Source: Erysipelotrichaceae bacterium
GTDB taxonomy: Bacteria; Bacillota_I; Bacilli_A; Erysipelotrichales; Erysipelotrichaceae
Assembly (NCBI GenBank): GCA_963663995.1
Contig: OY760660.1
Location: forward strand, 1,740,001 to 1,772,000
Length of the DNA: 32,000 bases
Reading direction: 5' to 3'
The position numbers were made by a program, and so were the translations under genes. Of this stretch, positions 1 through 32,000 are shown in pieces. Below the pieces are notes generated by a model, which had not been told where the DNA came from, made no database searches, and worked only from the letters and a program-made list of their open reading frames with translations. Positions within the stretch are counted from its first letter, which is position 1; the number at the start of each line of letters is the position of its first letter.

Positions 1-507
1 AAAGAACTCTTAGCTGATCCTAAGGAGATTGCTGAACATAATATGTTAGTTGATCTAGGGAGAAATGATTTAGGTAAGATTTCTGAATTTGGAACAGTAC
101 ATGTCGAAACACTTCATTCTATTGAACGTTTCTCACATGTCATGCATATTGGATCAACTGTGAAAGGCAAAATTCGCGATGAATTTGATGCCTTAGATGC
201 GATCAGTGCAGTCCTACCCGCAGGTACCTTATCAGGGGCTCCTAAGATTAGAGCTTGCCAACTTATTGGTGAATTAGAAAATAATAAACGTGGTATCTAT
301 GGTGGAGCCATTGGCTATATCGATTTTGCAGGAAACATGGATACCTGTATAGCGATAAGAATTGCTTATAAGAAAAACAATACGGTTTTTGTTAGAAGTG
401 GAGCAGGAATCGTAGCTGATTCTGTTCCTGAGAGTGAATACCAAGAATGTATTAATAAAGCACAAGCAGTCATCAATGCTTTAAAACAAGCAGAAGGAGT
501 TGAGTAA
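1..507 (+). CDS. trpE: Anthranilate synthase component I, C-terminal part (5' end lies upstream of the window)
   Basis: Frame 1 is open from base 1 (KELLADPKEIAEHNMLVDLGRNDLG...). Chorismate-binding-enzyme motifs LVDLGRND, GTLSGAPKIRA and RGIYGGAIGY are present. It is the first gene of a contiguous trpEGDCFBA block, and its TAA stop (505-507) overlaps the next ATG. Confidence 0.9.
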   Translation, partial: KELLADPKEIAEHNMLVDLGRNDLGKISEFGTVHVETLHSIERFSHVMHIGSTVKGKIRDEFDALDAISAVLPAGTLSGAPKIRACQLIGELENNKRGIYGGAIGYIDFAGNMDTCIAIRIAYKKNNTVFVRSGAGIVADSVPESEYQECINKAQAVINALKQAEGVE

Positions 508-1088
508 TGATACTTCTCATTGATAATTACGATAGTTTCTCCTACAACTTGTATCAATTAATTGGGGAAATTAATCCTGACATTAAAGTCATTCGAAATG
601 ATGAGTTAACAGTTGAAGAAATTAAAGCTCTAAAACCTGATCATATTATTTTATCGCCAGGTCCTGGACGCCCTGAGGATGCTGGTGTGATTGAAGAGGT
701 TGCATTAAGTTTAGGTAAAGAAATCCCAATTTTAGGCGTATGCTTGGGTCATCAAGCAATCTGTGATAGTTTTGGCGCAACCATAACTTATGCCGATAAG
801 CTTATGCATGGTAAACAATCAAAAGTAAGTTTAGATACATGTTCAAAGTTATTTAAAGACTGTGAGAAAGTTACAGATGTAGCTCGCTACCATTCATTGG
901 TCGTAGATCCACAAACTTTACCTGATTTCTTAAAAGTTACTTCTCTCACGGAAGAGGGTGTCATCATGGCAGTAGAACATAAAGATTATCCAATCTATGG
1001 TGTTCAATTTCATCCTGAATCCATTATGACCCCACAAGGTAAACTCATGTTGAAGAATTTTATCAATATTAAAGGAGCAAGCAAATGA
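507..1088 (+). CDS. trpG: Anthranilate synthase component II, a glutamine amidotransferase (may double as PabA)
   Basis: Class I GATase motifs LGVCLGHQ (Cys nucleophile) and GVQFHPES are present. Length is 193 aa. The start overlaps the trpE stop by 1 nt. Confidence 0.9.
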
Positions 1089-2101
1089 TTAAAGAGGCGA
1101 TTATAAAAATAGTTAATAAAGAAGACTTAAGTTTTAAAGAAGCTTATACAGTTATGAACGAAATTATGAGTGGAGAAACAAGTGCTATTCAAAATGCTGC
1201 TTTTTTATCCGCATTATCTACAAAAAGTGCGAAAGCTGAAACCACAGATGAAATAGCGGGTTGCGCAACAGCGATGCGTGAACATGCGACGAAAGTAGAT
1301 GTTCCTTATGATGTTTTTGAAATTGTTGGGACAGGCGGAGATCACTCTAACAGTTTTAATATCTCAACGACATCCGCTCTTGTTGCTGCAGCAGGTGGCT
1401 TAAAAGTTGCGAAACACGGAAATCGTGCAGCTTCATCAAAGAGTGGTACAGCTGATTGCTTAGAAGCCCTTGGAGTAAACATTCAACAAGATGCTGAAAA
1501 GTGTGTAGAACTTTTAGATAAAGTGGGTATGTGTTTCTTCTTTGCTCAAAAATACCATACATCGATGAAACATGTTGGACCGATTCGTAAGGAATTGGGT
1601 ATTCGAACAGTATTTAATATCTTAGGACCACTCACTAATCCAGCTAGTCCTAAATACCAACTTTTAGGTGTTTATGATGAATACTTAGTTGAACCATTGG
1701 CTGAAGTTTTAATGGAACTCGGTGTTAAAAAGGGGATGGTTGTTCATGGCTTAGATAAGCTAGATGAAATTTCTTTATCAGCCCCAACTAAAATCTGTGA
1801 ATTTAAAGATGGCTTACATAAAACTTATATTATTCAACCAGAAGATTTTGGTTTTGAAAGATGTAGTAAAGATGATTTAGTTGGTGGAAGTCCTGCCGAA
1901 AACGCTCAAATCACTTTGGATATACTAAAAGGTGAAAAAGGTCATAAACGCAATGCAATTTTATTAAATGCAGGTGCAGCTTTATATATTGGTTCGAAAG
2001 CCAATTCACTTAAAGAAGGAGTCTATCTTGCAGCTAATATAATTGATTCTGGTGAAGCTCTAAAAACATTAGAAGCGTTTATTGAAGTAAGTAATTCATA
2101 A
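1085..2101 (+). CDS. trpD: Anthranilate phosphoribosyltransferase
   Basis: Motifs [19 protein letters not shown] and [18 protein letters not shown] are present. There is an ATGA overlap with trpG. Position in the trp operon fits. Confidence 0.9.
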
Positions 2102-2883
2102 TGAAAAATATTTTAGATCAATTAGCAGAACATGCCATTGATAGAGTGAGTGCAGCTAAAAAAAGTGTTTCTTTAATTAAAATAAAAGAAAAAGCATATG
2201 CACTACCTAAAGGTGACTTAATCTTTGAAAAAGCACTAAGTAAAAGTGAATTAGCTTTTATTTGCGAAGTAAAAAAAGCATCACCTTCAAAGGGGATAAT
2301 CGCGAAAGATTTTGATTATCTAAAAATAGCTAAAGACTATGAAGAAACAGGTGCAGATTGTATTTCTGTACTCACTGAACCTAAATGGTTTTTAGGTTCA
2401 GATACCTATCTTAAAGAAATTTGTGAGACAGTTTCGATTCCTGTCATAAGAAAAGATTTTACTGTGGATGAATATAATATTTATGAAGCTAAATGCTTAG
2501 GGGCTTCTGCTGTACTACTCATTTGTTCAATTTTAAATGATGAGCAAATAAAAACATATCTAAATATTTGTGATGATTTAGCTTTATCTGCATTAGTTGA
2601 AGCTCATGATCAAGAAGAAGTGTTAAGAGCGATTAATTGTGGCGCACGTATCATTGGTGTAAATAATCGAAATTTGAAAGATTTCAGTGTTGATACAAAC
2701 CAATCAGCCAGTTTAAGATCGTTCATTCCCAAAAATATTATATTTGTTTCAGAGAGTGGTATCAGTACACATGAAGATGTTAAAGCCGTATTGGAAATGA
2801 AAGCAGATGCTGTTTTAGTTGGTGAAGCTTTAATGAAAGCAAGTGATAAAAAGGTAAAATTACAGGAGTTAAAAGGATTATGA
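2101..2883 (+). CDS. trpC: Indole-3-glycerol-phosphate synthase
   Basis: Motifs EVKKASPSKG, LTEPKWFLGS and IGVNNRNL are present. There is a TAATG overlap with trpD. Confidence 0.9.
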   Translation: MKNILDQLAEHAIDRVSAAKKSVSLIKIKEKAYALPKGDLIFEKALSKSELAFICEVKKASPSKGIIAKDFDYLKIAKDYEETGADCISVLTEPKWFLGSDTYLKEICETVSIPVIRKDFTVDEYNIYEAKCLGASAVLLICSILNDEQIKTYLNICDDLALSALVEAHDQEEVLRAINCGARIIGVNNRNLKDFSVDTNQSASLRSFIPKNIIFVSESGISTHEDVKAVLEMKADAVLVGEALMKASDKKVKLQELKGL

Positions 2884-3500
2884 CTCACATAAAACTTTGT
2901 GGATTATCAAGACATGAAGATATTGAAGTTGTGAATCAACTAAAACCTGATTATATAGGTTTTATCTTTGTTGAAAAAAGTAAACGCTATGTTAATCCAA
3001 TTTTTGCGAATGAACTTAAAAAGAAGCTTGATAAAGAGATCAAGGTTGTTGGTGTATTTGTCGATGAAGAACTAGAAATTGTAAATGACTTATTAACACT
3101 AGGGATTATTGATATTGCCCAACTTCATGGATCTGAGAGTAATGAATATATTGAGAACTTAAAAGAGATAAGTAAAAAACCTGTCATAAAAGCTTTCAGT
3201 ATTGTTACACAAGATGATTTATTGGAGGCTAAGCAATCAAACGCTGACTTTATTTTACTTGATTCAAAAAGTGGCGGTAGTGGAACACAATTTGATTGGA
3301 GCTTATTAAAAGATTTTAAAAAAGATTACTTTTTAGCCGGTGGCTTAGATCATAAAAATGTTTATGAAGCTGTTAAGAAAATAAATCCATTTGCGGTTGA
3401 TGTCAGTTCAGGCATTGAAACAAATGGTCTAAAAGATAAAGACAAAATGAAAGAATTTGTCGAAAATGTTAGAAAAGCAATTAAGGAGGAAAATGGATGA
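2880..3500 (+). CDS. trpF: Phosphoribosylanthranilate isomerase
   Basis: The N-terminus is IKLCGL, and QLHG and VDVSSGIE motifs are present. ATGA overlaps occur on both sides. Position in the operon fits. Confidence 0.85.
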
Positions 3501-4687
3501 GAAATCAAAATAGTCTCTTTGGTATACATGGTGGTCAATATATTCCAGAAACTTTAATGAATGCGGTTATTGAACTTGAAAAAGCTTATAATCATTTTAA
3601 AAATGATCCAGAGTTTAATGCTGAACTTCATGAACTTTTTAATGAATATGCTGGTCGACCTTCTCGTTTATATTATGCGAAAAAAATGACTGAGGATTTA
3701 GGTGGCGCAAAAATCTATCTTAAACGTGAAGATTTAAATCATACAGGAGCCCATAAAATTAATAATGTATTAGGGCAAGCGCTTCTTGCGAAAAAAATGG
3801 GTAAAACTCGTTTAATTGCTGAAACGGGAGCTGGTCAACATGGGGTTGCGACAGCAACGGCAGCCGCTTTAATGGGAATGGAATGTGTTGTTTTCATGGG
3901 TGAAGAAGATACGATAAGACAAGCTTTGAATGTTTATCGTATGCGATTACTTGGGGCAACCGTTATTCCTGTTACGAGTGGAACGGCTACTTTAAAAGAT
4001 GCTGTTTCTGAAGCCATGCGTGAGTGGACAAGTCGAATTGATGATACTCATTATTGTTTGGGTTCTGTTATGGGTCCACATCCATTTCCTACTATTGTTC
4101 GTGACTTTCAAGCAGTTATTTCCAAGGAAATTAAAGAACAGATATTAGAAAAAGAAGGACGATTACCTGACAGTGTTATTGCCTGTGTTGGCGGTGGCTC
4201 AAATGCGATTGGTGCCTTCTATCACTTCATCGATGATAAAGAAGTTGAATTGATTGGAACTGAAGCAGCTGGTCGTGGTATTGATACATTAGAAACAGCT
4301 GCGACGATTAATGTCGGTAGACTAGGTATTTTTCATGGGATGAAGTCATATTTCTGCCAAGATAAATATGGACAAATAGCACCAGTTTATTCTATTTCAG
4401 CTGGCTTAGATTACCCAGGAATTGGTCCTGAACATGCCCATTTACATGATATTGGTCGAGCTAAATATGTTCCGATTACAGACGAAGAATCGGTCGTCGC
4501 GTTTGAATATCTTTCCAAAACAGAAGGTATAATTCCTGCGATTGAATCAGCCCACGCAGTAGCTTATGCTTTGAAAATCGCTCCAACGATGGATAAAGAT
4601 AAAATTATAGTCATCAATTTATCGGGTCGCGGTGATAAGGATTGTGCTGCGATCGCACGATATAGAGGAGAAGATCTTCATGAGTAA
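3497..4687 (+). CDS. trpB: Tryptophan synthase beta chain
   Basis: The PLP-lysine motif HTGAHKINN and GGGSNAIG are present. Length is 396 aa. Confidence 0.95.
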
Positions 4688-5450
4688 AATAAAGAACGCT
4701 TTTAAAAATGGAAAAGCTTTTATTACCTTCATTACCGTAGGAGATCCAGATTTAGAAACATCTAAAAAAGCAATTCTTGAAATGGTTGAAAATGGAGCAG
4801 ATTTAATTGAATTAGGTATTCCATTCTCTGATCCAATGGCGGAGGGACCGACCATTCAATCTGCTAATGTTAGAGCACTTAAAAATGGAATCACAACGGA
4901 TGATATTTTCGAGTTTGTTAGAGATATCAAAAAAGAAGTAAGTATACCTATGGTTTTTATGACCTATTCAAATGTTGTTTTCTCATACGGTTCAGATAAG
5001 TTTATAAGCACATGTAAGGAAATTGGGATAGATGGTTTAATCTTGCCGGATTGTCCATATGAAGAAAAAGAAGAGTTTTCAGACTTGTGTCATAAATATG
5101 ATGTAGATCTCATTTCTTTAGTTGCCCCAACTTCTGAAAATCGGATTGCGATGATTGCAAAAGAAGCTGAAGGGTTTGTTTACTTAGTATCTAGTTTAGG
5201 AGTTACCGGTACACGCTCTGAAATCAAGACTGATTTAGCTGCGATTGCCAAAGTTGTACGTGAAAACACAGATACACCTTGTGCAATTGGTTTTGGAATA
5301 TCAACACCAGAACAAGCACAAAAAATGGCAGCCATATCTGATGGTGCCATAGTTGGTTCAGCAATTATCAAATTATTAGAGAAATATGGACAAGATGCGC
5401 CAAAGCATATTGGTGAGTATGTTAAATCAATGAAAGATGCATTGAGATAA
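4680..5450 (+). CDS. trpA: Tryptophan synthase alpha chain
   Basis: Motifs [22 protein letters not shown] and GFGIS are present. I moved the start from the GTG at 4632 in the ORF track to the ATG at 4680. That ATG has the RBS GAGGAG (4665-4670) 9 nt upstream and overlaps the trpB stop by 8 nt. Confidence 0.9.
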
Positions 5451-5454
5451 AAAA

Positions 5455-5474
5455 AGTGGGATTTTAATCCCACT
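5455..5474 (-). terminator. Rho-independent terminator of the minus-strand pepT/DUF438 pair, lying between convergent genes
   Basis: Inverted repeat AGTGGGATT / AATCCCACT. On the minus strand it is followed by a T7 run (complement of 5449-5455). On the plus strand the same hairpin follows the trpA stop but has no U-tract. The hairpin overlaps the last codons of the minus-strand gene. Confidence 0.7.
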
Positions 5475-6612
5475 CTAAGAGTCGTCTTTCACCTTGAAGA
5501 GCACGAATATCTTCAACTAATTGGGTCACTTCTAAACAACCTTTATATTCATGACGTTCATTACGTAATGCGATATATTTGATGTATACGAAGTGGCCTT
5601 TCATTTGAATCCAGAACTGAGCTTGATCTTTTTCGCCTGATCGCAAAGCTTCAATGATTTTATTAACAACATCGACACTTGAGGATGGGTGACAATTACG
5701 CACATCTCTTCCAATAACTGCAGGTGATCTTGGGAAAACGCGATCTACAGCTTTATTGAAGTAGCGTACTTTATTGTCTTCATCTATTAGAGTGATATCT
5801 AAGGGCAGAGCATTTAGTAAAAGTTCGAGTTGTTCAAAGTTAAGTTCGCCAGTATCTGTTTTAATATAACCGCCTAAATCTATGAAAGGTTTTGTCTCAA
5901 CTTTTGGTTGTTTAGGTTTATCAATAAAGATAAAAGGATATTCAAAGATTTGTTGAGTTAAGTCATCAAGTGTTTCTTTACTGAGATACTGTAGAGATGC
6001 TTGAAGTAAGAAGCGATTTTCTTTTTGAATGAGTCCAAAAGCTTTAAAGAAATATGAACCTAAGGCAAAAGAGAAAAGTTTGAAATCAAAGGGTTTTGTA
6101 TTAAGCGCATTGATAGATGCTTTTAAAGCATTTCGACATGCATCTTGCATTGTCCATAAAATCTTGAGTCCTTCAAAATGGCTATTTACTTTTTCTAATG
6201 AAGGGAACAGTAAGTTTTGTGTTTTAGTGTAATGCACAGAAAACATCTCAAGTTGCTTTAATTCTTTTTTCAAATAGTCAATATCCAATGTTTTTGAAGC
6301 ATTCACTTTAAAATAATCTTGGAGTAAATTGAGTTTTTCTGTTAAGGCTTTGTTTTCTAAGTCTAGATAATGGAGGATGCCATCACTGGGTAAATCTAAT
6401 TCTTTACCTCTGAGATGTTGATCGATTGCATGAACAAATGGATCTACAAAGTTTATTACTGATTCGACTGTTTCGCCTTCTTTTAAAAGTGAGTTAAATG
6501 TTTCAAATACATCAATAATTTGAATATTCTTTAATTGATTTTCTATTTTCTTGTAGTCACTTAATGTAGATTTTTTCTCCTTTATTAAAAGGATATAGTC
6601 TTTGATATTCAT
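5464..6612 (-). CDS. DUF438 / PAS-domain protein with a hemerythrin-like N-terminal region (putative O2/NO/redox sensor; function unknown)
   Basis: The C-terminal block ITLIDEDNKVRYFN...RVFPRSPAVIGRDVRNCHP...FWIQMKGHFVYIKYIALRN...YKGCLEVTQLVEDIRALQGERRLLEW matches my recollection of the conserved DUF438+PAS_10 core. The N-terminal half has the hemerythrin-like segment HYTKTQNLLFPSLEK. The start overlaps the pepT stop (ATGA). Confidence 0.7.
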   Translation of the reverse strand: MNIKDYILLIKEKKSTLSDYKKIENQLKNIQIIDVFETFNSLLKEGETVESVINFVDPFVHAIDQHLRGKELDLPSDGILHYLDLENKALTEKLNLLQDYFKVNASKTLDIDYLKKELKQLEMFSVHYTKTQNLLFPSLEKVNSHFEGLKILWTMQDACRNALKASINALNTKPFDFKLFSFALGSYFFKAFGLIQKENRFLLQASLQYLSKETLDDLTQQIFEYPFIFIDKPKQPKVETKPFIDLGGYIKTDTGELNFEQLELLLNALPLDITLIDEDNKVRYFNKAVDRVFPRSPAVIGRDVRNCHPSSSVDVVNKIIEALRSGEKDQAQFWIQMKGHFVYIKYIALRNERHEYKGCLEVTQLVEDIRALQGERRLLEWD

Positions 6613-7832
6613 AGTTCTTCTGCGTTTATCTTAACGATCTCTAAGATAACTTGAACGGCTTTCTGCATCACATCTAAACTTGCGTATTCATAAGGCCCAT
6701 GATAGTTATCACCACCTGTAAATATATTTGGTGTTGGGATTCCCATAAAAGAAATCTTTGAACCATCTGTCCCACCGCGGATTGGTTGAACAGTTGATTT
6801 TATGTTTAAGTTTTCCATAGCTTTTAAAGCTAAGTTGACTGATTTCATGTCTTTTTCTATGACTTCAGCCATGTTGTAGTACTGATCATTCATTTCTATT
6901 TTGAAACGTTCAGCTTTATATTTCTTATTAAGAAAAGCAACATTGTCTAATAGAGTTTGTTTACGATCTAAGAATTTTTCTTTATCGTGATCACGAATAA
7001 TATAAGTCATTGATCCTGTATCGATTTTGGTTTGCAGTTCCATTAGGAAATAATAACCTTCATAGTTGTCAGTATGCTCAGGTACTTCAGATTGTGGAAG
7101 TAAAGCATCAAATTCCATTGCGAGTTTTGCGGTATTAACCATTGTATCTTTAGCACTGCCTGGATGAACAGATACACCTGCCAGTGTGATTTTAGCGACT
7201 GCCGCATTAAAACTTTCATATTCTAATTCACCTAAGACAGATCCATCCATAGTATAAGCGAATTTCGCTCTGAAGTTTTTCGCATCAAAGTGGTTAGCCC
7301 CTTGACCAATCTCTTCATCTGGACCAAAGGCAACACGTATTTCGCCATGTTTGAGATCGGGATTATTGATTAATGTAATCATTGCTTCGATGATTTCAAC
7401 TAAACCAGCTTTATCATCCGCACCAAGTAATGTTGTCCCATCCGTCACAACCAATGTATGACCTTTTAAAGCTAATAAACGTGGGAAATCGCTGGTACTC
7501 ATCAATAAATCTTGATTCAATTGAATATCTTTTCCATCGTAGTTTTCAATGATTCTTGGACTGATATTTTCAGCATTAAAATCAGCTGTATCATAGTGAG
7601 CAATAAAACCGATTATGTCAGGTGTATGGTCTGTATTGTTTGGGATGGTTGCGCTGACATAGCCATTACTTTCATTGTATTCGACTTCGCTGAACCCTAA
7701 ATCCTCTAATTCATTCGCTAACATTTTAGCGAATACAACTTGCGTTTGGGTGGAAGGAATAGTATCTGATTCCTCACTTGATCGTGTATTGATTTTTGCA
7801 TAACGAATAAATCGCTCTAATAAAGTTTCCAT
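6609..7832 (-). CDS. pepT: Peptidase T (tripeptide aminopeptidase, M20B family)
   Basis: METLLERFIRYAKINTRS is a typical PepT N-terminus. M20 metal and catalytic motifs HYDTADF, GADDKAG, GPDEEIG and GGTDGS are present. I chose the start at Met8 of the track ORF (ATG at 7832) because the RBS GAGGT lies 9 nt upstream. Confidence 0.85.
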   Translation of the reverse strand: METLLERFIRYAKINTRSSEESDTIPSTQTQVVFAKMLANELEDLGFSEVEYNESNGYVSATIPNNTDHTPDIIGFIAHYDTADFNAENISPRIIENYDGKDIQLNQDLLMSTSDFPRLLALKGHTLVVTDGTTLLGADDKAGLVEIIEAMITLINNPDLKHGEIRVAFGPDEEIGQGANHFDAKNFRAKFAYTMDGSVLGELEYESFNAAVAKITLAGVSVHPGSAKDTMVNTAKLAMEFDALLPQSEVPEHTDNYEGYYFLMELQTKIDTGSMTYIIRDHDKEKFLDRKQTLLDNVAFLNKKYKAERFKIEMNDQYYNMAEVIEKDMKSVNLALKAMENLNIKSTVQPIRGGTDGSKISFMGIPTPNIFTGGDNYHGPYEYASLDVMQKAVQVILEIVKINAEEL

Positions 7833-7883
7833 AAAAAAATTACCTCGTATCATTATTCTAACGCAATTTTACCTAAAGGTCAT

Positions 7884-7913
7884 GTGACTTAATTGTACAT
7901 AAAGTTGTACAAT
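7884..7913 (+). promoter_or_regulatory. Putative sigma-A-type promoter for the WYL / DprA-like pair
   Basis: -35 GTGACT (7884-7889), an 18-nt spacer, then -10 TACAAT (7908-7913). It is followed by the RBS GAGGAA (7923-7928) and the ATG at 7935. This is a sequence-pattern call only. Confidence 0.4.
7893..7911. repeat. Two TTGTACA boxes (7893-7899 and 7905-7911), each containing the palindrome TGTACA, spaced 12 bp apart
   Basis: Direct reading of the pepT / WYL divergent intergenic region. The second box overlaps the proposed -10. This is a candidate operator. Confidence 0.5.
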
Positions 7914-7934
7914 AATTTTAATGAGGAAGTCAGT

Positions 7935-8912
7935 ATGAGTTCACAGAAATCCGTTAAAATTTTAGAGGTCATGCGTTTGCTTTTGAATAAGAGTGACGAT
8001 GAACATCCTTTAAGTGTACAAGACATTATTTTTGAACTCGAACAACTCGGTATTGAGAGTGAGCGTAAAAGTATCTATCAATACATGGATCAGTTGGAAG
8101 ATTATGGCTTAGATATTATTAAAACAAAGAAAATTGCGAACTACTATCATATAGGAGAGCGTGAATTTCAATTAGCGGAACTTAAACTTTTGGTCGATGC
8201 TGTACAATTTTCAAAGTTTATAACAAAAGAGAAAAGTGCTGAACTTATCGAAAAAATAAAGTCTTTAGCGTCTATTTATCAAGCACAACAATTAGTCCGT
8301 GATGACATGATTTCAGATCGCCTAAAAACAACGAACTCTTCTATCTATTTCAATGTGGATGCGATTCATGAAGCCATTGTGAATAAACGTTGGTTACAGT
8401 TTAAATATTTTGAATATGGTTTAGATAAAGAACGTCATTATCGCCATAATGGTGATTACTATACGTTGATTCCAGAATTCTTATGTTGGGATGATGAGAA
8501 ATATTACTGTGTCATGTATCATCAAACACATGATGATCATGTCATCTTTAGAGTCGATAAGATGCGAGAAGTCTCAGTCATGTATAAGAGTCATAAGCGT
8601 GAGCGGTCACAAGAAGATTTTGAAAAATACTGTACACGTATCTTTAGTATGTTTCAAGGTGAGGCAAAGTTAGTGCGCTTAGAATTTGATAAGTCTTTAG
8701 TATCAGTAGTCTTTGATCGTTTTGGACTTGATATTGAAATTAAAGAAGAAAAAGAAAAATCCTTTATAATTGAAGAAGAAGTTTTAGTATCACAAACATT
8801 TTTATCTTGGCTTTTTCAATTTGGCAATCAAGCTAAAATTCTTGGACCTCAAGAAGTTATTGATGAAGCCAGAGATTTAATTAGAAAGAATCTAGAGAAC
8901 TATGAATCCTAA
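7935..8912 (+). CDS. WYL-domain transcriptional regulator (wHTH - WYL - WCX architecture, YafY/PafBC-like)
   Basis: N-terminal wHTH (KILEVMRLLLNKSDDEHPLSVQDIIFELEQLGIESERKSIYQYMDQLEDYG). Central WYL-type segment (WLQFKYFEYG...YYTLIPEFLCWDDEKYYCVMYHQTHDDHVIFRVDKMREV). C-terminal WCX-like segment (FLSWLFQFGNQAKILGPQEVIDEARDLI). The start is set at ATG 7935, which has an RBS, rather than the TTG at 7893 in the track. Confidence 0.8.
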   Translation: MSSQKSVKILEVMRLLLNKSDDEHPLSVQDIIFELEQLGIESERKSIYQYMDQLEDYGLDIIKTKKIANYYHIGEREFQLAELKLLVDAVQFSKFITKEKSAELIEKIKSLASIYQAQQLVRDDMISDRLKTTNSSIYFNVDAIHEAIVNKRWLQFKYFEYGLDKERHYRHNGDYYTLIPEFLCWDDEKYYCVMYHQTHDDHVIFRVDKMREVSVMYKSHKRERSQEDFEKYCTRIFSMFQGEAKLVRLEFDKSLVSVVFDRFGLDIEIKEEKEKSFIIEEEVLVSQTFLSWLFQFGNQAKILGPQEVIDEARDLIRKNLENYES

Positions 8913-9783
8913 ACAAAACAGACAATTAGCGATTCAGTATCATATCCTTAGACGTTTAATTCAAGATGATGTAAAACTTCATTCTAAGATTAATAAGGAT
9001 AATATTGCTGAACTTGTTGATGCGAAAAAGTTTTATGATAAATACTTTGAACCGCAACACAATGTGTCGCAACTTCCTATGCTTTTTAAACTTGTTCAAC
9101 GAGAAACTGAAGCTGCTTTTAAACGTATTTCAAATAAAGTACATATTATTCATAAATTTGATGAGCGTTATCCGAAATCAATCCTTCAGGATTTTAGAGA
9201 TGAAGCACCCATGTTTATTTATTTAAGTGGAGGCGTTGATGTTTTAGAGCGTAAGTATAAAAAGATTTCTATTTTTAGTAGTTCAAAGAGTACAGATGAA
9301 TATATCAATCAATCTTTAGAATGTGTAAGGCAATTAAAAGGATCGGAGTATGTCATCTTAATTCAATTTAATACATTGATGGATAACCTTATCTTTTTAG
9401 AATGTCAAAAACAAGGGATACCTTGCATTGTAGTTTTTAGAGGTCCAGTTACAAAGGATTTAGAAAATGCGATAAAGAAATATAATCCAAGATTTAAACG
9501 TGGATCAAAAGGGATGAATATCATGAGTATTACCGGTCCTTTTAATGAAGTTTTAAGCGAAAAAACACAGTCGTATTTAATGAACTCTCTTGGTCGAGTC
9601 AGTATTTTATTGTCAGAATTAGTTAACGATGTAAATCATGAAGCTATTAGAAATAATTTACATTGGCGAAAACCTTCACTCATGCCACTTTTAAATGGCT
9701 ATGAATATCCATCATCAGATTTGTTATTTACACTCGAAAATAAGGAAGATTTCAAGAAAACTATTGACCATTTATGTGCATAA
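8902..9783 (+). CDS. Divergent DprA/Smf-like (SLOG/Rossmann-fold) protein with degenerate canonical motifs
   Basis: At 293 aa it is typical DprA size. FDERYPKSILQDFRDEAPMFIYLSGG followed by KKISIFSSSKS resembles the DprA hallmark YPxxLxxIxDPPxxLYxxG ... VAIVGSRxxS. The downstream motifs GLAxGID, RNRIIxGL and SGSLxTA are replaced. This alignment was made by hand from memory. The ATG overlaps the last 11 nt of the WYL gene. Confidence 0.5.
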   Translation: MNPKQNRQLAIQYHILRRLIQDDVKLHSKINKDNIAELVDAKKFYDKYFEPQHNVSQLPMLFKLVQRETEAAFKRISNKVHIIHKFDERYPKSILQDFRDEAPMFIYLSGGVDVLERKYKKISIFSSSKSTDEYINQSLECVRQLKGSEYVILIQFNTLMDNLIFLECQKQGIPCIVVFRGPVTKDLENAIKKYNPRFKRGSKGMNIMSITGPFNEVLSEKTQSYLMNSLGRVSILLSELVNDVNHEAIRNNLHWRKPSLMPLLNGYEYPSSDLLFTLENKEDFKKTIDHLCA

Positions 9784-9837
9784 TTTACTTTGTGAAAAAC
9801 AGCTAATTTATCATTTGTTAAATTTTTCGCAAAATAG

Positions 9838-9866
9838 TTGAAAGTCAATGGGGACAGGTCTATACT
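9838..9866 (+). promoter_or_regulatory. Sigma-A-type promoter of the CoADR fusion gene
   Basis: -35 TTGAAA (9838-9843), an exact 17-nt spacer, then -10 TATACT (9861-9866), about 35 nt upstream of the RBS AAAGGA. Confidence 0.6.
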
Positions 9867-9902
9867 TTATAGGTGTGTTAATAAAAACAAGAAAGGATGC
9901 AT

Positions 9903-12401
9903 ATGAATAAAATACTTATTGTTGGTGGCGTTGCTGGTGGTGCAACTGTTGCTGCTCGTTTACGCCGTCTCAGTGAAGAAGATCAAATTATTATGTTTGA
10001 ACGTGATGAATTCATTTCATTCGCAAACTGTGGTCTCCCTTACTATATCGGTAACGTGATTACCGATCGTGATAATTTACTTGTACAAACAGTAGAAGGT
10101 ATGTCACAACGTTTTAATTTAGATATCCGTAACTTCTCAGAGGTCGTTGATATCGATAGAGAAAAGAAAATCGTAACCGTAAAGAAAACTCAAACGGGTG
10201 TTACTTATGAAGAGTCTTATGACAAGCTCATTCTTTCACCAGGAGCGAAACCTATTCAACCTCCTATTGAAGGATTAAAAGAAGCTACTAATTTATTTGT
10301 TTTACGTAATATTCCAGATACAGATCGTATCTATAGCTATATTGCAGCTAATAAACCAAAAACAGCAGCTGTTATCGGTGGAGGTTTCATCGGTGTTGAA
10401 ATGGCTGAAAACTTAAGAGATCGTGGTATTGCAGTAACTTTAGTTGAAAAACTTCCACAAGTTATGGCACCAATCGATTTTGAAATGGCTCAACTCGTTC
10501 ATGAAGAATTGAATGCTAATGGCGTTAAATTAGAACTTGGTGATGGCTTATCTAAATTTACTCAAGAAGGCCACAAGATTCATTTAGAGTCAGGTAAAGT
10601 TGTTGATGCAGATATCGTCATTTTCTCAATTGGTGTTGCCCCTGAAAATGCTTTAGCAAAAGCAGGTAAACTTGGTATTGGTCCTCGTGGTCATATTATG
10701 GTAAACGAAAGAATGGAAACATTCGAAGAAGATGGCAAAACGATTGCAAAAGATGTTTATGCATTAGGTGATGCTGTTCAAGTAAAAGATTTCATTACGG
10801 GTGCAGATACTGCGATTGCCCTAGCATGGCCTGCTAATCGTCAAGCACGTGTTTTAGCTGATTACATTCATGGTAAAGATGCTAAATATAATGGTTCAAT
10901 GGGAACATCTGTTCTTAAAGTCTTTAACCTAACTGTTTCTGCAACAGGTAATAACGAACGTTCACTGAAAATGAAGAACATTCCTTATGTTGCGATTCAT
11001 GCGCACCGTGGTAACCATGCTGGTTATTATCCAGGAGCAAGTAACATTGCCCTCAAATTGATGTACAATCCTGAAACTTTAGAAATTTTAGGTGCACAAG
11101 CAGTTGGTCAAGAAGGTACAGAAAAACGTATCGATGTTATTGCGACAGCCATTAAAGGTAAACTTAAAGCAACTGATTTATCAGACTTAGAATTAGCCTA
11201 TGCGCCACCTTATTCTTCAGCAAAAGATCCAGTTAATGTATTAGGTTATATTGCTGAAAACTTAGTTGATGGACACTATACAATGGTACATTCTTCAGAC
11301 ATTGAAGAGATGACTAAAGAAGGTATGACATTCTTAGATGTACGTACACCGCTTGAGTTTAGTACAGGTCACGTTGCTGGTGCAATTAATATGGAAGTTG
11401 ATCACTTACGTGAAACAATCCATAATCTAAAAGTTAAAAAGGATGATCCAATTACTGTCATTTGTGGGGTAGGTTTAAGAGCTCACGTCGCAACCATGAT
11501 TTTACGTAATTATGGTTATACAAACTTACATAACATGTCAGGTGGTATGAAGACTTATAACACTCGTAACTATGTTATGAATAGTGCCTGTCCAAGTGAA
11601 ATGCATAATATTGAACATATTGAAGTCACTGATACTGGAGACGTTATTGACCCAAAGCCTAGTGGGTTAGATGGCAACCCTAAACAAGTCATCGATGCTT
11701 CAGGTCTTCAATGTCCAGGACCATTACTTGCGACATATAAAGCAGTAGGTAATTTAAAAGATGGCGAAAAAGTGCAAATTATTTCGACTGATGTAGGTTA
11801 TGCCAAAGATGTTGAAAGTTGGTGTAAAACCAACGGTCATACACTTGTTAGCCTAAATCGTGAAGGTGGAAAAATTGTTGCCGATATCGTAAAAGGTCAA
11901 AGAGCTAAGGTTGATGGATCAACTGTTAACCAAGAAAATGCGACCATCGTTCTCTTCTCTGGAGAACTAGATAAAGCATTAGCTTCAATGATTATTGCTC
12001 AAGGTGCTGTTGCTCAAGGCAAGACAGTTACTATCTTCTTTACTTTCTGGGGACTCAATGCATTACGTAGAAGTAATCATGTTCCTGTTAAGAAGACATT
12101 GGTTGAAAAAATGTTTGGCATGATGATGCCTCGTGGTTCAACAAAGTTGCCTCTCTCAAATATGAATATGTTGGGGGCTGGTAAAGCTATGATTGAAAGT
12201 GTTATGAAACAAAAGAATGTTGATTCACTTCCTCTCATGATGAAATCTGCTCAAGAAATGGGTGTTAAATTTATCGCATGTAACATGTCAATGGATTTAA
12301 TGGGCATTCAAAAAGCTGAACTCATCGATGGTGTTGAATTGGGTGGTGTTGCAACTTATATTTCTGCTAACGAAAACGTTGGTACTACATTATTTATCTA
12401 A
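9903..12401 (+). CDS. Four-domain fusion: CoA-disulfide/persulfide reductase (pyridine nucleotide-disulfide oxidoreductase) + rhodanese + TusA-like + DsrE/DrsE_2-like domain
   Basis: FAD motif VGGVAGG. Active-site SFANCGLPYY (Cys codon 10029-10031, which is Cys43 if the start is ATG 9903). Second dinucleotide motif GGGFIGVE. Rhodanese loop CGVGLR (Cys codon 11463-11465). TusA motif LQCPGP (Cys codon 11712-11714). C-terminal DsrE-like domain with FIACNMS (Cys codon 12279-12281). The track start at 9897 overlaps the RBS, so ATG 9903 is preferred. Confidence 0.8.
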   Translation: MNKILIVGGVAGGATVAARLRRLSEEDQIIMFERDEFISFANCGLPYYIGNVITDRDNLLVQTVEGMSQRFNLDIRNFSEVVDIDREKKIVTVKKTQTGVTYEESYDKLILSPGAKPIQPPIEGLKEATNLFVLRNIPDTDRIYSYIAANKPKTAAVIGGGFIGVEMAENLRDRGIAVTLVEKLPQVMAPIDFEMAQLVHEELNANGVKLELGDGLSKFTQEGHKIHLESGKVVDADIVIFSIGVAPENALAKAGKLGIGPRGHIMVNERMETFEEDGKTIAKDVYALGDAVQVKDFITGADTAIALAWPANRQARVLADYIHGKDAKYNGSMGTSVLKVFNLTVSATGNNERSLKMKNIPYVAIHAHRGNHAGYYPGASNIALKLMYNPETLEILGAQAVGQEGTEKRIDVIATAIKGKLKATDLSDLELAYAPPYSSAKDPVNVLGYIAENLVDGHYTMVHSSDIEEMTKEGMTFLDVRTPLEFSTGHVAGAINMEVDHLRETIHNLKVKKDDPITVICGVGLRAHVATMILRNYGYTNLHNMSGGMKTYNTRNYVMNSACPSEMHNIEHIEVTDTGDVIDPKPSGLDGNPKQVIDASGLQCPGPLLATYKAVGNLKDGEKVQIISTDVGYAKDVESWCKTNGHTLVSLNREGGKIVADIVKGQRAKVDGSTVNQENATIVLFSGELDKALASMIIAQGAVAQGKTVTIFFTFWGLNALRRSNHVPVKKTLVEKMFGMMMPRGSTKLPLSNMNMLGAGKAMIESVMKQKNVDSLPLMMKSAQEMGVKFIACNMSMDLMGIQKAELIDGVELGGVATYISANENVGTTLFI

Positions 12402-12425
12402 AAGCGTGAGAAATCACGCTTTTTT
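12401..12425 (+). terminator. Rho-independent terminator after the CoADR fusion gene
   Basis: AAAGCGTGA / GAAA loop / TCACGCTTT (9-bp stem) followed by a T-run. It begins at the stop codon. Confidence 0.85.
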
Positions 12426-12439
12426 CGTATAAACTAAAA

Positions 12440-12467
12440 ATGACATATTTATGACACATTCATGGGT
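12440..12467 (+). repeat. Phased direct repeats ATGACAtATT / ATGACAcATT / ATGGGT with an 11-bp period, upstream of the response-regulator gene
   Basis: Repeat units start at 12440, 12451 and 12462. The third unit supplies the ATG that the ORF track used as a start. This is a candidate OmpR-family binding array. Confidence 0.5.
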
Positions 12468-12497
12468 TACACTACTGCATATAAAGGACGGGTGTAT

Positions 12498-13172
12498 ATG
12501 ATCGGACTACTTTGTGATGATGAATCAATTGTAAAAGAAACCTTATCAATGTATCTTTCTCAAGAAGAATTTGAGAGTGATTTTGCATCGGATGGTGAAG
12601 AGGCTTTGTATAAATTTAGAGAAAAAGACTATGATTTTATAGTTTTAGATTTAATGATGCCTAAAATTAATGGACTAGACGTCTGCAAAGAAATCCGTAA
12701 AACTTCCCAGGTTCCTGTATTGATGTTGACAGCTCGTGGTGAAGAAATTGATCGCATATTAGGATTTGAACTAGGGGCTGATGATTATATCGTTAAACCA
12801 TTCTCATCTCGAGAAGTAGTGGCTCGAATTAAAGCTATTCTTAGAAGAAGTAAAAACCAAAGCTTGGAAGATAAAGTTATTAAACAAGATAAACTGACTA
12901 TTAATCTTGCGACCTATACAGTTAGTTATGATGGAAAGAGTTGTGATATGACTCCTAAGGAAGTTGAAATATTACACTTACTTGCATCTCATCCGCAACA
13001 AGTCTTTTCACGTGAACAACTCTTAAACAATGTATGGGGTTATACCTATTATGGTGATACAAGATCAGTAGATACACATATCAAAAGAATTCGATCTAAA
13101 ATGCCTGAACATTTAAAAGATATTATTCGTACTGTATATGGAGTAGGTTATAAATTTGAGGCGATTAAATGA
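12498..13172 (+). CDS. OmpR/PhoB-family two-component response regulator
   Basis: Receiver motifs LCDDE, IVLDLMMP (phospho-Asp), MLTA and VKPF, followed by a winged-helix output domain (VDTHIKRIRSK...GVGYKF). The start is set at ATG 12498, with the RBS AAAGGA 9 nt upstream. Confidence 0.85.
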   Translation: MIGLLCDDESIVKETLSMYLSQEEFESDFASDGEEALYKFREKDYDFIVLDLMMPKINGLDVCKEIRKTSQVPVLMLTARGEEIDRILGFELGADDYIVKPFSSREVVARIKAILRRSKNQSLEDKVIKQDKLTINLATYTVSYDGKSCDMTPKEVEILHLLASHPQQVFSREQLLNNVWGYTYYGDTRSVDTHIKRIRSKMPEHLKDIIRTVYGVGYKFEAIK

Positions 13173-14974
13173 AAGTAAGAAAATCATTGTTTTCAAGGAT
13201 TTTAAAAATCTTTATTTTATTGTCGCTAGGGACATTAATTTTAACGATGACTATCAATACTTTCGTATCGCGAGTTTATTTTAAGAATCTTAAGGTTAGA
13301 GAAGTTCAACCCACACTATCAGCTATTGAAAGTTTAGTCATCGATGTTGAAAACGGAGTACTTGATAGTTCATTTCTTGAACGATTTGTTTTTGCGCAAA
13401 CATTAGATAAAAATACACAAATTATTATTTCTGATGAGAAAGGTAATTTGATTTTCTCATCCAGAGGCATTAAAGATAATCGTAATGAACCAAACGATCA
13501 AGTAAGTCCAAGCATGCCTGAAAATCCTGATGGTTTTTTTGACTTCTCAAATTCAGATATATTAGATGAAGTATTACTAGATAAAGATGTTTTTGTGAAA
13601 GTGCTAAAGTTTGATGGATCAGAGTTTGAATCAATGGTTATAGGTCAAACGATTGTTGATAGTGATGGGAATCTTATTGGAGCAGTTGCGGCAATTGTAC
13701 CGATCTATGAACTAGATGAAGCGGTGTACACACTTATGATTTCACTAGCAATATCGACTTCAGCAGTTATGTTGTTCAGTGTCTTTGTTCTATATCTGTT
13801 TTCAAAGAGACTCACGAAACCGATTATAAATATGGTAGAAGTAGCTAACCAAATGAGTTTAGGATCTTTCGACAAGAAAGCGGATGAAGATGACCCAAGT
13901 GAAATTGGGGCATTAGGACAGTCGTTGAACAGGATGTCTGAATCATTGAAGTTAACGCTAGACGAAATACAATCTGAGAGATCAAAACTGGAATTAATGC
14001 TGACAAGTATGAATGAGGGTGTCATCTCATTTGATATGGATGATCATATTTTACTTACAAATCCAGCAGTGCATCGATTACTGGAAGTAGATACAATTCA
14101 AGATTTAGAGAATATTCTAAGCCAAGCATTTATTCAAGAAGCTTTAGTTTTAGCGAAAAAAGGTGAAGTGAACATAAGTGAATTAAATGTTAAAGAAAAT
14201 ACGATAGGTTTATCCGTATCACCAATCTATACGAATGAAAACGAAGTAAGCGGTGTTGTCGCAGTTTTTATTGATCAATCAGAAGCTAAACGCATTGAAA
14301 AGATGCAAAGAGATTATGTGGCAAATGTCTCACATGAACTCAGAACTCCAATAACTGCAATGAGAGCATTTATTGAACCTCTTAATGATAATTTAATAAA
14401 AGATGATCAAAAGAAACATGAATACTATAATAATATTCTTAAGGAAATCGAAAGATTAAATCGATTAATTAATGATTTACTAGAACTCTCACGTCTTCAA
14501 AATACTGATGTAGCCTTTAAAGAGAGCAAGTTTAATCTAAAACATCTCATTACTGATTTAAGTGAGAGATATCAATTTTTAGCTAAAGAGAAGAAGATTG
14601 ACTTCAATATAAAAATTGACTTAAAACAGGAAGAACTTTTAAGTAATGAAGATCGGGTTGAACAAGTTTTAACAATCCTTCTAGATAATGCATTTAAGTA
14701 CACTGAAAAAGGATCAGTTGATATGCATGTGTTTAATCAGAAAAATCAAATCTTTATTGAACTTAAAGATAGTGGCGTAGGTATCGCTCACAAAGATCTA
14801 CCATTTATTTTTGAACGTTTCTATACTGTTGATAAGGCACGAACAATGAAATCATTTGGTTTAGGTCTATCGATCGCAAAAGAAATCACAGATCATTTAA
14901 ACGCAAGTATTAGCGTTGAATCCCAGTTAAATGAAGGATCAACCTTTACCCTAAAATTCAATAAAGCATCCTAG
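13169..14974 (+). CDS. Sensor histidine kinase (two TM segments flanking an extracytoplasmic domain of about 150 aa, then HAMP, PAS, HisKA and HATPase_c)
   Basis: H-box [12 protein letters not shown]-box [10 protein letters not shown]-boxes DSGVGI and GLGLSIAKE. Hydrophobic segments lie near residues 12-34 and 188-212. There is an ATGA overlap with the response-regulator gene. Confidence 0.85.
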
Positions 14975-14998
14975 AAGTAATTAGGATGCTTTTTCTTT
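14963..14998 (+). terminator. Rho-independent terminator after the histidine kinase gene
   Basis: AAAGCATCCTA / 8-nt loop / TAGGATGCTTT (11-bp stem) followed by TTTTCTTT. The stem includes the TAG stop codon. Confidence 0.8.
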
Positions 14999-15009
14999 AT
15001 ACTAAAAGT

Positions 15010-15423
15010 ATGAAAAAACTAGAAGAACTAAGCCCATTGCAATTTGCAGTAACACAAGAAAGTGCAACAGAAAGACCTTTTGAGAATGAATACTATAATC
15101 ATTTTGAAGAAGGAATATATGTTGATATCCTATCAGGAGAAGTTTTATTTTCATCACTTGATAAATTTGATTCTCACTGTGGATGGCCAAGTTTTAGAAA
15201 ACCACTAAATGAACTAATTGAAATTAAAGATTTAAGTTATGGAATGGTACGTACTGAAGTAAGATCAAAAGGCTCACATTTAGGACATGTATTTACTGAT
15301 GGTCCCAAAGATAAAGGTGGATTACGTTATTGCATCAACTCTGCAGCGATCGAATTCATTCCTAAAAACGAAATGAAAGATAAAGGCTATGAGAACTTCC
15401 TATCTTTATTTGAAACAAAGTAG
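15010..15423 (+). CDS. msrB: Peptide-methionine (R)-S-oxide reductase
   Basis: Motifs [34 protein letters not shown] and GGLRYCINS (catalytic Cys). The start is set at ATG 15010 because the track start at 14986 lies inside the upstream terminator hairpin. Confidence 0.9.
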
Positions 15424-15453
15424 TGTAAAATAAACAAAACAAGGAAGATAACA

Positions 15454-16011
15454 ATGCCCTTTAAATTGAGAGATTTCACAAAACGATGTCGAGCCTTAGT
15501 CCTTCGAAGAGGACTAAATTTGGCTGAAGAAAACAAACTACAAGTGATTGAACATAACGATGAACATGCATCTTATCGTGTTGAAAACAACAGTGGTTCT
15601 TATTATCGTGTCGAAATCCGTTTAAATGATCACGATGAAGTGAGTTTTACCCATTGTGAATGTCCTTACCGTGGTGTTGGCTTATGTAAACATACAGCAG
15701 CTGCATTATTGGATATGTTAAGGGTTGAAGGCTTTGATTTTAATCAATTAGAAGCAGAAGACTTTATGATGGAAGATGCTGAAGTGCTCGAAGAGAATGG
15801 GTATGAAGATACACTAAGAGAACTCATTAAAGAAATTTCTCAGAATCCAAAGTTTGATTTAATGCGTTTCTTAGGCAAACAAAATAAAGAAGATTTAATG
15901 ACTTTCATCATTAAATATTTAGAAGAAAGTGAAGATATCCGTTTAGTTGTCATGGCCTATCTTTGGTATAAGAATGCTGAAGTAAGTCACAACTATGATA
16001 AACTCTCATAA
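15454..16011 (+). CDS. SWIM zinc-finger domain protein (function unknown)
   Basis: CxCx(n)CxH signature in THCECPYRGVGLCKHTAAAL. The C-terminal half is acidic. The RBS AAGGAAG lies upstream. Confidence 0.7.
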   Translation: MPFKLRDFTKRCRALVLRRGLNLAEENKLQVIEHNDEHASYRVENNSGSYYRVEIRLNDHDEVSFTHCECPYRGVGLCKHTAAALLDMLRVEGFDFNQLEAEDFMMEDAEVLEENGYEDTLRELIKEISQNPKFDLMRFLGKQNKEDLMTFIIKYLEESEDIRLVVMAYLWYKNAEVSHNYDKLS

Positions 16012-16024
16012 AATAACTTAATAG

Positions 16025-16050
16025 CCACCTAAATGTAGGTGGTTTTATTT
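16025..16050 (+). terminator. Rho-independent terminator after the SWIM gene
   Basis: CCACCTA / AATG / TAGGTGG followed by TTTTATTT. Confidence 0.8.
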
Positions 16051-16089
16051 AGGAAAAATGAAATTATTGAATACGCTTACATATTTTTG

Positions 16090-16118
16090 TTGACAGTCTG
16101 ATTTTTAAACTATATGCT
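16090..16118 (+). promoter_or_regulatory. Sigma-A-type promoter of the 13-gene thiolase-to-maf operon
   Basis: Consensus -35 TTGACA (16090-16095), a 17-nt spacer, then -10 TATGCT (16113-16118). Confidence 0.6.
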
Positions 16119-16127
16119 AGAAATGTA

Positions 16128-16156
16128 AAACATGAACCATGTTTCATGTATGGTTC
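16128..16156. promoter_or_regulatory. Two overlapping inverted repeats just downstream of the -10: a candidate TetR operator or a 5'-UTR structure
   Basis: AAACATG-AAC-CATGTTT (16128-16144) is a perfect 7+3+7 palindrome. GAACCAT-N9-ATGGTTC (16134-16156) shares bases with it. CATG recurs three times with a 7-nt period (16131, 16138, 16145). Confidence 0.45.
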
Positions 16157-16169
16157 GATTGGAGACATA

Positions 16170-17390
16170 ATGAGTAGAGTTTTTATTGTAAGTGCAAAAC
16201 GTTCAGCCATTGGATCTTTCCTTGGTTCTTTAAAAGATGTAAGTGCAGGAGATTTAGGTGCAGCTGTTGTCAAAGCGATTATTGATGAAAGTAAAATTGA
16301 TCCAACTAATTTAGATGAAGTGATTATGGGCAATATATTACCTGCTGGACAAGGACAAGGTGTCGCAAGACAAGTTGCGATAAAAGCAGGTGTACCAGTT
16401 ACAGTCCCTGCCTTTGGCGTAAATATGGTTTGTGGCAGTGGTTTAAAAACAGTTATGTTGGCTTATGTTCAAATTAAATCCGGTTTATCTAATTTAATCA
16501 TTGCTGGTGGCACTGAAGTGATGAGTGCAGCTCCTTTTTTGATGTCAGGATCACTTCGTAACGGTCAAAAAATGGGTGAGTTAAAAGCACAAGATCATAT
16601 GTTAAGAGATGCACTGCTTGATGCATTTGATGATCAACATATGGGAATTACTGCTGAGAATGTAGCGCAAAAATACAATATTACCCGTGAAATGCAAGAT
16701 GCATTCTCATATGAATCTCAACAAAGAGCAATTAAAGCAATTGATAATGGTGCATTTGTAGATGAAATAGTCCCTATTCATATTCCAAGTCGTAAAGGTG
16801 AAATTATCTTTGATCAAGATGAATATCCCAATCGAAATACTAATTTAGAAAAATTAGCTAGTTTAAGACCAGCCTTTAAGAAAGATGGGACTGTTACAGC
16901 TGGTTCTAGTTCAGGTATTAATGATGGAGCAAGTGCAGTGCTTGTCGCGTCTGAAGAAGCCATAAAAAAATACAATCTAACTCCTCTTGTTGAAATCATA
17001 GGTATTGGCGAGGGTGGGGTTGAACCGACTGTCATGGGTCTTGGTCCTACTCCGGCAATACGTATGGCACTTAAACATGCAGACTTAAATCTTAATAAAA
17101 TTGATGTACTGGAATTAAATGAAGCTTTTGCGGCTCAATCCTTAGGTGTTATTCAAGAATTAGTAAATGAGTATGAAGTTACAAAAGATGAACTTCTTCA
17201 AAAGACTAATCCAAATGGTGGTGCAATCGCATTAGGTCATCCTGTAGGTGCATCAGGTAATAGAATCTTTGTCACTTTGATTCATGAAATGAAAAAAGCT
17301 GAACAAAACTATGGTTTAGCGTCGTTATGTATTGGTGGTGGCATGGGAACTGCTGTCATTGTAAAAAATGTAGAAAAAGGAGAATTTTAA
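16170..17390 (+). CDS. Acetyl-CoA C-acetyltransferase (thiolase II)
   Basis: Motifs NMVCGSGLK (nucleophilic Cys), NPNGGAIALGHPVGASG and LCIGGGMGTA. The start is set at ATG 16170 (MSRVFIVSAKRSAIGSF), with the RBS GGAG at 16161-16164. Confidence 0.9.
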   Translation: MSRVFIVSAKRSAIGSFLGSLKDVSAGDLGAAVVKAIIDESKIDPTNLDEVIMGNILPAGQGQGVARQVAIKAGVPVTVPAFGVNMVCGSGLKTVMLAYVQIKSGLSNLIIAGGTEVMSAAPFLMSGSLRNGQKMGELKAQDHMLRDALLDAFDDQHMGITAENVAQKYNITREMQDAFSYESQQRAIKAIDNGAFVDEIVPIHIPSRKGEIIFDQDEYPNRNTNLEKLASLRPAFKKDGTVTAGSSSGINDGASAVLVASEEAIKKYNLTPLVEIIGIGEGGVEPTVMGLGPTPAIRMALKHADLNLNKIDVLELNEAFAAQSLGVIQELVNEYEVTKDELLQKTNPNGGAIALGHPVGASGNRIFVTLIHEMKKAEQNYGLASLCIGGGMGTAVIVKNVEKGEF

Positions 17391-17391
17391 G

Positions 17392-18111
17392 ATGAGATTA
17401 GAAGGTAAAGTAGCGATTGTTACAGGGGGAGCAAAAGGGCTTGGTGAAGCCATGGCAAAACGATTTGCCGATGAAGGAGCTAAAGTTATCGCTGTAGATA
17501 TGAGCGACTTAGCTTATGAATATACAAATGTTGATGGTTATAAGCTAAATGTAACGGATACTGAAGCGTGTCAAAAATTCTTTGATGATGTTACAGAAAA
17601 ATATGGTCGTATTGATGTCTTAGTTAATAATGCTGGAATTACACGTGATTCAACTACTAGAAAAATGACAGATGAAATGTTTGATCTTGTTATATCAGTC
17701 AATCTAAAAGGTGTCTTTAATTTAACACGCCTTGTAGGACCATATATGCAGGATCACAAATCAGGTTCAATTATTAATATCTCATCGATTGTTGGTGTTT
17801 ATGGGAATTATGGTCAAGCTAATTATGCAGCATCGAAAGCAGGTGTTATTGGTATGACTAAGACTTGGGCGAGAGAATTTGCTGCTAAAGGTGGTAATGT
17901 TCGCGTTAATGCAATTGCACCAGGCTATGTTATGACTGATATCTTAAAAACCGTTCCTCAAGATTTACTAGATAAATTCTCAGCTATGACGATGGTCGGG
18001 CGTTTAGGACAACCTGAAGAAATTGCTAATGCTGCATTATTTCTAGCAAGTGAAGAGGCGTCATATGTGACAGGTCATGTACTAGAAGTCAATGGAGGCA
18101 TGCGTCTATGA
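17392..18111 (+). CDS. Short-chain dehydrogenase/reductase, 3-oxoacyl-(ACP/CoA) reductase type (FabG/PhaB-like)
   Basis: Motifs TGGAKGLG, NNAGITRD and YxxxK in NYAASKAG, with PGYVMTD and a C-terminal NGGM. By eye it resembles both FabG and acetoacetyl-CoA reductase PhaB. Confidence 0.85.
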   Translation: MRLEGKVAIVTGGAKGLGEAMAKRFADEGAKVIAVDMSDLAYEYTNVDGYKLNVTDTEACQKFFDDVTEKYGRIDVLVNNAGITRDSTTRKMTDEMFDLVISVNLKGVFNLTRLVGPYMQDHKSGSIINISSIVGVYGNYGQANYAASKAGVIGMTKTWAREFAAKGGNVRVNAIAPGYVMTDILKTVPQDLLDKFSAMTMVGRLGQPEEIANAALFLASEEASYVTGHVLEVNGGMRL

Positions 18112-19004
18112 AACAATATGATGTTCAAACATTAAAACTAAGTAATACTGAAACAATTGCTTATCGTCAATGCGGTAATGCTGATAAATGTTTAGTTTTA
18201 GTCCATGGAAACATGAGTTCATCTGTCCATTATCAAATTGCGATGGAAAAATTTGAAGAAGACTATACTGTCTATGCACTTGATTTAAGAGGTTTTGGTG
18301 ATAGTAGTTTTGTTAATGAAATTACTAGTTTAAAAGACTTTGCTGAAGATGTTGAATTATTCATCGAAGCATTTGATTTAAATAATGTAAATCTTTGTGG
18401 TTGGTCTACGGGAGGTGGAGTTGTTCTAGAAGTTGCCGCTGATATGCCAGAGCGTATAGCTAAAGTATTCTTACTAGATTCAGTTGGTATCAAAGGTTAT
18501 CCTATGTTTAAAAAGGATGATAAAGGGCAAGCCATTTTAACTCAAATGATTCATACAAAAGAGGAAATTGCCTCAGATCCTGTCCAAGTACTTCCTGTTT
18601 TAAATGCTTATGCGAATAAAAACAAAGACATCATGAAAATGATCTGGAATGCAGTGATTTATAATACCCATCAACCTAGTGATGAAGATTACGAATTATA
18701 TTTAGAAGCGATGTTTAAACAAAGAAACTTAGTGGATGTAGACTATGCGCTTGTTCATTTCAATATGACCAATACAAGTAATGGCATTGAAGAAGGTAGT
18801 GGACGTATTGCTTTAATCAAATGTCCGGTAGTAATTATGCATGGTGAAAATGATCTTGTAGTTCCATTTATGTATGCTCAAGAAATGAAAGAAGCATTTA
18901 AAGATCAAGCTACGCTTATCCCTTTAAAAAACGTTGGGCATTCTTGTTTAACAGATGATATCGACTTGTTTGTTTCAACACTTAAGGAACAAATTGCTTT
19001 ATGA
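18108..19004 (+). CDS. Alpha/beta-fold serine hydrolase (substrate unknown)
   Basis: Oxyanion HGN, nucleophile elbow GWSTGG (GxSxG), GENDLVVP (Asp) and VGHSCL (His). ATGA overlaps occur on both sides. Confidence 0.75.
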   Translation: MKQYDVQTLKLSNTETIAYRQCGNADKCLVLVHGNMSSSVHYQIAMEKFEEDYTVYALDLRGFGDSSFVNEITSLKDFAEDVELFIEAFDLNNVNLCGWSTGGGVVLEVAADMPERIAKVFLLDSVGIKGYPMFKKDDKGQAILTQMIHTKEEIASDPVQVLPVLNAYANKNKDIMKMIWNAVIYNTHQPSDEDYELYLEAMFKQRNLVDVDYALVHFNMTNTSNGIEEGSGRIALIKCPVVIMHGENDLVVPFMYAQEMKEAFKDQATLIPLKNVGHSCLTDDIDLFVSTLKEQIAL

Positions 19005-20020
19005 CAAATGAAAATATTGGCATTCGTGGTCTAGGTATTTATTTACCAAAAGGACGCATGAGTGCTGCTGAAATCGCTCAAAAAACAAATGGTGTTTGGG
19101 CAGAATCAGCTGTCATAGAAAAACTTGGAATTATTGAAAAGACAATTGCTTCTGATGAAGATGGCACTCAAGAAATGGGTGCATTGGCTTCACTTGAAGC
19201 GTTGAAGAATGCAGATATTGATCCTTTAGATATTGATGTTATTTTGTGTTTTGGTGAAGAATGGAAAGAATATCCATTAACCACTTCTGCACTTTATATT
19301 CAAGATCGAATTGGCGCAAAAAATGCTTGGGGTGTGGATGTTCAAAACCGTTGTTGCACATCTGTAACAGCTTTGAAAATGGCAAAAGATATGTTAATTG
19401 CTGATGAAGATATTAATACAATCTTAGTTTGTGGAGGCTATCGTAATGGGGACTTTGTTGACTATAGTGATAAACAAATGTCAATGATGTATAACCTTGG
19501 AGCAGGTGGCGGTGCCATTATTCTTCAAAAAGGCATGACTAAAAACTTATTATTAGGGACGCATATTATTTCTGATGGATCATTGGCTCGTACAGCTGGT
19601 GTTGAAATTGGTGGGACTTGTCATCCATTTACAAAAAATAATATTGAAGAAGGTTATAAATCCTTAAGATTATTAGATGCTGAAAAAATGAAGAATCGTT
19701 TAAATGAAGTATCTCAAAATAATTGGATGGAATGTATCGATAAAGCTTTAAAAAAATCGAATCTTGAAAGAAAAGACATTGGTTACTTAGATATTTTACA
19801 TATTAAACGATCAGCTCATATGGGTATGTTAAAGGATTTAGATCTAAATGAAGATCAATCAATTTATCTTGAACACTATGGTCATATTGGACAAGTTGAT
19901 CAAGTTCTATCCTTAGCTTTAGCGCTTGAAAACCAAAAGGTAAAAGATGGAACGGTTGTTTGTATGATTGCGGCTGGTATTGGTTATGTATGGGCAGCCA
20001 ATATTGTTCGTTGGGGTTAA
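19001..20020 (+). CDS. KAS III (FabH)-like thiolase-fold condensing enzyme, atypical
   Basis: At 339 aa. VDVQNRCCTSVTALKMA aligns with the FabH Cys112 region. LDILHIKRS aligns with the His244 region. YGHIGQVD sits where FabH has HGNTSAAS, so His replaces the catalytic Asn. The C-terminus AAGIGYVWAANIVRW is FabH-like. The alignment was made by hand. Confidence 0.65.
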   Translation: MTNENIGIRGLGIYLPKGRMSAAEIAQKTNGVWAESAVIEKLGIIEKTIASDEDGTQEMGALASLEALKNADIDPLDIDVILCFGEEWKEYPLTTSALYIQDRIGAKNAWGVDVQNRCCTSVTALKMAKDMLIADEDINTILVCGGYRNGDFVDYSDKQMSMMYNLGAGGGAIILQKGMTKNLLLGTHIISDGSLARTAGVEIGGTCHPFTKNNIEEGYKSLRLLDAEKMKNRLNEVSQNNWMECIDKALKKSNLERKDIGYLDILHIKRSAHMGMLKDLDLNEDQSIYLEHYGHIGQVDQVLSLALALENQKVKDGTVVCMIAAGIGYVWAANIVRWG

Positions 20021-20023
20021 ATT

Positions 20024-20899
20024 ATGGATATTTTCCTTCAACTTATACTTAGAAGTTTAGAAACAGGTAGTGTTTATGCACTAGCTGCTTTAGGTATCAT
20101 CATTATTTTTAGAACTTCAAATATTACGCACTTTGCGCAAGGTGTAATGGGGATGTTTAATACTTTTGTTGTAACCGTGATGTTTACAAAAGTACATCTA
20201 CCCTTATGGGCTTCCTTGCTAGTTGGTGTAATGTCTGCATTGTTTATTGGTTTCTTAGTGGATTTCCTTATTATTAGACATTCAAAGAAGGTTTCACCCT
20301 TAGCAAAACAAATCATTACATTAGGTTTAATTATGGTTATTTTAGGAATATCACCTCTATTTTTCGGTGTTGACCCACTGAATCTTCCTAAATTTTTCAA
20401 TAGTGGAGATTTTCATATCTTAGGTGCATCAATTTCTTATAATGGTTTGTTTAATATCTCACTTGGCCTTGGAGCGATGGGGATTGCTTTCTATGTCTTG
20501 ATGAATACAAAGTGGGGACTTGCGGTAAGAGTCACCGCATCAAATGAATTTACCGCACGGTTAATGGGTGTTCCAACAAAATCAGTAACTTTAGCTGCAT
20601 GGGGTGTTGCAGGGATCCTTGGTTTATTAGCTGGGGTACTTATTGCGCCAACAACGTCTGTTAATTTTAATTTAATGGATGGGGTTCAAATTAATGCTCT
20701 AGTCGCTTGTGTTCTTGGTGGTTTTCAAACCTTCTATGGACCAGTCTTAGGAGCATATGTTATTGGTATTCTTAAAAACTTATTTGTTTACTATGTGTCA
20801 GATGTTTGGGGTGAGCAATTACTGTATTTATTCATCCTTGTCTTTATTGCCTTTAGACCATATGGATTGATTGGTAAGAAAGTTGTGAAAAAGGTTTAG
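20024..20899 (+). CDS. Branched-chain-amino-acid-type (HAAT family) ABC transporter permease, LivH-like
   Basis: A 291-aa polytopic membrane protein with a LivH-like N-terminus (LQLILRSLETGSVYALAALGIIIIF). It sits next to LivM/G/F-like genes. Confidence 0.85.
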   Translation: MDIFLQLILRSLETGSVYALAALGIIIIFRTSNITHFAQGVMGMFNTFVVTVMFTKVHLPLWASLLVGVMSALFIGFLVDFLIIRHSKKVSPLAKQIITLGLIMVILGISPLFFGVDPLNLPKFFNSGDFHILGASISYNGLFNISLGLGAMGIAFYVLMNTKWGLAVRVTASNEFTARLMGVPTKSVTLAAWGVAGILGLLAGVLIAPTTSVNFNLMDGVQINALVACVLGGFQTFYGPVLGAYVIGILKNLFVYYVSDVWGEQLLYLFILVFIAFRPYGLIGKKVVKKV

Positions 20900-20900
20900 T

Positions 20901-21908
20901 ATGAAAAAAATAAATTTTAAACAACTTGTTCAACATCCCTATTTTGGTTATATCGTATTAGGACTTGGATTTATGATGATTCCAATTCTAGTCAATGCGA
21001 ATATTCTAAGAAGCAATTATGTAGGAATAATGGCATCTGTCATGATTTATTCTATCGCTGCTTTAGGGTTAAATTTATTACTTGGTTACTCAGGTTTAAT
21101 TTCACTTGGAACAGCAGGGTTTATGGGTATGGCAGCTTATATGTCTGCTTATATCACCATGGATCTAGGTCTTCCATTTGAGTTATCTATTGTGTTAGCC
21201 ATTACTGTTCCAACCCTACTAGGTATTTTAGTTGGTTTAGTATCCTTAAGAATAGAAGGCTTGTATTTAGCGATTGCTACTTTAGCAGTTTCAGAAATAC
21301 TACGTAAATCATTTTCTGAATTTGACACGATCACCAATGGTTTCTCTGGCAAATCAATTGGTTGGGTTAAATTCTTAATGGTTGTCAAAACGAACCAGTT
21401 CTTAATGTATGGATTTATTGTTTTAATTCTAATTATCGTTATGATTTTGATTCATAATCTCGTCTCTGGGCAAGCCGGTAGAGCGATGAATGCAATGCGT
21501 GGTAGTGAAGCAGCAGCTCAAGCGATGGGTGTTAATTTAATTCGAACTCGACTAATGGCATTTGCTTTCTCAACGGGTTTAGCATCCCTTGCGGGTGTAC
21601 TCTATATCCATTTTAATCGCTATACCTATCCAGCCTCATGGACGCTAGGTTTATCACTAAACTTAGTAGCCGCAATAGTTATTGGAGGTCTCAGAAATAT
21701 TTATGGAACGATCTTAGGCGTCTTTATAGTCTTTGCACTTCCCGATCTACTACTCAAACAAATTCCATATTTTGGAACCATTCCAAATTTTGCTTATATC
21801 GTAAATGGCATTCTTATCATTCTAGTTATTATGTTTTACCCACTTGGGGCTATCAGCATTGTGAATGATGTTAAAGCATTATTTAAACGAAAGGGGAAAA
21901 ACTCATGA
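20901..21908 (+). CDS. HAAT-family ABC transporter permease, LivM-like
   Basis: A 335-aa polytopic membrane protein. GYSGLISLGTAGFMGMAAY is a typical LivM motif. Confidence 0.85.
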   Translation: MKKINFKQLVQHPYFGYIVLGLGFMMIPILVNANILRSNYVGIMASVMIYSIAALGLNLLLGYSGLISLGTAGFMGMAAYMSAYITMDLGLPFELSIVLAITVPTLLGILVGLVSLRIEGLYLAIATLAVSEILRKSFSEFDTITNGFSGKSIGWVKFLMVVKTNQFLMYGFIVLILIIVMILIHNLVSGQAGRAMNAMRGSEAAAQAMGVNLIRTRLMAFAFSTGLASLAGVLYIHFNRYTYPASWTLGLSLNLVAAIVIGGLRNIYGTILGVFIVFALPDLLLKQIPYFGTIPNFAYIVNGILIILVIMFYPLGAISIVNDVKALFKRKGKNS

Positions 21909-22705
21909 GTTTAGATAAATCTGTATTAACAGTTAGTGAACTAGCGATTAGCTTTGGTGGGATTAAAGCGGTTGATAACTTAAGTTTTGATATTAAAGAA
22001 GGTGAAATATTTGGTTTGATCGGACCAAACGGTGCTGGAAAAACAACCGTATTTAATTGTATTACCCAATTTTATAAACCTGATACAGGATCGATTAAAT
22101 TTATTTCAAAGAATGATCAAGAATTTGAATTAACTCAACTTCAATCACATGAAATTATTCCATTAGGACTTGTTAGAACCTTCCAGAATTTAGAACTTAT
22201 TCGTGAACTGACAATCTTAGATAATGTCATGATTGGTGCACACGTTGATTTTAAAAGTAATGTCTTTGAGCAAACGTTCCAAACCAAAAAAGCTCGTCTT
22301 GAAGAAAAAGCGATACGTAAAGAAGCCATCAAGATCTTAGACTTTGTTGGCATAAGTGATCGTATGTATCAACTTGTTGGAGGACAACCCTATGGTGTCT
22401 TAAAGAAAGTTGAATTAGCACGCACACTCATGTGTCATCCAAAACTCATTATTCTAGACGAACCGGCGGCTGGTCTAAATGATACAGAATCAATGGATTT
22501 GGCTGCAGATATTAAAACGATTAGAGATGAATTTAATTGCAGTATCTTACTGGTTGAACATGATATGAGACTTGTTATGGAAGTCTGTGATCGAATCTGC
22601 GCCATAAACTTTGGTCACATGATGGCGATTGGTCAACCAAAAGAAATTCAAAAAAATAAGGATGTACAAGCAGCATACCTTGGCGCGGTGGAGGAAACAT
22701 CATGA
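21905..22705 (+). CDS. HAAT-family ABC transporter ATP-binding protein, LivG-like
   Basis: Walker A GPNGAGKTT, Walker B LIILDEPAAG, a LivG-type signature region QPYGVLKKVELAR, and the C-terminal AYLG. Confidence 0.9.
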   Translation: MSLDKSVLTVSELAISFGGIKAVDNLSFDIKEGEIFGLIGPNGAGKTTVFNCITQFYKPDTGSIKFISKNDQEFELTQLQSHEIIPLGLVRTFQNLELIRELTILDNVMIGAHVDFKSNVFEQTFQTKKARLEEKAIRKEAIKILDFVGISDRMYQLVGGQPYGVLKKVELARTLMCHPKLIILDEPAAGLNDTESMDLAADIKTIRDEFNCSILLVEHDMRLVMEVCDRICAINFGHMMAIGQPKEIQKNKDVQAAYLGAVEETS

Positions 22706-23418
22706 GTACATTACTCGAGATTAATCAATTGGTCGTTCGCTATGGTGCAATTGAAGCTGTTAAAGGCATTAATTTAAAGGTTGAAGAAGGATCTGTTGTG
22801 GCAATTCTTGGCGCAAATGGTTCTGGTAAGACAAGTACACTTCGAACCATCTCTGGTTTAATTGAACCAGCGGGTGGAACCATACAGTTTTTAAATCAAA
22901 ACATTGAAAACATGGAAGCTGAAAAAATCACTAAACTAGGGATTTCTCAGAGTCCAGAAGGGAGGCAGGTTTTCAGGGATTTAAGTGTAGAAGAGAATTT
23001 GAAAGTAGGAGCCTTTGTTTTAAAAGACAAACAGGAAATTAAGAGAAATTTTGAAAAAGTCTATCGTATGTTTCCTGTTTTACAAGAAAGAAAAAAACAA
23101 ATTGCATCTACATTGTCGGGTGGTGAACAACAGATGTTGGCGATCGCTAGATCACTCATGAGTTCTCCAAAATTACTCTTATTGGATGAACCATCACTCG
23201 GTTTAGCACCACTAATTGTTCGCGATATTATGCAAATCATTTCAAAAATTAAAGAGGAAGGTACAACTGTTATTATTGTTGAACAAAATGCAGCTCAAAC
23301 ATTAAAAATTGCAGATTATGCCTATGTCTTAGAATTAGGAACCATTCATACAGAAGGTTTAGCTTCTGACTTATTGAATGATCCTAATTTGATTCAAGCT
23401 TACTTAGGTAAGCACTAA
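22702..23418 (+). CDS. HAAT-family ABC transporter ATP-binding protein, LivF-like
   Basis: Walker A GANGSGKTS, signature LSGGEQQML, Walker B LLLLDEPS, and the C-terminal AYLG. Confidence 0.9.
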   Translation: MSTLLEINQLVVRYGAIEAVKGINLKVEEGSVVAILGANGSGKTSTLRTISGLIEPAGGTIQFLNQNIENMEAEKITKLGISQSPEGRQVFRDLSVEENLKVGAFVLKDKQEIKRNFEKVYRMFPVLQERKKQIASTLSGGEQQMLAIARSLMSSPKLLLLDEPSLGLAPLIVRDIMQIISKIKEEGTTVIIVEQNAAQTLKIADYAYVLELGTIHTEGLASDLLNDPNLIQAYLGKH

Positions 23419-23460
23419 ATTAACCTAATAATGCATGAAGCATTGTTAATAGGAGGAAAA

Positions 23461-24687
23461 ATGAAAAAGTTTTTAGTTTTATTAGTTAGTCTAGTACTAG
23501 TACTAGGACTCGTCGGTTGTTCACCAGCTGAAGAGGAAGAAGTCGCTGCTCAAGGTGTTACTGACACAGAAGTTCTAATCGCAAACTGTGCTGCAACATC
23601 AGGTGCATTTGCACCTGTTGGCGTTCCATTTATCGCAGGTATTCAAGCTTATCTCGATATGGTGAATGCTGATGGTGGTATTGATGGTCGTACGATTACG
23701 TTCTTACATCAAGATGATGAATTTGATCCTGTAAAAGGGAAAGCATGTGTTGCTTCTATGATTAATGATGAACAAGTATTTGCACTTGTTGGTCACTTTG
23801 GTACACCAGTTGTTGGTGCTACTTTAGAAGATATTAAAGAAGCAGGAATTCCAGCTGTTTATTTCGCAACAGGTATTGGTCAACTTTATGATGATCAAGC
23901 AACTGATGAAGAAATGAATCGTAATATTATGCCAGTTCAACCAATTTATAAGACAGAAGGTCAAATCATGGTTGCTCGTGCAGTTGGTACATTTGGAGCT
24001 GAAAAAATTGGTGTTATCTATACCAATGATGATGCTGGTAAAGACTTATTATTTGGTGCTGAAAAACAAGCAACTGAATTAGGTGTAGAACTTGTATCTG
24101 CACAAGTAGAACCAGGTGCTACAGATGTTAGTGCTGCTGTTACAAAGATTAAAGATGAAAATGTAGACTTTATCGTAGGTGCTGCTATTCAAGCAACGAT
24201 TCCTACAATTATTAAAGAATTAGCAAATCAAGCCGTTAATAAAGACGTGATTACAACTTATGTTAACGTATCACCAGCGATTGCTTCAACATTCATTGCA
24301 GACATTCAAAGTAAATTTGATGTTTATGGTAATGGTTGGGTAGCGATTGATGCTGATCATCAAGCAGCGATTGACGAATATGTCGCAAACATCGATGCTG
24401 AATATGCAGGTAATGCCTTTGCGATGACTGGCTGGATTGCAGCATCTTTCTTTGTTGAAGGCTTAAGCAGAGTTGAAGGAACAGTTACATGGGCTAAATT
24501 TATTGATGCGATGGAATCTGCACCAATTAACAACCCATTTGGTGGCGTCATTGACTTTGGTAATGGAGCTCGTTTAGGTACACAAGAAATGAATCTTTCT
24601 AAAGCTGTTGTCGGTGCATCTGCAACTGAAGGCACTTGGGAAGGTGTTGAACCTCTAGCTTCAATTACTTCTATTTTAGGTGAATAA
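23461..24687 (+). CDS. Lipoprotein substrate-binding protein of the Liv-type ABC importer (type I periplasmic-binding fold; ligand unknown)
   Basis: Signal peptide plus lipobox MKKFLVLLVSLVLVLGLVGC, followed by an acidic linker (SPAEEEE). About 400 aa with LivJ/K-like composition. The start is set at ATG 23461, with the RBS AGGAGG. Confidence 0.8.
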   Translation: MKKFLVLLVSLVLVLGLVGCSPAEEEEVAAQGVTDTEVLIANCAATSGAFAPVGVPFIAGIQAYLDMVNADGGIDGRTITFLHQDDEFDPVKGKACVASMINDEQVFALVGHFGTPVVGATLEDIKEAGIPAVYFATGIGQLYDDQATDEEMNRNIMPVQPIYKTEGQIMVARAVGTFGAEKIGVIYTNDDAGKDLLFGAEKQATELGVELVSAQVEPGATDVSAAVTKIKDENVDFIVGAAIQATIPTIIKELANQAVNKDVITTYVNVSPAIASTFIADIQSKFDVYGNGWVAIDADHQAAIDEYVANIDAEYAGNAFAMTGWIAASFFVEGLSRVEGTVTWAKFIDAMESAPINNPFGGVIDFGNGARLGTQEMNLSKAVVGASATEGTWEGVEPLASITSILGE

Positions 24688-24698
24688 TAATAACTAAA

Positions 24699-24717
24699 AG
24701 GGGGAGTCTCTCCCCCT
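24699..24717 (+). other. GC-rich intra-operon hairpin after the binding-protein gene
   Basis: AGGGGGAG / TCT / CTCCCCCT (8-bp stem) with no clean U-tract after it (ACCTTTCT). It lies 12 nt after the stop codon and 30 nt before the next ATG. Confidence 0.4.
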
Positions 24718-24747
24718 ACCTTTCTAACAATTATCTGGAGGATTCAA

Positions 24748-26055
24748 ATGGAATACCAAAATAAAGTGAAAACAGCACAAGAAGCTGTGCAACTTGTTAA
24801 ATCAAATATGAACATTGTGACAGGACTAGGAGCTGCAGAAGGTCGTTTATTCTTAAGTGAACTACACACAGTCGCAGATCATGTAAAAAATGTGACCGTA
24901 ACCAACTGCTTACCAATGTCGGATCAGTCTTTTATGAAAGAAGAATATAAATCTTCATTCTTTGTTGATGGCTGGTTTTATTCACCAGTACTAAGAAAAG
25001 CACATAAAAATGGCAATATTTCATTTATTCCTAATCATTTACATTTAGCTGGGATTAAACGTCTAGCTCATGTACATACAGATATTTATGTTGGAGCTTG
25101 TTCAATGCCTGATAAACATGGTTACGTATCGCTTTCCTTAAGTAATACTTATGAAAAGCGCGTCATTGAAGAAGCAGATTGTGTCATATTAGAAATTAAT
25201 CCAAACATGCCTTATACCTATGGGGATGTAGAATTAGCACTTTCAGAAATCGATATCATTATTGAAGCGGATTATATGCCACCAGCACTACCTGATGTAG
25301 AATCAAATGAAAAAGATGAAAAAATAGGTCAATATATAGCATCCTATATAAAAGATGGTGATTGTATTCAACTTGGTATTGGTGGAATTCCTAACGCAGT
25401 TGCCTCATTTTTATCAGACAAAAAAGATTTGGGTGTTCATACTGAAATGTTGACATCTGGAATTGTGGATTTAGTTAAAAAAGGTGTTATCACTGGCAAA
25501 ATGAAACAAGAACAACGCGGGAAAATGGTTTGTACTTTTGCTTTAGGAAATCAAGCGCTTTATGATTTTGTTGACCATAATCCTGCAGTTGTTTTTATGG
25601 ATGGTGCGATTGTGAATGATCCACACATTATTGGCTTAAATGATAATCAAATATCAATTAACACAACAATGGAAATTGATTTAACCGGTCAATGCTGTTC
25701 TGAGTCCATTGGATCACTACAATTTTCAGGAACGGGTGGTCAAGCTGATACAGCTATAGGTGCGCAAAATTCTAAAAATGGTAAATCATTCATTGCTTTA
25801 TATTCAACTGCGATGGTGAGAAATAAAGAAACGGGCGAAAAGGAAGAAATCTCAAAAATTGTTCCCCAACTTAAACAAGGGGCAGCAGTTACTCTAAGTC
25901 GAAATGACGTAGATTATGTTGTGACCGAATATGGTGTAGCACATTTAAAAGGTACGAATATTCGTGAACGTGTTGAGTTGCTTATCGGAATCGCTCATCC
26001 CAAATATCGTGATGAGTTAAGACAACAAGCCGTTGACCTAGGGATCATTATCTAA
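24748..26055 (+). CDS. Acetyl-CoA hydrolase/transferase family protein (4-hydroxybutyrate / butyryl-CoA:acetate CoA-transferase type)
   Basis: At 435 aa, with GIGGIPNAV, VHTEMLTSG (region of the catalytic Glu) and SGTGGQADTA motifs. The RBS GGAGG lies upstream. Confidence 0.8.
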   Translation: MEYQNKVKTAQEAVQLVKSNMNIVTGLGAAEGRLFLSELHTVADHVKNVTVTNCLPMSDQSFMKEEYKSSFFVDGWFYSPVLRKAHKNGNISFIPNHLHLAGIKRLAHVHTDIYVGACSMPDKHGYVSLSLSNTYEKRVIEEADCVILEINPNMPYTYGDVELALSEIDIIIEADYMPPALPDVESNEKDEKIGQYIASYIKDGDCIQLGIGGIPNAVASFLSDKKDLGVHTEMLTSGIVDLVKKGVITGKMKQEQRGKMVCTFALGNQALYDFVDHNPAVVFMDGAIVNDPHIIGLNDNQISINTTMEIDLTGQCCSESIGSLQFSGTGGQADTAIGAQNSKNGKSFIALYSTAMVRNKETGEKEEISKIVPQLKQGAAVTLSRNDVDYVVTEYGVAHLKGTNIRERVELLIGIAHPKYRDELRQQAVDLGIII

Positions 26056-26870
26056 TGGCAACGCTCAAGTTTTCGGATTATGAAATCTACTATGAAAGAT
26101 ATGGACAAGGGAAACCCATTTTAATCTTGAATGGAATTATGATGTCAACCAAGAGTTGGCAAGCATTCATTGAAACATTTAGTCAACATAATGAGTTGAT
26201 CTTAATGGATTTACTTGATCAAGGACAATCATCTAAGTTAAATGATATTGAATATAATCAAAGCATTCAGGTTGAGGCTGTAAAGCATTTGATTGAAAAA
26301 TGTCAGTTAAACAATTTAGCTCTTTTTGGGATATCTTATGGTGGAGAAGTGGCGATACAATTAGCTGCTAGATATCCAGAATTAGTAGAAAGATGTCTGT
26401 TTTTTAACACAGCTGCTTATACAAGTCCTTGGTTAAAAGAAATTGGTGAAGCATGGAATATGGCCGCTCATAATCCACAAAATTATTATTCGACAACGAT
26501 ACCTGTCATTTATAGTCCAAAATTTTATGAGAGAAGAATCGATTGGATGGAAAATCGAAAGAAGATACTTTTAAATGTATTTTCTGATCCAGTTTTTATT
26601 GAAGCGATGATTCGTTTAACCAATAGTGCAAATTCATATGATGAACGAAAAAATTTATCAAAGATCACATGTCCAAGTTTAGTGGTGGGATGCGAGTTTG
26701 ATATGATTACGCCCTTTCACAATCAAGTAGATTTAGCTAAAGCTCTTCCTAATGCTAATCTTATTTATATACCTGACTCTGGTCATGCATCTATGTATGA
26801 AAAACCAGTCTTATTTACAAGTTTAATCCTAGGTTTTGTCAATAATTCCTTGACAGATGATGTAATATAA
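26055..26870 (+). CDS. Alpha/beta-fold serine hydrolase, second copy, not a close paralogue of the first by eye
   Basis: Nucleophile elbow GISYGG (GxSxG), CEFDMITP (Asp) and SGHASMYEKP (His). The ATG overlaps the TAA of the CoA-transferase by 1 nt. Confidence 0.75.
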   Translation: MATLKFSDYEIYYERYGQGKPILILNGIMMSTKSWQAFIETFSQHNELILMDLLDQGQSSKLNDIEYNQSIQVEAVKHLIEKCQLNNLALFGISYGGEVAIQLAARYPELVERCLFFNTAAYTSPWLKEIGEAWNMAAHNPQNYYSTTIPVIYSPKFYERRIDWMENRKKILLNVFSDPVFIEAMIRLTNSANSYDERKNLSKITCPSLVVGCEFDMITPFHNQVDLAKALPNANLIYIPDSGHASMYEKPVLFTSLILGFVNNSLTDDVI

Positions 26871-26872
26871 AC

Positions 26873-27490
26873 ATGGAAGAAAAGACCATGGAAAATAAAA
26901 ACACTCTCGTTAATAAACCAAAAACTAAAAGAGGTCAAGCAACTTTAAATCGTATCTGTGAAGCAGCTGAACAAGTCATTTATAAAAAAGGCTATCATGC
27001 AACTTCTATCAATGATATTACTTATCGAGCTAAAGTTGCACCAGGAACTTTTTATATTTACTTCACTGATAAAATTAGTTTATATAAATATCTATTATCT
27101 TCTTATAGTCATGAAATAAGACAACATATCGCAATATGTGTTAAAGATTGTAAGACGCGTAAAGAAGCTGAAAGAGAAGGTTTACGTGCCTATCTTGAAT
27201 TTATTAATCAAAACAAACATATCTATAATATTATTTGGGAATCACTCTATATTGATAAGCAATTATTTATTGAGTATTACACTGACTTTGCAAGATATTA
27301 TATTAAACACATTTTACAAGCACAAGAACTTGGTGAGATGACAGAACATAATCCAACCGTTGTTGCTTATATGTTGATGGGTATTTCAAACTTCATTGGT
27401 TTGAATTATGTAATGTTCTCTAACACAGATAATTTTGATAACATTGTGGATGATGTTATTGATATCTTAGATAAAGGATTATTTAAATGA
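26873..27490 (+). CDS. TetR/AcrR-family transcriptional regulator
   Basis: N-terminal HTH YHATSINDITYRAKVAPGTFYIYFTDK. Length 205 aa. The start may instead be the Met 5 codons downstream (26888). Confidence 0.85.
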   Translation: MEEKTMENKNTLVNKPKTKRGQATLNRICEAAEQVIYKKGYHATSINDITYRAKVAPGTFYIYFTDKISLYKYLLSSYSHEIRQHIAICVKDCKTRKEAEREGLRAYLEFINQNKHIYNIIWESLYIDKQLFIEYYTDFARYYIKHILQAQELGEMTEHNPTVVAYMLMGISNFIGLNYVMFSNTDNFDNIVDDVIDILDKGLFK

Positions 27491-28056
27491 ATTTAAAAAT
27501 TGTACTCGCATCACAAAGCCCACGTCGTCGTGAGCTTTTCACTCGTTTAGGCTATCCATTTTCCACAGACTCAGCCGATATTGATGAAACACTAGATTTA
27601 AATTTAAGTGTACAGGATGCTGTAGAAGCTTTAGCTTTAAGAAAAGCAAAAGCTGTAGAAGAAAAACACCCAGAATCAATTATTGTGACAGCTGATACAG
27701 TGGTTGTTTTAAATGAAAAAATTTATGGAAAAGCGGCTGATTTTGATGAAGCATTTACGATGTTAAAAGAACTGAGTGGACATACACATCAAGTCATGAC
27801 TTCACTGTGCTTAATGTATAAAGACAAACATCATACTTTCACATCTATAACTGATGTTGAATTCTATGAATTAGAGGATGAAAATATCAAATCTTATATT
27901 GAAACAGGTGAAGCATATGACAAAGCTGGCGCTTATGGAATACAAGATTTGGGATCATTATTCATCAAAGGAATTAAAGGTGATTATTATACCGTTATGG
28001 GTTTGCCTGTAGCTTTATTAAAACGTGAACTTGATCAGTTTATTCAAAGCATATAA
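27487..28056 (+). CDS. maf: Maf-like nucleoside-triphosphate pyrophosphatase
   Basis: Motifs LASQSPRRRELF, TADTVV and KAGAYGIQ. Length 189 aa. There is an ATGA overlap with the TetR gene. Confidence 0.85.
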   Translation: MNLKIVLASQSPRRRELFTRLGYPFSTDSADIDETLDLNLSVQDAVEALALRKAKAVEEKHPESIIVTADTVVVLNEKIYGKAADFDEAFTMLKELSGHTHQVMTSLCLMYKDKHHTFTSITDVEFYELEDENIKSYIETGEAYDKAGAYGIQDLGSLFIKGIKGDYYTVMGLPVALLKRELDQFIQSI

Positions 28057-28059
28057 TAC

Positions 28060-28088
28060 TTGCATAAAGTCATTATTTTAAGTATTAT
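28060..28088 (+). promoter_or_regulatory. Sigma-A-type promoter of tRNA-Thr
   Basis: -35 TTGCAT (28060-28065), an exact 17-nt spacer, then -10 TATTAT (28083-28088). The tRNA 5' end lies 13 nt downstream. Confidence 0.6.
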
Positions 28089-28100
28089 ATGAAAGCAGTT

Positions 28101-28174
28101 GCCGACATAGTTCAACGGTAAAATAGAGCAATGGTAATGCTCAGTTCCGAGTTCGATTCTCGGTGTCGGCACCA
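28101..28174 (+). tRNA. tRNA-Thr, anticodon GGU, with encoded CCA
   Basis: Hand-folded cloverleaf. Acceptor stem GCCGACA / TGTCGGC. Anticodon stem GAGCA / TGCTC with loop AT-GGT-AA. T arm CCGAG-TTCGATT-CTCGG. Discriminator A plus CCA. The D stem is weak (3 bp plus a mismatch) with a GG-containing loop, and the variable region is 4 nt. Confidence 0.85.
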
Positions 28175-28184
28175 TTTACAAATC

Positions 28185-28208
28185 AAGACCCAGTTTGGGT
28201 CTTTTTTT
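28185..28208 (+). terminator. Rho-independent terminator after tRNA-Thr
   Basis: AAGACCCA / GTT / TGGGTCTT followed by a T-run through 28208. Confidence 0.85.
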
Positions 28209-28213
28209 AAAAT

Positions 28214-28315
28214 CAACTACCTATTATTACTCAGTAGTTGGATTGAGTATCTGAACTAATAAGAAATACTTAGGAGTTGGCATTAATTCAACTATCGCAA
28301 AATTTGCGACAGTTG
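28214..28315. repeat. Cluster of CAACTA / TAGTTG inverted and direct repeats, including the perfect 15-bp palindrome TCGCAAAATTTGCGA
   Basis: CAACTAC (28214-28220) pairs with GTAGTTG (28234-28240). CAACT-A-TCGCAAA-A-TTTGCGA-C-AGTTG (28289-28315) forms a 12-bp interrupted hairpin or palindrome. TAGTTG (28235-28240) could alternatively pair with CAACTA (28289-28294). Confidence 0.5.
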
Positions 28316-28404
28316 AGATGACTTACTTAACTCTGCCTAGATATAAAGCAAATTAGAGAATACAAACAACCTTTGATTTTTTGTTTCAACAATATCTCAT
28401 AACC

Positions 28405-28433
28405 TTGAAGAATTAATTTTGTAAGTATAACAT
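28405..28433 (+). promoter_or_regulatory. Possible promoter of the 6-phospho-beta-glucosidase gene
   Basis: -35 TTGAAG (28405-28410), with either TATAAC (28426-28431, 15-nt spacer) or TAACAT (28428-28433, 17-nt spacer) as the -10. RBS AAGGAG at 28442-28447. Confidence 0.35.
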
Positions 28434-28441
28434 ATAGTTAA

Positions 28442-29929
<1,488 letters not shown>

Positions 29930-29953
29930 TACAATAATTCATATTAAGTGCTT

Positions 29954-29985
29954 AAAGAGAAAGTGATTAAATTACTTTCTCTTTT
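29954..29985 (+). terminator. Probable terminator after the GH1 gene
   Basis: AAAGAGAAAGT / 9-nt loop / ACTTTCTCTTT (11-bp stem). The U-tract is short: the stem ends in TTT plus one further T. Confidence 0.6.
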
Positions 29986-30067
29986 ATGTGTTAAACAATA
30001 ATTACTAATGAAGGTATTAAATTTATAACGACTTTATATTTAGTTTAAAATCATCTATCATAAAGAT

Positions 30068-30685
30068 ATGAATTTTAAGCATATAAAAATATTAAAAAAG
30101 CTAATGGGTAAAACTGGAGATTTTCAATCCTTTTTTAAAGAACTCATTGAGCTAGAACAAAAACAAGCTCAGATAAAGAAACAGCTTTCGATGTTTAATA
30201 GACCTTCTAAAATAAAGAAAAAGGAAGACGGATTATCACCGATTAATTTTGTATTAGAGAATAATGGATTATCAAAATTAAGGAATAATGAAATTAAGGA
30301 ACAACTAGATTTATTAGTTGATAAATTTATTGAAAATGATCAGTATTATGATCAAAATCGAGATCGTATTTTAGCGGCGTTTAATTCAATTGTTAATGAA
30401 ATTAAAACGAGTTTTTTTATGACTGAAGAAACACGTGAATTACTTCAATATAAATTTAATAAGATTAGTGAAGAGTATACAAAAATGAGAGACATCTGTT
30501 TATTTAATATGGCAGTCTTTTCAGCATTTATTTACTTCTATGAGAGTAAAGAAGTCATGATTTCCGAAATAAAAAATTACTTAGATAAAACAGATCTTAC
30601 GTATAAACTTGTCCCAAGTTACGAAAACACCTATAAATACGAATATGAATATGAGAAGTTTGGCTTCTTTTTTACACAAAAATAA
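30068..30685 (+). CDS. Hypothetical protein (coiled-coil-like N-terminal half, one hydrophobic segment ICLFNMAVFSAFIYFY); no family recognised
   Basis: A 205-aa ORF with lysine-rich AT-biased composition and a weak RBS. It is followed 10 nt later by the DsrE-like gene. The start is uncertain (alternative Met13). Confidence 0.45.
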   Translation: MNFKHIKILKKLMGKTGDFQSFFKELIELEQKQAQIKKQLSMFNRPSKIKKKEDGLSPINFVLENNGLSKLRNNEIKEQLDLLVDKFIENDQYYDQNRDRILAAFNSIVNEIKTSFFMTEETRELLQYKFNKISEEYTKMRDICLFNMAVFSAFIYFYESKEVMISEIKNYLDKTDLTYKLVPSYENTYKYEYEYEKFGFFFTQK

Positions 30686-30695
30686 GTGAGGATTT

Positions 30696-31037
30696 ATGTC
30701 GAAAATTAAAGTAATATTCCATATAGACGAAATGTCTAAATGGCCATTGGTGCTTGCGAATACTCGTAATTTAATCAATGAAATGCAAGATGTCTTAAGT
30801 GAAGTTGAAGTATTAGCTAATTCTGAAGCTGTTTTATTTTTTAAGAATGATAATAGTGATTTAAAAGAACAAGTTTTGGCTTTATCTAATAAAGTTAAGT
30901 TTTGTGTATGCAGAAACTCAATGAAATCACTAAAAATTGAAGCAAAAGAAATTGATGACTATATCTCAATTGTAAGTTCAGGTGTAGCTTATCTTGCTTA
31001 TCAACAAAATGATGGTTTTGCTTATATCAAACCTTGA
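30696..31037 (+). CDS. Small DsrE/DsrF-like family protein (COG1416-type)
   Basis: 113 aa. The pattern KVIFHIDE..KWPLVLANTRNLI....EVEVLANSEAV....VKFCVCRNS....VSSGVAYLAYQQNDGFAYIKP matches my recollection of the COG1416 DsrE-like consensus, including the conserved Cys and the C-terminal GxAYI(K/R)P. RBS TGAGGA. Confidence 0.65.
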   Translation: MSKIKVIFHIDEMSKWPLVLANTRNLINEMQDVLSEVEVLANSEAVLFFKNDNSDLKEQVLALSNKVKFCVCRNSMKSLKIEAKEIDDYISIVSSGVAYLAYQQNDGFAYIKP

Positions 31038-31110
31038 TTAGCACTAAAGTCTAATTGTTTGTATAGGTTTATGATGTTAACTTTAAGATAATAAAATTGA
31101 GGAGATCACA

Positions 31111-31719
31111 ATGAAAAAATTCACAAAGATTTTTTTGATCAGTTTATTATTTATAACAATTCTTGGTGCTTGTACAAGTGCTAAACCTGAAGATACTGTA
31201 ACTGAATTTTTAGATACGATTAAAAATACAGATGATGGATTGTTTGATGAGTCGTTGAAAGATTATTGGGTAAGTGATAGTTCAAACATGGATACTGTTG
31301 AAGAACTAAATTCTGATGATGATGCATATACAGAACTCTATCTACAATATATGCAAGATTTTGACTATACAATTTTAGATAGTACTGTTACTGATGATTT
31401 AGCTGTGGTAAGTGTTGAGTTTACGACTTACCCAATTGCTGAAATGTTTATGGCATGGATGATGCAAATGTTTACTAATTTATTTGATCCTACAATAAGT
31501 GGTTTAAGTGAAGAAGAACTCAATCAAAAATACATAGAGTGGTTTAATGAAGTTGCGCAAAACTATAGTAAAAATCGAGTGAGTACAGCTGATATCCATT
31601 TAATAAAAATTGAAGGTGACTGGAAGTTCTCTGCAGATGATGAAAATATCGATTTTGTTGATGCATTATTTGGAGGATTACTCTCAGGATTCGATGGAGA
31701 TCTTATCGAAGAATCATAG
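31111..31719 (+). CDS. Putative lipoprotein, acidic (function unknown)
   Basis: Signal peptide plus lipobox MKKFTKIFLISLLFITILGAC. RBS GAGGAG. Length 202 aa. Confidence 0.7.
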   Translation: MKKFTKIFLISLLFITILGACTSAKPEDTVTEFLDTIKNTDDGLFDESLKDYWVSDSSNMDTVEELNSDDDAYTELYLQYMQDFDYTILDSTVTDDLAVVSVEFTTYPIAEMFMAWMMQMFTNLFDPTISGLSEEELNQKYIEWFNEVAQNYSKNRVSTADIHLIKIEGDWKFSADDENIDFVDALFGGLLSGFDGDLIEES

Positions 31720-31799
31720 ATTTTTTAAAAGTTTAAATGGATTTTCAATTAAATTAATTGAAGCTTTACGCTATAATTAAAACACGAGGTATTTACTAC

Positions 31800-32000
31800 A
31801 TGAATAATCCAAGTTTAGTAATCTTAGCTGCCGGAATGGGTAGTCGTTATGGCGGTTTAAAACAAATTGATACACTGGGAAATAATGGTGAATCAATTAT
31901 TGATTTCTCTATTTATGATGCGATCAAAGCTGGCTTTAAGAAAGTTTATTTAATCATTCGAAAAGAACATCAAGAAGCCTTTGAAAATTCATTAGGCAAG
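31800..32000 (+). CDS. Nucleotidyltransferase (sugar-phosphate nucleotidyltransferase-like), 5' fragment running off the window
   Basis: This ORF is not in the supplied track because it has no stop inside the window. ATG at 31800, with the RBS GAGGT 9 nt upstream. The translation MNNPSLVILAAGMGSRYGGLKQID carries the LAAGxGxRxGGxKQ nucleotide-binding signature. A TATAAT box lies at 31772-31777. Confidence 0.6.
   Translation, partial: MNNPSLVILAAGMGSRYGGLKQIDTLGNNGESIIDFSIYDAIKAGFKKVYLIIRKEHQEAFENSLGK

Follow-up and report, generated by a model that had tools for sequence, protein, structure and literature searches.

A WYL-domain regulator and a diverged DprA-family protein are encoded by a conserved gene pair in the core chromosome of one Erysipelotrichaceae lineage

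The window analysed here is a whole 32-kb stretch of DNA from an Erysipelotrichaceae bacterium, the lineage of which is uncultured and known from metagenomes only. Two adjacent genes in the window encode a wHTH-WYL-WCX transcription regulator and a diverged member of the DprA family, hereafter the DprA-like protein (Table 1). The start codon of the second gene lies within the end of the first, as the earlier note on this DNA had claimed and as is read directly in the sequence, and this arrangement is consistent with translational coupling. The overlap is 8 nt in the related loci L006-L012. In a deep clade of relatives (L013-L016) a 16-nt gap takes its place, and the DprA-like gene there has its own Shine-Dalgarno sequence (AAGGAG) and a GTG start. 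The N-terminus of the WYL regulator aligns with those of all orthologues.

Table 1. Features of the gene pair and its flanks, in window coordinates
Feature	Position	Strand	Basis or remark
wHTH-WYL-WCX transcription regulator (YafY family), 325 aa	7935..8912	+	Pfam WYL and WCX above cut-offs, PADLOC, AF2, Foldseek
wHTH of WYL regulator	7935-8159	+	approximate domain bounds
Helical linker of WYL regulator	8160-8354	+	approximate domain bounds
WYL domain of regulator	8355-8576	+	approximate domain bounds
WCX domain of regulator	8673-8888	+	approximate domain bounds
Diverged DprA-family protein, 293 aa	8902..9783	+	AF2, Foldseek, profile scores
N-terminal five-helix SAM-like domain of DprA-like protein	residues 1-75; 8902-9126	+	AF2 model
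Rossmann-type DprA domain of DprA-like protein	9127-9780	+	AF2 model, Foldseek
WYL stop/DprA-like start overlap, 11 nt (ATGAATCCTAA)	8902..8912	+	TAA 8910-8912, ATG 8902-8904 (sequence)
Shine-Dalgarno GAGGAAG of WYL gene	7923..7929	+	sequence; 5 nt 5' of ATG 7935
Predicted sigma-70-type operon promoter: -35 GTGACT 7884-7889, 18-nt spacer, -10 TACAAT 7908-7913	7884..7913	+	consensus scan, 9/12 matches
Inverted repeat ATTGTACA-N6-TGTACAAT, candidate WYL operator over spacer and -10 box	7892..7913	.	8+8 nt, 100% complementary
Predicted promoter of CoADR-rhodanese-TusA-DsrE gene, TTGAAA-17-TATACT	9838..9866	+	consensus scan, 10/12; kept in L001, L002, L005

The most conserved upstream element in 15 related loci is the TACAAT box together with its flanking bases (GTTGTACAATAA), and the counterpart promoter in L013 reads TTGAGA-17-TACAAT with 10/12 consensus matches. 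The exact inverted repeat over the spacer and the -10 box, a candidate site for the WYL regulator, is present in one copy in the 32-kb window. Upstream comparison showed that this perfect palindrome is not kept as such in L001 or L002 and is missing even from the 85%-identical relative. Different inverted repeats are carried by L013 (TGTACTCT-N18-AGAGTACA) and L003 (TTTATTGT-N20-ACAATAAA), each with its right arm overlapping the -10 box. The palindrome was rejected as a conserved operator. On the 3' side, the predicted promoter of the downstream gene likely marks the boundary of the two-gene module. No terminator-like site was found between 9783 and 9897 in the window. A strong terminator directly follows the DprA-like stop codon in the deep clade, which indicates a closed bicistronic unit. 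Rfam gave no RNA element within or close to the operon.

The regulator, a member of a very large family, scored 31.9 bits against Pfam WYL PF13280 (cut-off 21.8), 30.2 bits against WCX PF25583 (cut-off 23.9) and only 13 bits against HTH_11, and it matched the PADLOC WYL model at 4.8e-22. In the AF2 model (pLDDT 83), residues 3-73 form three helices and a beta-hairpin; AF2 and Foldseek together bear out the wHTH and the overall three-domain fold of the wHTH-WYL-WCX class to which the earlier note had assigned the protein. The dN/dS of the regulator gene is 0.06.

Among WYL regulators, DriD and PafBC are ssDNA-activated activators of DNA-damage responses, and BrxR and CapW are repressors. The best full-length structural matches to the window regulator are DriD of Caulobacter (1.5e-12) and PafBC of mycobacteria (2.9e-12), both similar to it in length, and DriD also gave a weak sequence match to its WYL-WCX part, although identity to these two is only 13-18%. 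The logic shared with them would be that of an ssDNA sensor acting on a DNA-metabolism gene; however, the sites from which DriD and PafBC control their regulons lie upstream of the core promoter, whereas the sole candidate site here overlaps the -10 box and the spacer. BrxR and CapW have the same three-domain architecture and their genes stand first in an operon with an inverted repeat over their own promoter, as does the window regulator, whose repeat is a candidate. Yet their Foldseek matches, likewise full-length, are weaker (~1e-6), they are shorter (~285-295 aa, the linker being longer here), and they head defence operons, whereas the cargo here is a single DprA-like gene at a core, syntenic locus. 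The flanks of the WYL motif read KYYCV in the window regulator instead of RWHVR in CapW, and the ssDNA-contacting arginines of CapW are absent from it; the arginine of its FRxD motif (R206) is invariant. The WYL domain of CapW senses ssDNA (PMC11662680), and DriD, PafBC and CapW are all ssDNA-sensing WYL regulators (PMC11662680, PMC10853764, PMC11804915); by analogy with these three, ssDNA or another nucleic acid may be the ligand of the WYL domain here.

For the second protein, the AF2 model (pLDDT 87) has five N-terminal helices, and its top PDB matches in Foldseek were ShosA (8zva, 8.6e-12) and S. pneumoniae DprA (3uqz, 1.7e-10), with R. palustris DprA at 1e-8, H. pylori DprA at ~1e-6 and LOG and MoCo-carrier structures only at 1e-4 to 1e-2. 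A DprA-type Rossmann fold behind a SAM-like helical domain is thus seen in both analyses, in agreement with the DprA fold originally proposed. By sequence the likeness is fainter in the window copy. It reached 21.4 bits against Pfam DNA_processg_A, below the gathering score of 29.6 and over the N-terminal half only, and a PDB sequence search with the profile of the window's clade gave no match. The deep-clade orthologues pass the Pfam threshold with 50-76 bits, and the DprA homology is therefore secure although the window copy fails it. In addition, a profile built from 7 members of the DprA family, the nearest relatives outside the DprA-like family, gave the window protein 56 bits, and the DprA-like family profile that includes the deep clade reaches ShosA (7.8e-7) and DprA among PDB sequences. 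Clear relatives within the DprA-like family appear at 1e-30 to 1e-44 by local HMMER. Against the TIGR00732 equivalog model, with its cut-off of 191, the window protein scored 15.3 bits and the deep clade 38-61, neither being near, which fits the earlier claim that this is not a housekeeping dprA. To our knowledge, no canonical dprA is coupled to a WYL gene, and our literature search likewise found no description of a WYL and DprA-like pairing, as the earlier note had supposed.

Canonical DprA/Smf, a recombination mediator in natural transformation, shares with the DprA-like protein its fold, its length and the N-terminal stretch FDExYPxxLxxxxxAPxxLYxxG, but in the window's clade other residues stand in place of the GSR, GxAxGID, RNRI and SGS motifs. 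When the window protein was aligned by MAFFT with ShosA and members of the DprA family, VGSR/VGTR corresponded to FSSSK, SGLAxGID to IQFNTLMD, RRNRI to QSYLM and SGTSHTV to DVNHEAI. The protein also has an inserted basic loop, FKRGSKG, that is specific to the lineage. The Gly-rich ligand loops of SLOG/LOG proteins (GGGxGxMG / PGGxGTxxE, or GxAxGID / SGS in DprA) are replaced by IQFNTLMD and NDVNHEA in this clade, and since these loops are gone, the nucleotide-sensing SLOG role once suggested for the protein is without support. The ssDNA-binding arginine triad of H. pylori DprA (R52/R143/R170) corresponds to R139/R234/R261 of ShosA (PMC12961424). In the MAFFT alignment, the first position is Ser in the window and Arg in the deep clade, the second Gln in the window and Ile in the deep clade, and the third is Arg in the window but K, I, Q or S among close relatives. 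Because the window protein has lost two of the three arginines and the third varies among relatives, there is little ground for ascribing an ssDNA or RecA role to the window copy.

The loss of motifs described in the earlier note thus holds for the window copy, but it is limited to one subclade. The deeper sister clade, at 27-31% identity, keeps IVGSRS, SGxD and EGGS, so that the DprA-like gene has diverged progressively after its pairing with the WYL gene was in place. Members of the deep clade are named DprA by NCBI and JGI. Compared with its deep-clade orthologues, the window protein is 36-49% identical over the N-terminal domain and first strands and ~20% identical over the rest of the Rossmann domain, a domain whose evolution far outpaces that of the neighbouring genes. 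The dN/dS of the DprA-like gene is 0.06-0.09, as low as in housekeeping neighbours, indicating that the gene is functional; given also its conserved length and lineage-specific invariant residues, a pseudogene or decaying remnant was rejected.

The WYL and DprA-like genes were adjacent in 18/18 related loci examined, the loci compared being those of relatives of the window protein, and each comes from a MAG of Erysipelotrichaceae or Erysipelotrichales. So regular a pairing far exceeds what chance would give, and the conserved neighbourhood foreseen in the earlier note is borne out. A gene for a CoA-disulfide-reductase fusion (CoADR-rhodanese-TusA-DsrE) lies downstream of the pair in all 18 as well, and the upstream flank varies. 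In the deep clade this CoADR gene is served by a promoter and an ArsR-family regulator of its own; the ArsR-type gene found ahead of it there is missing from the window's clade, and in L017 two extra ORFs and an ArsR-type gene, about 2.4-2.5 kb, separate it from the pair. The pair sits in a syntenic, metabolic core setting (trp operon, pepT, CoADR, a two-component system, msrB), with lipid and amino-acid transport genes, maf and a glycosidase gene among the further flanking genes. A defence-island setting was rejected because the flanks are metabolic and the context is syntenic in all loci. Taken as a whole, the earlier interpretation was supported in part: it stood for gene structure, folds, motif loss and pairing, and found no support for a defence-island location or the SLOG role.

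The DprA-like family is tiny, comprising 15 clusters among 5.8 billion proteins and, at 50% identity, 7 clusters among 1.84 billion; ordinary DprA proteins appear in the exhaustive profile search only at E 1e-7 or worse. No relative was found in viral contigs and no match at E 0.001 or better in a viral structure library. Plasmid and phage matches were weak only; the closest annotated plasmid and phage DprA-like genes stand beside a RecQ helicase or PRTase partner and so form PsyrTA- or ShosTA-like pairs. A PRTase or RecQ-like toxin gene is absent from the window and from the Pfam-annotated flanks (~8 kb) of L001-L003 and L101. PADLOC gave ShosA and PsyrA matches for the DprA-like protein, which were rejected as proof of membership: the models are non-discriminating because ordinary DprA-like proteins reach 116-218 bits with them.

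ShosA, the best structural and sequence match, shares the SAM-like N-domain and Rossmann domain (PMC11961720), but identity is only 17% and its ssDNA-binding arginines are not conserved in the DprA-like protein (PMC12961424). As in the window, the gene for the DprA-like partner in ShosTA and PsyrTA comes second in a tightly coupled pair. The other partner there is a PRTase or RecQ-like toxin, whereas here it is a transcription regulator, and those systems are found patchily in defence islands or mobile elements, in contrast to the chromosomal core position of the window pair. Outside the clade, several of the closest WYL relatives precede defence genes (GmrSD, pPIWI-RE, a Cas3/DpdF/PsyrT-like helicase, type I R-M). 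Among 81 loci of WYL relatives with 36-47% identity, not one has a DprA-like ORF nearby, and the pairing was therefore rejected as a general trait of the WYL subfamily.

We tentatively favour, with confidence a little short of even, the reading that the pair is an ssDNA-responsive, self-regulated operon, probably a former defence-type module that is now fixed in the host chromosome, with a repurposed DprA-family output. It builds on the architecture, folds, coupling, conservation, purifying selection and promoter position and proposes a ligand, a direction of regulation and a biochemical role. A homodimer of the regulator would sit on the inverted repeat over its own -10 box and keep the operon low. 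By analogy with DriD, PafBC and CapW, ssDNA from DNA damage or replicating foreign DNA might bind the WYL domain and alter the regulator's grip on the promoter, so that transcription would rise, and the start/stop overlap would hold the regulator and the DprA-like protein at a fixed ratio. The ancestral output, a SAM-like N-domain with a Rossmann domain, may have acted on ssDNA and RecA, like DprA and ShosA. In the window's subclade, where the arginines and glycine loops were lost and the N-terminal domain and first strands conserved, protein contacts (with RecA or the regulator) or a new basic surface would be more likely. The probable ancestor of the module is a defence-type 'WYL regulator plus cargo' unit that became a vertically inherited chromosomal gene pair.

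We prefer this reading because the WYL and WCX domains and the fold match those of DriD, PafBC and CapW; because three clades each have an inverted repeat that extends over the -10 box; because the gene structure, the overlap and the deep-clade terminator make a closed two-gene unit, found in every locus examined and under purifying selection; and because the output has a DprA fold, with deep-clade orthologues that pass Pfam and retain the GSR arginine and with an N-terminal part better conserved than the rest. It also draws on the binding of ssDNA and RecA by the DprA-like ShosA (PMC12961424, PMC11961720), on the defence genes behind the closest outside WYL relatives and on the PsyrTA- and ShosTA-like pairs of the closest plasmid and phage genes. 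Counting against it, the candidate operator sequence differs between clades, the regulator resembles the activators DriD and PafBC in structure more than it does the repressors BrxR and CapW, the ssDNA-contacting arginines of CapW are absent, those of DprA and ShosA are lost or unconserved, and the metabolic context gives no functional hint.

Much of the same evidence bears on other explanations. The pair may be an active module against phages or mobile DNA, in which a BrxR/CapW-like WYL repressor would control a ShosA/PsyrA-like effector or an orphan antitoxin countering toxin or phage activity encoded elsewhere, or incoming ssDNA. The defence islands in which the closest WYL relatives stand ahead of defence cargo, the top rank of ShosA, the PADLOC matches, the company kept by the closest plasmid and phage homologues and the fast-evolving Rossmann domain all speak for it. 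Nevertheless, no PRTase or RecQ-like helicase toxin partner lies within ~8 kb in the loci examined, viral contigs are without a match, dN/dS is as low as in housekeeping neighbours, and the fixed syntenic position and vertical inheritance in the lineage are not patchy as is typical of defence genes, so we regard this as possible but rather improbable. That the DprA-like protein is a co-regulator of the WYL factor, a feedback partner or anti-activator acting through its SAM-like N-domain while both control a wider DNA-damage regulon, we consider unlikely. Strict pairing, the fixed stoichiometry implied by translational coupling, the conservation of the N-terminal part despite loss of ssDNA-binding residues and the structural closeness of the regulator to the global activators DriD and PafBC would suit such a role, and a precedent may exist in S. 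pneumoniae, where DprA, as Mirouze et al. reportedly found in 2013, binds ComE~P and shuts off competence. But a wider regulon sits poorly with the one operator-like site in the 32-kb window. The deep-clade genes do not overlap and their DprA-like motifs are retained, which suggests that the protein was at first an effector.

It is distinctly improbable that the gene is the lineage's own very divergent dprA, serving natural transformation or recombination under a WYL regulator: the TIGR00732 scores of both clades fall far below the cut-off, the arginine triad is not kept and ordinary DprA ranks low in the exhaustive search, although NCBI and JGI call deep-clade members DprA, the length and SAM-plus-Rossmann architecture match Firmicute DprA, and the core genome of Erysipelothrix rhusiopathiae is reported to have comEC and dprA (PMC4906694). 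We give very little credence to a role of the pair in regulating or aiding the handling of sulfur or CoA-persulfide stress with the downstream CoADR fusion. The constant presence of CoADR after the pair despite the varying upstream flank, the missing terminator between them in the window and the absence of the ArsR-type gene from the window's clade would fit this link, but in the window a conserved promoter belongs to CoADR itself, and no WYL operator-like repeat lies upstream of that gene; in the deep clade the strong terminator and the ArsR-family regulator and promoter set it apart, as do the intervening genes in L017.

A picture is emerging of WYL regulators as general sensors of ssDNA and of DprA-like proteins as parts of defence systems that are linked to RecA. 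The locus described here is a conserved, toxin-free WYL and DprA-like operon in a core chromosome, with its DprA-like gene at different stages of motif loss, and the series of clades offers natural material on what a DprA fold does after ssDNA binding ends. The pair is a candidate for a LexA-independent response to DNA damage or foreign DNA in a poorly studied Firmicute family. A more specific proposal, which we hold to be doubtful, is that a DprA-fold protein without ssDNA binding has become the obligate partner of an ssDNA-sensing WYL factor, forming one sensor and feedback switch for an undescribed Erysipelotrichaceae response to DNA damage or foreign DNA. If that were true, a defence-type 'WYL plus cargo' unit would have been domesticated into core genome regulation.

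The two overlapping same-strand open reading frames (ORFs) described in the earlier note, encoding a wHTH-WYL-WCX regulator and a DprA-like protein (together, the pair), were found in the window, and their order is conserved. In tblastn searches of 17 loci with the window proteins as queries, the order regulator, DprA-like gene, 820-840-aa CoA-disulfide-reductase/rhodanese/TusA/DsrE fusion gene (CoADR) was kept in 17/17, and one more locus, reached via the regulator, shows it as well, in agreement with the proposal that the two genes are conserved neighbours. Identity to the window proteins ranges from 85% down to 27% for the DprA-like protein, from 85% down to 45% for the regulator and from 93% down to 64% for CoADR. 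The pair is never split, and the flank upstream of it differs among relatives. The two genes overlap by 11 nt in the window and by 8 nt in the middle clade of the family. In the deepest, sister clade (L013-L017) they are instead separated by a 16-nt gap, and the DprA-like gene starts at GTG behind a Shine-Dalgarno sequence of its own. The dN/dS of the DprA-like gene (0.06-0.09, rough values because dS is saturated) equals that of pepT, the regulator and CoADR, and the gene is clearly under purifying selection. The DprA-like family is very small, with 15 clusters in 5.8 billion proteins and 7 clusters at 50% identity (E < 1e-10) in 1.84 billion representatives, where ordinary DprA-family proteins come in further down, at 1e-7 to 1e-4. 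Among GTDB species, each represented by one genome, the family turned up at 14 loci, all in MAGs labelled Erysipelotrichaceae, Erysipelotrichales or Bacillota. In full-text literature searches no paper surfaced that treats WYL and DprA or SLOG proteins as paired genes, consistent with the earlier note, which knew of no described system with this pairing.

Features of the pair and its surroundings, with positions in the window unless a related locus is named
Feature	Position	Remarks
Predicted promoter	7884-7913	GTGACT-18-TACAAT
8+8 inverted repeat	7892-7913	spans promoter spacer and -10 box
WYL regulator ORF, 325 aa	7935-8912	same strand as DprA-like ORF; ATG with GAGGAAG in front
DprA-like ORF, 293 aa	8902-9783	same strand as WYL gene; ATG 11 nt inside WYL gene
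CoADR-rhodanese-TusA-DsrE fusion, 834 aa	9897-12401	3' of the pair in every locus
Response-regulator/histidine-kinase pair	12462-14974	just downstream of CoADR
ArsR-family (HTH_5) gene, 99 aa, Cys-containing	L013 7219-7518; L017 4440-4739	before CoADR; palindromic promoter region
pepT-WYL gap, ~80 nt	7854-7934	
Insertion at pepT-WYL gap	L001 4116-6848	HTH_3 412-aa gene and three small ORFs
Insertion at pepT-WYL gap	L002 3070-6877	Pyr_redox/polyprenyl synthase/UbiA trio
Insertion at pepT-WYL gap	L003 6326-6973	DUF6198 gene
205-aa and 202-aa ORFs	30068-31719	no Pfam match; either side of 113-aa DsrE-like gene; lowest-GC part of window, 26-30% GC

The first protein exceeds the Pfam cut-offs for both WYL (31.9 bits) and WCX (30.2 bits) and belongs to a very large family, with >6300 relatives at E < 1e-20, named by some sources YafY family or WYL domain protein. 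Its structure model (41 relatives in the alignment, pLDDT 83) gave full-length Foldseek matches to DriD (1.5e-12), PafBC (2.9e-12), BrxR and CapW (each about 1e-6). DriD, PafBC and CapW bind ssDNA via the WYL domain (PMC10853764, PMC11804915, PMC11662680). The regulator's nearest relatives outside the lineage (47-48% identity) lie in defence islands, ahead of cargo: in Tepidibacter the order is type I R-M genes, WYL, GmrSD; in another locus it is type I R-M genes, WYL, pPIWI-RE module; and other cargo includes a Cas3/DpdF/PsyrT-like helicase and a type I methyltransferase. For regulators at 36-47% identity, 81 loci of metagenomic or viral origin were compared: their downstream genes are highly diverse, and since a DprA-like ORF was found in 0/81, the DprA-like cargo is specific to this Erysipelotrichaceae lineage. 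Behind gut-metagenome regulators (40-44% identity) the same uncharacterised proteins recur: a 338/333-aa ORF whose start lies 14 nt past the WYL stop (L083, L085, L087, L092, L097), a 271-aa SWIM-like ORF (L063, L067, L074, L076, L091), a 191-aa Cys-rich ORF (L043, L048, L053) and a 323-aa ORF with motifs like those of ADP-ribosylglycohydrolases (L049, L064, L071). A PADLOC scan returned no match for the 338-aa ORF and only weak matches for the 271-aa ORF. These recurrent ORFs may be undescribed WYL-controlled cargo.

Every clade conserves the TACAAT box in front of the regulator. In the 85% relative the inverted repeat has not kept its left arm, and the deep and middle clades have other inverted repeats whose right arm covers the same box; the repeat is therefore a candidate operator only. 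In the middle clade (L003 about 7016-7033; L006, L009, L010-L012), the WYL ATG lies 6-7 nt past the box with no Shine-Dalgarno sequence, which suggests leaderless WYL mRNAs; a leader with a Shine-Dalgarno sequence precedes the gene in the window, L001, L002 and L007/L008. Close relatives carry different insertions between pepT and the regulator, and the stretch immediately 5' of the operon seems to be a small hot spot for gene turnover.

Pfam DNA_processg_A matches the 293-aa protein weakly and only in its N-terminal half (21.4 bits, cut-off 29.6), and PADLOC matches to ShosA and PsyrA are weak too. The AlphaFold2 model, built from an alignment of 15 database relatives, is confident (pLDDT 87, pTM 0.86); in it, five helices at the N-terminus lead into an alpha/beta domain. 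Foldseek against the PDB ranked ShosA (8zva, 8.6e-12) first, then S. pneumoniae DprA (3uqz, 1.7e-10), R. palustris DprA and H. pylori DprA; LOG and MoCo-carrier SLOG proteins came far lower. Because ShosA and DprA structures head this list, the DprA fold suspected from sequence is confirmed at the level of the predicted structure.

An alignment with ShosA and DprA-family proteins showed that the motif replacements noticed by hand had been read correctly. Deepest-clade proteins (298 aa) retain IVGSRS, SGFDxxLD and EGGSAH, all replaced in the middle clade and the window's clade. The ssDNA-binding arginines R52/R143/R170 of H. pylori DprA correspond to R139/R234/R261 of ShosA (PMC12961424); in the same alignment, the first is retained in the deep clade only, the second is absent from both the window's and deep clades, and the third is present in the window protein and variable among its relatives. 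Window and deep clade share 36-49% identity over the N-terminal helical domain and first strands and ~20% over the remaining Rossmann domain. The window's subclade gained a basic loop, FKRGxKG, and the proteins are basic (pI 9.1-9.6). Motif degeneracy is a derived state that arose inside a lineage already having the WYL pairing. The window's copy more likely acts via protein contacts than via ssDNA.

Several other readings were weighed. Deepest-clade members pass the Pfam DprA threshold (50-76 bits) and are annotated as DprA by NCBI and JGI, which would suit the lineage's sole, divergent dprA; the NCBIfam dprA equivalog (TIGR00732, cut-off 191) gives 15 bits for the window protein and only 38-61 bits for the deepest clade, and we regard this reading as very unlikely. 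An active anti-phage module would fit the defence-island kin of the regulator, and we grant it a small chance. Among annotated plasmid and phage genes, those closest to the deep-clade protein are DprA genes with a toxin-type partner: on an E. coli plasmid, DprA and a RecQ helicase are nested in a type I R-M operon, and in a Geobacillus phage DprA is paired with an amidophosphoribosyltransferase. The plasmid locus (L102, IncF plasmid NZ_OX030731.1, 35814-44290) places the RecQ-family helicase and DprA between the type I S and R subunit genes. Both pairs are PsyrTA- and ShosTA-like and lack a WYL neighbour, whereas the partner in the Erysipelotrichaceae pair is a WYL regulator. The suggested defence-island setting was not borne out: the window is free of defence and mobile-element genes, and its composition shows no anomaly. 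It also encodes a trp operon, a PAS_10 protein, pepT, a two-component system, msrB, thiolase, SDR, hydrolase and FabH-like genes, a branched-chain amino-acid-type ABC transporter, acetyl-CoA hydrolase, TetR, Maf, tRNA-Thr and a family 1 glycosidase.

A functional link of the pair to CoADR would accord with their constant adjacency and with the lack of a terminator between them in the window, where CoADR has a conserved promoter of its own. Deep-clade loci carry a strong terminator just past the DprA-like stop codon, and there CoADR is served by an ArsR-family regulator and a promoter of its own. We read the adjacency as inherited synteny, not a shared operon, and consider such a link extremely improbable. 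The window's clade lacks this ArsR-family gene, so control of the persulfide-reductase-like CoADR gene must differ there. Tight coupling of the two ORFs would also suit a DprA-like protein serving as co-regulator of the WYL factor, a role that we judge unlikely; the gapped arrangement of the deepest clade speaks against it.

Our preferred reading, at a little under even odds, is an ssDNA-responsive, self-regulated operon whose output would take part in ssDNA/RecA-linked processing of DNA that is damaged or foreign. The most economical history has three parts. In an ancestor of the Erysipelotrichaceae lineage, a WYL regulator like those that precede varied defence cargo would have gained a DprA-like gene as its cargo; the pair would then have become fixed in the chromosome and been inherited vertically; and in the branch leading to the window the cargo would afterwards have lost its canonical ssDNA-binding features under continued strong constraint. 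The finding is real, in a pair confined to one uncultured lineage and with a role read from sequence and predicted structure. Cargo under WYL control is already known, as are DprA-like proteins of conflict or repair; what is new is their pairing.

What the first reader, a model, noticed from the sequence alone, without database searches (positions are those of the whole stretch)
16090..28056. A 13-gene operon combining thiolase, keto-reductase, two hydrolases, an atypical KAS III, a Liv-type ABC importer, a CoA-transferase, TetR and Maf: an orphan import-and-acyl-CoA pathway
Seen: one consensus promoter sits at 16090. Thirteen ORFs follow, all on one strand, with gaps or overlaps of -4 to +3 nt. 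The only exceptions are two short gaps of 42 and 60 nt around the binding-protein gene. There is no terminator until the tRNA promoter at 28060.

The gene content is: thiolase II, a FabG/PhaB-like SDR, a GxSxG hydrolase, a FabH-like enzyme, LivH/M/G/F-like components plus a lipoprotein binding protein, a family-I CoA-transferase, a second GxSxG hydrolase, TetR and Maf.

Established: Liv-type (HAAT) importers carry amino acids but also aromatic, dicarboxylic and other organic acids in catabolic clusters (for example the Rhodopseudomonas pim and cou clusters). CoA-transferase, 3-hydroxyacyl dehydrogenase and thiolase together form a minimal route from a 3-hydroxy acid to acetyl-CoA.

Inference: acyl-CoA dehydrogenase, enoyl-CoA hydratase, ACP, malonyl transferase and acyl-CoA ligase genes are all absent. 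This argues against ordinary beta-oxidation and against fatty-acid synthesis. I see three competing readings:
- (H1) uptake and thiolytic catabolism of a 3-hydroxy or 3-oxo acid or its esters or oligomers (for example 3-hydroxybutyrate-type compounds), with the hydrolases as esterases;
- (H2) a Claisen-condensation pathway that builds a small beta-keto or beta-hydroxy product from an imported acid;
- (H3) a fortuitous fusion of a BCAA importer with acyl-CoA genes.
I cannot match the combination to any characterised operon I know.
Basis: partly seen in the sequence, partly recalled or inferred. Interest (0 to 1): 0.65.

Follow-up and report, generated by a model that had tools for sequence, protein, structure and literature searches.

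The report
Hydroxybutyrate-ester import and breakdown operon
A small-genome, Acholeplasma-like bacterium that cannot make the storage polyester PHB carries a widely conserved operon that most likely imports PHB breakdown products (3-hydroxybutyrate esters) and ferments them to acetyl-CoA, and the operon includes an uncharacterised FabH-like enzyme that cannot be working as a normal fatty-acid condensing enzyme.

Summary
There are 13 co-directional, tightly packed genes (16170-28056) behind one promoter, bounded by terminators at 16023 and 28185.

Gene 3 is a Bacillus thuringiensis-type PHB depolymerase (NF050089, 381 bits against a cut-off of 300; 46% identical to PDB 8YNV). Gene 4 belongs to the uncharacterised family NF005308. 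It has a KAS III fold, but FabH's catalytic Asn is replaced by His295-x4-Asp300, the signature of KSIII-like acyltransferases such as CerJ and ChlB3.

- **Fortuitous fusion (H3) is refuted.** The gene set recurs in 76 loci across Bacilli and Clostridia, even when the gene order is rearranged.
- **The FabH-like gene and PhaZ travel together.** In 299 sampled genomes they co-occur 44/45, and none of the carriers has a PHA synthase.
- **Relatives add a full 3-hydroxybutyryl-CoA fermentation set.** They add ackA, a PhaJ-like MaoC hydratase and bcd-etfBA next to the cluster.
- **The FabH-like enzyme is malonyl-independent.** Eight carrier genomes lack both FabD and any carboxyltransferase, which disfavours H2.

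Best reading (about 0.55): uptake of 3-hydroxybutyrate esters or oligomers, followed by cytoplasmic ester cleavage, CoA transfer, oxidation and thiolysis. The role of the FabH-like enzyme is only inferred; it may cleave the esters with CoA. The substrate is not demonstrated. I found no published description of this cluster.

The parts
16023..16044 (+). Terminator-like hairpin closing the upstream gene; this is the 5' boundary of the operon
   Evidence: 9-bp stem followed by a T-rich tail.
16090..16118 (+). Sigma-70-type promoter, TTGACA-17-TATGCT
   Evidence: 10 of 12 matches, the best + strand hit in the region; sequence read.
16128..16156 (+). Two overlapping inverted repeats, AAACATG-AAC-CATGTTT and GAACCAT-N9-ATGGTTC. 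They lie between the -10 box and the ribosome-binding site and are a candidate TetR operator.
   Evidence: unique in the 1.95-Mb genome at up to 1 mismatch. GAAYCAT half-sites are enriched upstream of related clusters (21 seen, 6.3 expected), but they are not universal.
16170..17390 (+). Thiolase II (acetyl-CoA C-acetyltransferase type); the only thiolase in the genome
   Evidence: TIGR01930, 464.6 bits against a cut-off of 240.55; single copy in the genome.
17392..18111 (+). FabG/PhaB-type SDR, probably an (R)-3-hydroxybutyryl-CoA dehydrogenase / acetoacetyl-CoA reductase
   Evidence: FabG 275-278 bits and AcAcCoA_reduct 253.7 bits, both just below their cut-offs. The housekeeping FabG lies elsewhere in the genome (47% identity).
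18108..19004 (+). B. thuringiensis-type short-chain PHA depolymerase homologue (alpha/beta hydrolase). Triad Ser100 (GWSTG), Asp249, His278. No signal peptide.
   Evidence: NF050089, 381.5 bits against a cut-off of 300; PDB 8YNV, E 2e-85, 46% identity over 287 residues, triad aligned.
19001..20020 (+). KAS III-fold protein of the uncharacterised family NF005308/PRK06840. Active-site residues Cys118, His267 and His295-x4-Asp300, with no FabH Asn. Probably a malonyl-independent acyltransferase.
   Evidence: 469 bits against a cut-off of 315; FabH model 117.7 against 292. (Cys118, His295 and Asp300 invariant down to 23% identity). (AF2 pLDDT 96; FabH fold, TM 0.84-0.88). (family retained in genomes without FabD or a carboxyltransferase).
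20024..20899 (+). LivH-type ABC permease
   Evidence: PF02653.
20901..21908 (+). LivM-type ABC permease
   Evidence: PF02653.
21905..22705 (+). LivG-type ABC ATPase
   Evidence: PF00005 plus PF12399.
22702..23418 (+). LivF-type ABC ATPase
23461..24687 (+). Lipoprotein substrate-binding protein (Peripla_BP_6); not a LivJ/K orthologue
   Evidence: (LivJ-type model 42 bits against a cut-off of 477); the nearest solved structure is 4N03, a fatty-acid-binding protein (19% identity); lipobox and ribosome-binding site.
24699..24717 (+). G+C-rich hairpin (GGGGGAG-tct-CTCCCCC) after the binding-protein gene, with no T run. Probably an mRNA-stability or partial-termination element.
24748..26055 (+). Family-I CoA-transferase of the 4-hydroxybutyrate CoA-transferase type; the only copy in the genome
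   Evidence: (PDB 3EH7 E 1e-100; 3GK7 E 2e-94).
26055..26870 (+). Second cytoplasmic alpha/beta hydrolase (GISYG). It overlaps the CoA-transferase stop codon by 1 nt.
   Evidence: (PDB 4Q3L, MGS-M2, E 9e-76).
26873..27490 (+). TetR-family regulator, distantly like the acyl-CoA-sensing FadR/FasR; conserved with the cluster
27487..28056 (+). Maf nucleotide pyrophosphatase. It is co-transcribed, but it accompanies the cluster only in close relatives, so it is probably a passenger.
   Evidence: (12 of 37 fully flanked loci).
28101..28203 (+). tRNA-Thr(GGT) followed by the first strong terminator (28185-28203); this is the 3' boundary

Best explanation
The operon is a TetR-controlled scavenging pathway for (R)-3-hydroxybutyrate units that arrive from outside the cell as esters or oligomers, which are breakdown products of other organisms' PHB. 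Proposed steps:
1. The lipoprotein binding protein and the LivHMGF-type ABC system import the compound.
2. Two cytoplasmic serine esterases cleave the ester bonds: a B. thuringiensis-type PhaZ and a hydrolase like the solved protein MGS-M2.
3. The 4-hydroxybutyrate-type CoA-transferase activates free 3-hydroxybutyrate at the expense of acetyl-CoA.
4. The FabG/PhaB-type SDR oxidises (R)-3-hydroxybutyryl-CoA to acetoacetyl-CoA.
5. The thiolase yields two acetyl-CoA, a net gain of one, which can give ATP through acetate kinase encoded elsewhere in the genome.

**Shown here:** the gene identities, the conservation of the set, the absence of PHA synthase, and the malonyl-independence of the FabH-like family.

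**Inferred:** the substrate, the direction of flux, and the role of the FabH-like enzyme. From its Cys / His-x4-Asp active site, I propose that this enzyme is an acyltransferase that moves hydroxyacyl groups between the ester and CoA.
For: **1. Enzyme identities.**
- PhaZ scores above NCBIfam's equivalog cut-off and is 46% identical to the solved B. thuringiensis enzyme, with the Ser-Asp-His triad aligned (organism named in PMC12278694).
- Hydrolase 2 matches PDB 4Q3L (MGS-M2) at E 9e-76.
- The CoA-transferase matches 4-hydroxybutyrate CoA-transferases at E 1e-100.
- Neither hydrolase has a signal peptide, so their ester substrates must be met inside the cell.

**2. No endogenous polymer.**
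- This complete genome has no class III/IV or class I/II PHA synthase.
- None of 43 other carrier genomes has one either.
- This genome has no Esterase_PHB family member.

**3. Conserved as a unit.**
- Of 37 fully flanked loci, livG/F is present in 35, the CoA-transferase in 32, and hydrolase 2 and TetR in 31 each.
- Acholeplasma hippikon keeps the same set in a different order and ends it with acetate kinase.
- In 299 sampled genomes the FabH-like family is present in 44 and PhaZ in 45, with 44 shared (Fisher p 4e-52; the genomes are phylogenetically non-independent, spanning 20 genera).

**4. Neighbours in relatives complete a 3-hydroxybutyryl-CoA fermentation to acetate plus butyrate.**
- A PhaJ-like MaoC hydratase occurs in 17 loci, acetate kinase in 15 and an acyl-CoA dehydrogenase with EtfB/EtfA in 7 or more.
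- In a 1.2-Mb genome they form one array: maoC-acad-etfBA-thl-sdr-kas3-livHMGF-sbp-coaT-hyd2-phaZ.

**5. Pathway enzymes are dedicated to the operon.** The thiolase and the CoA-transferase are each the only copy in the genome.

**6. Published precedent (my own knowledge, not checked here).** Anaerobic 3-hydroxybutyrate/PHB fermentation through CoA transfer, 3-hydroxybutyryl-CoA dehydrogenase and thiolase was described for Ilyobacter delafieldii.
Against: - No substrate has been tested, and no solved binding protein is close enough to predict the ligand. The nearest is a fatty-acid binder at 19% identity.
- PhaZ-family membership rests on one characterised enzyme, and its deletion in B. thuringiensis only delays PHB loss (PMC4908106).
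- 4-Hydroxybutyrate-type CoA-transferases are not known to me to prefer 3-hydroxybutyrate.
- The pathway as drawn does not need the FabH-like enzyme, yet that is the most conserved protein of the cluster (64-81% identity across classes).
- This genome lacks the reductive branch (no ACAD, Etf or MaoC) and has only a weak Pta-family hit. Redox balance and ATP yield here are therefore unexplained.
- LivHMGF-type systems are not known to carry oligo-esters.
Confidence: 0.55

Rival explanations
1. The architecture and logic are the same (import, ester cleavage, CoA transfer, oxidation, thiolysis), but the natural substrate is a different short-chain ester or hydroxy/oxo acid. Candidates are other hydroxyalkanoate esters, 4-hydroxybutyrate-containing esters, or acyl esters released from lipids. 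On this reading the PhaZ-like enzyme is a general short-chain esterase.
For: - The CoA-transferase is closest to 4-hydroxybutyrate enzymes.
- The binding protein's nearest structure binds a fatty acid.
- Some genomes carry three to five hydrolase paralogues in the cluster, which suggests a mixed range of substrates.
- Gut Oscillospiraceae versions replace PhaZ with a hydrolase that is only 28-29% identical.
Against: - PhaZ scores above its equivalog cut-off.
- The SDR is of the R-specific FabG/PhaB type.
- The PhaJ-like hydratase, Bcd-EtfAB and thiolase in relatives all converge on C4 (R)-3-hydroxyacyl-CoA chemistry.
Confidence: 0.2
2. The system imports free 3-hydroxybutyrate or acetoacetate monomers only. 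The hydrolases and the FabH-like protein then serve a side reaction, for example thioester proofreading.
For: CoA-transferase, SDR and thiolase are sufficient for monomer catabolism. KSIII-like acyltransferases can hydrolyse thioesters when no acceptor is present (PMC9573744).
Against: - The FabH-like gene and PhaZ co-occur 44/45.
- At least two cytoplasmic esterases are kept even in 1.1-1.2-Mb genomes.
- The minimal variant is hydrolase, FabH-like gene and ABC importer with no CoA-transferase at all.
Confidence: 0.1
3. This is a storage or biosynthetic reading. Thiolase and reductase make (R)-3-hydroxybutyryl-CoA. The FabH-like Cys-His-Asp enzyme then acts as a non-canonical ester-forming synthase for oligo- or poly-3-hydroxybutyrate, and PhaZ mobilises the product. 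The importer and CoA-transferase feed in exogenous acids.
For: - The gene order thl-sdr-phaZ-kas3 mimics phaA-phaB-phaZ-phaC.
- CerJ-type KSIII enzymes form esters from CoA thioesters (PMC9573744).
- Carrier genomes lack a canonical PHA synthase.
Against: - The cluster is always tied to a binding-protein-dependent importer and a TetR regulator.
- Its added neighbours in relatives are acetate kinase and Bcd-EtfAB, which are fermentation genes.
- I did not look for phasin or granule-protein genes, so their presence is untested.
- Storage polyester is not known to me in these wall-less lineages.
Confidence: 0.08
4. The FabH-like enzyme condenses an imported, CoA-activated acid with a malonyl unit, either to build a beta-keto product or to prime fatty-acid synthesis.
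For: The protein has a KAS III fold and is closest overall to true FabH proteins. It retains Cys118 and His267, and DpsC, which has a similar active site, still condenses (PMC9573744).
Against: - FabH's Asn is replaced in every family member.
- The FabH model scores 117.7 bits against a cut-off of 292.
- A true FabH and a FASII cluster exist elsewhere in this genome.
- Eight carrier genomes (97-99% complete) lack FabD, and all eight lack any carboxyltransferase, whereas four FabD-positive controls have AccD/AccA. The family is therefore kept where no malonyl donor can be made.
Confidence: 0.03
5. This is the first reader's H3: a chance juxtaposition of a branched-chain amino-acid importer with unrelated acyl-CoA genes.
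For: The permease and ATPase genes belong to the LivHMGF family.
Against: - The importer travels with the FabH-like gene in 35 of 37 fully flanked loci across classes, and it survives rearrangements.
- The binding protein scores 42 bits against a LivJ-type cut-off of 477.
- A second Liv-type system exists elsewhere in the genome.
Confidence: 0.02

Closest known systems
Bacillus thuringiensis intracellular PHB depolymerase PhaZ (PDB 8YNV; NCBIfam NF050089)
   Same: Gene 3 scores above the family's equivalog cut-off. It is 46% identical over 287 residues. The lipase box (GWSTG here, GWSMG in the B. thuringiensis enzyme) and the Asp and His of the triad align. Like the B. thuringiensis enzyme, it is cytoplasmic.
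   Different: B. thuringiensis makes PHB with PhaC and uses PhaZ on its own granules. This genome and 43 other carriers have no PHA synthase. Here the gene is embedded with an importer, a CoA-transferase and a FabH-like gene, so the substrate must come from outside the cell.
KSIII-like acyltransferases CerJ, ChlB3 and DpsC of Streptomyces polyketide pathways
   Same: Both have a KAS III fold, with a Cys nucleophile and a His-x4-Asp pair in place of FabH's Asn. The residues are Cys118/His295/Asp300 here, Cys116/His295 plus an Asp about five residues on (printed as D301 in PMC9573744) in CerJ, and Cys113/His296/Asp301 in ChlB3. These three residues are the only invariant catalytic positions across the wider family. 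His267 also matches DpsC's second His.
   Different: Overall sequence is closer to ordinary FabH (217 bits) than to DpsC, CerJ or ChlB3 (110-122 bits). The context is a catabolic operon in Firmicutes, with no ACP or PKS genes nearby. No member of NF005308 has been characterised.
Anaerobic PHB / 3-hydroxybutyrate fermentation of Ilyobacter delafieldii (my own knowledge; enzymology only)
   Same: The route is the same: CoA transfer to 3-hydroxybutyrate, then 3-hydroxybutyryl-CoA dehydrogenase, then thiolase. A crotonyl-CoA/butyryl-CoA branch balances redox, and relatives of this cluster encode that branch (MaoC, Bcd-EtfAB).
   Different: As far as I know, no gene cluster, importer or FabH-like enzyme was described for Ilyobacter. 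Ilyobacter secretes a depolymerase, whereas this genome has no Esterase_PHB member.
LivHMGF-type (HAAT) importers inside acyl-CoA catabolic clusters, such as the Rhodopseudomonas palustris pim and cou clusters
   Same: A Peripla_BP_6 binding protein, two permeases and two ATPases are co-encoded with CoA-level catabolic enzymes and a repressor. The binding protein is not an amino-acid binder by family score.
   Different: The enzyme set differs: there is no ligase and no full beta-oxidation, but there are esterases and a KSIII-like protein. The host phylum also differs.
E. coli atoDAEB (acetoacetate / short-chain acid utilisation)
   Same: A CoA-transferase and a thiolase are combined with an uptake system to turn a C4 oxo acid into acetyl-CoA.
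   Different: In ato the CoA-transferase belongs to a different family (two-subunit AtoDA) and the transporter is a secondary carrier. The ato operon has no esterases, SDR or KSIII-like gene.
OleABCD olefin/beta-lactone pathway
   Same: A KAS III-fold protein sits next to an alpha/beta hydrolase and an SDR.
   Different: No OleA, OleB or OleD model appears among the family hits listed, where only the best 25 are shown for the SDR and hydrolase 1. OleC is absent. The hydrolase is a PhaZ equivalog. OleA structures rank well below FabH structures in the fold search.

Membership tests
NF050089 intracellular short-chain-length PHA depolymerase (B. thuringiensis PhaZ type) | Score above the curated equivalog cut-off (300 bits) | tested here: met
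   381.5 bits; 381.1 bits in the genome search.
NF050089 intracellular short-chain-length PHA depolymerase (B. thuringiensis PhaZ type) | Ser in the lipase box, plus the Asp and His of the triad, aligned to the solved enzyme | tested here: met
   GWS100TG aligns with GWSMG; Asp249 and His278 are also aligned to 8YNV (Ser102 named in PMC7236355).
NF050089 intracellular short-chain-length PHA depolymerase (B. thuringiensis PhaZ type) | Acts on the cell's own PHB granules, which requires a PHA synthase in the same genome | tested here: not met
   No TIGR01836 or PF07167 match in this complete genome or in 43 other carriers.
FabH / KAS III (TIGR00747) | Score above the family cut-off (292.1 bits) | tested here: not met
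   117.7 bits. A separate true FabH lies at genome position 1697276-1698220.
FabH / KAS III (TIGR00747) | Cys-His-Asn catalytic triad | tested here: not met
   The Asn position is His295 in all 72 close family members and in 40 wider relatives.
FabH / KAS III (TIGR00747) | Needs a malonyl donor (malonyl-ACP or malonyl-CoA) | tested here: not met
   Eight carrier genomes lack FabD, and all eight lack any PF01039 carboxyltransferase, whereas four controls have one.
NF005308 / PRK06840 (annotated '3-oxoacyl-ACP synthase'; no characterised member known to me) | Score above the curated cut-off (315 bits) | tested here: met
   469.3 bits; 44 of 299 sampled genomes have a member, all above the cut-off.
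KSIII-like acyltransferases (CerJ / ChlB3 / DpsC type) | Nucleophile plus a His-x4-Asp pair replacing FabH's Asn | tested here: met
   Cys118, His295 and Asp300 are invariant in alignment A1; the residue numbers for CerJ and ChlB3 come from PMC9573744. I did not align directly to the CerJ sequence; the match to 3S3L is collinear, 6-337 against 5-338.
KSIII-like acyltransferases (CerJ / ChlB3 / DpsC type) | Closer in sequence or fold to these enzymes than to FabH | tested here: not met
   The family profile scores FabH at 217 bits, and DpsC, CerJ and ChlB3 at 122, 121 and 110 bits. The top 43 fold-search matches are FabH, BioZ and PqsD structures.
KSIII-like acyltransferases (CerJ / ChlB3 / DpsC type) | Demonstrated acyl transfer to O or S acceptors without condensation | not testable with these tools
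   This needs an enzyme assay.
LivJ/LivK branched-chain amino-acid binding proteins (NF011933) | Score above the family cut-off (477 bits) | tested here: not met
   42.2 bits; LivJ/LivK structures match at E 6e-8 or weaker; the nearest fold is the fatty-acid binder 4N03.
HAAT-type ABC importer (LivHMGF architecture) | Two BPD_transp_2 permeases, two ATPases (one with the BCA_ABC_TP_C tail) and a Peripla_BP_6 binding protein | tested here: met
4-hydroxybutyrate-type family-I CoA-transferases (PF02550 + PF13336) | Both domains present, with close similarity to solved members | tested here: met
   3EH7 at E 1e-100 and 3GK7 at E 2e-94. The butyryl-CoA:acetate equivalog TIGR03948 is not met (298 bits against 674.8).
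Beta-ketoadipate lower pathway (PcaD enol-lactonase, TIGR02427) | Score above the cut-off (255.85 bits) | tested here: not met
   Hydrolase 2 scores 88.6 bits and hydrolase 1 scores 57 bits.
OleABCD | OleA-type KAS III together with the OleC AMP-ligase | tested here: not met
   No Ole model appears among the listed family hits, and no AMP-ligase gene is present in the operon.

The most novel reading that the evidence does not exclude
The NF005308 FabH-fold enzyme would be a new kind of depolymerising acyltransferase. It would take the 3-hydroxybutyryl unit of an imported oligo-ester onto Cys118 and pass it to CoA (ester thiolysis), giving 3-hydroxybutyryl-CoA directly and conserving the ester-bond energy. 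Together with the Liv-type importer, this would define a previously undescribed, widespread anaerobic route by which small-genome Firmicutes live on other bacteria's PHB. The reverse reaction, non-canonical oligoester synthesis, is a variant of the same idea.
Probability: 0.3. Interest if true: 0.75.

Novelty: new variant of a known kind. Interest (0 to 1): 0.6.

Why it matters
- **Carbon flow.** PHB is one of the most abundant bacterial storage polymers and a commercial bioplastic, but the genes for its anaerobic consumption are poorly known. This cluster is present in about 15% of a 299-genome sample of the host's phylum, and also in gut and digester Clostridia. It is retained even in 1.1-1.2-Mb genomes, which suggests it is a main energy pathway there.
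- **Annotation.** The cluster assigns a testable role to a large family that is currently annotated '3-oxoacyl-ACP synthase'. That annotation is very probably wrong, because the family persists where no malonyl donor exists.
- **Enzymology.** If the family cleaves esters with CoA, it would be a new enzyme activity and potentially useful for bioplastic recycling.
- **Testability.** Three cultured carriers (Acholeplasma hippikon, Alkalibacterium spp., Papillibacter cinnamivorans) make direct experiments possible.

Tried and rejected
No Ole family hits were listed, there is no OleC, and the hydrolase is a PhaZ equivalog.
- **Beta-ketoadipate lower pathway** (PcaD/PcaIJ/PcaF): rejected, because all scores are far below the cut-offs.
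- **Ordinary FabH or fatty-acid priming:** rejected.
- **Branched-chain amino-acid importer fusion:** rejected.
- **Malonate decarboxylation** via CoA transfer plus a decarboxylating KAS: considered and dropped. It gives no net acetyl-CoA and leaves the esterases unexplained.
- **Operator conservation:** the exact palindrome is not conserved in relatives, and only a partial enrichment of GAAYCAT half-sites was seen. This is left unresolved.
- **Context of more distant family members:** the one representative I tried (P0125) was not on record.
- **Literature:**
  - Nothing was found for MGS-M2.
  - The original PhaZ paper (PMC1636284) is not held.
  - Three topic searches found no description of this cluster.
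- **Structure-based ligand guess for the binding protein:** uninformative, because the nearest structures are only 14-22% identical and bind a mix of ligands.

Full report
**Observation**

The window carries 13 co-directional ORFs between 16146 and 28056.
- thiolase;
- FabG/PhaB-type SDR;
- alpha/beta hydrolase;
- KAS III-like protein;
- LivH, LivM, LivG and LivF;
- Peripla_BP_6 binding protein;
- AcetylCoA_hydro-type CoA-transferase;
- second alpha/beta hydrolase;
- TetR;
- Maf.

Gene junctions run from -4 to +3 nt, except for 42 nt before and 60 nt after the binding-protein gene.

A TTGACA-17-TATGCT promoter sits at 16090-16118. A terminator-like hairpin at 16023-16044 closes the upstream gene. 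The first convincing downstream terminator (28185-28203) follows tRNA-Thr at 28101-28174.

Small corrections:
- The thiolase starts at 16170, which has a GGAG site.
- The binding protein starts at 23461, with an AGGAGG site and the lipobox LVGC.
- A G+C-rich hairpin without a T run lies at 24699-24717.

**Host**

The window lies in a complete 1.95-Mb single-contig genome. Its nearest named relatives are 'Erysipelotrichaceae bacterium' MAGs and Acholeplasma hippikon.

**What the individual genes are**

- *Hydrolase 1* is an equivalog-level member of NF050089, the B. thuringiensis-type intracellular short-chain PHA depolymerase. It scores 381.5 bits against a cut-off of 300. It is 46% identical over 287 residues to PDB 8YNV, with Ser100 (GWSTG), Asp249 and His278 aligned. 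8YNV is the B. thuringiensis enzyme (PMC12278694), and its Ser102 lies in GWSMG (PMC7236355).
- *Hydrolase 2* matches PDB 4Q3L, a solved alpha/beta-fold protein named MGS-M2, at E 9e-76.
- Neither hydrolase has a signal peptide.
- *The CoA-transferase* matches 4-hydroxybutyrate CoA-transferases at E 1e-100.
- *The binding protein* is not a LivJ/K orthologue (42 bits against 477). Its nearest solved relative by sequence and by fold is a fatty-acid-binding protein at 19% identity.
- *The thiolase and the CoA-transferase* are each the only copy in the genome. A true FabH, FabG, FabD and AccD/AccA lie together about 60 kb away.

**The FabH-like protein**

It belongs to NF005308/PRK06840 (469 bits against a cut-off of 315) and not to FabH (117.7 against 292). 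Alignment to FabH structures shows that the Cys (Cys118) and the first His (His267) are kept, but the catalytic Asn is His295.

This holds in 72 family members from the related loci, where 107 of 339 columns are nearly invariant. In a wider alignment reaching down to 23% identity, the only invariant residues are P16, C118, G294, H295, D300 and G328.

A Cys plus a His-x4-Asp pair is the active site reported for the KSIII-like acyltransferases ChlB3 (C113/H296/D301) and CerJ (C116/H295 plus an Asp about five residues on, printed as D301 in the paper). DpsC additionally uses a second His that corresponds to His267 (PMC9573744).

By overall sequence and by fold, the protein is nevertheless nearest to ordinary FabH proteins:
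- The family profile scores FabH at 217 bits, against 110-122 bits for DpsC, CerJ and ChlB3.
- The AF2 model has pLDDT 96, and its best fold matches are FabH structures at TM 0.84-0.88 and about 22% identity.

I therefore claim that it works like these acyltransferases, not that it belongs to their clade.

**Conservation**

A genome-collection scan seeded with this protein returned 76 loci. They come from Erysipelotrichaceae-labelled MAGs, Tissierellia, Alkalibacterium, Oscillospiraceae, Papillibacter and others. Mapping the 13 proteins onto these loci shows a recurrent set.

Among 37 loci with enough flanking sequence, the counts are:

| Gene | Loci (of 37) |
|---|---|
| livG / livF | 35 |
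| CoA-transferase | 32 |
| hydrolase 2 | 31 |
| TetR | 31 |
| binding protein | 30 |
| PhaZ | 26 |
| thiolase | 25 |
| SDR | 22 |
| Maf | 12 |

Because the seed was the FabH-like gene, its own universality is by construction. Three independent checks remove that bias:
- Acholeplasma hippikon has the same set in a different order (tetR divergent; livHMGF-sbp-thl-sdr-kas3-coaT-hyd2-hydrolase), ending in acetate kinase.
- In an even sample of 299 genomes of the host's phylum, the FabH-like family is present in 44 and the PhaZ family (E <= 1e-60) in 45, with 44 shared (Fisher p 4e-52). The genomes are not phylogenetically independent; the carriers span 20 of 135 genera.
- A minimal variant exists: hydrolase, FabH-like gene, livHMGF and a divergent binding protein, with no CoA-transferase.

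This refutes the fortuitous-fusion reading. It also shows that Maf is a passenger.

**Which way the pathway runs**

- No carrier genome has a PHA synthase. This genome has neither TIGR01836 nor PF07167, and 0 of 43 other carriers has either. The PhaZ homologue therefore has no endogenous polymer to act on.
- The genome has no Esterase_PHB member.
- The extra genes that recur beside the cluster in relatives are:
  - a 141-residue MaoC (PhaJ-like) hydratase, in 17 loci;
  - acetate kinase, in 15 loci;
  - an acyl-CoA dehydrogenase with EtfB and EtfA, in 7 or more loci;
  - Hbd, seen once.
- In six Erysipelotrichaceae-type loci, ackA-maoC-acad-etfB-etfA is transcribed divergently from the thiolase promoter region.
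- In a 1.2-Mb genome the genes form a single array: maoC-acad-etfBA-thl-sdr-kas3-livHMGF-sbp-coaT-hyd2-phaZ.

Together these encode the complete dismutation of (R)-3-hydroxybutyryl-CoA. The oxidative branch runs to acetyl-CoA and acetate with ATP. The reductive branch runs through crotonyl-CoA to butyryl-CoA. This is the scheme known (from my own knowledge) for anaerobic PHB/3-hydroxybutyrate fermentation.

This window's genome has only the oxidative branch. ACAD, Etf, MaoC and Hbd are absent and AckA lies elsewhere. Only a weak Pta-family hit was found.

**Exclusion of the condensing-enzyme reading**

Eight of the 44 carrier genomes (97-99% complete, 1.1-1.7 Mb) lack FabD. All eight also lack any carboxyltransferase (PF01039), whereas four FabD-positive carriers, including this genome, have the AccD/AccA pair.

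Those eight genomes still carry the FabH-like gene at more than 445 bits, and five of the six regions I fetched hold the whole cluster or most of it. A family kept where no malonyl-CoA or malonyl-ACP can be made cannot be a decarboxylative condensing enzyme.

What remains is acyl transfer or a non-decarboxylative Claisen-type reaction. The Cys / His-x4-Asp site favours acyl transfer.

**Proposed mechanism**

1. Import of 3-hydroxybutyrate esters or oligomers (inferred).
2. Cytoplasmic ester cleavage by two serine hydrolases (inferred from homology).
3. CoA transfer from acetyl-CoA (inferred).
4. R-specific oxidation by the SDR, then thiolysis (inferred from family membership).
5. Repression by TetR at the overlapping palindromes at 16128-16156. 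These are unique in the genome, and relatives share only part of the motif.

For the FabH-like enzyme I propose CoA-dependent transacylation of the ester, which would save the bond energy. This is an inference from active-site signature and context only. An earlier first-stage note on another genome reached the same idea, but that is not independent evidence.

**Novelty and limits**

The individual chemistries are known, so this is a new variant of a known kind of system and not a new category. The following were not found in three literature searches:
- the cluster as a unit;
- its Liv-type importer;
- its distribution in PHA-synthase-free, small-genome Firmicutes;
- the catabolic, malonyl-independent KSIII-like family.

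Limits:
- The binding-protein ligand is unpredictable from structure.
- The evidence on the PhaZ family rests on a single characterised enzyme, whose knock-out phenotype is mild (PMC4908106).

Noticed in passing
window 24699-24717: A G+C-rich hairpin (GGGGGAG-tct-CTCCCCC) lies directly after the binding-protein gene and has no T run. It may stabilise the upstream part of the transcript or partly terminate it, which would raise binding-protein expression relative to the downstream genes.
   Followed up: partly
window 16128-16156: Two overlapping inverted repeats lie between the -10 box and the ribosome-binding site. The 17-mer is unique in the 1.95-Mb genome at up to 1 mismatch. Related clusters show only partial enrichment of GAAYCAT half-sites upstream (21 seen, 6.3 expected).
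   Followed up: partly
L013 2109-6783, and the same in L014, L017, L021, L022 and L070: A divergent operon, ackA-maoC(PhaJ-like)-acad-etfB-etfA, starts within about 340 nt or less of the thiolase gene. The two operons probably share one regulatory region.
   Followed up: partly
L084 (G088:C2:750000-769900): A 1.2-Mb genome keeps the cluster with five alpha/beta hydrolase genes in a row: two like hydrolase 2 and three PhaZ-like. This suggests specialisation for different ester substrates.
   Followed up: no
L028 182-1438: A Mutator-family transposase lies next to the cluster. In addition, the FabH-like protein is 64-68% identical between Bacilli and Clostridia. Both points hint that the cluster moves horizontally.
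   Followed up: no
L013 18654-19136, and 11 other loci: A CoaD-like cytidylyltransferase gene (probably phosphopantetheine adenylyltransferase) follows tetR in 12 loci. It could be a link to CoA supply, or it could be coincidence.
   Followed up: no
genome G150 (C14:68681-69697 and C34:5389-6132): One genome carries two copies of the FabH-like gene. The second copy is truncated at a contig end.
   Followed up: no
window 28457-29929: A GH1 (phospho-)beta-glucosidase gene follows tRNA-Thr after a gap of about 250 nt. It is unrelated to the operon.
   Followed up: no
L056 (CAVBUY010000011.1): This contig is labelled Alistipes shahii, but it carries the minimal Firmicutes-type cluster seen in 1.1-Mb Bacilli genomes. 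It is probably mis-binned.
   Followed up: no
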